From the NCBI GenBank assembly GCA_029564465.1, contig JAKQPY010000225.1:28936-92935 (forward strand): a stretch of DNA of 64,000 bases, in the 5' to 3' direction. Both the position numbers and the translations under genes were made by a program. This DNA comes from Bacteroidota bacterium. GTDB taxonomy: Bacteria > Bacteroidota > Bacteroidia > Bacteroidales > ML635J-15. Position 1 is the first letter of the stretch. Every line of letters begins with the position of its first letter. The notes under the pieces were generated by a model. The model had not been told where the DNA came from. It did not search any database and saw only the letters and a program-made list of their open reading frames with translations. Of the stretch, positions 1 to 64,000 are shown piece after piece.

Positions 1-2166
1 GACGAAAACATTGAACTTCTTGCCCTCGATTTATTGCGTCTCAGTCTCGATTCGGTGCGTTCCGAAGATCTTAGCATCGGAGAGGTGCAATACAACGACA
101 GCCTGTTGCTGGTGGAGATATCTCCTGCATTGCAGTCCGGCGATACGGTTCAATTGCGTGTGTATTATCATGGTACTCCAGTAATTGACCCTTCGGGCTG
201 GGGTGGATTTTATTTTAACGGGCAGCGGGCCTATAACCTTGGGGTTGGCTTCGAAGATATTCCACACAATTATGGTCGGGTTTGGTTCCCCTGTGTTGAT
301 AATTTTACCGACAGGGCTACTTACCGGTGCAAGATTACTGTGCTCGAAAACCATACGGCAGTTTGCGGTGGTTTGCTGATTAATACCGGAGACCCACAGG
401 ATGGCAAGCGAACTTTTGAGTGGTTTCTCGGCGACGAAATACCCACCTATCTGGCTTCGGTAGCTGTGGGAGAATATTCATTGGCCGAACACACCTATCA
501 TGGCATGGAACGCGATATACCGGTGCAGATATGGGTGTATCCCACACAGTTGAATTCTGTGGCCGGAACCTTTGTTCATCTCGACAGTATCGTGTCGATT
601 TATGAACACACCTTCGGGCCGTATGCCTGGGAACGCATCGGTTATGTATCGGTTCCCTTTAATTCGGGCGCCATGGAACATGCCACCAATATTTCGCTGC
701 CTTATTTTGCATTTTCGGGAAATACTTCGTACGAAGACCTGGTGGCTCACGAATTTGCCCACCACTGGTTTGGCGATCTGATTACCTGCTCAACCGCTGA
801 GGATATGTGGATTAACGAAGGCTGGGCTACCTACTGCGAATCGGTGTACCGTGAATTTTTGTACGGACGCACCAACATGCTGAATTACCGGCGCGAATAT
901 CATTCCGAGGTGCTGCGATATGCCCATATCGAAGATGGCAGTTTTCTTACACTAAACGACATTCCCATCGACCGTACTTACTGCACAACGGCCTACGAAA
1001 AAGGCGCCAGTGTAGCCCATGCACTCAGGGGGTATCTCGGCGACGATTTATTTTTCGGTGCGATAACCGCTTTTATCCAGGCCAATCGCTTCAACGATGT
1101 TTCATCCTACGAAATGCGCGACTTTCTTACCACCTATACAGGTATCGACATGAGCGACTGGTTTGATGCCTGGGTGTTTACACCGGGCTTTCCGCACTAT
1201 TCAATCGATTCGGTTACCACAGTCGAAAATGGCGGCGGTTATCAGTCCACGGTATATGTAAAGCAGAAAATGCGGGGGCGCAATTTCATGGCCAATTCCA
1301 ACAAAGTGCCGGTTTCGTTTCTCAATGCCCAATATAGCGACACCACCTGTTTTGTTTTTTTCGATGGCGAAACGGGCTCTGCTGTTTTTCAGCTGAACGA
1401 AGAGCCTAAACTGGTGATGTGCGATTACCACGAGACCATTTCGGATGCTACCATCGACCAGAACCTGTGGCTGAAAAACACGAATACCGTGAATTTGTCT
1501 CGCTTGTATGTGAGAATTAAACCCACACAGCTCAGTGCCGATTCTATTTATATCAGGATAACCCATAACTGGGTTCCACCCGATACCATGCAAACACAAA
1601 TTCCGGGTTTATTTCTGGCCAATAACCGCTTTTGGTTAATCGAAGGCGATTTTAACCAGCACAGTGTAATGAAAGGTGAATTTCAGTACGGTAACACTAC
1701 GGTATCCAGCCTCAATGGATATCTCGACAACGAGTTCATCAACAACAGCCTCGATTCGTTGGTGCTGATGTATCGGCTCGACCATGCCCATGAATGGCAG
1801 ATTGTTGAAAGCAGCAATTCGACAGTTCTCAAAAGGCTGACGACCGAAAACATGATACCGGGAGAATATGCCCTGGGTATTAAAAACTGGGATGCCTGGC
1901 TCACCGTTGCTTCGCGGCCTGAAGCGTCGTTTGCGGTATTTCCGAATCCTGCCTGCGATAGAATCAGTATCCGTTTCGAAAAAGAAGAAAGCGGCAAACT
2001 ACGTCTCTTCAATTCGCTGGGTGCACTGGTGTCGGAAGAATCGGTTGATAACGTGGCCAATTTTAGCATTTCGCTGAGCGGGTTACCCGACGGGGTTTAT
2101 TTTGTGCAATTCGACAACCGCCTGCGACAACAGGTAACTTATAACAAAATAATCATTTCGAGGTAG
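1..2166 (+). CDS. M1-family zinc aminopeptidase (aminopeptidase N-like) with a T9SS C-terminal sorting domain; 5' end lies outside the window
   Basis: The frame is open from base 1; the track start at 34 is a TTG. Motifs seen: GAMEH exopeptidase motif, HEFAHHWFGD (HExxH) and a downstream WINEGWATY glutamate, which together form the M1 gluzincin signature. The last ~80 aa (FPNPACDRISIRF...GVYFVQF...IIISR) resemble a T9SS type-A CTD. Confidence 0.9.
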   Translation, partial: DENIELLALDLLRLSLDSVRSEDLSIGEVQYNDSLLLVEISPALQSGDTVQLRVYYHGTPVIDPSGWGGFYFNGQRAYNLGVGFEDIPHNYGRVWFPCVDNFTDRATYRCKITVLENHTAVCGGLLINTGDPQDGKRTFEWFLGDEIPTYLASVAVGEYSLAEHTYHGMERDIPVQIWVYPTQLNSVAGTFVHLDSIVSIYEHTFGPYAWERIGYVSVPFNSGAMEHATNISLPYFAFSGNTSYEDLVAHEFAHHWFGDLITCSTAEDMWINEGWATYCESVYREFLYGRTNMLNYRREYHSEVLRYAHIEDGSFLTLNDIPIDRTYCTTAYEKGASVAHALRGYLGDDLFFGAITAFIQANRFNDVSSYEMRDFLTTYTGIDMSDWFDAWVFTPGFPHYSIDSVTTVENGGGYQSTVYVKQKMRGRNFMANSNKVPVSFLNAQYSDTTCFVFFDGETGSAVFQLNEEPKLVMCDYHETISDATIDQNLWLKNTNTVNLSRLYVRIKPTQLSADSIYIRITHNWVPPDTMQTQIPGLFLANNRFWLIEGDFNQHSVMKGEFQYGNTTVSSLNGYLDNEFINNSLDSLVLMYRLDHAHEWQIVESSNSTVLKRLTTENMIPGEYALGIKNWDAWLTVASRPEASFAVFPNPACDRISIRFEKEESGKLRLFNSLGALVSEESVDNVANFSISLSGLPDGVYFVQFDNRLRQQVTYNKIIISR

Positions 2167-2181
2167 GATTGCCTTTGCAAT

Positions 2182-3033
2182 CTATTCGCTAAGATATTCG
2201 CGTTCGAATGCGTCAATCATCGAACCACGGGTTTGGTTGATAATTCGTACTCCTCGCTTCTGTGAGTAGCTTTTTATAATGAAATAACTTTCGAAAGCAG
2301 TCATCATTGAATATAATATTGTATGAAGCGGTGCAGCCGGATTGTTTTTGAGAATATATTTCCCAGGCTTAGTATTCCCGCTATCATAAAAGTGCTGGTT
2401 GTTAACCATTGCTACGTTATTGTCATCCACATGAATTTGTGATAACCATGAATGGTCAACTCCCCAGAGGTAGATGTTTATAAATTGCAACCTCATGGCT
2501 ATCATAAGCGATGGAATAACCACATTGTGGGGTCGAGGCATACCCAGCATTTTCGAAAAACACCAATTACGAAAACCGGCAAACCCTTCGATGGCAGTGA
2601 CGTTGATGTACCGTATTTTGATATTGGAATTTTTTTCAATGTGTTTTTTCCACTGGGTGTGTTTTTGAGCATCAAACGGAAGATATAGTTGAATCGGCCA
2701 TCGGGTAGCGGCAATGTTTTCCCATAATACCGGACGTTTTTCGAGGGTGTCAATATCATTCGCATTGTCGTTATAAAACTTGAAATCAATCATCACGTAA
2801 TGCCTTGGTTGTAACTCAAAATAAGCATTGCTTAAGGCGAAGTAATTTACAGCAAACAATTCTTTATCCACTAAAAAGTCATGATGTTTTTCGAGCATTA
2901 ATTTCAACGAAGGACCGTTTCCTAAAATGACTGCATCAGTTTTTTCAGCTACGGCAAAAGACAAATTATGCCGGGTTAGAAACACCAGTTTAAAAAGACT
3001 TTGAATGGTTTTAAGAAGCTTGGTAACCCACAT
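2182..3033 (-). CDS. Hypothetical protein; possible nonulosonic-acid-type glycosyltransferase (GT42 / DUF115 MptE-like)
   Basis: ATG at 3033 (TTG at 3039). The N-terminal AVILGNGPSLK motif matches my memory of CstII-type sialyltransferases and Maf/DUF115 proteins; a GVDHSW motif follows later. The assignment rests on motifs only. Confidence 0.45.
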   Translation of the reverse strand: MWVTKLLKTIQSLFKLVFLTRHNLSFAVAEKTDAVILGNGPSLKLMLEKHHDFLVDKELFAVNYFALSNAYFELQPRHYVMIDFKFYNDNANDIDTLEKRPVLWENIAATRWPIQLYLPFDAQKHTQWKKHIEKNSNIKIRYINVTAIEGFAGFRNWCFSKMLGMPRPHNVVIPSLMIAMRLQFINIYLWGVDHSWLSQIHVDDNNVAMVNNQHFYDSGNTKPGKYILKNNPAAPLHTILYSMMTAFESYFIIKSYSQKRGVRIINQTRGSMIDAFEREYLSE

Positions 3034-3205
3034 GTGCAATGTTTTTTTATTACAATATTACGTAAATATTTTCTTTTTGGTGTTTTGTTCAAAAAAAATT
3101 AGACTTGTGGTTGATTGATAAAAAGGTTAAATTTGTATGTATTATATTGTATAAATATAAAACGTGGTATTATTTATTGGTTAAAGATAATTCTACAACT
3201 ATAAT

Positions 3206-4954
3206 ATGAAAAAACTTTTACTAATTTTTGGAGTGCTTTTTAGTTATTATTCAGGAGCACAGGAGAACACAGCTAATCATTGGTATTTTGGAATAAATAG
3301 TGGAATTTCGTTTTCCACGGGCATGGCAAAGGGAATATTGGGAGGCCAAATTACGGGACTTGAAGGTTGTGCAACCGTTGGAGACATGAGTGGAAATTTG
3401 TTGTTTTACACCGATGGACAAGTAATTTATGACTGCAATCACGAAGTAATGCAAAACGGAGAGGGAATTTTAGGACACTGGAGTTCATCTCAATCTTCGA
3501 TAATCATTAAGAAACCCGGCTCTTCAACTCAATATTATGTATTTACCACGGATGCGGCTGAGCACCACCTCGTGAATAATTGGAGATATTCTATTGTTGA
3601 TATGTCTTTAAATTGGGGACTTGGGGCTGTTACTGAGGTTAAAAATGTAATTCTTGAAGATGCTGTTACCGAAAAACAAATAGCAGTGATGCACCAGAAT
3701 AATATCAACGTATGGATTATTGGGCATCGCTGGAATTCGAATGAGTTTGTCGCATACGAAATTACGCCCGAAGGAATAAATTCAACTCCAGTGGTCAGTG
3801 CAATAGGGGTAGTTCATCAGGGTGGTTATTCCCCAAACCCTGATTATAATAATTGGGCAAATGCTGCTGGTGCAATGAAAACAAATAAAGATGGAAATAA
3901 AATTGCCCTTGCCATACATAAAATGGGAATTTATGAGTTGTTCAATTTTGATAAATCATCGGGTGTCGTTTCGAATTGCCGCACATCACAAACCTACGAA
4001 AATGTTTATGGTGTTGAGTTCTCTCCGGATGGGACCAAGTTATATGCAACTTGTGATATTTACACCACTTCAAGACTGTTTCAGTTTAATTTGTCACAAT
4101 CTAATCCTTTTTCGAACCCGGTTACTATTTCGATGGAGAGTTCTCATCAAAATCAGGGAATGCAGCTTGGTCCAAATGCGAAAATTTATGTTACACGCTA
4201 TGAGGGAGAATATATTGCTGTAATAAATGATCCTGACAGCCTTGGATATGCCTGTAATTACGAATCGAATGCTGTTTATTTGCTTGGAGAAACCGGTCGG
4301 CGTAGTTTGCCCAGTATATTTTTTTATAAGGGTTTTGAATTTTTTACAGGTTCAGAACAAACCATTTCAATCTGCGATGGAGACAGCATTTTTTTGCAAA
4401 ATGCATGGCAGTACAACGAAGGGGATTTTGTTGACACGCTGAATTCAAGCCAAAGCTGGGACAGTATTGTAACCACTCACCTTATCCTGATACCGGCTCC
4501 TGAACAACCACTCATTACTGAAGTTAATGGTGTACTATATTGCGAAACTACCGCTCAGAATTATCAGTGGTATCGTAATGGAGTTCCCATTGCCGGCGCA
4601 ATTGCACCTTTGTATCAGCCTTTTATTTCTGGTAATTACAGTGTCGAAGTGTATGAAGATAATAGTCAATGCCATGTGTTTTCTGATGAATATATTTTCA
4701 TTTATTTAACCGTTGAACCGAATCTTTTAAACCAACCTGTTATTTTGCCAAATCCTATCCTCAATTCTTTTACAGTAGAATTTGAGGGTAATTGTCATTT
4801 ATTTTTAATTGATGTTCATGGTGGTATTTGCTACGAATCGAAACATCAACAAGGTCTTAGCCAGCACAATGTTTTCCAGTTGCCATCAGGTATTTACATT
4901 TTAAAGATGATAAATGATAATTTTGTTTGGCACACAAAAATCATCAAAGAGTAA
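3206..4954 (+). CDS. Secreted protein of unknown function with a T9SS type-A C-terminal sorting domain
   Basis: Signal peptide MKKLLLIFGVLFSYYSGAQ. An N-terminal NHWYFG...LLFYTDG region looks like a beta-propeller. The C-terminus (LPNPILNSFTVEF...GIYILKMINDNFVWHTKIIKE) is CTD-like. Confidence 0.75.
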   Translation: MKKLLLIFGVLFSYYSGAQENTANHWYFGINSGISFSTGMAKGILGGQITGLEGCATVGDMSGNLLFYTDGQVIYDCNHEVMQNGEGILGHWSSSQSSIIIKKPGSSTQYYVFTTDAAEHHLVNNWRYSIVDMSLNWGLGAVTEVKNVILEDAVTEKQIAVMHQNNINVWIIGHRWNSNEFVAYEITPEGINSTPVVSAIGVVHQGGYSPNPDYNNWANAAGAMKTNKDGNKIALAIHKMGIYELFNFDKSSGVVSNCRTSQTYENVYGVEFSPDGTKLYATCDIYTTSRLFQFNLSQSNPFSNPVTISMESSHQNQGMQLGPNAKIYVTRYEGEYIAVINDPDSLGYACNYESNAVYLLGETGRRSLPSIFFYKGFEFFTGSEQTISICDGDSIFLQNAWQYNEGDFVDTLNSSQSWDSIVTTHLILIPAPEQPLITEVNGVLYCETTAQNYQWYRNGVPIAGAIAPLYQPFISGNYSVEVYEDNSQCHVFSDEYIFIYLTVEPNLLNQPVILPNPILNSFTVEFEGNCHLFLIDVHGGICYESKHQQGLSQHNVFQLPSGIYILKMINDNFVWHTKIIKE

Positions 4955-4969
4955 CATCAAATTTTAAGC

Positions 4970-5686
4970 TTACTCCCCCACTTTTTGAACGAAATAATGC
5001 GGGTTTTGTTTAATCACCCTGTATTTTCCTGATTTCAGGGCTTCGATGGCCACATAGCGCGAACCCCAGCGGGTGTAACCGGCCGAGTCGTCAAACAGAA
5101 TGAAGCCTCCCGGAATGAGTATGCTGTCAACATTTTCGAAATCGCGCTTGGCGTAGTCGTATTGGTGGTTTCCGTCGATATAGGCAAAAGCAATCTTCCC
5201 GGCCGGTTTTGTGGTGTTCCCGAATAAGTCGGTCTGTTCAGCTTGGCCGTTCCACCACGCAAAAAAGTCGTCCGATGGAAAATCGTACGAAAATATCGGT
5301 GCATCAGGGTTAAAAAACCGGGTGTTGCGCACAAACGATTCTTTCAGAAAACCCGACAGGCTGCATGGGTCTTTCAGGTAACAAATGTTTTCGTCGTGTT
5401 GTATGTCGCGCAGGTACCAATCGGTGGTGTACAGGACATTGTTTTTTTTGTGCTTTTTCAGAAAATACAACATTACATTGGTCGACAAGCCCGCAAAAGT
5501 TCCTATTTCGAGGATCGGATAGTTTTCAGGAATATTTTTTATGGCATAATCGAAACAATAAATATGACCTTTTTCGAGCCAGCCGGGAATGCATGGCAAC
5601 ATGCGTTGCAGACCCGGTTCATTCAGTATTATGGGTTTGTGTCGTAAATAATAAATGGCTTTTCTGATAAAATAGGATGCTTGCAT
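4970..5686 (-). CDS. Class I SAM-dependent methyltransferase (Methyltransf_24-like)
   Basis: ILEIGTFAGLST is a glycine-rich motif I. IDGNHQYDYAKRDF and FILFDD resemble the O-methyltransferase / cephalosporin-hydroxylase-like family. Confidence 0.65.
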   Translation of the reverse strand: MQASYFIRKAIYYLRHKPIILNEPGLQRMLPCIPGWLEKGHIYCFDYAIKNIPENYPILEIGTFAGLSTNVMLYFLKKHKKNNVLYTTDWYLRDIQHDENICYLKDPCSLSGFLKESFVRNTRFFNPDAPIFSYDFPSDDFFAWWNGQAEQTDLFGNTTKPAGKIAFAYIDGNHQYDYAKRDFENVDSILIPGGFILFDDSAGYTRWGSRYVAIEALKSGKYRVIKQNPHYFVQKVGE

Positions 5687-5727
5687 TGGGCGTCTTTAAT
5701 TAATAATTCAAAAATACATCCTTTTTT

Positions 5728-6657
5728 TCAATTGAAAACTATGTAGAAATAGGCCAGATAAAAAACGATGAGAATTAAACCTTTCCAACGGCTTAATACC
5801 GGACGCTTCAGGGGGATGAAACACAATCCCAGTAAAAGCACAATGCCAATGGCAACGGGAATATCGATGTGTAGCATTTGTGGGCTGACACCTACCGGAT
5901 TAATAATAGACGCTATTCCCAGTATCCCGAAAATATTGAAAATATTAGACCCAATCAGGTTGCCAACCGAAATGTCCATTTGTTTGCGAAATGCGGCTAC
6001 CAGCGAGGTTGCCAGTTCGGGCACACTGGTGCCGAAAGCCACGATGGTCAACGATATCACTCTTTCGCTTACGCCCAGAGCCTCAGCCAGTCCGATGGCA
6101 CCACGAATCATAAAATTGGCACCATAAACTAGACCAGTAACACCCAAGCCCAATAATACCAAAGAAAACACAAGATTATATGATTTCGTGTTTTCCGCAT
6201 CAATAGGGGCGTTCGATTTTTTTGCTCGGCGCCAAAGTAAATATATAAACAAAGGCAGTGCTGATAAGAGAATAATTCCCTCCCAGCGCTCTATCGACGA
6301 ATTGAGCGAAAAAGCAAAAACCATCAGGCTGGCTAATAACATGACAGGCCACGTAAAATTTACCGTTTCTTTATTTACCGGTATTGAAATAACCAAAGCC
6401 GTTAACCCTAATATCATACTGATGTTCGCAATATTTGAGCCGATTACGTTACCCATAGCCATATCGGGGAGACCACTCATGGATGCTTTTACGCTTACCA
6501 TAAGTTCAGGTGCTGAGGTGCCTATCGAAACAATGGTCATACCTACAATAAGCGGCGACAGTTTAAGTCTGGACGAAAGCGAAACACTGCTTCGCACCAG
6601 CCAATCACCACCCAAAAGCAAGGCAAACAAACCGCCTATCAACATCAGCAGATTCAT
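5728..6657 (-). CDS. Ca2+/Na+ antiporter, CaCA family (YrbG-like)
   Basis: A multi-TM protein with two alpha-repeat motifs, GTSAPEL...GNVIGSNIANI and GTSVPELATS...GNLIGSNIFNI. Confidence 0.9.
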   Translation of the reverse strand: MNLLMLIGGLFALLLGGDWLVRSSVSLSSRLKLSPLIVGMTIVSIGTSAPELMVSVKASMSGLPDMAMGNVIGSNIANISMILGLTALVISIPVNKETVNFTWPVMLLASLMVFAFSLNSSIERWEGIILLSALPLFIYLLWRRAKKSNAPIDAENTKSYNLVFSLVLLGLGVTGLVYGANFMIRGAIGLAEALGVSERVISLTIVAFGTSVPELATSLVAAFRKQMDISVGNLIGSNIFNIFGILGIASIINPVGVSPQMLHIDIPVAIGIVLLLGLCFIPLKRPVLSRWKGLILIVFYLAYFYIVFN

Positions 6658-6771
6658 ATCGTGTTGATTTTACCTTTCAAAATTACAAATAAAGATGAAT
6701 GTATTATTATATTGTAAAAAAAAATCCCGAACCAGTTTTCTTAGTCCGGGATTTATAAACGTTTACTTCGG

Positions 6772-8019
6772 TTATTCCCAGGCTACCACCACATTGTCGA
6801 GGTAGAAATCGCCGGTTGCACCCGAAAGGCCGCTGTATTTGAAAGCAATATACACGTTGCCCGAGTAAGCCGAAATGTCGATATTCCCTGATGAGGTTTC
6901 GTTGGAATTTGTTGCAATGCTTGCCGTAAGTTGTGTCCAGGTTGCTGTTTCAGGACTGTTACCACCATCATAGTCTGTCGAAATGTAAACTTTGAGTTCT
7001 GCCCCCAAAATATTCAGGGCACGGGTTACAAATGTCAGGTATTCGTTCGAGGAAGCATCCAGGTTTACTGCAGGGGTTATCAGCCAGGCTACATTGTCGC
7101 CGGTACCGCTTATCTTGGCGCGGGCATCAATTCCGTTGTTTTGGCCCAGCCAAACCGCACTACCGGTAGTGGCAATATTTTTCCAGCCACTCAGCGCAAC
7201 GGTTTCGTTGTTCACCACCGAAGAAAAATCCTGTTCGAGCAGTGCATTATATTCTCCGCAACGCAGATGGTCAAATTCAACTTCCTCGGTACTTCTGATG
7301 TACAATTGCCAGTCGTCGCGGTACTGACCCACAATGGCAATGATACTTCCTTTACCTTCGGGCACAATGGATCCGGCAAAGCTGGCATAGCCACTGGTGC
7401 GCACAATCATGGTGTTGCCATCGCAATCTTCTATCGTGCGGTTGATGGTGGCCAGGGTTAGCGGGTCGGCATACTTCTGACCCACATCGGTTTGAATAAA
7501 CTGTACATTATTGATTTTTACCAGTTTTGCCTGATAATTTCCGGTCATAATCTGACCGATGGTCACTTCTTCGGGTTCCCGGTTCCGCAACGTAGCCTGC
7601 TTGATGATGTTTTTATCGACATCAACCGAATCAAGTTGCAGCATATTCTGGTACGAACTCAACACGGTTCCTTTAAGGTAAATGCGCACCGAGTCGCCTT
7701 CGTAAATTCCACCCGACGACAGTAACCTGAGGTTGATGGCCCCGGTTTCGTCCTGTACATATGCTGCTTTGTAAATATTTCCCGATTTGTCATCCATGGT
7801 AACCACACCGTAAACCGAAAAATCACCGGTGAATTTATACAAGGTGGCATTGGGTACGTTGATGATACTGTCGATATACATATCCCTGATTTGCCCTATG
7901 GTGAGCACATTGCCTTCGGGGATTACATTCAGGGGCGGTTCATCGAAATTTTCGTGAATGCACGAGCTTAATCCCAAAAGCATTAAAAACGATAACGATA
8001 CTAAAGCACTGTTTTTCAT
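6772..8019 (-). CDS. Surface lipoprotein partner of the adjacent TonB-dependent receptor (DUF5689-like OB-fold region plus choice-of-anchor-J-like C-terminus)
   Basis: Lipobox-like LGLSSC. It lies directly downstream of the TBDR on the same strand. The family name is recalled from memory and not verified. Confidence 0.55.
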   Translation of the reverse strand: MKNSALVSLSFLMLLGLSSCIHENFDEPPLNVIPEGNVLTIGQIRDMYIDSIINVPNATLYKFTGDFSVYGVVTMDDKSGNIYKAAYVQDETGAINLRLLSSGGIYEGDSVRIYLKGTVLSSYQNMLQLDSVDVDKNIIKQATLRNREPEEVTIGQIMTGNYQAKLVKINNVQFIQTDVGQKYADPLTLATINRTIEDCDGNTMIVRTSGYASFAGSIVPEGKGSIIAIVGQYRDDWQLYIRSTEEVEFDHLRCGEYNALLEQDFSSVVNNETVALSGWKNIATTGSAVWLGQNNGIDARAKISGTGDNVAWLITPAVNLDASSNEYLTFVTRALNILGAELKVYISTDYDGGNSPETATWTQLTASIATNSNETSSGNIDISAYSGNVYIAFKYSGLSGATGDFYLDNVVVAWE

Positions 8020-8040
8020 ATTGAGTAATTTATAAATGAC

Positions 8041-10557
8041 TTAAAATCTGTAATACACATTCAGCATATATGTCCTTCCGTACATATACATATATTTCGA
8101 CGGGAATTTGTTCACATCGCCCTGATCGTAACGAAGTTGTTCAAATCCGCGGGTAACATTGTCTTTTTTGTTGAGGATGTTGTCGACACTTAGGGTAAAG
8201 CCCAGGTAATTTCCACTGATTCTCCATGATTTGCCACCCCAGATATCGATGGTGTAGGCGGGGTCAAGTTTTTCCTGATCGAGAATCTGCCTCCACTGAG
8301 GGTCGGTAACAACAAAGCTTGTCAGGGCTTCAGCAGTGCGACGTTCAGGGTTTATATCCACATAATTTTCGTCGAAATAATTGGCATTCACTCCAACAAA
8401 CCAATACTTCGGAGCATTATATTTAAAACCAACAGATCCGGCCAGTTCAGGAGCTCCGCCAACATGATAGTTTTTCATGTACACTGTTCTGTTCGAAGCC
8501 AGTACTTCGGAACTGTTATCCTGTGCTATGGTAACCAGAGGGCGCGAGTTATACAGGTAACGACCGTATCCGAAGGCAGCCTGAATGTTGATGGTTGCGC
8601 TTACTTTTACTTCGATGCCAAACTCTCCTCCGTAGTGCCGTTTATCCATTCCGGTCATTACATAATTCACAAATGTGCGCAATTCGTCGTGATAGAAACT
8701 CTTGATTTCGGTCTGGTCACGAAACTCGGAGTAGAAACCTGTAATGCGCGCTTTCACAACCGGCGAGCGGTACACATAGCTCAGGTCGCCCGTGAAAACG
8801 GTTTCCGAAGTAATTGAGTCAACCACATAATCGCGGGTACGTGGCGATATGTATATGTTGTCGAAATAAGGTGCCCGGGTTCCATAAGAACCATTGATAA
8901 CCACAAAGTTTCTCCCGTCGAGTTTAACCGTCAGTCCGGCTTTAGTCTGATAATTGAAGAAATTGTAGTGTTCCGAATCGCCTTTCGAATTGTTGGGGTA
9001 CATCCCGTTACGCATAAGGCCTGTACGATAGAATCCGCTGTAAGCCAAATCGATTCCTGCATAGAAATCAAGTCTTTTGTAGGTAAATCCGGCCTGACCA
9101 AAAGCGTGAGCTGTGTTGATATTGGCAATGTAATCGTAGCCGAATTTATCGCCAACACCCACCGGACGGTTTACATTGTCGAGGTCGGCTTGAGCCGAAG
9201 TATCGTTAAAAAAGTCGCGTTCGGCAAACTGGTCTATATCGAGCCACCAATCGGCGCCCAACAGATCGGAAACAATTTTATAGTTTTCGCCTTTGTAAAT
9301 CACAGCATCTATACCGGCAACCACGCGGATGTTTTCGTTAATCTGGTCGTTATACACCGAATTGAAATTAAATTTCGACACATCGGTGCGGCGTTCTTCA
9401 ACCATATATTTTGCCCTGTTTCCGGTAAGGTTTTGCCCTTCGATGCCATTTACATTGAGTATGGTGAATAAATTCTTGCGATTGGCATCGTAAAATCCGT
9501 CCCAGTCTAACTGACGGAAGTTTTCGTCCTCGCGCCATTCGTCGGCCAGATAGTTGGCCATAAATTCATTTTCGTTGGTGTAGTAACTGGGCAGGTAGCG
9601 GTAGTAATCGGGGCGCGGGTCGGCAGAGTCGTACCAGTTGAGCGATGTAGCGCCACCTTTACCGAACATGTAGAGCACCGAAGTGGTGAGTTTTTTGAAT
9701 TCATCAATTTTCCAGTAATGCGTAAGCATCAGGTTGGGCTGATGATAATTGTTAACCCGTGCATTACGCACTTTGCCGTTTTGATAACCCCAGTTGCTGT
9801 TGTAATAATTGTTTCCGGTAAGGTCATACACTTCCTGAGTGGAAACGCTGCTGCGTCCGCGCCGGCTGGGTGATGCAAACCCAGTAAAACCAATACTGTG
9901 GTGACTGTTCAGCACTTTTTCGGCGCTTACAAAGTACGCCCAGGCATCGTAGAACGTTCCCTGAGTGTATCCCTCAACTGCCCAACGGCGGGACCCCGAA
10001 ACGGTAAATGCCCATCCGTTTTCTAATAAACCCGTCGAATGGGTGAACATGACGCGGTGGCGGTAACTTTTATTGCCAATAGAATATGAAACTTTGGTTT
10101 GCGGAGTGTATTGCGATGCACGGGTAAGGATATTGGTCATCCCGCCAATGTCGCCGAACCCTTCGCTCGAAAACGAAAGCCCGTTTAATTCAACCTGTGA
10201 ACGGGTGGCATCATTCAGTCCGCCCCAGTTGCTCCAGAAAGCGCGGCCCGTTTGCGGGTCGTTGGCTGAAACACCGTTTATCAATACAGAATAATACTCG
10301 CTGTTGTATCCCCTGATACGATAGAATGCCTGCCCGAAAGTATATCCGGCTACCGATACATACACGTCGTCCGACGATTGGAGCAATCCGCTGATATCCT
10401 GCGATTGGGCATCGTTCTGTATGTCGGAATCAGTGAGCGAAATTACCGGAATGTTCGTCGGTTTCTGGGTTTCGGTAATGGTATCCTTGGTGTTTTGCGC
10501 TTTAATAAGCCCTGCCCCGGCAAACACAGCGAGGCAAAAAATCAAAAACTTCTTCAT
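8041..10557 (-). CDS. TonB-dependent outer-membrane receptor
   Basis: Signal peptide, plug-like N-terminal region and a long beta-barrel rich in Y/G/N. The C-terminal ...MLNVYYRF ends in an aromatic residue. ATG at 10557 (TTG at 10560). Confidence 0.85.
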   Translation of the reverse strand: MKKFLIFCLAVFAGAGLIKAQNTKDTITETQKPTNIPVISLTDSDIQNDAQSQDISGLLQSSDDVYVSVAGYTFGQAFYRIRGYNSEYYSVLINGVSANDPQTGRAFWSNWGGLNDATRSQVELNGLSFSSEGFGDIGGMTNILTRASQYTPQTKVSYSIGNKSYRHRVMFTHSTGLLENGWAFTVSGSRRWAVEGYTQGTFYDAWAYFVSAEKVLNSHHSIGFTGFASPSRRGRSSVSTQEVYDLTGNNYYNSNWGYQNGKVRNARVNNYHQPNLMLTHYWKIDEFKKLTTSVLYMFGKGGATSLNWYDSADPRPDYYRYLPSYYTNENEFMANYLADEWREDENFRQLDWDGFYDANRKNLFTILNVNGIEGQNLTGNRAKYMVEERRTDVSKFNFNSVYNDQINENIRVVAGIDAVIYKGENYKIVSDLLGADWWLDIDQFAERDFFNDTSAQADLDNVNRPVGVGDKFGYDYIANINTAHAFGQAGFTYKRLDFYAGIDLAYSGFYRTGLMRNGMYPNNSKGDSEHYNFFNYQTKAGLTVKLDGRNFVVINGSYGTRAPYFDNIYISPRTRDYVVDSITSETVFTGDLSYVYRSPVVKARITGFYSEFRDQTEIKSFYHDELRTFVNYVMTGMDKRHYGGEFGIEVKVSATINIQAAFGYGRYLYNSRPLVTIAQDNSSEVLASNRTVYMKNYHVGGAPELAGSVGFKYNAPKYWFVGVNANYFDENYVDINPERRTAEALTSFVVTDPQWRQILDQEKLDPAYTIDIWGGKSWRISGNYLGFTLSVDNILNKKDNVTRGFEQLRYDQGDVNKFPSKYMYMYGRTYMLNVYYRF

Positions 10558-10705
10558 CAAAAAACAATTAGTTTAGCCTGCAAAAATAAGCAATATTACC
10601 ATACCATAATAATTGAAAAATAGTTTTTTACAACCTGACTTTGGCTTAGCGAATTTCAGTTTATACGGATAATATTGTAGCTTTGAAGGATAAATCATTA
10701 TCAAT

Positions 10706-11650
10706 ATGAAATGGATTATCCTCATTATTGCAAATATCATCTTCTTGTCTGGTACAATAAATCTCTGTGCTCAGTATCAACCATCCATCATCATTCATGG
10801 CGGGGCGGGAGATTTCGATAGTAAAAGCTTTGTGAAAGAAGACTACGATGCCTATTACAATACCCTGTATTCTGTGCTGAGCATGGGCGATTCCCTTCTG
10901 AAATCAGGAGCTTCGGCAATGGATGTTGCGGTGGCTTGTGTTGCAATGATGGAAGACTCTCCGCTTTTTAATGCAGGAAAAGGAGCGGTATATAATGCTC
11001 AGGGAAAACACGAACTCGATGCTTCGGTGATGGATGGAAGTAATCTGAAAGCCGGATCAGTAGCCGGTATTACCCGGGTAAAAAATCCGGTCAAAGCCGC
11101 CCGTATGGTGATGGACAATTCGCAACATGTAATGCTGGCCGGTAAGGGAGCCGATGAATTTGCCAAAAAGCAGGGGCTTATTATGGTAAAAAACAAGTAT
11201 TTCGATACCCCGAAAATGGAGCAACGATACCAGAAGCTGGTATCCGGAAAAAAAGGAACGGTGGGCGCAGTAGTGCTTGATGCCAATGGCAACCTTGCTG
11301 CAGCAACATCAACCGGCGGTATGATGATGAAGCAATTTGGCCGGATTGGCGATTCCATGGTAATTGGAGCCGGGACCTATGCCGACAACGCCACATGTGC
11401 CGTTTCCTGCACCGGACATGGTGAGTATTTCATCAGATTTCAGGCGGCTTATGATATCGCTGCCCAAATGAAATATGCCGGACTCACCTTGTTTGAATCA
11501 TGCCGAAATACGATTGAAAAAATCGGGATTGCAGGTGGCACAGGTGGTGTTATTGCAATCGACTGTAATGGAAATCAGGTATGCCGCTACAATACACGGG
11601 GTATGTTTCGGGGAAGCCTTTGGCAAGGCGAAATCACAGTGGAATTTTAA
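10706..11650 (+). CDS. iaaA: Isoaspartyl peptidase / L-asparaginase (plant-type, Ntn hydrolase)
   Basis: IIIHGGAG, an autoprocessing KGTVGAVVLD site, TSTGGMMMK and GDSMVIGAGTYAD. Confidence 0.9.
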   Translation: MKWIILIIANIIFLSGTINLCAQYQPSIIIHGGAGDFDSKSFVKEDYDAYYNTLYSVLSMGDSLLKSGASAMDVAVACVAMMEDSPLFNAGKGAVYNAQGKHELDASVMDGSNLKAGSVAGITRVKNPVKAARMVMDNSQHVMLAGKGADEFAKKQGLIMVKNKYFDTPKMEQRYQKLVSGKKGTVGAVVLDANGNLAAATSTGGMMMKQFGRIGDSMVIGAGTYADNATCAVSCTGHGEYFIRFQAAYDIAAQMKYAGLTLFESCRNTIEKIGIAGGTGGVIAIDCNGNQVCRYNTRGMFRGSLWQGEITVEF

Positions 11651-11659
11651 TATTGGATG

Positions 11660-12703
11660 CTATTTTAACTGCTTGGCAATTTTTAGCATTTGTTTTTCCG
11701 TCATCACCGGATAAGCATAAATAACCCAATAACAACTTTGCTCGGCGTCTTTCATTACCAGCAACGAGGTATTGGTGTCGTCGTAAGGTATCTCGGGGGT
11801 GTAAATCATCGGGCAACCGTATTTTTCTAATTTCGTTGAGTTGTCAAATTCAAGATCAACATCCGTTATAAAGTTGTCGATATGTTTTGCCATGATGTAA
11901 ATGCTTTTTTCGTTGTTGTCGCTCAGGCTCGCCGAATACATTCCCATCAAATCGAACACATCGGTTACTTCGAAACCCTTAACCGATAACTTGCGGACTT
12001 TTGCTTCAAAATCGTCATAAGGCCAGGTCATTTCGGTAAAATCAGCATACGAATAGTCTTCTTCTTCAATAACCGGTTCAACATATTCTTCGATGGTAAC
12101 TTCTTCGGGAACAACGAATGTCGCCGCAGGTACATCAATGTTTTCTTCATATAGGGTGGCAATCATTTCGGTTTTTAAACCTTCGAATTCAGTGATCATT
12201 TTAAGGGCAATACCATGATATAACCAGGTTGTTGTTCCCCAAACCGTGTAAACATGACAGTTTCTACCCAGAAACATTTCCATTCCCAGATATTCTCCGC
12301 CATACTCAACAATGCTTTTTTCGAGCTCCTCTTTTACAATTTTGTCATCGGTGAGGTCGAAATCAGAATATAAATCTTCGGAGAAATAGCTGTCGTAGCG
12401 TTGACCCGTTTTGGTTTCCATATCAACAATCCACATATACTCTCTGGTGTTTATACTTAACCGGTTGCTTACTTCTTCGGCCATTTCTCCTTCGCTTTCG
12501 AAACGCATAACCGAATTTTCACGCTCGTAATAGAGGGCTCCATAGTCGTCGAACCACACTGTTTTAGTTCCGGTAAGGTCTCCTTTGAGGGTATATTCTA
12601 TATGCCCTGATTTCATGGGATAAATTCCGGCACCTTGTTGCGCACTTGCCGATGCGAAAAAACCGGCCAGTAAAATGATTATTAATGAAATTTTCAGTTT
12701 CAT
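11660..12703 (-). CDS. Secreted acidic hypothetical protein
   Basis: Signal peptide MKLKISLIIILLAGFFASASAQ. No recognisable motif. Confidence 0.55.
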   Translation of the reverse strand: MKLKISLIIILLAGFFASASAQQGAGIYPMKSGHIEYTLKGDLTGTKTVWFDDYGALYYERENSVMRFESEGEMAEEVSNRLSINTREYMWIVDMETKTGQRYDSYFSEDLYSDFDLTDDKIVKEELEKSIVEYGGEYLGMEMFLGRNCHVYTVWGTTTWLYHGIALKMITEFEGLKTEMIATLYEENIDVPAATFVVPEEVTIEEYVEPVIEEEDYSYADFTEMTWPYDDFEAKVRKLSVKGFEVTDVFDLMGMYSASLSDNNEKSIYIMAKHIDNFITDVDLEFDNSTKLEKYGCPMIYTPEIPYDDTNTSLLVMKDAEQSCYWVIYAYPVMTEKQMLKIAKQLK

Positions 12704-12835
12704 AAGTTGTTGGTTTTAAAGTGCAAAATAGTCTTTTTTATAATATTGATTGTTTGTAACGCAAATAATCTGTACACATTGTTTTGTTGAACAGAAATAG
12801 GCCTGAAGATGTTTATGCTTAACGGGTAAAAATTG

Positions 12836-12843
12836 TACTTTTG
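12836..12843 (+). promoter_or_regulatory. Candidate Bacteroidota -7 box (TAnnTTTG) upstream of ribD
   Basis: TACTTTTG lies 17 nt upstream of the ATG at 12860. Confidence 0.3.
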
Positions 12844-12859
12844 TCGTGAAATGAACACT

Positions 12860-13906
12860 ATGGCAGAACATGAAAAATATATGCTTCGCTGTCTTCAGCT
12901 CGCGGGGCAGGGGCGGGGCCATGTTTCGCCCAACCCTTTGGTCGGCTGCGTTGTTGTTCACAATGGAGTAATCATAGGAGAGGGTTATCACCGGAAATAC
13001 GGAGGTCCGCATGCCGAGGTCAACGCTCTGATGTCGGTTGCAAATTCGGCGCTCCTCCCCGAGTCAACCCTATATGTTAATCTGGAGCCTTGTAGTCATT
13101 TTGGAAAAACACCACCCTGCGCCGACCTGATTATTTCGTATGCAGTGAAACGTGTTGTGGTGTCAGCATCTGACCTTAACCCGCTGGTGGCAGGCAGGGG
13201 CATTAAAAAATTGCAGGATGCGGGAATTGAGGTTATTCAGGGCATATTAAAGCAGGAAAGCCTTAATCTCAATGCCCGTTTCTATACATTTCACCAACAA
13301 AGGCGGCCCTATGTAATCCTGAAGTGGGCGCAGTCGGCCGATGGTTTTATCGATAAATTAAGGCAGCCCGACGACGGACAAAAACCTCAATGGATAACCA
13401 ACGACTATTGCCGGCGCTTAGTGCATAAATGGCGCACCGAAGAAGACGCTTTTCTGGTGGGAACCCATACGGCAATCCTTGATAATCCACAACTGACCGC
13501 ACGTCTCTGGTACGGACGTCAACCATTGCGGGTCGCCATCGATTACAATGCTTCACTTCCGGCTACGCTACACATTTTCGATAAAACAGCGCCAAGCTTG
13601 TTATTCTGTAATACAATGCGCAGCGATGCCGAGGTCGAAATCATTGACCTTGACAATCATGTGGCAGCCCAAATATGTGAACGATTGTATGCCCGTGGTA
13701 TTCAGTCGCTGGTTGTGGAGGGAGGAAGGCGTACCCTCGATTTGTTCATCGAAGCGGGTTTATGGGATGAGGCGCGGATTTTTACAGGACCTGCGAGCTT
13801 TGGTGCCGGTGTGCATGCCCCCGAATTACACCAAATACCCGTTTCGGAGTCGGTTTATGGCAATACACTGCTTTCAATGTACAAAAACGCTGTACCACAT
13901 GGATAA
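12860..13906 (+). CDS. ribD: Bifunctional riboflavin biosynthesis protein RibD (pyrimidine deaminase / uracil reductase)
   Basis: HAEVNAL and PCSHFGKTPPC form the CMP/dCMP-type zinc deaminase motifs, and a C-terminal reductase domain is present. The start is placed at MAEHEKYMLRCLQLA. Confidence 0.9.
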   Translation: MAEHEKYMLRCLQLAGQGRGHVSPNPLVGCVVVHNGVIIGEGYHRKYGGPHAEVNALMSVANSALLPESTLYVNLEPCSHFGKTPPCADLIISYAVKRVVVSASDLNPLVAGRGIKKLQDAGIEVIQGILKQESLNLNARFYTFHQQRRPYVILKWAQSADGFIDKLRQPDDGQKPQWITNDYCRRLVHKWRTEEDAFLVGTHTAILDNPQLTARLWYGRQPLRVAIDYNASLPATLHIFDKTAPSLLFCNTMRSDAEVEIIDLDNHVAAQICERLYARGIQSLVVEGGRRTLDLFIEAGLWDEARIFTGPASFGAGVHAPELHQIPVSESVYGNTLLSMYKNAVPHG

Positions 13907-14807
13907 AATCAGGTCGCACCGTCAGTTGAAACTATTGGTACAAACGCTTTTCATTGTTTTTACCTGTTTTTTGCTGGCACAGTTTTTTTCGGCAGGTATT
14001 TTGGCCGGTTTTGGGGTAAGCGATATTTCCGGTTTACAACCCGATAATTTGCGGGGTATCGCCATTTTCAAACTGGCTCATTTTGTTTCGTCGGTGATGA
14101 GTTTTATTGTTCCGGCTTTGTTGATTGCATGGCTTGTGTACCGCAATGCGGGTGAAAGGCTGTTGCTAAACCGGCGTGTCGATCTGGCATGGTTTGCCCT
14201 TGCCGCACTTATAATTTTTGTTGCCATGCCCTGGTTGAATGCCCTTATTCAGTGGAATGAGTCGATCCGTTTCCCCGAAAAATTTGCGAACCTGTACAAT
14301 TCATTCCGCAGTAGCGAAGACTTTGCCCTGCGTATGACTAAACTGATGCTCACCGGAAATTCGGGATGGACCCTGCTTTTAAATGTGTTCCTGATTGCTT
14401 TGATTCCGGCCCTGGGTGAAGAATTTTTGTTCAGGGGAATTATTCAGCGATACCTGCACGATGTTACGCGTAACGTTCATATCGCCATTTGGATATCTGC
14501 GGTATTGTTCTCGGCCATTCATTTCCAGTTTTTTGGATTTTTTGCACGGACATTGCTCGGTGCTTTCTTTGGCTATCTGGTTTATTATTCCGGTTCGCTG
14601 TGGGTGGCCGTGTGGGCTCATTTCTTCAACAATGCAATGGCTGTGCTGGCACAGTATTTTATTGCAGGAGGAGGTTTGCCCGAGCAGGCTGATAAATTTG
14701 GAAGTCAGGGCACCGACTGGGGTTGGGCTGTGGTTTCGCTTGGGGCTACCGTAGCGCTGTTTATTGTATTAATCAGGAAACACAAAAGCGAACTGCGCTC
14801 CCGATGA
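13899..14807 (+). CDS. CPBP-family intramembrane metalloprotease (CAAX protease-like)
   Basis: Multi-TM protein with EEFLFRG, FSAIHF and HFFNN motifs. The ATG at 13899 overlaps the ribD stop (ATGGATAA). The longer track ORF from 13548 overlaps ribD and is not credible. Confidence 0.85.
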   Translation: MDKIRSHRQLKLLVQTLFIVFTCFLLAQFFSAGILAGFGVSDISGLQPDNLRGIAIFKLAHFVSSVMSFIVPALLIAWLVYRNAGERLLLNRRVDLAWFALAALIIFVAMPWLNALIQWNESIRFPEKFANLYNSFRSSEDFALRMTKLMLTGNSGWTLLLNVFLIALIPALGEEFLFRGIIQRYLHDVTRNVHIAIWISAVLFSAIHFQFFGFFARTLLGAFFGYLVYYSGSLWVAVWAHFFNNAMAVLAQYFIAGGGLPEQADKFGSQGTDWGWAVVSLGATVALFIVLIRKHKSELRSR

Positions 14808-15611
14808 CTTCGGGGTAGCTGCTGGTTCTTTGACGGGCTCCGGCTGTATCTCTTTACTAACAAAGCGCATCGTATCTTCTTCCGAAACAGCATACTGAAC
14901 TCCAAAAACTCCCAACACAATGTTCCGGTCTGCTTCGGGAAGATCTCGGGCATTTTCGGCCACATCTGACCAAACTGTATCAATAAAAGCATCAATTTCT
15001 TTGCGAATCAGACCCAGATTTTCGATTTCCCCCGTTTTAACAAAGTTCATATTCATTTGTTTCTGATGGGCTTCCGAAAATTTTTCAACCCAAACCTTTA
15101 CAATTCCAATCGCCGGATTAGTAAAGTATTTTCCGCCTTCCGATATCCTGCGGTTATCGTTTTCGAACAAGCGGCGCGATTCTTCAAGTAAAATCTCAGG
15201 GCGGCTTATCTCAGGCAGTTTACCGGTTTGTTCGTTTAGTCCGTAATAGCTGCGAACCGTAGTAGGTAGTTCCTCTCTTTCAACAGCCATATTTATCGAT
15301 TGCAGATAATGCAGCACATAAATTCTGGCTTTTTCGAAAAGCTTATTGTACTCCTGCTCGTGCTCGGTGCGCAATTTAATGTTCAGGGCGTGATGTGCCA
15401 GTATTTTATCGGTAAGCTGAAGGTAGCCGGCAGCCTTATCCAGATTCTGAAGCGAAATATAATCGTCGGGTTGAACCGATTGCCGCGCTGCACTCAGGAT
15501 GCTTTTTAGGGCCTGATTGCGCAGATGATCGGTATTGGGCAACTGGTGACGCATAGTTATCAGATTCTCATCAAATACTCTTGTGCGAAGATATGAAATG
15601 ATGTTTCGCAA
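14769..15611 (-). CDS. Hypothetical protein
   Basis: A 280-codon ORF with no motif recognised. The start is uncertain (TTG at 15611 or ATG at 15554). Its 3' end overlaps the convergent CPBP gene by 39 nt. Confidence 0.45.
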   Translation of the reverse strand: MRNIISYLRTRVFDENLITMRHQLPNTDHLRNQALKSILSAARQSVQPDDYISLQNLDKAAGYLQLTDKILAHHALNIKLRTEHEQEYNKLFEKARIYVLHYLQSINMAVEREELPTTVRSYYGLNEQTGKLPEISRPEILLEESRRLFENDNRRISEGGKYFTNPAIGIVKVWVEKFSEAHQKQMNMNFVKTGEIENLGLIRKEIDAFIDTVWSDVAENARDLPEADRNIVLGVFGVQYAVSEEDTMRFVSKEIQPEPVKEPAATPKSSGAQFAFVFPD

Positions 15612-15733
15612 ATCATAATTTTACTATATTAAAATGTGAACATAATTTTGTTAATAGGTGTAAATTTAAAGGGGAGGCTGTCTTTACAAAAACTATGTAT
15701 TGTTTTTCAGGATACAGATGTATTCTGCCTCTA

Positions 15734-16966
15734 TTAATAATCAGAAATTGCAAACCTTCGGGTGATGTAGCGCACCGGATACCAGGCAGCCAGAAACCCG
15801 ATAAACAGCACGGTTCCAAAAACCAGTGCGAAATCTGACGGATTAATGAGTACCGGATAAGCACTGATAATAAAGCTTCCCTCACTGCCAAGTTTTACAA
15901 TTCCGAATTCCTGCTGAACCCAGCAGATCAGTCCACCGAGCAAGAGTCCGGTAATGGCACCCACAAGGCTGATGAGCATGCCTTCGGCAAAGAAAATGTT
16001 GCGTATCAACGAATCGTTGGCTCCCAAACTGCGCAATGTGTTTATGTCTTTTTTCTTGTCGATAATCAGCATGGTAAGCGATGCAATTACGTTGAAGGAT
16101 GCGATGATGAGGATAAAGAGCAGTATCAGGAAAATCACCCATTTTTCGGATTGCATTACCTGATACAAAAAGCGGTGCTGATCGTTTCGGTCAGCTATCG
16201 CAAATGTATTTCCCAGTTGCGAAGTCAGGCGTTCCTTTACGACCGCCGTTTGTTTTGGGTCTTTCAGTTTAATTTCGATGGCGCTGATGTCGTTGTCGTA
16301 TTCCAGCACCTCGCGGGCAAACGAAAGGGGAACAATGTAGTATTTGTTATCGTACTCCTGTTGCACTGCAAAGACTCCCGAAGTGTAGATGTTCCGGGTG
16401 TTAATCAGGTTTACCGCATCCTGAAAATTACCCCTGATTTCGGCTTTCCGACTGGGTATATGTACTTTTACGGGAACTAGAAAATCGAGGTCGAGATTGA
16501 GTTTATACGACACGCCCCTGCCTGCCACTGCGGTTGGGATATCGTTGTATTTTAAGTAATATTCCCCCGAAACAAGCATGCTGTCGAGACCGGTAACTTT
16601 CAGGTAGTTTTCGTCGACACCTTTCATGGTGGCAATCATCTGTTGCCCGTCGTATTCGAGCAGTGCGTTTTCTTCGAGCGAAAACGACCATGCAGCAATG
16701 GCATTGTCAGTGCGCAATACCGAAAGTAATTTGTCATCAGCCACGAATGTTTTCGATTGTACCGAAGTAATTTTCAAATCGGGGTCAAAACTGGTAAATA
16801 AGGTTTTTATCAATCCGTCGAAGCCATTGAAAACCGAGAGGATAACAATGAGAGCGGCTGTACCAACAGCCACTCCGGCTACCGAAATACCCGAAATAAT
16901 ATTGATGGCGTTGCGCGATTTTTTCGACAGCAAATAGCGGCGCGCTATGTATAGCGAAAGGTTCAC
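15734..16966 (-). CDS. FtsX-like ABC transporter permease (LolC/LolE-like lipoprotein-release family)
   Basis: N-terminal LYIARRYLLSKKSRNAINIISGISVAGVAVGTAALIVILSVFNGF, a large periplasmic loop and three C-terminal TM helices. The GTG start lies 2 nt after the rbfA stop. Confidence 0.85.
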   Translation of the reverse strand: MNLSLYIARRYLLSKKSRNAINIISGISVAGVAVGTAALIVILSVFNGFDGLIKTLFTSFDPDLKITSVQSKTFVADDKLLSVLRTDNAIAAWSFSLEENALLEYDGQQMIATMKGVDENYLKVTGLDSMLVSGEYYLKYNDIPTAVAGRGVSYKLNLDLDFLVPVKVHIPSRKAEIRGNFQDAVNLINTRNIYTSGVFAVQQEYDNKYYIVPLSFAREVLEYDNDISAIEIKLKDPKQTAVVKERLTSQLGNTFAIADRNDQHRFLYQVMQSEKWVIFLILLFILIIASFNVIASLTMLIIDKKKDINTLRSLGANDSLIRNIFFAEGMLISLVGAITGLLLGGLICWVQQEFGIVKLGSEGSFIISAYPVLINPSDFALVFGTVLFIGFLAAWYPVRYITRRFAISDY

Positions 16967-16968
16967 TG

Positions 16969-17307
16969 CTACGATTTCAAGGCTTTGTCGATGCGTTCAA
17001 TAAAATCCTGTGTGTCGTCGTTATAAAAAATCAGCTCGGGAATGTGGCGTACCTGATGCTTTACGGCGTCGCCCAGCAATTTTCTGATTTGGCTGTTTAT
17101 TTTGCGCAATTCAAGGATAATATTCGCTGCATTGGCCGAAGGGAATACCGAGATATATACTTTGGCAACCCCCAGATCGGGGCTCATCCGAACCAGCGTA
17201 ACGGTGAGCATGATGCCCGGCGTCCAGTTTTTCGACTCCCGCAGCAATATTCCCGCCAGCTCTTTTTGAATCAGCCTTGCCATCTGACTTTGTCGCTTGG
17301 TTTCCAT
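16969..17307 (-). CDS. rbfA: Ribosome-binding factor A
   Basis: A protein of ~113 aa with RQSQMARLIQKELAGIL...VTLVRMSPDLGVAKVYISV and HIPELIFYNDD. ATG at 17307. Confidence 0.85.
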   Translation of the reverse strand: METKRQSQMARLIQKELAGILLRESKNWTPGIMLTVTLVRMSPDLGVAKVYISVFPSANAANIILELRKINSQIRKLLGDAVKHQVRHIPELIFYNDDTQDFIERIDKALKS

Positions 17308-17357
17308 CTGAAAAATTTTGTTCAAAATTAATAAAAATATCCTGATGAAGCAGGATG

Positions 17358-19883
17358 TTACTTGCGGGGTTCTGAGGAATCGTTGACCGATTGCATATCA
17401 GCCAGTGCTATTCTCAGCTCATTAAAGTTGAATTTGCCATTGCTTTCCATCATGATTTGAGTCAAACTGCCCACATTTTTACCCTTGACGAATTCCTTAA
17501 TTTCGGCAATGCGTCCGGCATCGAGTAAGTCTTCGGCCTGTAATTCTCCGGTGATAACGTAGTAACTCAGATGTCCCCATATGGTAGATTCTGCAAACCC
17601 TCTTTCGGTAGCGATTTGCGGAATACTTTTGTTTTCGCGGAACAGCGCCAGACTTACCGATTTGGATTCCGGCTTTTTTTCTTTTTTCTTTTTTGCCGGG
17701 ATGTCGTCGGCAGGAGCATCGCGTTCAATGGCATTTTCGAGGCAATAATCATGTATCATTTCGAGAATGTCGCTGCCAAACTGCTGTAGTTTTACCTTGC
17801 CCAGTCCCTTTATTTTCGACAGCTCTCTTTGTGTTGCAGGTAGTTTATCGCAAATCAGTTTCATGGTATTGAATGGCATTACCATAAACGGCGACACCCG
17901 TAAATCGTCGGCAACCGAAGCGCGCCATGCGTTTAGCTGCGAATACAGTTTTTTGTGATTGATTGATTTTACTGAGCTTTCGACAGGCAATTTTTTTAGT
18001 CCAAGCGTTTGCACAAAGCCGGCCTCAGCATCGGATACCGCCCTGAGGTAAGTCTGTATATCAAGCCCACCGGTTACCGCCCTGAGTGCTGCGGTTTTTA
18101 GCACCATAGCCAGCTCGAAGCGTCCGGCTGATTCTATGATTTCTTTTTTCACTTCCTTGTTATCGGAGTCGAAACCTATGCTACTCATCGGAATGGCAAA
18201 CAGCAACGCCATCTTTTCGAGAAAATAGCTTGCGGCTTTCGAAATGCGTTCTTGCAATGCCGGATTATCGCAGGGCAGCAGGTCGGGATTTTGTTTAATG
18301 ATCGACCGCAACTGGATGTTAAATTTATCATTCACCTCATACATTTCCGAAACTGCATCTGCTTCGATACGCCCGAAAGCTGCTTCATCGGCATTGTGAA
18401 TTTTGGAAGCATTGAGCTGATAGTGTTTTTTCAGCGACCTGAACTGACGTTGTAAATCGCCGAAATCGAATATCGAAAAGACGACTTCCTGCTGAAATGC
18501 GGCTTTCGATTCGCGCAGGGAGTCTTCGCCGGGCTCGTTTTGCTGGGCTGTTTCGTTGAACTCGCGTATGTTGACATCGGTCTTTATAGCATGGCGTTGT
18601 ATCTTCGAAATAAGAACCAGTCCTTCGAGAGTTCGGCAACGGCTGAGGGCAACATATACCTGCCCTGAGGCAAAAGCCTGATTCACATCGAGAACGGCTT
18701 TTTCGAATGTAAGTCCCTGACTTTTGTGCACCGTAATAGCCCAGGCAAGTTTCAATGGAATTTGCTTGAAACTGCCTATAATTTCTTCCTCAATTTCGCG
18801 CGTTTCTTCGTTGAGGTGAAGCTTCACATTGCTCCATTCTTCGGGAGTCACTCTGATTTCTTCTTCGTCACCCGGGCATTCAACCACAACCGAGTCTTCG
18901 TCGAGACGGGTTAGGCGGCCAATTTTACCATTATAATACCTTTTTTCGGGTGAAGAATCATTTTTTACAAACATTACCTGTGCCCCGGGTTTAAGCTCCA
19001 GCACCTCGTCGGTGGGAAACATATAGGATTGAAAGTCGCCCGTTATATTAGCCTTGTACCTGCGTGAACGCGATTTCAGTGCGGCCATTTTTTTGTCGTT
19101 AATCAGCGCTGCGCCGGCATTGTGGGTTGTGAGGGTAATATAGCCTTCCGACTCATCGGGGTCGAAGTTTGCAATATACCTCGAATTTAACAAATCAAAA
19201 GAGGCCTGAGACATCGAATTGTTTCTGATTTCACCCAGCAGTTCAATGAATTTTTGGTCTTCCTGGCGATAGATTTGCTTCAGCTCGATGGTAGTAAACC
19301 CGGCTTTGCCCAGGGCGTGGCTGTTGAAAAAGTATGCGTTGGAATAATATTCCGACAGCAGCCTCCACTCATCTTCTTTTACGACGGGAGCCAACTGGTT
19401 TAAATCGCCAATCATCAGCAGTTGCAGTCCTCCGAATGGTCTCTGATTATAACGGTAACGCCTCAGCATGCTGTCGATGGCATCGAGCAGGTCGGCACGC
19501 ACCATACTGATTTCGTCAATTACCAGCAAATCGAGGCTGCGGATGAGTTTAATTTTATTACGGGTCATTTTATGCACAAAACCTTCCTGCGACTCACCGG
19601 TATTGTTTTTAGGGCGGGAGGCCGGTTGATGTTCTGGTATAAACGGCGTAAAAGGCAACTGAAAAAACGAATGAATGGTTACGCCTCCGGCATTTATAGC
19701 CGCCACCCCGGTGGGTGCCAGCACAGCCATCCGCTTCGGACAGCTTTCCCGGAGATTACGCAGGAATGTGGTTTTTCCGGTGCCGGCTTTTCCGGTCAGG
19801 AAAATATTTTGGTGGGTATATTGCACAAACTCGTTGGCCAACAATAGTTGGGGATTGGTTTCGTGTATGTTGGTTGTGCCCAC
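17358..19883 (-). CDS. PIF1/RecD-family helicase with an HRDC domain and a C-terminal helix-turn-helix
   Basis: Walker A LTGKAGTGKTTFL, DEISMV and AITVHKSQGLTF. An HRDC-like segment is present (LYSQLNAWRASVADDLRVSPFMVMPFNTMKLICDKLP...IKGLGKVKLQQFG), followed by a C-terminal HTH (IPQIATERGFAESTIWGHL). GTG start. Confidence 0.85.
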   Translation of the reverse strand: MGTTNIHETNPQLLLANEFVQYTHQNIFLTGKAGTGKTTFLRNLRESCPKRMAVLAPTGVAAINAGGVTIHSFFQLPFTPFIPEHQPASRPKNNTGESQEGFVHKMTRNKIKLIRSLDLLVIDEISMVRADLLDAIDSMLRRYRYNQRPFGGLQLLMIGDLNQLAPVVKEDEWRLLSEYYSNAYFFNSHALGKAGFTTIELKQIYRQEDQKFIELLGEIRNNSMSQASFDLLNSRYIANFDPDESEGYITLTTHNAGAALINDKKMAALKSRSRRYKANITGDFQSYMFPTDEVLELKPGAQVMFVKNDSSPEKRYYNGKIGRLTRLDEDSVVVECPGDEEEIRVTPEEWSNVKLHLNEETREIEEEIIGSFKQIPLKLAWAITVHKSQGLTFEKAVLDVNQAFASGQVYVALSRCRTLEGLVLISKIQRHAIKTDVNIREFNETAQQNEPGEDSLRESKAAFQQEVVFSIFDFGDLQRQFRSLKKHYQLNASKIHNADEAAFGRIEADAVSEMYEVNDKFNIQLRSIIKQNPDLLPCDNPALQERISKAASYFLEKMALLFAIPMSSIGFDSDNKEVKKEIIESAGRFELAMVLKTAALRAVTGGLDIQTYLRAVSDAEAGFVQTLGLKKLPVESSVKSINHKKLYSQLNAWRASVADDLRVSPFMVMPFNTMKLICDKLPATQRELSKIKGLGKVKLQQFGSDILEMIHDYCLENAIERDAPADDIPAKKKKEKKPESKSVSLALFRENKSIPQIATERGFAESTIWGHLSYYVITGELQAEDLLDAGRIAEIKEFVKGKNVGSLTQIMMESNGKFNFNELRIALADMQSVNDSSEPRK

Positions 19884-19964
19884 TTAAAGCAGCGTTTTAA
19901 TTAGTAAGGCTAAAAATACAATTAAATATTTACTATTAAAATGTCTCAGGTAGAAACAATGAAT

Positions 19965-22900
19965 TTAGGGATAATAGGTTTCAACAATAACAGAAACATA
20001 TCCGCTACTATATGACGAATGCAAGTGAGGTCTGATTCTATAAGTGGGCGCTGAAGAATTATCTTCTCTGTTTATTATTACTTCAAGCCCACCACTATAA
20101 TTAACGCCCCAGTCGGAACTCATAGTATATTGAGTTCCCACAGTACTACAATTCACCCTACCTCCTCCCGATTCTTGGGAATAATCCCACCACCCGGTAT
20201 AACCCGATTTTGGGGCCAATCTGATGTAATAGTAATCGCCCGAACGATAGGCATACAATGTTACTGCATAATCATCATATATTTGATAACTGCCGTCCGC
20301 ACTCATAACAAGCTTAGAATAACGTTCCACTTTTTTTGCGGTACCGGCGCCCAAACCTGAGGTGTTGCTGTAAATGAGCATACCTCCTGTTTCGGCATTG
20401 GTATTGGTGCTACCCGATATACGTGCGCTTCCGGCATTTATGTGGAGTTTGCTTGAAGGGGTAGAGGTTCCAATACCCACGTCACCATCCGATTCAACCA
20501 CAAGACTACCCGATCTTACATTAAATTCTTGCTTAGGTATTAAAATACTTGAACTGGCTGCTCCGGGATCGGATGCCGTTGTCCCTGCATGTGTCCATGT
20601 CCCTCCAGAACACGAAATTTCGTAAAAAGAGCTTACCCCGGTATATGCTCCAAAATACATATAAACATCGAAAGATGTAGCCGCTGTTCCTGCATTATTA
20701 GCAACAAACTTTATAAGTCCGGTGGTTGCAAATTGCCCGTTCTCACCTATAACATAGTATGTTGCATCGCCAGCAAAACCATTGGCATCAACGCTACTTC
20801 CATTGCTGGTTTTGAAGCGTATATACACTTCGTAATTTTGAGAAGTGGTAGCGTTATAACCAGTATTTGATACAACACGTATGTAAGCGCTTCGGCCTTG
20901 TTGTGCCATTGCTAATGTTCCTAGTTTAACCCACTGGGCTGATCCTCCCGTATTTGGCAACGTGTAGCACACGCCATTGCCGGACCAGCTTAAGGTACCT
21001 GTTCCATTATTATATAAAACTCCTTGTGCATTGGCATCGGGCCATGTCATAGATTGCCCGCGAATGGATGCAATATTCCCATTTGAAGCAACCTGAAATT
21101 GAGAGGAGCTTCCTACTGAGAAAGTATTAGCAGGCGAAGAAGTTCCAATCCCCAATCGTATGTTGGTGTTGTCCCAGTATAAACTTGCACTTGAACTTAA
21201 ACTATAGGTGCCATTCCAAAAGGCAACACGTGTTGCTGTTCCGGATCCGGTAACATTATCAGAAGGTAATACTGCTCCTACTTGATCGTCAACATATTTT
21301 TTTGAAGCTGCATGAGCATCGGCAGTTGGAGTTACGGGAATTGTTACCTGATCGGAAAAATGTCCGGTGCCGCTTACGTCTAATTTATATGTCGGTGAAG
21401 TAACGCCAATACCCACATTACCATTTTCCTGAACAGTCATTTTCACATTGGTTGAAGAAGGGTCTCCCAACCCAATACCCAGTTTATTAGCACCGAATGT
21501 CCATGCTGAATTGGAGGCAACAAAAAACACATTGGCACCTGATGCTTCAATATTTCTTAAGCGAAAAACTGCATCGTAAGTACCACTGCCTTCTACGTGA
21601 AGTTTGGCATTGGTTGGTGTGGCTGTTCCTATTCCCACATATGCTGAATTATTGTTATAAATATTATTTCCCGACGCAGTCCAAACACTGTTGAGGGTGC
21701 TTCCATCCCAACTTAGTCCGGTGCCGTTGATAAACAGAGAAGATGCAGGAGAAACGCTGAGATAACCTTCGTTGTTAACACTGAGAAAACCGTTTGTGTA
21801 GTTTTGGAATCGCACTGTCCCTGTGGTGTGAAGCTGGGCAGTCATGCTTGTTGTTCCTAACCCGAGGTTCGATTCAATATAGGTGTTACCGGAAAAGTAC
21901 CCCGCCCAGTTTTCGGAACCACCATAGGCAATGCCGTGTATACCGTAATTAATACCAGGGCCAGAGGCATGACCAACCACTGCATGTTTTCGTTCCGCAT
22001 TAAAATTGTCAAAATTTCCAAAGACACCAATTCTCGTACCCGTTCCTTCGAGGAAGCTGGTACCAACTACTCCGTAACGAGCACCAATACCAACCACACC
22101 CATCCCTTTTCCTGCTACGTTATCGCACATACCGACCAATCCCATATCTTCATCGGCAACACTTCCGTTGTAAAAAAAGCCGGATGCGCCTAAATTTTCT
22201 CCATCTCCTTCAGTGGTATCTGCAACTGTAAATCGATAATCGGGAGTGGTGATTCCAATCCCCACATTACCATTTTCCTGAACAGTCATTTTCACATTGG
22301 TTGAAGAAGGATCTCCCAACCCAATACCCAGTTTATTAGCACCGAATGTCCATGCTGAATTGGAGGCAACAAAAAACACATTGGCACCTGATGCTTCAAT
22401 ATTTCTTAAGCGAAACACTGCATCGTAAGTACCACTGCCTTCTACGTGAAGTTTGGCATTGGTTGGTGTGGCTGTTCCTATTCCCACATATCCTGAATTA
22501 TTGTTATAAATATTATTTCCCGACGCAGTCCAAACACTGTTGAGGGTGCTTCCACTCCAACTCAATCCTGTACCTGCATTAAACAAAGAGGAAGCTGTGC
22601 TTACTCCAAGATTTCCTAAATTATCAACATATAGAAAGCCATTCATGTAATTCGAAAAACGAACCGTGCCATTAGTGTGCAGTTGTGCTGTCGGACTAAT
22701 GACTCCCAGACCTAGGTTTGTTTGGATATAGGTGTCACCAGCAAAATAACCGGCCCAGTTTTCGGAACCACCACTCGCTGTACCATAAACTCCGTAGTTA
22801 GTACCTAAGCCCTCGGCACTACCTCTTACGCCAATCTTTGAATCGGCATTTGCGTTGGCATATCCCAAAACTCCAATTCTATCACCACTGCCTTCTATTA

Positions 22901-23513
22901 GTGAGCTACCCATAACACCAACCCATCCACCATCACCGGATACTCCAATACCGTTTGCGGCAACACTGTTAGACGTTCCTACTATTCCTGTTGCATCGTA
23001 GGCAGTGGTGTTTTGATTAACAAAAATACCGACATAGTTTTCATGATTACCCAATACTGATAGTGGAGCAGTGGGGGTATTAATTCCTATTCCAAGATAT
23101 CCATTTACATTATCCCAAAACAAATTACTATTTGAGCTTAATGTATTACTGTTGTTCCAAAAAGCTACTTCGGTGGCATTTCCGGAGCCTTGCACAAAAT
23201 TAAGGTCGTTTGTTACTGTTAATCGAACCCATTCGCTACCCGTCCAGAAATAGTATCCTTTACCAGTTGTGATATTTGTATTGTAAACTAATAAACTCTC
23301 TACAGGAGAATCAATGGGAGTAGAGTTTGAAAGGTTAGAAATGGATATTCTGGGAATTAGAAGTCCTGTATTATCCGAACTAATGTCGAGCATAGCTGAG
23401 CTATGTGCAGATGCATTTGTTTTGTTTATAGCAACACCTTGCGAATGTATATAATTGCTGCATAAAGCAAAAATGACTATTATCACTAATCTAAAAGTAT
23501 TGGTTGTTTTCAT
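19965..23513 (-). CDS. Tail-fibre-like secreted protein, paralog A (1182 aa)
   Basis: Signal peptide ending in SQG. A conserved N-module follows (GVAIN..SAMLD..GLLIPR..LLVYN..GYYFWTGSEW). G/N/T/S-rich repeats contain recurrent GIGT..P...L.V collars. An AASKKYVDDQ motif is present. No T9SS CTD. Confidence 0.8.
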   Translation of the reverse strand: MKTTNTFRLVIIVIFALCSNYIHSQGVAINKTNASAHSSAMLDISSDNTGLLIPRISISNLSNSTPIDSPVESLLVYNTNITTGKGYYFWTGSEWVRLTVTNDLNFVQGSGNATEVAFWNNSNTLSSNSNLFWDNVNGYLGIGINTPTAPLSVLGNHENYVGIFVNQNTTAYDATGIVGTSNSVAANGIGVSGDGGWVGVMGSSLIEGSGDRIGVLGYANANADSKIGVRGSAEGLGTNYGVYGTASGGSENWAGYFAGDTYIQTNLGLGVISPTAQLHTNGTVRFSNYMNGFLYVDNLGNLGVSTASSLFNAGTGLSWSGSTLNSVWTASGNNIYNNNSGYVGIGTATPTNAKLHVEGSGTYDAVFRLRNIEASGANVFFVASNSAWTFGANKLGIGLGDPSSTNVKMTVQENGNVGIGITTPDYRFTVADTTEGDGENLGASGFFYNGSVADEDMGLVGMCDNVAGKGMGVVGIGARYGVVGTSFLEGTGTRIGVFGNFDNFNAERKHAVVGHASGPGINYGIHGIAYGGSENWAGYFSGNTYIESNLGLGTTSMTAQLHTTGTVRFQNYTNGFLSVNNEGYLSVSPASSLFINGTGLSWDGSTLNSVWTASGNNIYNNNSAYVGIGTATPTNAKLHVEGSGTYDAVFRLRNIEASGANVFFVASNSAWTFGANKLGIGLGDPSSTNVKMTVQENGNVGIGVTSPTYKLDVSGTGHFSDQVTIPVTPTADAHAASKKYVDDQVGAVLPSDNVTGSGTATRVAFWNGTYSLSSSASLYWDNTNIRLGIGTSSPANTFSVGSSSQFQVASNGNIASIRGQSMTWPDANAQGVLYNNGTGTLSWSGNGVCYTLPNTGGSAQWVKLGTLAMAQQGRSAYIRVVSNTGYNATTSQNYEVYIRFKTSNGSSVDANGFAGDATYYVIGENGQFATTGLIKFVANNAGTAATSFDVYMYFGAYTGVSSFYEISCSGGTWTHAGTTASDPGAASSSILIPKQEFNVRSGSLVVESDGDVGIGTSTPSSKLHINAGSARISGSTNTNAETGGMLIYSNTSGLGAGTAKKVERYSKLVMSADGSYQIYDDYAVTLYAYRSGDYYYIRLAPKSGYTGWWDYSQESGGGRVNCSTVGTQYTMSSDWGVNYSGGLEVIINREDNSSAPTYRIRPHLHSSYSSGYVSVIVETYYP
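21382..23079 (-). repeat. In-frame tandem duplication, 2 x 849 bp (283 codons), inside paralog A
   Basis: The reverse-frame track ORFs 21497-21694 and 22346-22543 are near-identical, giving an offset of 849 bp. The core 21412-21705 versus 22261-22554 differs at 3 of 294 nt in a hand alignment. The flanks are homologous only at protein level, and the unit boundaries are approximate. Confidence 0.85.
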
Positions 23514-23536
23514 AATTGAATATTAATTTATTGTAG

Positions 23537-23544
23537 CAAATATA
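23537..23544 (-). promoter_or_regulatory. Candidate -7 box (TATATTTG on the minus strand) upstream of paralog A
   Basis: The plus strand reads CAAATATA, which matches TAnnTTTG on the minus strand ~24 nt upstream of the ATG at 23513. Confidence 0.3.
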
Positions 23545-23589
23545 TTGAAAAAATCAATATAATGCAAATCAAATGTTTAGATTTTACTA

Positions 23590-26547
23590 TTAATCAATAC
23601 GAATAGCGGTAATGCTTGCATTTTTTATGTATGCAGTATAACCACCATATGAATAATATTGCAATGCTATTGTATTTGTTGCTGATAGGGTAATGACTTT
23701 GGTTAAAGTATAAGGGGCATATTCTCCAGGATAATTGTAGTTCCAACCTTCTCCCAATGATGTTGATGTTGTAGAATTGTAAAATCTATAAGCAGTGCCA
23801 TCGTCGTAATAATTATGAGTTAATTCACAACTAAACGTCACAAAATAAGTTCCGGCAGGCAAACTTAAGCTTGCTTTAGTTTGATAGCTTGAAGATGTTG
23901 TTGTGCTTACAGCTTCACTTTGATTGTAATAGGTGCAGCCTTTTAGCCCACCTCCTGTAATGTTAACATCACCTTCAACATGTAGTTTTTCGGTTGGAGC
24001 TGTTGTGCCAATACCTACATTGCCGCCACTCGGGTTTAAGGAAAGATTAGACTGAGCCGTTCCAATATCGGTAGAACGAATATATCCACAACGTGTTTCG
24101 GTATCGGCTCCCATATACAATGCGTGGTCACTGTCACGTATCATAATTGCATGAGTCCCCCACTCATTTGCATTTGCATCACCTTCATGCTGGATTTGAA
24201 GTTTACCATATGCAGGGCTGGCAGTAGCAATACCTACATTCCCATTACTGTTTAGCACCGTAACACGGGTATTTCCCGATGTTTGCAATTGCAAATCTTC
24301 GTTGTAGGAACCAATCAAACCTTCGTCAACAGTAATGCCTTTATTGAAATAGTATCGTGGTCTGTCGGTAGAGAAGTGAGACCAGTCAGCGTTTTGAGGA
24401 CCAAAATCGGTGTAGCCGTAATTGGTTTGCAGTCGTATGGAATTGCTGCCGCCTTCGGCAATTCGGGTGTTAACATCGTTAATATCGAGGTAACCGGCTT
24501 CTCCGTGACCAATTTTTACCTTACCGGCAACATAGAGGTTATAGGTTTGCCCGGTTCGGGGCAAATACAATCCATATGAAGCAAATTCTGCTACACCGTC
24601 GATGTTTTCGGAGCGGAATTTCACACGGTTGCTGTTTGAATACATTTCGGTTTGAGCATTATCGCCAACGCGTATTCTGCCGGCAATACTTAAATTTCCG
24701 CCACCACTAATACTGGCCACATTCGTAAGGTTGCGCCTAAACACCCACCCTCGGGCTGTATTGTCGTTCATAGTAAAATAGGTAGCCCAGTCGGAAGTTA
24801 CATAACCATGTGTGCCAAATGTGCCTGTGCCTGCAAACATAATACCGTAGGTAGGAGCTCCCGCAGTGGGTCCATTGTAGAGAGAAATTCCATATCCGGT
24901 AGAGTTTGAAGTGTTTTGTATTCCAAATGTTTGCGAACGCAAATCGGTGGTAAAACGTCCGTTTCCGGTAACATCGAGCTTATAAGATGCAGCCGTATTG
25001 CCTATCCCAACATTACCACCTCCATAGGCCATGTATATACTATTGGCCTCATAATACTGCAGATACAAATCACCGGGATTGGCATCTCCGTCATTTTTAC
25101 CGCGGATATGTCGTGCCGAAAGGCTTCCGTTGCTTGTTCCACCTACATTCAAATAGGTTGTTGAAGCACTGCTCCCCTGTATTGTAAAAAGATGAGAAGG
25201 GGCAGAGGTGCCAATACCAACAGCAGTTCCATTATCGTATATTTGAGAATTGCCAAGGGTATTTCCATTGGGAGTCCATTTCGACACATAATTGGTTGTT
25301 CCGCTACCGCTTACCAAGCCGGAGCCTGCTGCTGAAGCTGCCGAAAGATTCCCGCTGGCATCGGCATAAACAATTCTGGAACCTGTTCCTGCCAGAGTTT
25401 GAAAACGCACCCCACCGGTTGTATGAAGTTGTGTTGACGGCGCAGTGGTTCCAATGCCCACATATCCCGAAGGGTCAATCCTCATGCGTTCGGTTCCATT
25501 GTTGCTGGTAAAAGTCATATATCCACCGGTAGTGCTACTTCCCCTGTAAAACTCGATAGAACTGTTTAACTGACCGTAGAATGTGTTTTCGATAGAAAAC
25601 ATTTTACCGCCGTAGCTGGTATTTTGAGTTTCCCAAGCCCTAACACCCAGAAAAGTGCCTGAGCCTGTACTGTTCCCTTCCGATTGGCGGGCAAACACAG
25701 TGCGCAGAGCACCTCCTGCGGTTGTACCGCCATTATCGATATTGGCTGCCGGACTGGTGGTTCCAATACCTAAATTTGTGCTAATATATGTGTTCCCCAT
25801 AAAATATCCGGCCCAGTTTTCAGAACCACCATAGGCAATGCCATAGATTCCATAGTTGATACCCGGTCCTGAGGCGTGGCCGGTAACCGCATATTTTTGG
25901 TCGGCATCTAAATCTTCGAGTTGCCCAAAAACACCCACGCGCCAACCTGATCCTTCCTGAAAACTTCTGCCGATTACACCACATCGCCCACCCAATCCAG
26001 CGACACCGACACCTTGATCTGGCTGATTATCGCATATACCCGTAACTCCGATGCCCCATTCGTCAATGCTTTTGTTGATGAAAACGCCGGTGGCTTCAAA
26101 AAGGACTGCTGGAACACCAGTGCTGTCAACTACTGTAAATCGATAGTCTGGGCTTGTGGTTCCAATCCCCACGTTGGTGCCGTTATCAAAAATCAGAGAG
26201 TTCCCCAGTGAATTTGCTCCCGTAAATTTCGAAACATAATTCTGTGTCCCCGTTACGTCAAGCCCGGTACTAATCTTGGTCCACACTGTTCCGTTATAAA
26301 AGTAGAAACCGGGTTGATTATCGGTTTGATAAATCAATAATCCGGAGGCAGGAGAGGCCAGATTTCCCCGTTGGGCTAATGTCATACGAGGTATTAATAT
26401 ACCACCCGATGTTGACTGCACATCAAGCATTGCCGAAGAATCGGCAGGATTTCCGCTTGTATTAATGGCTACGCCCTGCGAAAACAGGGGTGTGGAAATG
26501 AGCCCAACGAATATAAGGCTGATGGCTAACAGTAGAATATTTTTCAT
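23590..26547 (-). CDS. Tail-fibre-like secreted protein, paralog B (985 aa)
   Basis: Signal peptide ending in SQG. It shares the N-module of A and C, has NVGIGTT.P collars and a TERMRIDPSGYVGIGTTAP motif. The C-terminal ~150 aa is unrelated to A and C. No T9SS CTD. Confidence 0.8.
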   Translation of the reverse strand: MKNILLLAISLIFVGLISTPLFSQGVAINTSGNPADSSAMLDVQSTSGGILIPRMTLAQRGNLASPASGLLIYQTDNQPGFYFYNGTVWTKISTGLDVTGTQNYVSKFTGANSLGNSLIFDNGTNVGIGTTSPDYRFTVVDSTGVPAVLFEATGVFINKSIDEWGIGVTGICDNQPDQGVGVAGLGGRCGVIGRSFQEGSGWRVGVFGQLEDLDADQKYAVTGHASGPGINYGIYGIAYGGSENWAGYFMGNTYISTNLGIGTTSPAANIDNGGTTAGGALRTVFARQSEGNSTGSGTFLGVRAWETQNTSYGGKMFSIENTFYGQLNSSIEFYRGSSTTGGYMTFTSNNGTERMRIDPSGYVGIGTTAPSTQLHTTGGVRFQTLAGTGSRIVYADASGNLSAASAAGSGLVSGSGTTNYVSKWTPNGNTLGNSQIYDNGTAVGIGTSAPSHLFTIQGSSASTTYLNVGGTSNGSLSARHIRGKNDGDANPGDLYLQYYEANSIYMAYGGGNVGIGNTAASYKLDVTGNGRFTTDLRSQTFGIQNTSNSTGYGISLYNGPTAGAPTYGIMFAGTGTFGTHGYVTSDWATYFTMNDNTARGWVFRRNLTNVASISGGGNLSIAGRIRVGDNAQTEMYSNSNRVKFRSENIDGVAEFASYGLYLPRTGQTYNLYVAGKVKIGHGEAGYLDINDVNTRIAEGGSNSIRLQTNYGYTDFGPQNADWSHFSTDRPRYYFNKGITVDEGLIGSYNEDLQLQTSGNTRVTVLNSNGNVGIATASPAYGKLQIQHEGDANANEWGTHAIMIRDSDHALYMGADTETRCGYIRSTDIGTAQSNLSLNPSGGNVGIGTTAPTEKLHVEGDVNITGGGLKGCTYYNQSEAVSTTTSSSYQTKASLSLPAGTYFVTFSCELTHNYYDDGTAYRFYNSTTSTSLGEGWNYNYPGEYAPYTLTKVITLSATNTIALQYYSYGGYTAYIKNASITAIRID

Positions 26548-26589
26548 ATTCAGGCTTATTTAAAGATTAAAACCGAACTATATTGATCG

Positions 26590-28131
26590 CTAATGCTTGT
26601 CTATTTTGAACGTTTTGATAAAGTCCCCGCAAATAACACGAACGGTGTACATGGCCGGACTAACATCCGACAGGTTTACCTCCTGCTGAAACATTCCGAA
26701 GGTGTTTTCGGTGCGATTTGTCCATAGCATTTTTCCCAGCATATCGTACACCTGTATTGTGGTGGTTTCGCAATCAAGATTTTCGCCTTTTACATAAAAG
26801 AAATCATGGAACGGATTCGGGTAAACCATAATTACTGGAGAGGACTCTTCGTAGCAATAGGCGGTAACAATATTGCTATACTTAAAGCTTCCATCAATAT
26901 CAACCAGTTTCAGCCGGTAATATTTGGCCACCGGTTGATTTTTACTGTCGGTAAACCGATAGTCGAGTACTGCATTGCTGTTTCCTGCTCCTGCCACGAA
27001 GCCTATTTTTTCGAAATTAATTCCATCGAGCGATTTCTCGATATCGAAACCATAACTATTGATTTCGGAAGCGGTTTGCCAGAGCAAATCCACCCCGTTG
27101 CCATTACAAATTGAGGCAAAACTCAACAGTTCGATGGGTAATGGGTCTATATTGTTTTTAGAACCGAAGGTGACGAATTTTGAACCTTTGGCTGAAAAAG
27201 GAATGGGTCCCGAAGATATTACTCCTTCGTCGTGCGAAAAACTGGCCAGCCCACCCATGTCAATCCACATCCCGTCGAAATAGGCCAGCGAAAGGTCGGC
27301 AGGGTCGTAATTGGCATCGTTGCCGTCGCAAAGACTGTGAACACAAATTTCGCCCACCCCGTGCGCATTGTTCTTCCAATGCAGGGTAACACTGGTAAGA
27401 TCCTGCGATGAGTTTATCACCCAATATTCACGATCACTCACGTGATGCAGGCTTTCGTCCATATTGCCGCCATGTTCCCACCAGTCGGGCATTCCGGTGT
27501 TATCGAAATAGTATTGAATGGTTACCGAAGTCGATACAGATGGAGTTATGTCAACCGGAGCCCAGATTACATAATCTTCTGGAGTTAAGTCTCCGTCGAG
27601 GTCGCGCGAATTAATATTACCCAGGGGGAACGAAAATGCGGTAGCTCCGTCTTTTTGAACAGCTCCGTCGATAAATGCAGAACTACTGCCGGCACCACAA
27701 CTTGATCCGGCCAGAAATATCAGTTTATTGCCATTTCCGTTTACAATCCCATCTGTCAACGTAAGACTGCCGGCAATACTCATATCGTCGTTAATTACAA
27801 TGGCATAGTTTCCTGCGGAATTGTTATTAAAAGTAACATGCCGAAACTGGCTTCCCCCGCTGGTAATTATTTGTTGTGTACTACCATTGAAGATTACCGA
27901 ACTATTGGGACCACTGTTGAAAACTGCGGGTGCCGTATTTGTCCAGTTTCCCGCAATGCTGAGGTCTGTATTGTAGTAGAACAAGGCTCCACTACCTGTG
28001 TTTATCAAATTATTGAATTTGACATAGGTTCCATCGGGAACATGCACCTTTGCGCTGGTGTTGTTGATAGTTTGGGCTGCAAGAGAGCCACAGACGATCA
28101 TGAAAGCAATTGCAATAAAAACATTTTTCAT
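26590..28131 (-). CDS. Secreted protein with a T9SS type-A C-terminal sorting domain, interleaved in the fibre cluster
   Basis: ATG at 28131 (MKNVFIAIAFMIVCGSLAAQ). The N-terminus looks like a beta-helix (GNWTN...VIFNGSTQQIITSGG..FRHVTFNN). The C-terminus (VYPNPFHDFFYVKGEN...MYTVRVICGDFIKTFKIDKH) is CTD-like. Confidence 0.75.
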   Translation of the reverse strand: MKNVFIAIAFMIVCGSLAAQTINNTSAKVHVPDGTYVKFNNLINTGSGALFYYNTDLSIAGNWTNTAPAVFNSGPNSSVIFNGSTQQIITSGGSQFRHVTFNNNSAGNYAIVINDDMSIAGSLTLTDGIVNGNGNKLIFLAGSSCGAGSSSAFIDGAVQKDGATAFSFPLGNINSRDLDGDLTPEDYVIWAPVDITPSVSTSVTIQYYFDNTGMPDWWEHGGNMDESLHHVSDREYWVINSSQDLTSVTLHWKNNAHGVGEICVHSLCDGNDANYDPADLSLAYFDGMWIDMGGLASFSHDEGVISSGPIPFSAKGSKFVTFGSKNNIDPLPIELLSFASICNGNGVDLLWQTASEINSYGFDIEKSLDGINFEKIGFVAGAGNSNAVLDYRFTDSKNQPVAKYYRLKLVDIDGSFKYSNIVTAYCYEESSPVIMVYPNPFHDFFYVKGENLDCETTTIQVYDMLGKMLWTNRTENTFGMFQQEVNLSDVSPAMYTVRVICGDFIKTFKIDKH

Positions 28132-28254
28132 ATCAGTTACTTTATAGGTATTTCTTATCATAAATTATTTGAACTTAAAAAATTGAAACTAATGACCCTA
28201 ATATACCTCTCCCTTTTTAAACATTACCCATGCTTTAGCCCCAGCAGTACCTTG

Positions 28255-31200
28255 TTAGGAGAGAAAAACTCCAAAATCGCCAGAACCTCCATTGCTACCA
28301 CTATCATAAGCCTGTCCGCTGGTGGATGATACTCTTGCAAAATTACCTCTAGTAACAGCAGAGTTGACAACCACTTCGGTGATACCTGCTACTGCAATAC
28401 GTATTGGTTGACCGGCTGCTGTGGTTGTGTTTACGGCAATTCCTATCACATTTTCGCTGGCGGAACCTGCCTTTACAACGCGAAGGTCAGTGGCACTCGA
28501 AGGCATAACAATACTACCAGCCTCAATAGCTGCATCAGAAGTAAGTGTAATGCAAAATGCATTTTGATTGACGTTAATATTCCCCGCAACATCAAGTTTT
28601 TCTTGTGGGCTTGTAGTTCCAATTCCAATATTGCCGCCACTGCCGATACGCATTTTTTCAGACAGATTTGAATCGCCGGACCCGGTTGCTGTAGTCTCCT
28701 GTGTATAAAAAGCCAATTCTGTGCCCTGCGATAATGCAGAACAGCAAATATTGGTTCTAATTGCCGATATTTTTGCTCCCGTAAAATTGCTTACGACATC
28801 TCGATATCCTGCAAACCGGATTGCCAATTCTGGTTGTGCCCCTGACCCATCCCAACCAAGCCTATCGTTGTGATTACCAATCATAATACCATCTCCATTT
28901 CCAGATCCAACATGAAGCTTATAGGCTGGGATCGTAGTTCCTACTCCAACATTTCCATCAGGATTAATGTACATTCTTTCGTTATATCCGGATACATTGT
29001 TAATGTCACCAACTCCTGCATTATTGTAGGTTTGAAAACTTAAGGCGGGGGCACGAAGCGTAATTTGGTCAACTCCTGCACCATTGACAGGATCGTTTGC
29101 GTGAAACAAAATCAGCTCTGTTTTTTCGTTAGCAGCCCCCTGACCAGACGGAACAGTACGTGCCGTAATTACCGGGGCCGGATCACCAGTGGGTGCTGTA
29201 AAAGTGTAGGTGGCAGCATTGGCAGTACCGCTGATCCATAGATTTGCACTTTGCGCAGATGTATATTGATTTTGTATGTAGTTGCCACTACCAGATGCAA
29301 CCGCGTAATAACTCCCATGCTGTCCATCAAGCAAATCAGCATTGAGGTTTGAAACCATAGTAGTATTTCCAACTGAATAAAATTGACCGGTAACATTAAA
29401 ACCACCTTGAACATTCAGGTAATCCCATACTTTGATTTCACGCCCGCGCCCACTGTTACCAGCAATGTTATTCCCAACAATCATTAAAGCCTTGTAACTT
29501 CCATTATCGCTGATGATGTGGCCATAGGTAGCGCCCCCGTCAGACCAGTTATTTGCACTAATTCGGAGCCCGCCAGCATTACCCGACATATCCAGAGTAC
29601 GATTTGAACCCGTAAATGTTCCATAAAGATATGCGCCACCGTCTTTAATTTGAATATTGCCTGCTCCTGATGTAGGATATCCGGGTTGCAAAATCATCCC
29701 TCCGGCAGGCTGAATATACAAATCGTTTGTACCACGAATGAATTGTGCGGTTCCGGCCCAAATTTCCAAATATCTGGTGTCAACATACGAAGGGTCGTTA
29801 AATCGGGATATTCCAAGGATATCAAGTTTTTGAGCGGGGTTTGTTTTTCCAATACCCACGTTCCCCGATGCATCAATCCTTAATCTTTCAGTGTCGTTGT
29901 TGGTAGATATAGAAATAAAACCTCCAGTAGTACTTCCTCCTCTGTGGAATCGGATAAATGCATTGTCGGTTGTTCCGCTATAGGCTAAACCAAATTTTGA
30001 AGTAATATCACCGCTGTTGTTGGTTGTTACGCCTTTTTTGTTTACAATCCAAAAATTGACGTCGCCAATGGCTCTGCCCAATACTGTTTCTAACGCACCC
30101 GCTGTTGCCGATGGGTTGATTATGTGCAGTGTAGCCGAGGGAGATGCAGTTCCAATACCCACATTGGTTCCGTTATCAAAGATTTGAGAAATTCCTTGTG
30201 TATTGGTACCTGTCCATTTAGCAACATAGTTGGTCGTACCTGTGCCCGAAATCAGGCCAAATCCTGCCGCAGTATTTGTTGAAAGAACACCCGTTGCATC
30301 GGCCACCACAATACGGGTACCCGTACCTGCCAATGCGCTGAACCGATTGGTGCCTGTAGTGTATAATGTAGCAATATTACTTGTACTTGCCGGATCTAAA
30401 TAGTACCCGGTGTTGTCGCGATCATAAAATATGCTTGCACGGACATCGTTTAAAATGCTGACTGAACGTGGTTGTAGATAAAAACCGGTATTTGCGGCAT
30501 CATAAAAAATATTAGCCCTAAAATCATTGGTGATACTGGTGCTTGCCGGATCGATATAATAACTGGTATTTCCTAAATCATAGAAAATATTGGCACGCAT
30601 GTCGTTTGTGACACTGGTACTTGCAGGGTCAATGAAAAAACTAGTGTTGCTTTGATCATATAAAATACTGACCGCAGCAGCCCCATTCACATGAAGGGGA
30701 AACGATGGTGATGAAGTGCCAATTCCTACATTCGCTGTATTATTATTGTAAATATTATTTCCGTTAACCGACCACACACTGTTTAGTGTGCTGCCAGCCC
30801 AGCTTAAACCGTTGCCTGCTGTAAAAAGGGATGAAGCGGCCGAAACTCCCAGGTTTCCATTGGCATCAACGCGCAGAAAACCATTGGTGTAATTGGCAAA
30901 TCGAACGGTTCCTGTGGTGTGTAACTGAGCAGTGGGTGATGAAACACCAATACCGGTGTTGCCCGAAATGTAGAAAAGGCCATTAAAATATCCTGCCCAT
31001 CCTCCTGCACTAACGCCATATACCCCATAAATTCCACCTGTACCATAAACTCCATAGCTCCCACCATCTCCGTAAACTCCATAAGCTCCTCCGGACCCAT
31101 ATAAACCATAGTTACCGCTACCATATACGCCATAAGTGCCGCTACCATATAGACCCCTGTTGTTTCCGGCATCAGCAATTACTGCCGCAGTGGTGCCATT

Positions 31201-31641
31201 TGTAAAATACCCGGTGCCTGTAACATGTAACTTATACGAAGGGGATGTGGTTCCAATCCCCACATTGGTTCCATTATCAAAAATCTGAGAGTTCCCCAAA
31301 GAATTTGCCCCAGTAAACTTGGAAACATAATTCTGTGTCCCCGTAACATCAAGCCCGGTGCTGATCTTGGTCCACACGGTTCCATTAAAAAAATAGAATC
31401 CTGGTTGGTTATCAGTCTGATAAATTAATAAACCATTGGCCGGAGCAACCAGATTCCCCCGTTGAACAAAGCTCAGCCGGGGTATCAACATCCCCCCCGA
31501 CGTTGATTGTACATCGAGCATGGCGGAAGCATCGGCCGGATTACCACTTGTGTTGATGGCTACACCCTGCGAAAAAGCTGTTGTGGAAAAGATTCCCGTT
31601 ACAACCAGCGATATGAAGAGAATTCGGTAGAAGTTTCTCAT
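28255..31641 (-). CDS. Tail-fibre-like secreted protein, paralog C (about 1128 aa from the ATG at 31641)
   Basis: Signal peptide ending in SQG. Its N-terminal 111 aa after the signal peptide are identical to paralog B at 100 of 111 positions by hand alignment. It contains G/Y octapeptide repeats, 26-aa repeats and NVGIGT collars. No T9SS CTD. Confidence 0.8.
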   Translation of the reverse strand: MRNFYRILFISLVVTGIFSTTAFSQGVAINTSGNPADASAMLDVQSTSGGMLIPRLSFVQRGNLVAPANGLLIYQTDNQPGFYFFNGTVWTKISTGLDVTGTQNYVSKFTGANSLGNSQIFDNGTNVGIGTTSPSYKLHVTGTGYFTNGTTAAVIADAGNNRGLYGSGTYGVYGSGNYGLYGSGGAYGVYGDGGSYGVYGTGGIYGVYGVSAGGWAGYFNGLFYISGNTGIGVSSPTAQLHTTGTVRFANYTNGFLRVDANGNLGVSAASSLFTAGNGLSWAGSTLNSVWSVNGNNIYNNNTANVGIGTSSPSFPLHVNGAAAVSILYDQSNTSFFIDPASTSVTNDMRANIFYDLGNTSYYIDPASTSITNDFRANIFYDAANTGFYLQPRSVSILNDVRASIFYDRDNTGYYLDPASTSNIATLYTTGTNRFSALAGTGTRIVVADATGVLSTNTAAGFGLISGTGTTNYVAKWTGTNTQGISQIFDNGTNVGIGTASPSATLHIINPSATAGALETVLGRAIGDVNFWIVNKKGVTTNNSGDITSKFGLAYSGTTDNAFIRFHRGGSTTGGFISISTNNDTERLRIDASGNVGIGKTNPAQKLDILGISRFNDPSYVDTRYLEIWAGTAQFIRGTNDLYIQPAGGMILQPGYPTSGAGNIQIKDGGAYLYGTFTGSNRTLDMSGNAGGLRISANNWSDGGATYGHIISDNGSYKALMIVGNNIAGNSGRGREIKVWDYLNVQGGFNVTGQFYSVGNTTMVSNLNADLLDGQHGSYYAVASGSGNYIQNQYTSAQSANLWISGTANAATYTFTAPTGDPAPVITARTVPSGQGAANEKTELILFHANDPVNGAGVDQITLRAPALSFQTYNNAGVGDINNVSGYNERMYINPDGNVGVGTTIPAYKLHVGSGNGDGIMIGNHNDRLGWDGSGAQPELAIRFAGYRDVVSNFTGAKISAIRTNICCSALSQGTELAFYTQETTATGSGDSNLSEKMRIGSGGNIGIGTTSPQEKLDVAGNINVNQNAFCITLTSDAAIEAGSIVMPSSATDLRVVKAGSASENVIGIAVNTTTAAGQPIRIAVAGITEVVVNSAVTRGNFARVSSTSGQAYDSGSNGGSGDFGVFLS
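30355..30666 (-). repeat. Four tandem 78-bp (26-aa) coding repeats in paralog C
   Basis: The units are ILYDQSNTSFFIDPASTSVTNDMRAN, IFYDLGNTSYYIDPASTSITNDFRAN, IFYDAANTGFYLQPRSVSILNDVRAS and IFYDRDNTGYYLDPASTSNIATLYTT. Confidence 0.8.
31012..31155 (-). repeat. Gly/Tyr-rich 8-aa (24-bp) tandem repeats, about six copies, in paralog C
   Basis: GLYGSGTYGVYGSGNYGLYGSGGAYGVYGDGGSYGVYGTGGIYGVYG. Confidence 0.75.
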
Positions 31642-31663
31642 GAGCAAAATTTTAGTTAACTAC

Positions 31664-31671
31664 CAAAGTTA
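31664..31671 (-). promoter_or_regulatory. Candidate -7 box (TAACTTTG on the minus strand) upstream of paralog C
   Basis: The plus strand reads CAAAGTTA, ~23 nt upstream of the ATG at 31641. Confidence 0.3.
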
Positions 31672-31863
31672 ATACATTAAATCTCTGAATAAACTGTAAT
31701 AAGGCTTAAATATACAAATGAAAAACGCATTTAATAGTAAAACCTGATTGCATATCATTGATTAATTGTAATTTTTAAATGAATTGACCTTTTAATTTGT
31801 GGGTTTTAACCGGATGTTTATTTTAAAACCATTGTAAAATCAGGCATTACCCTATAACAAATA

Positions 31864-31895
31864 CAAAAAACAGAGTTAATGTTTGCTGTTTTTTG
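31864..31895. repeat. Perfect 10-bp inverted repeat (CAAAAAACAG, 12-nt loop, CTGTTTTTTG) in the 660-bp intergenic region
   Basis: Read directly from the sequence. The stem is AT-rich. No gene end is adjacent, so the function is unknown. Confidence 0.5.
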
Positions 31896-32230
31896 AGGAG
31901 CACATTTTTAAAATCTTAGCAGTAAGCCAATTTATGACTGATTCAACAATGTAATATTATAAATACAAAGTGCGTATATTAGAGAATTTGACATTTAGAA
32001 ATGAGTCCTGCAAATTGGATGCCGATTAGCGAAGCAATTTTCGCAACATTTTGCTGCACTGATAGCAATTTTGATGCTCTGGTTAATGCTTTCTAAAGCA
32101 ACAATAACATGTTTTACACCCAATTACTCAACACTTTTTCAGCAATATCCTTTCATTATACCAGAAGTTTACTCAACTTCATCGCCCGAATTTATTTTGG
32201 AATAGTATTTTTAGAAGCAATGGAAATGTT

Positions 32231-32238
32231 TAGTTTTG
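32231..32238 (+). promoter_or_regulatory. Candidate -7 box (TAGTTTTG) upstream of the glycan island
   Basis: Matches TAnnTTTG, 72 nt upstream of the TTG start at 32310. Confidence 0.25.
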
Positions 32239-32309
32239 TTGGTTATTTGGCTTACTTATCTGCAAAACATTTGTAGCTGGGGAGTCGAAGTTTTAAAAAT
32301 TATTTTGAT

Positions 32310-33791
32310 TTGACAGAATCTCTTAAACAAAAGGCAATTGCCGGAACTAAATGGAAAACCTCATTAAATATTGGCAGGTATTTAATGAGTTTTGCACTTT
32401 CAATTATTTTAGCCCGATTACTTGAAGTTAGAGAGTTCGGTCTGATTGGAATGGTTGCTATTCTTTCGGTCATTGCGCAAATATTTATTGACTCAGGTTT
32501 ATCACAAGCGGTAATACGACAAAAAGAAATAGGAGAAAAAGACTACGACACCGTATTTTATTTCAATATTGCCATCAGTGGTTTATTTTACATCTTATTC
32601 TTTTTTACAGCCCCCCTGGTTGCACAATTTTACAATGAACCAATTCTGATACCAGTTACAAGATGGATTACTTTGGTTTTTTTAATCAACTCTTTTGGTA
32701 CTATACAAAATTCGATATTGGTTAGAGAGATTAAATTTAAACAACAGGCATTATGTAATTTTGCCGGACTGGGTGTGTCGGTAATTATAGCTGCAATTAT
32801 GGCTTTAAAAGGTTTTGGGGTATATAGCATTGTAGCCCAAGCATTATCGCAGGCACTGATAACCAATTCTCTTTTTTGGATAACTTCCGATTGGAGACCA
32901 AAACACCGTTTTAGCACCGAAAGCTTTAAAAAGTTATGGGCTTTTGCTTCCAATATTTTAGCAACCAACATTGTGGTAAGAATCATCGAGAATATTGACA
33001 AAGTGCTAATTGCCAAAGTTTTTTCAGCTACTCAACTGGGTTATTATGTTAAAGCAAGGAGTTCAACCGATGCCAATCAGATAATATTTACCGAAACATT
33101 AAACGCCACATCTTTTGCTGTAATGGTAAAAGGGAATCGCAGCAAAGAAGAACTAAAACGGTATCACATGTTATTTTTTACTGTGGGTACCTATGTGTTT
33201 GTTCCCATTGTATTTGGTTTTATGGCAATTGCTGAAGCTTTTATTGTTGTTCTTTATTCAGCCAAATGGTTACCATCGGTTCCGATTGCTCAAATAATAG
33301 CTCTAATAGGGATCTCATATTTTTTAGACGCCTTGTTTTTGCAAACGGTAATGGTTGAAGGCAAAGGACGATTGTACTTCTGGCTTAAGTCCGGAAAAAA
33401 ATTGCTGACACTTTTGTCAATACCTGTTGGTGTTTTCATGGGTTTCTACCCTTTTATATGGAGCTTGGTTGTAATTAATTTTGTTGGACTAATCCTGAAT
33501 TTTATTTTTGTGGGCAAAATGCTAAATATTCCATGGTATATGTACCTCAAGTTTTTATTTAAACCGTTTTTATTGGGTGGAATCATGGGGGGGCTGGTGT
33601 ATTTAATTTCATTATTGCCCATGGCTCATTATTCCATCACATTAGTCCTGCAACTTTTCGCGGGATTTGTGATTTATATTACACTATCTAAAATATTTAA
33701 AATTAAAGAGTATTTTTATGTTAAAGATATTGTGATTGAACAAACGACAAAAATTAAGTTTATTCAGAGAATAATTAGGAAAATTTTATAA
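32310..33791 (+). CDS. wzx: Wzx-type oligosaccharide flippase (MOP / polysaccharide biosynthesis protein family)
   Basis: A multi-TM protein of ~490 aa. The N-terminus SLKQKAIAGTKWKTSL..FALSIILARLL is typical of this family. The start is apparently TTG, since no ATG precedes TM1. Confidence 0.8.
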   Translation: MTESLKQKAIAGTKWKTSLNIGRYLMSFALSIILARLLEVREFGLIGMVAILSVIAQIFIDSGLSQAVIRQKEIGEKDYDTVFYFNIAISGLFYILFFFTAPLVAQFYNEPILIPVTRWITLVFLINSFGTIQNSILVREIKFKQQALCNFAGLGVSVIIAAIMALKGFGVYSIVAQALSQALITNSLFWITSDWRPKHRFSTESFKKLWAFASNILATNIVVRIIENIDKVLIAKVFSATQLGYYVKARSSTDANQIIFTETLNATSFAVMVKGNRSKEELKRYHMLFFTVGTYVFVPIVFGFMAIAEAFIVVLYSAKWLPSVPIAQIIALIGISYFLDALFLQTVMVEGKGRLYFWLKSGKKLLTLLSIPVGVFMGFYPFIWSLVVINFVGLILNFIFVGKMLNIPWYMYLKFLFKPFLLGGIMGGLVYLISLLPMAHYSITLVLQLFAGFVIYITLSKIFKIKEYFYVKDIVIEQTTKIKFIQRIIRKIL

Positions 33792-33800
33792 GATAAAAAA

Positions 33801-34211
33801 ATGCTTTTTAATAGTATAGATTTTGCCATATTCTTGCCAATAGTTTTTGTTTTATATTGGTTTGTTACCACCAAAAGCCTGAAGCTGCAAAATATACTAA
33901 TCGTTGTTGCCAGTTATGTTTTTTACGGCTGGTGGGATTGGCGGTTTTTATCGTTGTTGCTCTTTAGTACGTTGGTTGATTATGTTATTGGCAGGCTACA
34001 AATCAGAGAACAAAATGAAGAGTACTTTTTAAATGAGAATGCTTTCCAACAACTTGTAAAACAAAGATATTCAGGTGTTGTATTTCTTGATTTTAGCAAT
34101 TTTTATTTACCGGACTCTTGTTACAAAGACTATCGGCATCTTAATTATTATGGGTCTTTGGTTTTTTCAAAAAAGTTTAATAACTTTATATCTGATAGTT
34201 TAATTAATTAG
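33801..34211 (+). pseudogene. Remnant of an MBOAT (AlgI/DltB-like) O-acyltransferase, fused in frame to what looks like the tail of an SGNH/AlgX-like partner
   Basis: The first ~66 aa (MLFNSIDFAIFLPIVFVLYW...ASYVFYGWWDWRFLSLLLFSTLVDYVIG) match an MBOAT N-terminus, but the ORF is only 136 aa where ~470 aa is expected. The C-terminal KDYRHLNYYGSLVFSKKF resembles an SGNH block V (DxxH). Confidence 0.6.
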
Positions 34212-34218
34212 CGTTATT

Positions 34219-35292
34219 ATGATTCCTGTAACAAAATCTTTTATACCCCCAATCGAAGAATATGCTGCTATTGTTAAAAGAGCATTCGAAAATGGCTGGT
34301 TAACAAATCGGGGTGAGCTAATAATTGAACTAGAGCACAAAATTAAAGAGTATTTACAAACTGATAATATTCTTATTACAAACAATGGAACCATTGCGTT
34401 GCAAATAGCAATAAAGCTATTAGGGAGTGGGGGGGAAATTATTACTACACCCTTTAGTTATATTGCCACTACATCTGCCATAATATGGGAAAACTGTACC
34501 CCAGTTTTTGTGGATATCCACCCCGATTATTTAACAATCGACGAAACAAAAATTGAGGAAGCAATTACTCCGAAAACCACCTGTATTTTAGCAACTCATG
34601 TTTACGGGAACCCATGCAATGTGGAAGTTATTGAGAAAATTGCACAGAAACATGGTTTGTATGTTATTTACGATGCCGCTCACTGTTTTGGGGTGAAATA
34701 CAAAAATGTGAGTGTTTTTAATTTTGGTGATATAAGCATAAGCAGTTTTCATGCAACCAAGTTGTTTCATACAGGCGAAGGCGGCGCAATATTTTGCAAT
34801 ATTAAAGAACTCGGGCATAAAATCTATTATAGTCATAATTTCGGGCATAATGGCCCCTTAGAATTCCACGGATTAGGTATAAATGCAAAGAACTCTGAAT
34901 TAAATGCTGCCATGGGTTTGGCGGTTTTGCCATATATTAATGATATAATCAATGAAAGAAAACGGGTTTGCACCAATTATGATACGCATTTGGATTTGAG
35001 TAAGGTAAAAAAACTGAAGCTTAGAGAAAACACCGAGTGGAATTATATATATTATCCAATTATTTTTGACTCGGAGGAGCTGCTGCTACAGGCTGAAAAA
35101 TTACTGAAAAAGAATGACATTTTTCCCAGAAGGTATTTCTATCCATCTTTGAATACAATAGAATTTACTAAGGGTAAAATAATGAAAATTTCCGAAAGGA
35201 TTTCTTGTAGAGTTCTGTGTTTACCACTGTATTATGATATGGCGTTTAAAGATCAACTAGTTATTTGTAATTTAATTAATACAGTATGTTAG
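34219..35292 (+). CDS. DegT/DnrJ/EryC1/StrS-family PLP-dependent sugar aminotransferase
   Basis: NGTIALQIA and DAAHCFG are present, and SFHATK carries the Schiff-base lysine. Confidence 0.9.
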   Translation: MIPVTKSFIPPIEEYAAIVKRAFENGWLTNRGELIIELEHKIKEYLQTDNILITNNGTIALQIAIKLLGSGGEIITTPFSYIATTSAIIWENCTPVFVDIHPDYLTIDETKIEEAITPKTTCILATHVYGNPCNVEVIEKIAQKHGLYVIYDAAHCFGVKYKNVSVFNFGDISISSFHATKLFHTGEGGAIFCNIKELGHKIYYSHNFGHNGPLEFHGLGINAKNSELNAAMGLAVLPYINDIINERKRVCTNYDTHLDLSKVKKLKLRENTEWNYIYYPIIFDSEELLLQAEKLLKKNDIFPRRYFYPSLNTIEFTKGKIMKISERISCRVLCLPLYYDMAFKDQLVICNLINTVC

Positions 35293-35915
35293 TAATTGGT
35301 GCAAAAGGCTTTGCTACAGAGTTATTGGATGTGATTATTGATAATGGGATGCAGAATAATCTATGTTTTTATGATGATATAAACAAAAACAAAGAAGGCT
35401 ATGTTTTTAATAAATACCCAATAATTAACAGCGAAGAGAAAGCTACTGAATACTTTAAAAACACAGACACGCAATTTTGCTTAGGTATTGGAAACCCTCA
35501 AATAAGGAATGCACTATCAGAAAAATTCATAAAAATGGGGGGCGAATTAACCTCCGTTATTAGTCTATATGCTAAAATAAGTAATAATGGCTCTGTAATT
35601 GGACAGGGAGCAACAGTACTTCATTATTGTACCATTGCATCAAATGTACAAATTGGTAAAGCCCCCTTAATATATCACAATGTGCAAATTACGCACGATT
35701 GTATAATTGGAGATTATGCAGAATTGTCTCCAGGAGCTATAATCTTAGGAAGAGTAAAAGTCGGGAATAATGTGCATATTGGGGCAAATGCTACCATATT
35801 GCCAAACATTGAAATAGGGAATTATTGCATAATTGGTGCCGGAGCAGTTGTAACCAAAAATGTTCCTGATAATTCTGTGGTTGCAGGAGTTCCCGCAGTA
35901 CCCTTGAGCCGATGA
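35286..35915 (+). CDS. NeuD/PglD-family sugar N-acyltransferase (left-handed beta-helix)
   Basis: The N-terminal MLVIGAKGFATELLDVI is Rossmann-like, and C-terminal hexapeptide repeats follow (IGDYAELSPGAIILGRVKVGNNVHIGANATILPNIEIGNYCIIGAGAVV). It overlaps both the upstream and downstream genes. Confidence 0.8.
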   Translation: MLVIGAKGFATELLDVIIDNGMQNNLCFYDDINKNKEGYVFNKYPIINSEEKATEYFKNTDTQFCLGIGNPQIRNALSEKFIKMGGELTSVISLYAKISNNGSVIGQGATVLHYCTIASNVQIGKAPLIYHNVQITHDCIIGDYAELSPGAIILGRVKVGNNVHIGANATILPNIEIGNYCIIGAGAVVTKNVPDNSVVAGVPAVPLSR

Positions 35916-37162
35916 GTAATATGAGAAAAATAGTAATGATAGGTAAGCAATACGACACCTTATTTCTGGAGTTAGCTAAAGAATATCGTTTTGCTGCCGA
36001 CAAAATCTTATTGGTGTCAAGATATAGAGGCACTATGTCCGACTATTCTGATGAACATATATCATATGTTCCAACAATTGAACATGAGGGGATATTATTT
36101 AGAATTAACATGAGTATTCTTATTAGAATTCTTAAAATATTTCTTTTCCCTTATCGTTTAATAAAGAATAATAAAAAGGTTTATGGCATAATAGACCCCA
36201 TAATACAAGCACTTAGTGTGTCAAAATATGTTAACAAACTTAATGATGTTTATTTTGTTTCAGCCCATAGTATTTTTACTTATGGATTATCAAGTATTCT
36301 GTGCAAGAAACATATCCGAGTTTTACGCCCTTGGGGTGGAGATGTGTATCAAACGCCCTTTAATTCAGGATTGCATTATAAATTAATAAAGTATGTTTTA
36401 AAAAAAGCTGATATTGTTGATGCTTCTACTCCCACATTGTACGATTATTTAAAATTGGAATTTGATCTAAAGAATAACCTCGTTTTAAATGAAGCTCGTA
36501 GTTACATGGGGCAAGCAGAAGTAATATCAGTAAAAAATAAGTACTCAAAAGAAACGGTTCGCGAAGAACTTAATTTGCCAAAAGATAAAATAATTATTGC
36601 TAATTGCAGAAGATTCAAAGAAAAATGGGGATCCGAAGAAGTATTTAAGGCTTTCAATATTTTGGCAGAAAAACACGATAATTTACATTTCATCTTGTTA
36701 AGTGGAACAAACTCCGAAGAAAAAATCTCTATGAAAAAAGAAATACTGAAGCAAAATAATTTAATATCAAGATTTACTATTTACGAAAACAATGTAGATT
36801 TAGAAATGTATGCAAAAATTATTTATAGCTCAGACATCTTTTTCTCACTAATGCATAATGCCGACTTAAGATCTGCTAGTATTTTAACTGGAATGCATTG
36901 CGAAAGTCTGCCCATTATTAGTGATATGCCCGAGTACAGAGAAATGATCCGTAGCGGCGCAAGTATTCAGTTAGTGCCTTTTAATGATATGGAAGAAATT
37001 GTTAAAGGATGCGAACGATATTTGGAAGATAATACACTTAAAAAACAAACATTAGCTGCAAATAGTAATTATATTTTAGGGATAATTACAGGGAAAGAAC
37101 CATTTGCAGATTTGATAAAAAGAGTAGATGAATTGAAAATTCAATGTTCTCACAATATATAG
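35912..37162 (+). CDS. Glycosyltransferase, GT4-like (GT-B fold)
   Basis: A protein of ~416 aa. The C-terminal half has the pattern IIANCRRFKEKWGSEEVFKAF...HFILLSG and ...CESLPIISDMPEYREMI. Motif-level call only. Confidence 0.65.
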   Translation: MSNMRKIVMIGKQYDTLFLELAKEYRFAADKILLVSRYRGTMSDYSDEHISYVPTIEHEGILFRINMSILIRILKIFLFPYRLIKNNKKVYGIIDPIIQALSVSKYVNKLNDVYFVSAHSIFTYGLSSILCKKHIRVLRPWGGDVYQTPFNSGLHYKLIKYVLKKADIVDASTPTLYDYLKLEFDLKNNLVLNEARSYMGQAEVISVKNKYSKETVREELNLPKDKIIIANCRRFKEKWGSEEVFKAFNILAEKHDNLHFILLSGTNSEEKISMKKEILKQNNLISRFTIYENNVDLEMYAKIIYSSDIFFSLMHNADLRSASILTGMHCESLPIISDMPEYREMIRSGASIQLVPFNDMEEIVKGCERYLEDNTLKKQTLAANSNYILGIITGKEPFADLIKRVDELKIQCSHNI

Positions 37163-37187
37163 AAAACCATTTAACAGTTTGCTATAG

Positions 37188-38174
37188 ATGAATAATATTT
37201 TGAAAAGAGGTTTAAATAAATCGGAACGCTTGTTAATAGATTCCCTATTCAGAATCAAATGTGAAAATTTACTTGTCAAAAATAAAAAAGGAGCTAAAAT
37301 ATTGTGTTATCATGGGTTGGATTTAATCGAAAACAAACGATTAAATATGCGGTTCTATTCTGTAGAAAGCTTAGAAAAGCATTTTTACTATTTTAGAAAA
37401 TATTTTAATCCCATTTCTGTAGGCGATTTTTTTAATAATAAATTCGATAGTTCAAGGTTTAATATTGCAATAACTTTCGATGATGGGTATAAAAATAATT
37501 TTAAATATTTAATTCCTCTGGCCGAAAAATATAAGATTCCTGTTTCAATTTATATTACTGGAATAAACAATAGTGATTATGATTTTCTGTGGTCAGATTT
37601 TGCGGATATTGTTTCACTATATAGTAGTAAAAATCAAATTTCAATAGCAGGAAAAGAATTTTTCAAAAAAAGAAACAAATACCTTGATGAAAATGGGATG
37701 AGCATAAAAGGCTTTATAAAACTAAAAGGTGATTTCGAAACAAAAAAGGAATTTATTAATTGTTTTCCTGATTTTAAAGAAATGTGTAACAAATATTCTC
37801 TTGACGATTATTGGCAATTAATGTCGGACGAAGAGATAAAAAATGCTTCAAAGTCAGAATTTATAACCATCGGATCTCATGCTTTTTTTCACAACAACCT
37901 TGATAATATTCCAATTAACGATGCTGTTAATGAAATGCGTTCCTCAAAAAACTATTTAGAGGGTTTGATTCAGAAGTCTGTTGAGGAAATAGCTTATCCC
38001 GATGGAGCATATTCACGAGATATTATTTCAGAAGCTGAACAGATCGGTTTTGTGCGTCAACTGGCGGTCGCATATAAGCATCACGAGGATATTAATGACA
38101 ACAGAATTCAAGATAGATTCGGAATGTATCCGGTTTATTCCAATAATTGTCAAATTTTTCAAATAGTAAAATAA
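37188..38174 (+). CDS. Polysaccharide deacetylase (CE4 / NodB-like)
   Basis: AITFDDGYKNN is the NodB motif 1. ITIGSHAFFH and AYPDG follow. Confidence 0.75.
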   Translation: MNNILKRGLNKSERLLIDSLFRIKCENLLVKNKKGAKILCYHGLDLIENKRLNMRFYSVESLEKHFYYFRKYFNPISVGDFFNNKFDSSRFNIAITFDDGYKNNFKYLIPLAEKYKIPVSIYITGINNSDYDFLWSDFADIVSLYSSKNQISIAGKEFFKKRNKYLDENGMSIKGFIKLKGDFETKKEFINCFPDFKEMCNKYSLDDYWQLMSDEEIKNASKSEFITIGSHAFFHNNLDNIPINDAVNEMRSSKNYLEGLIQKSVEEIAYPDGAYSRDIISEAEQIGFVRQLAVAYKHHEDINDNRIQDRFGMYPVYSNNCQIFQIVK

Positions 38175-38175
38175 T

Positions 38176-39105
38176 ATGAATTATACATTCAAAATAGTGG
38201 GCAAAGAAATTGTACCTGAGTTTACTTTGGTTTTTAATAAAAATAAACAAAAAAAAATTAACCCCGGTTATTTTTTAAAAAAATTTTCTTCTCCCACTGA
38301 ATTGGAATATGTTGGTTCGGTAGCTTACGATGAGTACGGCAAATTGGTATCCCATATTTGCACAATTCCGATAAAACTTTATTATAAAGGAAATATTATT
38401 AACGCGGGCTTTGCTGCTGATAATCTTACAGATATTAATCACAGGCGGAATGGGCTGTTCAGAAAAACGACGGAGTTAATGATTGACCATTTAAGAAATG
38501 AAGGAATTATGAAGCTATTGTTTTCATTACCAAACCCGCCTAACTTTATTGGGTTTGTTGAACATCTCAACTATACACATGTTGATGATTTTCTCAGCTT
38601 TGATTTGAATACAAAATGTATTTTACCAATTGTGAAATTATTTAATAAATTTAAATTGTTTAAAGTAAGACATCTGTATTTTAAGTTTATTATATTTTTG
38701 CTTGGTGTAAAAAAGAAAGGGTACATGAGCAACTCATTAATTGATGACGGTCAGGCGTCTTTTGTTCATGACGAAGTGTTTTTTAGATACAAAAAATATG
38801 ATAATAAGTATCTTATAAAAATTCGAGAAAACACAATTTGGTTTAAAATCGAGGATGGTATGGTAATTGGAGATTTTAATTACAAGGATGACAAAGACTT
38901 TACTATTGCCCTTAAGAAGTTTTGTTACATGTCCGGAATTCATAAAGTTTTGTTTAGAGTGTGTTCCGAAACAAAACAATATAGGTTTTTAAATTCATTC
39001 TTGAATGTAACCTCGAAATCGCCAATTTGTATGATAAATATTTCTAATGAAGACATTGATTTAAGTAAAATAAAACTTGTTTTTGCAGATAGCAATACAT
39101 TTTAA
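38176..39105 (+). CDS. GNAT-like acyltransferase
   Basis: DINHRRNGLFRKTTELMIDHLRNEG resembles the GNAT acyl-CoA-binding motif A. Immediately downstream of the deacetylase, 1 nt after its stop codon. Confidence 0.5.
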   Translation: MNYTFKIVGKEIVPEFTLVFNKNKQKKINPGYFLKKFSSPTELEYVGSVAYDEYGKLVSHICTIPIKLYYKGNIINAGFAADNLTDINHRRNGLFRKTTELMIDHLRNEGIMKLLFSLPNPPNFIGFVEHLNYTHVDDFLSFDLNTKCILPIVKLFNKFKLFKVRHLYFKFIIFLLGVKKKGYMSNSLIDDGQASFVHDEVFFRYKKYDNKYLIKIRENTIWFKIEDGMVIGDFNYKDDKDFTIALKKFCYMSGIHKVLFRVCSETKQYRFLNSFLNVTSKSPICMINISNEDIDLSKIKLVFADSNTF

Positions 39106-39117
39106 AACACTTATTAA

Positions 39118-48300: not shown

Positions 48301-51300
48301 TAAAACGAAGTGCCGGTTTTCCGTTTATGGCATTAGGTATTAAACTAGGCTTTAATGAGGCTGTATTTTGTTTTGGATGAAACATGTGTCCGCTTTGATC
48401 GTACCAGGTTGAAACCAAATTGTTTGAGCTCTCAACCGAATCAGCCGACAACCATAATGTTAATCCGGGAACTTGGTTGGGCGAAAAATACCAAAGCATT
48501 CCGGTTTCCGATTCGGTAATGTTACCACAAGGGTTGAATGCATTGATTTTCCAGTACAAAGTATCAAATTGCATCAAAAAATCAACAGGATAATTATTGT
48601 TAAACAGGCTGTCACGCTTAATAATCCAGGTCTCGAATTGGGGAGATTCAGATATTATCAGCTGGTAATAGATGGCATTTTCGGAATGATTCCATTCAAA
48701 GTCAATTGAGCTTTCGTAAACCACCCCCAGTGGAGAGTGCAAATGAACTGTTTCGGCCAACGGATAATTCGATTGCACATTTACAGTTTCTTCGTAAGAT
48801 ACCCCGCATCCATTGCTCAATGTTGCATTGCAACGCACCACATATTCACCCTCGTTGTTAAATTGATACAGTAAAACAGCTTCGTTGCCGACATACACGT
48901 CGTCGATGGTCCATTGCAGCGACTCCAGTTCATCTGTTTCGGGGATGACAATTTCTGACACAAACTGGCTTGTCTGGGTGGTACAAACCGGCAGATAGCT
49001 AAAGTGAACCTGTGGGACGTCGAAAATGTCGATAAATATGGTGGTGTCGGCACTGCAATTGCCCTCGGAGCTAACGATAAGCTGTACTTGTTGGGATCCC
49101 GCTTCGGTAAACGGGTATTGAACTGTGTGCCCCTGAAGGGTATCCATATTATTGAAAACCCAAATGCGACTTATAATATCGCCCTCACTTTCGGATATAT
49201 CAGTGAAAAGCGTGGCAGAACCTCTACAAGAGCCATCATGAACGAAATTGGGAGTTGGGGCAATACCACTGACCTCCACATACATTGTGTCGTAAGCAAT
49301 GCACCCGTTCTGATTGGTAACGGTAAGGGAATATGCCCCGGATTGGTTTACATACAACTCCGGGTCGGTGCTACCCCCAGGCATCCATACATACGATGAA
49401 ATCAGGTTATTGCCCGTCACTATGCCTATATGATTTCCCAAGCACAGATTGGTGTCGTTTCCCAGCGAAATATTTTCGGAGAAATGATCCACTTCAACAT
49501 GAATATTGCGCATACGCGAACATCCGCTTGTATCGGTAAGCTGAACCCAGTAATTGCCCGCATGCGAAACGGTAATCTGAGTGCTCATAGAAGAATTCGA
49601 CCATAAGTATGTATAGCTTCCACTTAGGCCGGGGTTTAATATTGCACTATTTCCAAAACATAGTATTGTGTCGTTTATGTTAATTGTTGGATACGATACA
49701 AATACCGAGTCGGTAAAACTAAAACCATCGGAGCTGGTGGTGGTTACATAGTACATTCCGGTTTGATTGACTGAGGTTTGATGAGTTGTTGCCCCATGGC
49801 TCCATTGATAGCTCTGGTATATGTTGTTTACCGAAAGCGTCACTGGGCAAAAACCATATTCAACAAGTATATCGTCGCCCAATTCGGGAGCCGGAAGGCA
49901 AGATTGCTGCGGGCATTGCACATATACTACATCGCTCGATGTGTATCCGAATATATCGGTAACCGTAAGTGAATAATTCCCGCTTTGGGTAACGGTAACC
50001 GATGTTCCTGTCTGGCCGGTTGACCAGGCGTATGAACTAAACCCCGGGGGGGCTAGAATGCTGTGTTGACATGTGCCGCAACTCAGGATAACATCCGGCC
50101 CTAACGAAACCGGAGGGTAGTAGCGCAACCTCAGGTATTGTTCCACCGCATTTCGCTCCTCGCTGTTCAGTTGCTTACCGAAAATTAGCAATTCGGCCAA
50201 CTGCCCTTTAAAATATTGGGTTGACAAGGCATTTATTCGCGACCCCAGTAGCTTGAATGTTAATCCCATCATCGAAGTTTGCGACCCGTATGCCACTTCG
50301 TTTGAGTTTTTGTAAATATGTCCATTATCGATACTGCTGATTTGCCAGTTAATGTAGTTTTGCCCTGCATTTAACATGTTTTCGCCATCGAAAACACCGG
50401 GACCCGATATCAGGTTGCCATGGGTAAACAATCCTTCCGAGGCATTTCCCGACAACAGATAGTGCACTGCAAGGCTTGCCGGGTCGGGTTTATGCACTGC
50501 AACAACGGTGAAGTTACCCAATGTCAGTTCGTCTATATTGTAATAATTTGCCTGAGTTTGCCCGAATTGCACTGCTGGTTTCGAATTCAACGCCGATGCC
50601 ACCCAGTTGGCCATGTTGTTTGCGTCTGACTGCACTGCATGCATACCATTCCCACTGATGTCGAGGATGTTTGTTATTTTATTACCGGCACCCGAAGCCA
50701 ATTCAACCGAATCGGCTACAAAATGTAGCAACACAGCTTCGGTGTCGATGATGCGTAAACCGAATGTTGATCCCACCGTTAGTTCCTGACAGGAATTAAA
50801 CGTAAGCACACGCCAGTAGTACAGTCCTGGTTCCAGGTTTTGTGTTATGTGGAATGAGGCTGTGGTTTCTGTCCAAAATTGCCCATTTTCGGGCAGGTTA
50901 AACGATTCTTCGAACAAAACATTTTCGAAATCGCTGTTTTCGGCAAGCTGCCATGAGCAATACAATACCTCGGGTAGCTGGGTGGTCCATTCAAAATCAA
51001 TATTTTCTTGCAGCGAGTGGTAGTTGTTGTACGGAAATGCGATTTGTGCTTGCGGGGCAGGAGCGGTTTGTTGGGCAACATGCAGGGTTTGCGTAAGGGT
51101 GTCGGTGCAGCCGTTTTCGTCAGTGATTTTGAGCTTAACCTGATACGCTTGCGCCATAGTGTACACGGTAGTGGGGTGTTGTTGGTCCGAGCTGTTTCCA
51201 TTGCCAAAATCCCACTGATAGTTATCAATGGCTGCATCGGCAGGATTGGAGGTGTCGAGAAAATAGACATCATGTCCCGGGCATGCCTGGGTTGTACTGA

Positions 51301-52906
51301 ATGCGGCATGTGGATTATTGAACACTTGCAGACTGCGAATCATGAAATTGTTGCAACCCGATGCCGAAAACACGTCGAGTCGCACCTGATATGTGCCTGC
51401 ATGAGTATATTGGTGCACGGGGTTTTCGTTGGAGCTGGGAGCCGAGCCATCTCCAAAATCCCAGAGAAACCCGGTGAGTTCTACTCCGGTCGAAAGGTTT
51501 TCGAAAACGATTTCGGTATTTATACAATTTTTTGCAGGAAAAGCAAAATCGGAAACCGGTGCAACACCTTGTATATCAATGATTGTTGTGTCGCGTGCCA
51601 CACAGCCAAATTGATCAGTTGCTGTTATGGTGTATTCTCCCGGGTCAATTACCTGAATGATTGGAGTGGTTTCTCCACCGCCCCAAACATAGTCCCATTG
51701 GGGATGGTAAGCAGCTGCAAAATAATTACCCGCACAAAGGATGGTGTCGTTGCCGAGGCTGAATGTTTCAGGGAAATAATCTGTTTCCAAATCAAGCGTA
51801 TCCGAAACAGCCGAACAGCCTTGATTGTCGGTAAGCGTAAACCAGTAACTACCGGCTTGATTTACGGTGTTATTATAATCGGTATTTGAATTGTTCCAAA
51901 CATAAGTATATTCAGCAGATTCGGATAAACTGGGATTAAGAGCAAGCACCGAGTCGAAGCAAAGAAACTCTCCGGTAGCAATAACATGTTTTTGAGGATA
52001 CTCAACATGGATGCTGTCGGTTCTGAGTCTATTAAAATTATCCTGTACCTGAACCCAGTAGGTTCCCGATTGGTTCACCGATATTTGTGGGCTGGTTTCT
52101 CCGGTTGACCATAAAATATTTGTAAAAACAGGGTTTACACTGAGTGTGGTGTCGCAAAAGCCATAATTAATTTGGATATCTTCGCCCAAATCGAGAGCTG
52201 GAGAATATTTGTCCATTAGGTATTTTTCAACTTGTTTGCGTTCTGCTTCCGAAAGCAACGTATTATAGAATATAATTTCTGCAATAGAGCCTCTTAGCCA
52301 ACGAGTTAATACATAATTGGTTCCAAGTCTGAAGCCACTTATTTTGGCCGTTCCAGTATTTCCAGAACTAAGCAATATGCCGTTTTCGAATAGCATCCCA
52401 TTGGATCCGTTGAAGATGGCACTCGAAACAATAAATTCAAATGGCACTTGCTTTGGATAAGTAATACTACTTCCAGCACTTAAACCAATTGAATTTGGGT
52501 CGCTTACTGAATGAGAAAGTTGACATCTATTACTACTAGAAATTGCATCAAAACAGGGCTGGGTTTCACTTGTAGCAGTAATCGAATTCCAAACTACAAA
52601 AATTGTATTTGGTTGGGAAAAGTTTTGTAGAAAATCTAATTCAAGGTACTTATTAATAAACTGCAGTGCAGGTTTCCCGTTTATTTGATTTTCAACCCAT
52701 TTAGGTTGTCTGCTCAAGGTAGGTTGAGCTGGATGAAATCCATTCCCGCTTTGGTCTTGCCACTCGCTTACATTGTTCGAAGCATCTTTAACAACGCCGG
52801 CATCGGCTTTCAGCCACAGTGTGAGTTGGGTGGTGGGTATTTGCGCTTGCGCGGCCACAACGGCGATGCACAATTGCAGCAATATGATACAGCAGAATCG
52901 AAGCAT
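45377..52906 (-). CDS. Giant (2509 aa) T9SS-sorted surface protein with three LamG-like modules, Ig-like and ~9 PKD-like domains
   Basis: Signal peptide. LamG-like blocks begin near residues 25, 720 and 1475. Each is followed by C..G..YxWSTGET...GxYxVxVTD Ig-like repeats and PKD-like (W.FGDG...P.H.Y...G.Y.V.L) domains. The C-terminus (PYPNPASEILILELYN...GLYVVRVTNGVTAKKLKFIKL) is a T9SS CTD. Confidence 0.85.
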   Translation of the reverse strand: MLRFCCIILLQLCIAVVAAQAQIPTTQLTLWLKADAGVVKDASNNVSEWQDQSGNGFHPAQPTLSRQPKWVENQINGKPALQFINKYLELDFLQNFSQPNTIFVVWNSITATSETQPCFDAISSSNRCQLSHSVSDPNSIGLSAGSSITYPKQVPFEFIVSSAIFNGSNGMLFENGILLSSGNTGTAKISGFRLGTNYVLTRWLRGSIAEIIFYNTLLSEAERKQVEKYLMDKYSPALDLGEDIQINYGFCDTTLSVNPVFTNILWSTGETSPQISVNQSGTYWVQVQDNFNRLRTDSIHVEYPQKHVIATGEFLCFDSVLALNPSLSESAEYTYVWNNSNTDYNNTVNQAGSYWFTLTDNQGCSAVSDTLDLETDYFPETFSLGNDTILCAGNYFAAAYHPQWDYVWGGGETTPIIQVIDPGEYTITATDQFGCVARDTTIIDIQGVAPVSDFAFPAKNCINTEIVFENLSTGVELTGFLWDFGDGSAPSSNENPVHQYTHAGTYQVRLDVFSASGCNNFMIRSLQVFNNPHAAFSTTQACPGHDVYFLDTSNPADAAIDNYQWDFGNGNSSDQQHPTTVYTMAQAYQVKLKITDENGCTDTLTQTLHVAQQTAPAPQAQIAFPYNNYHSLQENIDFEWTTQLPEVLYCSWQLAENSDFENVLFEESFNLPENGQFWTETTASFHITQNLEPGLYYWRVLTFNSCQELTVGSTFGLRIIDTEAVLLHFVADSVELASGAGNKITNILDISGNGMHAVQSDANNMANWVASALNSKPAVQFGQTQANYYNIDELTLGNFTVVAVHKPDPASLAVHYLLSGNASEGLFTHGNLISGPGVFDGENMLNAGQNYINWQISSIDNGHIYKNSNEVAYGSQTSMMGLTFKLLGSRINALSTQYFKGQLAELLIFGKQLNSEERNAVEQYLRLRYYPPVSLGPDVILSCGTCQHSILAPPGFSSYAWSTGQTGTSVTVTQSGNYSLTVTDIFGYTSSDVVYVQCPQQSCLPAPELGDDILVEYGFCPVTLSVNNIYQSYQWSHGATTHQTSVNQTGMYYVTTTSSDGFSFTDSVFVSYPTININDTILCFGNSAILNPGLSGSYTYLWSNSSMSTQITVSHAGNYWVQLTDTSGCSRMRNIHVEVDHFSENISLGNDTNLCLGNHIGIVTGNNLISSYVWMPGGSTDPELYVNQSGAYSLTVTNQNGCIAYDTMYVEVSGIAPTPNFVHDGSCRGSATLFTDISESEGDIISRIWVFNNMDTLQGHTVQYPFTEAGSQQVQLIVSSEGNCSADTTIFIDIFDVPQVHFSYLPVCTTQTSQFVSEIVIPETDELESLQWTIDDVYVGNEAVLLYQFNNEGEYVVRCNATLSNGCGVSYEETVNVQSNYPLAETVHLHSPLGVVYESSIDFEWNHSENAIYYQLIISESPQFETWIIKRDSLFNNNYPVDFLMQFDTLYWKINAFNPCGNITESETGMLWYFSPNQVPGLTLWLSADSVESSNNLVSTWYDQSGHMFHPKQNTASLKPSLIPNAINGKPALRFNNDYLEIDFGQTISQPNTVLVLWKTNAATGETQPAFDGLTTSNRCMIIHSVGENNSIAANAGNSVSYPKPAPFNFILSTATYNGANGKVFENGILLNEGNIGNLGIKGFRIGANAYPSRYLVGDITDLIFYNGQLSETQRTSVENYLMDKYTPHLDLGPDMYLDYGFCFEDLSVHSDFVSVNWSTGENTHSINIQAPGEYSVEAIDIFGRIHRDTINIIFPQLTDPTSIMFCQGGSTTWDTGLGNNYTYQWLPNGETTASINISTPGNYSVLVTDSLGCQLLSNTIHFEIDDYSQTTSIGPSDTTLCAGNSLYLLNNQDETIFYQWSTGSTDAQIIITEAGLYSVTTTNVTGCTVGLQTQVNISGVAPSPNFNSSGHCVGSVVEFTDLSTGNGSQISAWEWQINGVQFSNQQSPTYLFTQPGDYVITLIVSAGSCTNFISKTLNIDPAPIADFIPDHCCGNSNNTLVSTSQIDNGYIAEQLWTIEGAYYQGSEVMIALTQETNLEVTLIALSGTGCSDTLTRVLEVRPAPLPEFSFSPVCYGSPVYFDNSTITAPNNPPQFWNWNFGDGNISTNSNPQHQFVNSGNYVVSLEMGYLNGCRSSSSQDLLVPTAPIAGIANLGCCIHEIYQPGDMSTSSAGEIVSWEWVIQRPDESMTYDTFHVQLPSVPAQHIGVYYISLEIVTDRGCRAFTETSYSVLPKPVSGFSASSVWGGIPLNVEFANSSTNAETYLWEFGDGGISFMQNPVHEFSDTGIFTVQLVSFSEYGCSDTASSDIHAVIPVFDILLMNPQVRLQNKYLISSVTIVNNGSVSATNLEMKLNIPSVGEFVQIVENLQPGQVLQFTFSNQLYMATGLLPEIVCMEATPDILCQYTDSDIKNNRVCVSSVEELFVCQPYPNPASEILILELYNPVESGIEITFWDYTGHKINTFKIEQVHGYYRQEVNVLTLNDGLYVVRVTNGVTAKKLKFIKLGGE

Positions 52907-53297
52907 ATTCTTGTCTTAAGCATTGATTACAAAGATACTATAAAACTGGTTCTGATGAAATATGCAATAGCAAGTTTCAAGAAAAATCATTGAATTTATT
53001 CAATTGAATGGTGTTTGAAGCTACAATGGGCGGAATAATAGTTAGCATCGAAAGACCTGTAAAAGGAAAATAATCACAAACTAAAAATGTTTTACAGGAA
53101 AGGTCTCCGATAACCTGATAGAAAAACAACAAATAAATGAAATTGGAACTAATTCACCGGGTTGGCTCTCCGAAATCGGGTCGCTGTGAAATTGCACATG
53201 GGGGAAAAAAGAAAAATGCATTTTCATTTATTCCTCGTGAAAAACAATAATTTTGTCCACTTATCAACCGAACTGATTTATACTAGGAAAATCTTGT

Positions 53298-53305
53298 TAT
53301 TTTTG
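53298..53305 (+). promoter_or_regulatory. Candidate -7 box (TATTTTTG) upstream of pseB
   Basis: Matches TAnnTTTG, 54 nt upstream of the ATG at 53359. Confidence 0.25.
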
Positions 53306-53358
53306 AAAAATATTATGTTTTTACTTGGTTAAAAAATAAATGAAAATACAACTGCACC

Positions 53359-54372
53359 ATGTTAAATAATAAATCTGTACTTATTACCGGAGGTACCGGT
53401 TCGTTCGGGAAAAAATTCGTTGAAACTATTCTTAAACTTTACCCCGAGGTGAAACGTCTCGTAATCTATTCCAGAGACGAACTGAAACAATTCGAAATGG
53501 CTCAACTGTACCCGGCCAACAAATATCCTCAGGTACGATTTTTCATAGGAGATGTACGCGATTACCAGAGGTTTAAAAGAGCTTGCCAGGGTATTGATGT
53601 AATTATCCATTCCGCTGCTCTTAAGCAAGTTCCGGCAGCAGAATATAATCCGGATGAATTTATTAAAACTAACATTAATGGAGCACAAAATGTTATCGAT
53701 TCTGCTCTTGGAAGTCAGGTGAAAATTGTTGTTGCCCTTTCGACCGATAAAGCAGCAGCACCAATAAATTTATACGGGGCCACAAAGTTGGTTTCCGACA
53801 AACTTTTTATTGCAGCCAATAATATTAAAGGAAATCGCGATTTGAGGTTCTCGGTTGTTCGATATGGTAATGTTATGGGATCGCGGGGTTCTGTAATACC
53901 TTTCTTCATGGAAAAGGCCAAAAAGGGAGAATCACTCCCTATTACCGACCGTGAAATGACCAGATTTAACATCTCGCTTGAAGAAGGTGTCGAAATGGTT
54001 CTTTGGGCTATCGAACATGCAATCGGTGGTGAAATATTTGTGCCAAAAATACCATCTTACAAATTAGAAACTATTGCCAAAGCAATTGCCCCTAATGCAA
54101 AGCTGGAGTATGTTGGAATTAGGCCGGGCGAAAAAATTCACGAAGAAATGATTACTTCCAGCGATTCGTTTTATACCATCGATCTTGGTAAATACTATGC
54201 TATTCTTTCGGCAGGAGCGCATAAAGAGAAATATCTTGACTACTATAAAGCCACTGAGGTTCCCAGAGGTTTTCAATACAATTCGGGTGAAAACACCGAT
54301 TGGATTGATGAAAAAAAGCTGCGTGAACTAATCGTGCAATATGTTGATCCGGATTTTAAACCATTTTTATGA
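53359..54372 (+). CDS. pseB: UDP-N-acetylglucosamine 4,6-dehydratase (inverting), PseB/FlaA1-type
   Basis: KSVLITGGTGSFGKKF, STDKAAAPINLYGATK, and a ~335-aa short CapD-like protein. Confidence 0.88.
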   Translation: MLNNKSVLITGGTGSFGKKFVETILKLYPEVKRLVIYSRDELKQFEMAQLYPANKYPQVRFFIGDVRDYQRFKRACQGIDVIIHSAALKQVPAAEYNPDEFIKTNINGAQNVIDSALGSQVKIVVALSTDKAAAPINLYGATKLVSDKLFIAANNIKGNRDLRFSVVRYGNVMGSRGSVIPFFMEKAKKGESLPITDREMTRFNISLEEGVEMVLWAIEHAIGGEIFVPKIPSYKLETIAKAIAPNAKLEYVGIRPGEKIHEEMITSSDSFYTIDLGKYYAILSAGAHKEKYLDYYKATEVPRGFQYNSGENTDWIDEKKLRELIVQYVDPDFKPFL

Positions 54373-55529
54373 AACCAATACCCTACGGTCGGCAGAATAT
54401 AACAGAAGAAGATATAAAAGCAGTTGTTGAAACCCTAAAGTCGGACTTCCTCACTCAGGGGCCCAAAATTGCGGAGTTCGAAAATGCATTTGCAAGTTAT
54501 GTCGGAAGCAATTATGCTGTTGCAGTTGCTAACGGAACAGCTGCTTTACATCTGTGCACTCTTGCTTTGGGTGTTTCGGCAGGCGATAAAGTTATTACAA
54601 CACCCATTACCTTTGCTGCTTCGGCTAATTGCGTTCGGTACTGTGGCGGTGAAGTAGTTTTTGCAGACATTAATCCAGAAACCTACCTGATCGACCTGAA
54701 TCGTGTGAGGCAAATACTCCGAGAAGACACTGAGAGAAAAATTAAGGGAATTATACCGGTTGACTTTGCTGGCCGCCCTATTGATATGGAGGTATGCAGA
54801 AATCTTGCCGATGAGTTTGGCATTTGGATTATCGAAGATGCATGCCATGCACCGGGTGGCTTTTTAAGAAACTCTCAAGGCAAAAAAGTAGTTTGCGGAA
54901 ATGGTATTTACAGTGATCTGGCAATTTTTTCGTTTCATCCGGTGAAGCATATCGCTGCAGGAGAAGGCGGAATGATTACAACAAACAATAAAAAACTCTA
55001 CGATAAATTGATTTTGCTAAGAACCCATGGTATTACAAAATCTCACGACTTGTTGCACGAAAACCATGGAGGATGGTATTACGAAATGCAGGAACTGGGG
55101 TTTAATTATCGCCTGACAGATTTTCAGGCTGCACTTGGCAACAGTCAGTTGCAGCGCGCCGATGAAGGCCTGAAGCGCCGGAGAGAAATTGCCCAAACCT
55201 ATTTCGATGCGTTCAGGGGCAAGGCATTTATTAAACGCCAGTCGGGTGTGGTGCCCGGGCACGCTTATCACCTGTACATTATTGAGGTTGATCGGCGAAA
55301 AGAACTTTACGATTATTTGCGTAGTAAGCAAATTTTTGCTCAAATACACTACATTCCCCTGCACCTGATGCCTTATTACCGAAAACTTGGATGGAAGCCG
55401 GGTGATTTTCCAAACGCAGAGAATTACTACCGAAATTGTTTAAGTTTACCAATCTATCCAACATTAAGCAGCGAAGAACAGGATTATGTGATTGATTGTA
55501 TTTTTGAATTTTACGAAAATTCGCTTTAG
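54369..55529 (+). CDS. pseC: UDP-4-amino-4,6-dideoxy-N-acetyl-beta-L-altrosamine transaminase
   Basis: The N-terminus MKPIPYGRQNITEEDI is typical of PseC. EDACHA is present and SFHPVKHI carries the lysine. It overlaps pseB by 4 nt. Confidence 0.88.
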   Translation: MKPIPYGRQNITEEDIKAVVETLKSDFLTQGPKIAEFENAFASYVGSNYAVAVANGTAALHLCTLALGVSAGDKVITTPITFAASANCVRYCGGEVVFADINPETYLIDLNRVRQILREDTERKIKGIIPVDFAGRPIDMEVCRNLADEFGIWIIEDACHAPGGFLRNSQGKKVVCGNGIYSDLAIFSFHPVKHIAAGEGGMITTNNKKLYDKLILLRTHGITKSHDLLHENHGGWYYEMQELGFNYRLTDFQAALGNSQLQRADEGLKRRREIAQTYFDAFRGKAFIKRQSGVVPGHAYHLYIIEVDRRKELYDYLRSKQIFAQIHYIPLHLMPYYRKLGWKPGDFPNAENYYRNCLSLPIYPTLSSEEQDYVIDCIFEFYENSL

Positions 55530-55533
55530 GTCA

Positions 55534-56907
55534 ATGATCAGTCTTACGGAAATAGAACGCATTATTCAAAATGGCGAAAATGAAAATATTGAATTCAAAT
55601 CGAGTTTTAATACTGAATTGATAGAAACAATAGTGGCTTTCGCCAATACTTCAGGAGGGAAAGTTATTGTAGGCATTAACCCCAAAGCTGAGATTATTGG
55701 AACAACAATAAATGCTGAATCGGTGCAGCAATGGGTAAACGAAATAAAGAATAAAACATCCCCGGTTTTAATCCCGGATGTTGAAACAATTAGTTTAAAT
55801 AACAAAACCATTGTTATATTTTCAATACAGGAATATCCGGTAAAACCTGTTGCAATTCGTGGAAAATATTTTAAACGGGTAGCCAACTCAAACCATTTGA
55901 TGAGTATTGATGAAATAGCAAACGAATACCTTAAAACCATTAATACAAGCTGGGACTTTTATCCTGACCCCAATCACAGCACAGAACATATCTCTGCCCA
56001 AAAAGTGAAGCGTTTTGTTGAGACCATTGAACAACAAACGCAGAAAAGGATTGAAATACCCCACATGGACTTTCTGGCAAAACTGGAAATCATTCGTAAC
56101 CATCAACTGACATTTGGAGGCTATCTGTTGTTTGTGAAAGAATACTGCCAGATTAGCGATGTACAGGTAGGACGCTTTAAAAGCCCAACAACTATTATCG
56201 ACAGTACTTCGCTGAATACCGATTTGTTTACCGAAGTTGATGAAATCATCGCTTTTATTAAAAAGCACCTGATGATTGAGTATATTATTACCGGAGCACC
56301 ACAACGAACTGAGCGTTTTGATTATCCGTTAGATGCCATACGGGAAATCGTGATAAATATGATTGTACATCGCGACTACCGCGATAGCAGCTCCAGCATC
56401 ATTAAAATATTCGACGACCGGATAGAATTCTTTAACCCCGGAAAGCTTTACGGAGGCATAACGATTGATGATTTGTTGTCGGGCAACTACAGCTCAAAAA
56501 CTAGGAATAAACTCATTGCAAGAGCATTTAAGGAAATCGGTTTAATTGAAAAATACGGTTCCGGAATCAGGCGTGTTTTAAATATTTGTGAAGAATATGG
56601 CGTTAAACAGCCAAAATTCGAAGAGGTTTTTAACGGCTTTCGGGTTCTTTTGTTTAAAGAAAAAATGAATGTCACAAAAGATGTCACAAAAGATGTCACA
56701 AAAGATGTCACAAAAGAAAAAAGAATGATAAAAATTCTTAAACTTGTTGAATCTAATCCATCAATAACAACAGGCGAGATTGCATTGCGTTTAGAATTAA
56801 CACCAAGAACTGTTCTCCGCGATATCGACCAGCTAAAAACGGAAAACAGGCTCAGGAGAGTTGGTGGCCGAAAAAAGGGAAAATGGATTATTATTAAAAA
56901 CGAATAA
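55534..56907 (+). CDS. AlbA_2 (Schlafen-like) domain, HATPase_c_4-like and winged-HTH protein (putative ATP-dependent DNA-binding regulator)
   Basis: ENENIEFKSSFN...IVAFANTSGGKVIVGI forms the AlbA_2 core. REIVINMIVHRDYRDSSS...KYGSGIRRV is HATPase_c_4-like. The C-terminal wHTH is SITTGEIALRLELTPRTVLRDIDQLK. The ATG lies 4 nt after the pseC stop. Confidence 0.8.
   Translation: MISLTEIERIIQNGENENIEFKSSFNTELIETIVAFANTSGGKVIVGINPKAEIIGTTINAESVQQWVNEIKNKTSPVLIPDVETISLNNKTIVIFSIQEYPVKPVAIRGKYFKRVANSNHLMSIDEIANEYLKTINTSWDFYPDPNHSTEHISAQKVKRFVETIEQQTQKRIEIPHMDFLAKLEIIRNHQLTFGGYLLFVKEYCQISDVQVGRFKSPTTIIDSTSLNTDLFTEVDEIIAFIKKHLMIEYIITGAPQRTERFDYPLDAIREIVINMIVHRDYRDSSSSIIKIFDDRIEFFNPGKLYGGITIDDLLSGNYSSKTRNKLIARAFKEIGLIEKYGSGIRRVLNICEEYGVKQPKFEEVFNGFRVLLFKEKMNVTKDVTKDVTKDVTKEKRMIKILKLVESNPSITTGEIALRLELTPRTVLRDIDQLKTENRLRRVGGRKKGKWIIIKNE
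56671..56718 (+). repeat. 12-bp tandem repeat x4 (GTCACAAAAGAT), encoding (VTKD)3-VTKE
   Basis: Read directly from the sequence. It is in frame, in the linker between the ATPase-like and wHTH regions. Confidence 0.9.
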
Positions 56908-56935
56908 ACCTGTAATATTAAATGACGCGAAGTAA

Positions 56936-57655
56936 ATGAAAATAAATAAATTCATAAATACAACCAATTTGTGCATCATCCCTGCTCGTGGTGGCAGCAA
57001 ACGCATTCCGCGTAAAAATATAAAAGAATTTCTGGGTAAACCCATTATTTCGTATTCTATTGAAGCTGCCATACAGTCGAATTTGTTCGAAGAAATAATG
57101 GTCTCAACCGATGATGCCGAAATTGCCGAAATTGCCAAACACTACGGTGCCACCGTTCCCTTTATGCGTTCGGCCCAATCGTCTACCGACTATGCCCCAC
57201 TTGCCGCTGTGGTTGATGAAGCAGTAATCTGGCTCGACCAAACAAAAAACACCTGCACTCAGCTTTGCCTTATTCTGCCTACGGCTCCATTTATTTTGCA
57301 ACGTAATATAGCCGATGCTTATAATTTAATGATTGAAAAAAACTTCGATTCGGTGAGGCCTGTCGTACAGTTTTCGTACCCCATTCAGCGTGCGTTTCGC
57401 CTTAGGGGGCAAGCCGTTGAAATGATGATGCCCGAGCACCTGAAAACCCGCACACAAGACCTTGAACCTGCCTACCACGATGCCGGTCAGTTTTATTGGA
57501 TGACGCGCGAAAAAACTTTGCACGGCACCAATCGCGGTGCCCTGATTATCAACGACATTCTGGCTCAGGATATCGATTCGGAAAACGACTGGCTGATAGC
57601 CGAAATGAAATACCGCTTCTTACTCGAAAAAGGAATAATTACACAAAAAACATAA
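56936..57655 (+). CDS. pseF: Pseudaminic acid cytidylyltransferase (CMP-NulO synthetase family)
   Basis: CIIPARGGSKRIPRKNI and DAGQFYW, in pse operon context. Confidence 0.85.
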   Translation: MKINKFINTTNLCIIPARGGSKRIPRKNIKEFLGKPIISYSIEAAIQSNLFEEIMVSTDDAEIAEIAKHYGATVPFMRSAQSSTDYAPLAAVVDEAVIWLDQTKNTCTQLCLILPTAPFILQRNIADAYNLMIEKNFDSVRPVVQFSYPIQRAFRLRGQAVEMMMPEHLKTRTQDLEPAYHDAGQFYWMTREKTLHGTNRGALIINDILAQDIDSENDWLIAEMKYRFLLEKGIITQKT

Positions 57656-57661
57656 GCACAC

Positions 57662-58318
57662 ATGAAAAAACTGATTATCTGCGGCGGATATGGCAATGGC
57701 ACCGTGGTTGCCTCAACAGTTACCGATATCAACAAAGTATCGGAGCAGTGGAAAATTATCGGTTTTCTTAACGATTTCGAAACCGAACCCATCAACGGGT
57801 TTCCGATACTGGGTAAAATAGACAAAGAAACCGCACACCGCTATTTAAGCGACCCCGATGTGTATTTCTACTATTCGCTTATCAGCACACGATTCAACCA
57901 CAAATACATACACAAACTTACCGACCTCGAAATTCCCGATCATCGTTTTGCCACACTCATTCATCCCACGGCAGTGGTTTCCGATTTTGCAAAAATTGGT
58001 TACGGTGTTTGCATACAACCCTTTGTGAGTGTTGGCCCCAATGTAGTTATTGGCAACCATATACACATATTTGCACAAGCACTTATAGGCCACAATGCCA
58101 TACTCGACAACTACTCGTATGTGGCCAACAATGCCTGCATAGGTGCCAGTGTACGACTTATGGAAGGAGCCTATGTGGGAACCAACGCCTCAACGCTCGA
58201 AAACATAAGCCTTGGCAAATGGTCGCTGGTGGGCATTGGCTCGGTGGTAATAAAAAGTGTTGACGACTACGTTAAAGTGGTAGGCAATCCATCAAGGGTA
58301 ATTGGCTCAACCCTATGA
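57662..58318 (+). CDS. NeuD/PglD-type hexapeptide-repeat N-acyltransferase occupying the PseH position
   Basis: MKKLIICGGYGNGTVVAS at the N-terminus, then LbH repeats (IGYGVCIQPFVSVGPNVVIGNHIHIFAQALIGHNAILDNYSYVANNACIGASV). It overlaps pseG by 4 nt. Confidence 0.75.
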   Translation: MKKLIICGGYGNGTVVASTVTDINKVSEQWKIIGFLNDFETEPINGFPILGKIDKETAHRYLSDPDVYFYYSLISTRFNHKYIHKLTDLEIPDHRFATLIHPTAVVSDFAKIGYGVCIQPFVSVGPNVVIGNHIHIFAQALIGHNAILDNYSYVANNACIGASVRLMEGAYVGTNASTLENISLGKWSLVGIGSVVIKSVDDYVKVVGNPSRVIGSTL

Positions 58319-59340
58319 CCCTGTTGTTCAGGATAGATGCCAACCGCGAGTTCGGTTTTGGGCATTTGGTACGCAGCATTTCGTTGGTAAACGAGTTGCG
58401 TAGTCGAAGTATGCCTATGTTGCTGCGAATTGTTTTTGCCGGCAATTACTCCGAGTCGGCCATGGAAATGATGCAGCGCGACAACATCGAATTTGTGAAT
58501 TACAACATTGATAACGAATACGCGTTTATTGCAAGTCAAATTGCCCTGCTGCAGCCCTCGCTGCTCTACATCGATAAAATATATCCCTATGGCAAAGAAT
58601 TTATTGAGCAGATTCAAAAACAACTGCCTGTGGTAATGATGCACAATTTGTGTGAAGCCTCGCCGTATTGCACATGTTTTATATTGCCGTCGGCACATAC
58701 CCCACACGAAAAACTCAGCGAATTTGGCCTTACACGGGCAAAACCAAACTGGTTTATTGGAGCCGAATATATTGTGTTGAACCGGCAGGTGGTGAATGCC
58801 GTGCCTACAGCGAAAAAAGGCGACATGCTTCAACTTGTTGTTACCACCGGTGGCAGCGACCCCGAAAAAGTATTACTCAGGCTATTGCAAATGCTCAGGC
58901 ACTTACCAATAGACAAGCTGCAAATACAGGCTTTATATGGCCCTTCAATAGGTTTTCTCGATGAACTTCAAAACTTGCAACTGCCTCATAACATTTGTAT
59001 TATGCCTTTTGCAGTTGAGTACCTGCAGCAGGCCGACATGGCAATTTGCACATTTGGCATTAGCACCTACGAACTGATGTATCTGGGCATTCCGGTAATT
59101 TCGGTGGCGCATGCCCAAAGCAATGCACTGGGCAGTAAAACCCTGGCCGAAAACCACCGAAGCATTATCGACCTGGGTATTATCGACAAGCTTGAAGCCG
59201 CAGAATTGCATGCCGCTATAGGCAAGCTGACAAGTCAACCCGAACTGCGTGCATCGATGTCGGCATTGGGGCGGCAACTCGTCGATGCGAAAGGCGTGTG
59301 CCGGGTAGGCAACATTATTTTAAAAACCCTCAAGCTATGA
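58315..59340 (+). CDS. pseG: UDP-2,4-diacetamido-2,4,6-trideoxy-beta-L-altropyranose hydrolase
   Basis: The N-terminus LLFRIDANREFGFGHLVRSISL is typical of PseG. The fold is GT-B / MurG-like (VVTTGGSDP). Confidence 0.8.
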   Translation: MTLLFRIDANREFGFGHLVRSISLVNELRSRSMPMLLRIVFAGNYSESAMEMMQRDNIEFVNYNIDNEYAFIASQIALLQPSLLYIDKIYPYGKEFIEQIQKQLPVVMMHNLCEASPYCTCFILPSAHTPHEKLSEFGLTRAKPNWFIGAEYIVLNRQVVNAVPTAKKGDMLQLVVTTGGSDPEKVLLRLLQMLRHLPIDKLQIQALYGPSIGFLDELQNLQLPHNICIMPFAVEYLQQADMAICTFGISTYELMYLGIPVISVAHAQSNALGSKTLAENHRSIIDLGIIDKLEAAELHAAIGKLTSQPELRASMSALGRQLVDAKGVCRVGNIILKTLKL

Positions 59341-60347
59341 CTAAGCAACACAAAACCTTGGTAATTGCCGAACTTTCGGCCAATCATAACAACAATTTCG
59401 ATTTGGCCGTAAAAACCATAGAGGCCATGGCAAAAGCCGGTGCCGATGCCGTAAAAATACAAACATTTAAACCCGAAAGTCTTACCCTCGATGTCGACAC
59501 AGGCTATTTTGCACCCCGCACCGAGGGATTGTGGAAAGGCTACACCCCCTGGAAACTGTTTACCGAAGCAGCCATGCCTTACGAATGGCAGCCGAAGCTG
59601 AAACGTGTTGCCGAAGATTTGGGGCTTGTGTTTTTTTCGTCGCCTTTCGACCACGAAGCTGTCGATTTTCTTGAGGCCATGCAGGTGCCCATGTATAAAA
59701 TAGCTTCGATGGAAATTACCGATATTCCTCTGATATCCTATACTGCCTCGAAGCAAAAACCCATGATTATTTCGACCGGTGTAGCCGATATCGAAGACAT
59801 AGAGTTGGTAATTGAAACATGCCACAAGGCGGGTAATCGCCAAATAACACTGCTAAAGTGCACATCGCAGTACCCGGCCCGCATCGAAGATGCCAACCTA
59901 GTCTGCATTCCCGATATGAAGCAGCGTTTTGGGGTGGCGGTAGGAGTGTCTGATCACAGCCCGGGTAGCTTGGTGCCTGTGGTGGCAGTGTCGCTGGGTG
60001 CTGTTGTGGTCGAAAAACATTTTATTCTTGACCGTAAGCTTGGCGGACCCGATTCGGCCTTTTCGATGGAGCCCGTTGAGTTTGCCGAAATGGTAAACGC
60101 AGTGCGACAGGCCGAAGCTGCCATGGGAACAGTAAGCTATGCCATTACCGACAACGACAGGGCACGCCGCCGTTCGCTGTTTGTGGTGCGCGATATTGCC
60201 GCCGGCGAACTGCTCAGCCCCGAAAACATACGTTCGATACGCCCGGGAGCAGGCCTGCATCCCAAATATTACGATGAGGTGATCGGAAAGAGGGCAAAAA
60301 AACCTTTACTCAAAGGCGATATTTTCGAATGGAATGATATTGTGTAA
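59337..60347 (+). CDS. pseI: Pseudaminic acid synthase (NeuB family)
   Basis: LVIAELSANHNN, KIASMEITD and a C-terminal SAF domain (IRSIRPGAGLHPKYYDEVIGK). The start overlaps the pseG stop (ATGA). Confidence 0.9.
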   Translation: MTKQHKTLVIAELSANHNNNFDLAVKTIEAMAKAGADAVKIQTFKPESLTLDVDTGYFAPRTEGLWKGYTPWKLFTEAAMPYEWQPKLKRVAEDLGLVFFSSPFDHEAVDFLEAMQVPMYKIASMEITDIPLISYTASKQKPMIISTGVADIEDIELVIETCHKAGNRQITLLKCTSQYPARIEDANLVCIPDMKQRFGVAVGVSDHSPGSLVPVVAVSLGAVVVEKHFILDRKLGGPDSAFSMEPVEFAEMVNAVRQAEAAMGTVSYAITDNDRARRRSLFVVRDIAAGELLSPENIRSIRPGAGLHPKYYDEVIGKRAKKPLLKGDIFEWNDIV

Positions 60348-60391
60348 GAACCAACGAACCAATTAGTGTGTTATGTTCTTAGCATAAACAC

Positions 60392-60399
60392 TATATTTG
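60392..60399 (+). promoter_or_regulatory. Candidate -7 box (TATATTTG) upstream of the MaoC-like gene
   Basis: 20 nt upstream of the ATG at 60419, in the 71-bp gap after pseI. Confidence 0.3.
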
Positions 60400-60418
60400 T
60401 AATGAAAAAAACTATCCT

Positions 60419-60892
60419 ATGAAAACCCATCAAGTTGTGAACAAGTACATCGGAAATTATTTCGACGATTTTGTTATCGGACAAATCATTTACCATGCTG
60501 CCTCTAAAACCATTTTCGAAAGCGACAACAATTTGTTTTCGCTGCTTACCATGAATCACCATCCGGTGCATACCAATATCGATTATGCTGCCGAAACGCA
60601 GCATGGCAAGGTGCTGGTGGTGGGGACGCTTGTTTTTAGCCTGGTGGTGGGTATTACGGTGCCCGATATCAGCGGCAAAGCCATTGCCAACCTGATGTAC
60701 GAAAACATCGACCATCTGGCTCCGGTTTTTTTGAACGATACCATTTATGCCCGCACCGAAATACTCGATGTGGTTCCATCGAAATCGAAAACCGACAGGG
60801 GAATTGTGTATGTTGAAACCACAGCTTATAATCAAGATAAGATTGATGTGTTGCGATTCAGGAGGAAAGTGTTGGTGATGAAAAAGTTGTAA
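60419..60892 (+). CDS. MaoC-like (R-specific enoyl-CoA hydratase / hot-dog fold) dehydratase
   Basis: 157 aa. The FSLLTMNHHPVHTNIDYA...GKVLVVGTLVFSLVVG pattern is typical of the MaoC dehydratase family. Confidence 0.8.
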   Translation: MKTHQVVNKYIGNYFDDFVIGQIIYHAASKTIFESDNNLFSLLTMNHHPVHTNIDYAAETQHGKVLVVGTLVFSLVVGITVPDISGKAIANLMYENIDHLAPVFLNDTIYARTEILDVVPSKSKTDRGIVYVETTAYNQDKIDVLRFRRKVLVMKKL

Positions 60893-60953
60893 GTTTTAGA
60901 ATTATTAATGGAATTATTAAAAGATATTATGAAACAACAATAACTTGATAACT

Positions 60954-61847
60954 ATGAAACACCTACTGAGAAGTTTAATGTTTGTGCCGGGACACAACGA
61001 ACGCTTACTGAACAGTGCAGCTCGCAGTCAGGCCGATGTGTTGCTGCTCGATATTGAGGATTCGGTGCAGCCGGTGGCAAATAAGGCCGTTGCCCGCGCT
61101 ATGGTAAAACAATGGGTAAGCGAGGGTCGCTTCAGCAATCATCTGGTTTTTCCGCGCATCAACGACCGCGAAAGCGGTCAATTGCTCAAAGATGTTGAAG
61201 CATTAAGCATTGATGGCGTCGATGGTTTTATGTATCCGAAAGCCAAAACAGGGCAGGATATTTACTTTTTCGACAAGTTGCTGGAAACCATTGAGTATGA
61301 AAAAGGACTGCCCGTAGGGAAATTTAAAATTATTCCCTTAATCGAAACAGCTTCAGCTGTGCTCAATGCACAGGATATCTGCAAGGCATCGAAACGGGTA
61401 ATTGCCATTGCTTTTGGTTGCGAAGATTTTATCTCCGATCTCGAAGGTATTCACGATGCGGCTCACGAAAGTCTCTTTGTTCCGCGCGCTATGATAGCCA
61501 TGGCCGCCAGGGCAACGGGTGTTGTTCCGGTTGACACGGTGCATATCAATGTTCACGATCTCGACGACCTGGAGGTGAACCTGAAAGTGGCCAAAAACAT
61601 GGGTTTCGAAGGCATGCTTATTTTAAATCCGAAAGAAATACCTTTGGCTCATCTCTATTTTTCGCCATCGGAACAAGAAATATCCGATGCTTCTGAAATG
61701 CTGCGCTTATCGGATGAGGCCGAAAAAGAAGGAAAAGGTGTGGCGCTGATGAATGGCAAGTTTATTGGACCGCCTATGGTAGTGGCTGCGAAAAAAACGC
61801 TGTCAAAAAACGAATTAATTCTCAGGAAAGTTAAGGGGCGTGTTTAA
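60954..61847 (+). CDS. HpcH/HpaI aldolase / citrate-lyase beta (CitE)-like acyl-CoA lyase
   Basis: LRSLMFVPGHNERLLNSAARSQADVLLLDIEDSV, IPLIETASAV and FGCEDFISDL. ATG at 60954 (TTG at 60945). Confidence 0.85.
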   Translation: MKHLLRSLMFVPGHNERLLNSAARSQADVLLLDIEDSVQPVANKAVARAMVKQWVSEGRFSNHLVFPRINDRESGQLLKDVEALSIDGVDGFMYPKAKTGQDIYFFDKLLETIEYEKGLPVGKFKIIPLIETASAVLNAQDICKASKRVIAIAFGCEDFISDLEGIHDAAHESLFVPRAMIAMAARATGVVPVDTVHINVHDLDDLEVNLKVAKNMGFEGMLILNPKEIPLAHLYFSPSEQEISDASEMLRLSDEAEKEGKGVALMNGKFIGPPMVVAAKKTLSKNELILRKVKGRV

Positions 61848-62117
61848 GTTGGAACTTCGTTGTTCAGGATTATTATTTATCTTAACAAGAGATGGGCTTT
61901 AAGGATATTGTTCCTCCTCTTGCATACGAGTTTTTTTTAAAAAAATGATTTGGCTGGGGTTGAAGAATAACGACTAGAAAGCTAGGTGTGATAATAATTT
62001 TATTATAATAAGCACGTTGTACTGAAGGAGTTTGATTTAAAAAAATATTTAGCTTTGTTAATTTTAGTAATATACTTGCTTTTTGAGAGCAAAACTAATA
62101 ATGAGAAAGGATGAAAC

Positions 62118-62528
62118 ATGAAAATACTTGACTGCACATTACGCGACGGAGGATATTACACTAAATGGGATTTTAAATCAGATGTTGTTGAAACCTATTT
62201 TAAGACTATGCGGGAACTACCTGTTGAATATCTAGAGGTAGGGTATCGCAGCACACCCCAAAAGGAATATTTCGGCAAATATTTTTATTTACCTGACTTT
62301 GTGTTAAAAGAGGTATTTAAGCTTGCCGGAGGTAAAAAATTAGCAATTATGCTAAACGAAAAAGATATACGCCCTGAGCATTTAAACGAAGTTTTAAATG
62401 GCTTAAGCCCCTATTCAATACGCCCTGGTTATGGCCTACACCCTAAATATTATAACGATATATTAGGTAAAACAGCAAATAAAAATATAAAAAAAGGAAC
62501 ACCGCTGGCGTGGGACTTAATAGATTAA
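62118..62528 (+). pseudogene. Chimeric remnant: N-terminus of an HMGL-like aldolase-domain protein fused to the C-terminal SAF tail of a NeuB-type synthase
   Basis: The N-terminus KILDCTLRDGGYYTKWDF...EYLEVGYRS is HMGL/DRE-TIM-like. The C-terminus IRPGYGLHPKYYNDILGKTANKNIKKGTPLAWDLID parallels the PseI tail IRPGAGLHPKYYDEVIGKRAKKPLLKGDIFEWNDIV. It is only 136 aa long. Confidence 0.6.
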
Positions 62529-62531
62529 GTG

Positions 62532-62636
62532 ATGATGGAGAAAATTAAAGTTATTTACAACACCTGCTACGCAGATCCTTGGTTTCAGGTGGCTCAAAAG
62601 CAGCATAAAGAAAAGGGTTTAGCATTGTTTTATTAA
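62532..62636 (+). other. 34-codon ORF, possibly another truncated gene fragment
   Basis: MMEKIKVIYNTCYADPWFQVAQKQHKEKGLALFY begins 4 nt after the preceding stop. No family was recognised. Confidence 0.2.
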
Positions 62637-62660
62637 TAAAAATATTAGAGTGAAGAGTTT

Positions 62661-63956
62661 ATGCTAAAGCTAAACATAAATAGCAGGGGTTTTTCAATTT
62701 TGGGGAAAATGACCGGAGGTTATTTTATTACCACGGTTATCAACAATGCGCTTCCATTTTTATTATTACCCGTTTTAACAAAATACTTAGTGCCGGCTGA
62801 TTATGCGAACATTGCCCTGTTTACAGCTTATGTTGCTATAGCCTGTAGTATAACAGGGGCGACAATAAATGCCTATGTGGCAAAGATTTTTTTTGAGAAA
62901 CCACCGGAATATGTTCGCGCTGTAATTGGCAATTCTATATTTGTACTAATTGTACTTACCTTTCTGTTTGGGGTAATATTAATTATTTCATATTATTTTT
63001 TTCCTGATTTTATTGGCTTGCCCCTGCCTTGGGTTTTAATGATTCCCTTAGGTTCGATTACGTATTTAATATTGCAAATATTATTAGGAGTATTGCGTAA
63101 CCAAAAAAAGGTGTTTGTCTTTAGTTACTACCAATTAGGTAATACGATATTGAACGTGGTTTTCACCGTATTATTTGTAGCTCTTTTCTTTTGGGGATGG
63201 AGAGGACGGATTTTAAGCATAGTTTTAGCAACAAGTATTTCTTCGCTTTTGTCGCTGTATTATCTTAAAAAAATCAAATTAATTAGTATTCATTTTAATA
63301 AAAATTTATTTAAAAGTATTTCTCAATTTGTTCTTACATTAATACCCAATTCGTTGCAATCGGTAATAGTTACAAGGGTGGGTGTTTTCTTTATGCAGTA
63401 TTATTTTACAAAAGAACTATTGGGAATTTATTCCGTGGGTTTTCAGGTGGCTTATGTGGTAATGATAATTTTGATTACACTAAACCTTTCGTGGTCACCC
63501 TTTTTGTATGAGCAATTGTCAAGAAAAGAAAAAATGAATAAAATATATGTTGTAAGAATGTTGTATGCACACCTTTTCATTGCCTTAATAGGAGCTATTG
63601 GTGTAAACCTTGCTTCCGGTTTTGTTATAAAACTTATGACTACCGAAGCTTATCAAAATTCAATAGAATTTATTCCATTTTTAACGGCTGGTATGTTTTT
63701 TAACGGAGCATCAATGTTATTGATGCCAATTTTAATTCAACAAAACAAACACAAATATATTTCAATTATTTCTATTATTAATTTAGGAGTAATGTTCCTG
63801 TTTTATAAATTTTCGATAAGCATTTTTGATTATATGGGAGTGGCATATGCTTATTTCTTAACCTATGTTTTTATGTTTGTTTTGATCTTCATAAAGATAG
63901 TAAATACAATAAAGCTACCTTGGCTAAAAGCGTTGATTTTTGTTACTAAAAAATAA
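62661..63956 (+). CDS. wzx: Second Wzx-type oligosaccharide flippase (MOP family)
   Basis: A 431-aa multi-TM protein with the typical polysaccharide-biosynthesis-protein layout, encoded by AT-rich sequence. Confidence 0.75.
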   Translation: MLKLNINSRGFSILGKMTGGYFITTVINNALPFLLLPVLTKYLVPADYANIALFTAYVAIACSITGATINAYVAKIFFEKPPEYVRAVIGNSIFVLIVLTFLFGVILIISYYFFPDFIGLPLPWVLMIPLGSITYLILQILLGVLRNQKKVFVFSYYQLGNTILNVVFTVLFVALFFWGWRGRILSIVLATSISSLLSLYYLKKIKLISIHFNKNLFKSISQFVLTLIPNSLQSVIVTRVGVFFMQYYFTKELLGIYSVGFQVAYVVMIILITLNLSWSPFLYEQLSRKEKMNKIYVVRMLYAHLFIALIGAIGVNLASGFVIKLMTTEAYQNSIEFIPFLTAGMFFNGASMLLMPILIQQNKHKYISIISIINLGVMFLFYKFSISIFDYMGVAYAYFLTYVFMFVLIFIKIVNTIKLPWLKALIFVTKK

Positions 63957-63960
63957 GAAA

Positions 63961-64000
63961 ATGTCAAACGATGATTTAGGTAAAATTCGAATAGAATTAA
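63961..64000 (+). CDS. Start of a further CDS, truncated by the window end
   Basis: ATG at 63961 (MSNDDLGKIRIEL...) lies 4 nt after the flippase stop. Too short to assign. Confidence 0.3.
   Translation, partial: MSNDDLGKIRIEL

What the first reader, a model, noticed from the sequence alone, without database searches (positions are those of the whole stretch)
21382..23079. 849-bp in-frame tandem duplication in fibre gene A with a sharply bounded 294-bp near-identical patch
Two 283-codon units are homologous throughout but clearly diverged at protein level. The exception is 21412-21705 versus 22261-22554, which differ at only 3 of 294 nt in my alignment. That patch encodes LNSVWTASGNNIYNNNS...KMTVQENGNVGIG. 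Identity collapses immediately outside the patch.

The N-terminal half of unit 2 (GLVGMCDNVAGKG...GHASGPGINYGIHGIAYGGSENWAGYF) is also closer to the equivalent cassette of gene B than to unit 1 of its own gene. This pattern suggests recent gene conversion or cassette exchange within and between paralogs, meaning the locus is actively recombining.
Basis: seen in the sequence. Interest (0 to 1): 0.55.

Follow-up and report, generated by a model that had tools for sequence, protein, structure and literature searches.

The report
Recombining mosaic fibre gene in Bacteroidales
A surface-fibre gene of an uncultured Bacteroidales bacterium carries a real, recently copied 300-bp module inside an 849-bp internal repeat. 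Related strains show the fibre locus swapping, gaining and losing modules at a few conserved motifs, which is a clear but unsurprising example of how modular fibre and adhesin genes evolve.

Summary
Next to the patch, third-codon-position identity is 34%, although the protein stays 73% identical. This is therefore recombination, not selection.

It is not an assembly artefact. The gene is nucleotide-identical in two other assemblies, and a third differs at 2 nt. The novel junction shares at most 14 nt with candidate sources.

Close relatives carry exactly one unit (899 aa = 1182 - 283), so copy number varies between strains.

Unit 2 is not a diverged copy of unit 1. It is a mosaic:
- its head cassette is 88-98% nt identical to a cassette in a separate paralog (o2) of a related activated-sludge strain;
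- its neck has no close relative;
- its patch is a copy of gene A's own patch.

Six of seven mapped breakpoints fall in three conserved motifs (NVGIGT, NWAGYF, TLNSVW).

The genes are phage-tail-fibre-like proteins resembling Bdellovibrio MAT fibres. The similarity of unit 2 to gene B in this window is real but old.

This is a new member of a known kind, of moderate interest.

The parts
19965..23513 (-). Gene A: 1182-aa modular fibre protein with an N-terminal signal peptide. It holds both units.
   Evidence: ORF, translation. The PDB hit to the Bdellovibrio MAT fibre Bd2133 has E=3e-7. The PHROG tail-fibre hit has E=3.7e-7. The identical protein P0001 carries a precomputed PF26696 hit.
22255..22554 (-). 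Patch copy 1 (c1; gene nt 960-1259, aa 320-419)
21406..21705 (-). Patch copy 2 (c2; gene nt 1809-2108, aa 603-702). It differs from c1 at window 21643, 21567, 21462 and 21411.
22743..23093 (-). Unit 1 head cassette (aa 141-257, ending in GGSENWAGYF). It is orthologous to the cassette of the one-unit alleles (97-99% nt).
22555..22742 (-). Unit 1 neck (…TAQLHTNGTVRF…STLNS)
22603..22773 (-). 171-nt block that is 100% identical to paralog o2 of strain L063. It has sharp edges, and the upstream edge lies in the ENWAGYF motif.
21894..22256 (-). Unit 2 lead and head cassette (aa 420-540). It is 88-98% nt identical, in 20-codon windows, to the cassette of L063 o2. It is only 56% nt identical to unit 1 and 64% to gene B.
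21706..21893 (-). Unit 2 neck. No close relative was found: about 62% nt to the unit 1 and gene D necks, and up to 83% locally to a second module of P0003.
22251..22268 (-). Novel junction from c1 into the unit 2 lead, inside the NVGIG-coding motif (AATGTGGG|GATTGGA). It shares only 14 nt or fewer exactly with the o2 and B pre-lead sequences.
21696..21720 (-). 5' border of the identity tract (gene orientation), in the GSTLNSVW-coding motif. Copy 1 carries GGA AGC ACC like copy 2, where the nearest one-unit alleles have GGT AGT ACA.
23590..26547 (-). Gene B: 985-aa paralogous fibre gene. In L063 its central 1.8 kb is 99.8% identical (3 mismatches), while the head cassette and tip are replaced. 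The edges lie at NWAGYF and GNVGIGT.
28255..31647 (-). It shares the neck and patch-start module at 60-75% nt.
26590..28161 (-). Gene C: T9SS-sorted protein lying between the fibre genes. It is also found next to the fibre gene in the P0003 loci.

Best explanation
Gene A is one of several neighbouring paralogous genes in an uncultured Bacteroidales chromosome. They encode signal-peptide-bearing, phage-tail-fibre-like modular fibres, probably trimeric and resembling Bdellovibrio MAT fibres.

The internal 849-bp repeat is the product of recent homologous or short-homology recombination, not of an old duplication that drifted apart. A one-unit ancestor (head, unit 1 cassette, neck, patch, tail), like those still found in close relatives, gained a second unit. 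The head cassette of that unit came from an o2/B-type paralog. The new unit was joined in at the NVGIG-coding motif that ends the patch. The insertion was completed by re-copying gene A's own patch from the TLNSVW motif onward. This left two patch copies that are about 1% diverged.

Since then the two copies have probably continued to exchange short tracts in both directions. As 300-bp direct repeats, they are also a ready substrate for deleting or adding a unit.

Across strains the same three conserved motif-coding stretches (NVGIGT, NWAGYF, TLNSVW) serve as in-frame crossover points. The locus therefore generates fibres with different numbers and combinations of head, neck and tip modules.

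What is shown:
- the identity step at synonymous sites;
- the one-unit, two-unit and patch-less alleles;
- the mosaic sources of unit 2;
- the motif location of the breakpoints;
- reproducibility in independent assemblies.

What is inferred:
- the order of events (gain rather than loss);
- the enzymology (RecA-type recombination, or template switching during repair);
- trimeric structure and surface display;
- any adaptive role of the variation.
For: 1. Synonymous-site step. Third-position identity is 96% in the patch and 34% in the adjoining neck, although the neck protein is 73% identical. No permutation out of 20,000 reached the observed run.

2. The patch is not under unusual nucleotide constraint. 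The orthologous patch of the P0003-type alleles differs at 16 of 294 nt, mostly at synonymous sites.

3. One-unit alleles.
- P0002 and P0123 are 899 aa, which is 1182 - 283, and align to gene A with a single 283-aa gap.
- L008 is 99.1% nt identical to the window over head, unit 1 and patch, and sits upstream of the same helicase gene.
- P0003 and L010 also have one unit.

4. Unit 2 is a mosaic.
- The front cassette is 88-98% nt identical to L063 o2, against 56% to unit 1.
- The neck has no close relative.
- The patch is 99% identical to copy 1.
- This o2 identity matches the general divergence between the two strains: 96-99% for A/o3, B/o1 and the helicase gene.

5. Breakpoints at motifs.
- The junction from copy 1 into unit 2 lies in NVGIG.
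- The 5' edge of the tract lies in TLNSVW.
- The o3 deletion junction lies at xVGIGT.
- The o2/unit 1 block starts in ENWAGYF.
- The B/o1 99.8% block is bounded by NWAGYF and GNVGIGT.

6. Signs of continuing exchange.
- Copy 1 carries copy-2-type bases at patch positions 4, 7 and 10, while the body of both copies is A-type.
- L009 differs from the window gene at only 2 of 3549 nt. Both lie at sites that distinguish the copies, and each changes to the other copy's base. The chance of that is about 6e-7 for two random substitutions.

7. The structure is real.
- L006 (JGI) and L007 (MEGAHIT k141) contain the gene with 0 mismatches.
- L009 (SPAdes) also has two units.
- The window has a different upstream context from these three.

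8. Family.
- 8OND (Bd2133), E=3e-7.
- PHROG tail-fibre families.
- Homologs named as tail-fibre-domain proteins, many with Peptidase_S74.
- Relatives with 3-4 WAGYF modules.
Against: - The direction of change (gain or loss of unit 2) rests on parsimony over a few alleles that are themselves recombinant.
- L008's patch mixes copy 1 and copy 2 states (C at position 63; G and T at positions 139 and 244). No single simple history predicts this.
- No donor with a unit-2-type neck was found.
- The two L009 differences could be bubble-collapsing by the assembler within a near-identical repeat rather than biological conversion.
- All sequences are metagenome assemblies, and no reads were examined.
- Trimeric fibre structure is not shown. 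The AlphaFold monomer model was poor (pLDDT 62.9). The local Pfam scan did not reproduce the precomputed PF26696 hit.
Confidence: 0.72

Rival explanations
1. Ancient tandem duplication followed by a single recent intragenic gene conversion. The two-unit gene is old, units 1 and 2 diverged in place, and a conversion tract about 300 bp long recently overwrote one patch with the other. The one-unit alleles are secondary deletions between the homogenised patches.
For: - The units are collinear and homologous over their whole length.
- Copy 1 carries copy-2-type bases at the 5' border, which fits conversion between two pre-existing copies.
- Recombination between 300-bp direct repeats gives exactly the 899-aa architecture that is observed.
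- Multi-module relatives exist in the family.
Against: - The unit 2 front is far closer to a cassette in a different gene of another strain (88-98% nt) than to unit 1 (56%). Unit 2 is therefore not simply a diverged copy of unit 1.
- One-unit alleles occur in at least three allele lineages (L008, L001, L002/L010) that bracket the two-unit allele. This would need repeated losses.
- The 3' end of the tract coincides exactly with the unit junction, which is expected for a formation event and coincidental for a conversion tract.
- L008's patch is not the copy-1-5'/copy-2-3' hybrid expected from a simple deletion.
Confidence: 0.2
2. Assembly artefact. The tandem arrangement, or the near-identity of the patch, was created by a short-read assembler. 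It could have merged two strain alleles or two paralogs through a shared repeat, or collapsed variants within the repeat.
For: - All the data are metagenome assemblies.
- The longest exact stretch shared by the two copies is 104 nt, longer than many k-mers.
- L009 differs from the window only at sites that distinguish the copies, as bubble collapse would produce.
- Contigs L007 and L009 break at an IS just upstream of the gene.
Against: - The same 3549-nt gene is recovered with 0 mismatches by at least two other assemblies and with 2 mismatches by a third. Different assemblers were used (k141 MEGAHIT-style, SPAdes NODE, JGI), and the flanking contexts differ.
- The junction from copy 1 into unit 2 shares at most 14 nt exactly with any candidate source context. 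That is far below assembler k-mers, so it must be read-supported.
- The copies keep 3-4 fixed differences.
- The reading frame is intact across both junctions.
Confidence: 0.05
3. The patch is conserved by selection at the nucleotide level, or is maintained by a programmed diversification system. Candidates are an embedded RNA or regulatory element, an overlapping gene, a diversity-generating retroelement (DGR) with template and variable repeats, or a site-specific shufflon.
For: The patch boundaries coincide with module boundaries, and the locus is clearly hypervariable.
Against: - Orthologous patches in other strains diverge normally at synonymous sites: 2-5% overall, with third-position identity of 89% to the P0003 type.
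- The differences between the copies are G/C, G/T, T/C and G/T, not adenine-specific.
- There are no inverted repeats of 60 nt or more in the window.
- No reverse transcriptase, integrase or invertase was found among the neighbouring genes scanned.
- The listing of ORFs of at least 80 aa shows no opposite-strand ORF within either patch copy.
Confidence: 0.03

Closest known systems
Bdellovibrio bacteriovorus MAT (mosaic adhesive trimer) fibres, e.g. Bd2133 and Bd1334 (PMC10769870; PDB 8OND)
   Same: - Long chromosomally encoded, phage-tail-fibre-like proteins present as many paralogs.
- Beta-helix modules with recurring motifs.
- Direct sequence hit of gene A aa 618-721 to Bd2133 (E=3e-7).
- Chimeric architecture. 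The paper notes that Bd2133 and Bd1334 share 75%-identical N-termini but have exchanged C-termini.
   Different: - Different phylum and lifestyle: a non-predatory Bacteroidales from sludge-type metagenomes.
- No S74 chaperone domain was detected in A, B or D.
- Here the exchange is caught in progress, with 99-100% identical tracts and copy-number alleles between strains. It also involves internal head and neck modules, not only tips.
- Trimerisation and surface display are untested.
Mosaic tail-fibre genes of tailed phages (own knowledge: horizontal exchange of fibre segments at conserved linker sequences in T-even, P2/Mu/P1-type and lambdoid phages)
   Same: - Modular fibres whose segments are swapped by recombination at short conserved stretches.
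- PHROG tail-fibre families hit A, B and D.
- Distant (about 41%) relatives of the neck and patch-start module occur in viral contigs.
   Different: - The locus is chromosomal. It lies between housekeeping genes and a polysaccharide cluster, with no phage structural genes nearby.
- The proteins carry Sec-type signal peptides.
Modular trimeric autotransporter adhesins with recombination-driven repeat and cassette variation (own knowledge: Bartonella BadA/Vomp neck-stalk repeat number variation; Moraxella UspA1/UspA2 exchangeable cassettes)
   Same: - Tandem paralogous fibre adhesin genes.
- Near-identical internal repeats that change unit number.
- Cassettes shared between paralogs.
- GxxG-rich head-like repeats. 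Some homologs carry precomputed YadA-head hits (PF05658).
   Different: - No YadA-type C-terminal membrane anchor was detected in A, B or D, so these are not autotransporters.
- The sequence motifs differ (NVGIGT, WAGYF).
Gene-conversion antigenic variation systems (own knowledge: Neisseria pilE/pilS, Borrelia vlsE)
   Same: Non-reciprocal transfer of short tracts between homologous cassettes, producing surface-protein variants.
   Different: - There is no expression site plus silent-cassette organisation. All partners are full-length genes with signal peptides.
- No dedicated initiation element is known.
- The rate is unknown.

Membership tests
Recent gene conversion / duplicative recombination tract (concerted evolution of intragenic repeats) | Near-identity at synonymous sites inside the tract while flanking homologous sequence is saturated | tested here: met
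   Third-position identity is 96% in the patch and 34% in the neck. Identical codons among identical residues are 92/96 inside the patch and 44/106 outside.
Recent gene conversion / duplicative recombination tract (concerted evolution of intragenic repeats) | The tract is longer than chance allows and has sharp boundaries | tested here: met
   The 294-nt run compares with a maximum of 83 nt in 20,000 permutations. The borders are resolved to within a few nt.
Recent gene conversion / duplicative recombination tract (concerted evolution of intragenic repeats) | The copies within one genome are closer to each other than to orthologs | tested here: inconclusive
   - Copy 1 vs copy 2: 3/294 differences.
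- Copy 1 vs L001: 7/294.
- Copy 1 vs L002: 16/294.
- The nearest one-unit allele, L008, is about as close (5/294) as the copies are to each other.
- The copies share states that are absent from all one-unit alleles only at positions 7 and 10.
MAT-type / phage-tail-fibre-like trimeric fibre | Sequence homology to characterised fibre beta-helix modules | tested here: met
   8OND Bd2133, E=3e-7. PHROG tail-fibre families reach E=3.7e-7 for A, 6e-27 for B and 5e-21 for D.
MAT-type / phage-tail-fibre-like trimeric fibre | Trimeric fibre structure | tested here: inconclusive
   The AlphaFold2 monomer model of aa 415-725 has pLDDT 62.9 and pTM 0.39.
MAT-type / phage-tail-fibre-like trimeric fibre | C-terminal S74 intramolecular chaperone (S74 subfamily) | tested here: not met
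   There is no Peptidase_S74 hit in A, B or D, although many homologs carry PF13884. If these are members, they belong to the non-S74 kind.
Pfam PF26696 (PTL_trimer) | Hit above the Pfam threshold | tested here: inconclusive
   A precomputed hit is listed for P0001, which is identical to gene A, and for most homologs. The local hmmscan of A and of its four segments returned no such hit, even at E<=10.
Trimeric autotransporter adhesin | C-terminal YadA-like membrane anchor | tested here: not met
   No anchor domain was found in the Pfam scan of A, B or D.
T9SS cargo | C-terminal Por_Secre_tail sorting domain | tested here: not met
   The domain is absent from A, B and D. It is present in neighbouring gene C and in the 2509-aa protein.
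Diversity-generating retroelement target | Template/variable repeat pair with adenine-specific mismatches and a nearby reverse transcriptase | tested here: not met
   The mismatches are G/C, G/T, T/C and G/T. No reverse transcriptase was found among the 27 window ORFs scanned against Pfam. Not every small ORF was scanned.

The most novel reading that the evidence does not exclude
The fibre locus could be a contingency locus. On this reading the three conserved motif-coding stretches (NVGIGT, NWAGYF, TLNSVW) are maintained partly as in-frame recombination "splice sites". They would let three or four chromosomal paralogs shuffle, duplicate and delete head, neck and tip modules fast enough to differ between strains that are only 1-3% diverged. 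That would amount to a combinatorial surface-fibre variation system in environmental Bacteroidales, analogous in outcome to pilin or TAA cassette variation but built from phage-fibre-like modules.
Probability: 0.2. Interest if true: 0.6.

Novelty: new member of a known kind. Interest (0 to 1): 0.35.

Why it matters
This is a clean natural example of how modular fibre and adhesin genes diversify.
- Tracts of 99-100% identity sit inside otherwise saturated paralogs.
- Unit-number alleles occur among near-identical strains.
- Breakpoints recur at a few conserved motifs.

It extends the mosaic fibre idea described for Bdellovibrio MAT proteins to uncultured Bacteroidales of sludge-type communities. 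It also flags a family of large surface proteins with little or no curated annotation.

For genome analysis there are practical consequences. Such loci are strain-variable, tend to break assemblies, and should not be treated as simple orthologs.

It does not reveal a new mechanism.

Tried and rejected
- **DGR or programmed recombination.** Rejected. The mismatches are not adenine-specific, the window has no inverted repeats of 60 nt or more, and no reverse transcriptase or recombinase was found among the neighbours scanned.
- **Nucleotide-level constraint.** Rejected, because orthologous patches diverge at synonymous sites.
- **Gene B as the recent donor of unit 2.** Rejected. Identity is only 64% nt, with 41% at third positions.
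- **Structure prediction of unit 2 (aa 415-725) with a 23-sequence alignment.** The model had pLDDT 62.9, so no fold search was run.
- **Local Pfam and NCBIfam scans of A, B and D.** These gave essentially nothing: a sub-threshold DUF6947 hit for A and a sub-threshold GHD hit for D. They did not reproduce the precomputed PF26696 hit.
- **Literature search for PF26696 / PTL_trimer.** No papers were found. A search on Bacteroidota tail-fibre-domain proteins found nothing relevant.
- **Second protein search with the unit 2 segment alone.** Uninformative: 96 candidates and one weak hit.
- **Apparent match of L065 across the junction from copy 1 into unit 2.** This turned out to be an ordinary P0003-type patch-to-tail sequence.
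- **Viral-contig scan.** It found only distant (about 41%) module relatives.
- **First metagenome scan.** It failed on a frame error and was repeated.


Full report
**1. The observation**

The finding lies inside a single ORF on the minus strand, window 19965-23513 (1182 aa). I call it gene A.

At an offset of 849 nt, window 21406-21705 matches 22255-22554 at 296 of 300 positions. The mismatches are at 21411, 21462, 21567 and 21643. Three of the four differences are at third codon positions. One is non-synonymous (Gly341 in copy 1, Ala624 in copy 2).

A protein self-alignment confirms two collinear units of about 283 residues.

On a codon alignment the identity between the units falls into three zones:

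| Region | aa identity | nt identity | third-position identity |
|---|---|---|---|
| Head-cassette front | 46.7% | 55.9% | 37.1% |
| Neck | 72.9% | 62% | 33.9% |
| Patch | 99% | 98.3% | 95.9% |

Among codons that encode the same residue, 92/96 are identical in the patch and 44/106 outside it. No permutation of the mismatch positions out of 20,000 gave a run with 3 or fewer mismatches longer than 83 nt, against the observed 294.

The step therefore occurs at synonymous sites within a region where the protein is conserved on both sides. That is the signature of recombination, not of selection on the protein.

**2. The repeat is not an assembly artefact**

The identical protein (P0001) occurs on other contigs.
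- L006 (JGI 3300010346) and L007 (ENA ERZ27257425, k141-style contig) contain the 3549-nt gene with 0 mismatches.
- L009 (ENA ERZ795028, SPAdes NODE_2483; the NCBI record names it a Bacteroidales MAG) has it with 2 mismatches.

All three match the window from 9965 up to 23587 and then diverge. They continue into an IS with a DDE transposase, where the window has gene B. The same two-unit gene is therefore recovered in at least two genomic contexts and by different assemblers.

The novel junction from copy 1 into the start of unit 2 shares at most 14 nt exactly with any candidate source sequence. That is too short for a k-mer graph to create a chimera.

Reads were not available, so a residual doubt remains. 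It mainly concerns how the few variant sites are phased between the two copies.

**3. What relatives show**

Close homologs have one unit. P0002 and P0123 are 899 aa, exactly 1182 - 283. They align to gene A with a single 283-aa gap that removes one patch and the unit 2 cassette. P0003 and L010 (a different tail, a different species-level genome) also have one unit.

L008 (P0123) is 99.1% nt identical to the window over head, unit 1 and patch. It is followed by the same helicase gene, so it is an allele of the same locus.

The patch sites give the following picture.
- Copies 1 and 2 differ at patch positions 63, 139, 244 and 295.
- The copies agree with each other and differ from every one-unit allele at positions 7 and 10.
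- The copies differ from L001 at 7/294 sites and from L002 at 16/294 sites.
- L008 is about as close to each copy as the copies are to each other.

The second patch copy is therefore roughly as young as the split between the closest alleles.

**4. Unit 2 is a mosaic, not a diverged copy of unit 1**

A metagenome scan with the unit 2 cassette found L063, an activated-sludge contig. It carries the orthologous locus, with three fibre genes in a row followed by the same helicase gene:
- o1, which is B-like;
- o2, 618 aa;
- o3, which is A-like, 516 aa.

In 20-codon sliding windows, o2 is 88-98% nt identical to the window's unit 2 head cassette. Identity then drops to about 60% in the neck. Against unit 1, o2 shows the converse pattern: 40-60% in the cassette, then a block of 171 nt at 100% identity (window 22603-22773), with sharp edges.

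The 88-98% figure is in the range of general divergence between the two strains: A/o3 97%, B/o1 99%, helicase gene 96%. The unit 2 cassette has therefore sat in a separate paralog in one strain and inside gene A in another, within strain-level time.

The unit 2 neck has no close relative. It is about 62% nt identical to the unit 1 and gene D necks, and up to 83% locally to a second module of P0003.

Third-position identity to B is only 41%, so this reflects old cassette ancestry, not a recent exchange with B.

**5. Where the breakpoints are**

- The 3' end of the identical tract is the junction of copy 1 with the unit 2 lead. It lies inside the NVGIG-coding motif, AATGTGGG|GATTGGA. Gene B and o2 have the same motif directly before their cassettes.
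- The 5' end lies in the GSTLNSVW-coding motif. There, copy 1 carries GGA AGC ACC like copy 2, and the upstream context of copy 2 resembles L002. The nearest one-unit alleles have GGT AGT ACA.
- o3 lacks most of the patch and the middle of the tail. It joins NNNSG directly to the last xVGIGT module of the tail.
- The o2/unit 1 100% block begins in ENWAGYF.
- o1 and B are 99.8% identical (3 mismatches) over about 1.8 kb, bounded by NWAGYF on one side and GNVGIGT on the other. The head cassette and the tip are replaced.

Six of seven mapped breakpoints fall in three conserved motifs.

This is expected. Recombination between diverged paralogs can start only where nucleotides are conserved, and only in-frame products compatible with the module structure survive. 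It explains why the patch is so sharply bounded.

**6. Signs of continuing exchange**

L009 differs from the window gene at only two positions:
- gene nt 1098 (copy 1, patch position 139, G to T, the copy 2 base);
- gene nt 1871 (copy 2, patch position 63, C to G, the copy 1 base).

For two random substitutions, the chance of hitting copy-distinguishing sites with the other copy's base is about (8/(3549x3))^2, or roughly 6e-7 (my calculation).

The copy-2-type bases at the 5' edge of copy 1, against an A-type body in both copies, also imply transfer in both directions.

The caveat is that an assembler that pops bubbles inside a near-identical repeat could produce the L009 pattern.

**7. Most likely history and mechanism**

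I favour a recent gain, with probability of roughly 0.55 within the recombination explanations.
1. The ancestor was a one-unit gene.
2. It acquired an o2/B-type cassette by a short-homology join at NVGIG.
3. The event was completed by re-copying the gene's own patch from the TLNSVW motif. This could have happened in one repair event with template switching, or in two successive unequal exchanges.

This needs one gain instead of several losses. It explains why the 3' tract end coincides with the unit junction, and it explains the foreign origin of the unit 2 cassette.

The alternative is an old two-unit gene with a recent conversion tract and secondary deletions. I give it about 0.2. It is not excluded, because the alleles are themselves recombinant. 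L008's patch mixes copy 1 and copy 2 states in a way that neither simple history predicts.

Either way, the 300-bp direct repeats are now a substrate for RecA-type deletion or expansion of an 849-bp in-frame unit. The enzymology and the rates are inferred, not shown.

**8. What the genes are**

A, B (23590-26547) and D (28255-31647) share an N-terminal signal peptide and head domain, and they carry repeated xGIG motifs. The evidence on family is as follows.
- Local Pfam and NCBIfam scans give no curated family for them. A has a sub-threshold DUF6947 hit and D a sub-threshold GHD hit.
- The identical database protein carries a precomputed PF26696 (PTL_trimer) hit.
- Gene A aa 618-721 matches the crystallised Bdellovibrio MAT fibre Bd2133 (8OND, E=3e-7). 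The MAT paper describes trimeric beta-helix fibres with chimeric tips (PMC10769870).
- PHROG tail-fibre families hit all three genes.
- Many homologs are named tail-fibre-domain proteins and end in a Peptidase_S74 chaperone. A, B and D do not.
- No YadA anchor and no T9SS C-terminal domain is present in A, B or D. Gene C (26590-28161), which lies between them, is T9SS cargo.
- Relatives with 3-4 WAGYF modules exist, so repeating a module is a family habit.

The context is chromosomal. Downstream lie a PIF1-type helicase gene, rbfA and an FtsX-type permease gene. On the other side lies a polysaccharide biosynthesis cluster. No phage structural genes, reverse transcriptase or recombinase were found.

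An AlphaFold2 monomer model of one unit was too poor to use (pLDDT 62.9). This is unsurprising for a protein that probably folds only as a trimer.

**9. Verdict**

This is a clear, well-documented case of mosaic evolution of a fibre or adhesin gene family by recombination at conserved module borders. The same kind of evolution is known from phage tail fibres, Bdellovibrio MAT fibres and trimeric autotransporter adhesins. It is a new member of a known kind, of moderate interest (0.35).

The most novel reading not excluded is that the locus works as a contingency system for combinatorial fibre variation (probability about 0.2).

Noticed in passing
window 23587/23588 (just after the stop codon of gene B); L006 2850-4111: Three other assemblies (L006, L007, L009) are identical to the window from 9965 to 23587. 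They then continue into an IS carrying a DDE_Tnp_1/DUF4372 transposase instead of gene B. In L006 the sequence beyond the IS is unrelated (an SSB gene and a T9SS protein gene). The fibre cluster B-C-D is therefore either strain-specific or separated from gene A by an IS-mediated rearrangement.
   Followed up: partly
L063 5-3235 (o1) vs window gene B 23995-25858: The B ortholog in the activated-sludge strain is 99.8% identical (3 mismatches) over about 1.8 kb. It has a completely different head cassette and C-terminal tip. The identity block is bounded by the NWAGYF and GNVGIGT motifs.
   Followed up: partly
L063 5850-7400 (o3): This is a 516-aa allele of gene A. It joins the start of the patch (NNNSG) directly to the last xVGIGT module of the tail and has a different tip. 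It is a patch-less deletion or replacement variant at the same locus.
   Followed up: partly
window 26150-26449 vs 31241-31540: The N-terminal head regions of genes B and D are 82% nt identical over 300 nt. That is much higher than elsewhere in the two genes and may mark an older exchange between them.
   Followed up: no
window 31097-31155 (gene D): A 24-nt tandem repeat of 2.5 copies (80% matches) encodes the GxYGVYGSG-type glycine/tyrosine repeats of D's head cassette. It is a possible slippage-prone stretch.
   Followed up: no
L008 / P0123 and L001 / P0002 vs window 19965-21713: The one-unit alleles are 98-99% identical to the window over head, unit 1 and patch. They are only about 90-91% identical over the remaining 3' part. 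The amino-acid differences are concentrated in the C-terminal part of the protein, from aa 583 of the 899-aa alleles onward. This indicates a further allele-level recombination breakpoint within the tail.
   Followed up: partly
window 45377-52906 (minus strand): A 2509-aa ORF with a T9SS C-terminal sorting domain and weak PKD/polycystin-like repeats lies between two polysaccharide-biosynthesis gene groups (32310-45324 and 53359-63956).
   Followed up: no
window 55492-56907 (plus strand): A Schlafen/AlbA_2 + HATPase_c_4 + HTH protein is embedded in the second polysaccharide-biosynthesis cluster. This is an architecture often discussed in connection with defence or regulation.
   Followed up: no
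L011 (uncultured Bacteroidales SRP241326_co3_331), 1614-12661: A related species-level genome also has three fibre-like genes in a row. The last has a tip 86% identical to gene A's tip, but its N-terminal region is only 36% identical to A's. The multi-gene fibre locus and tip sharing therefore extend beyond the immediate strain group.
   Followed up: no
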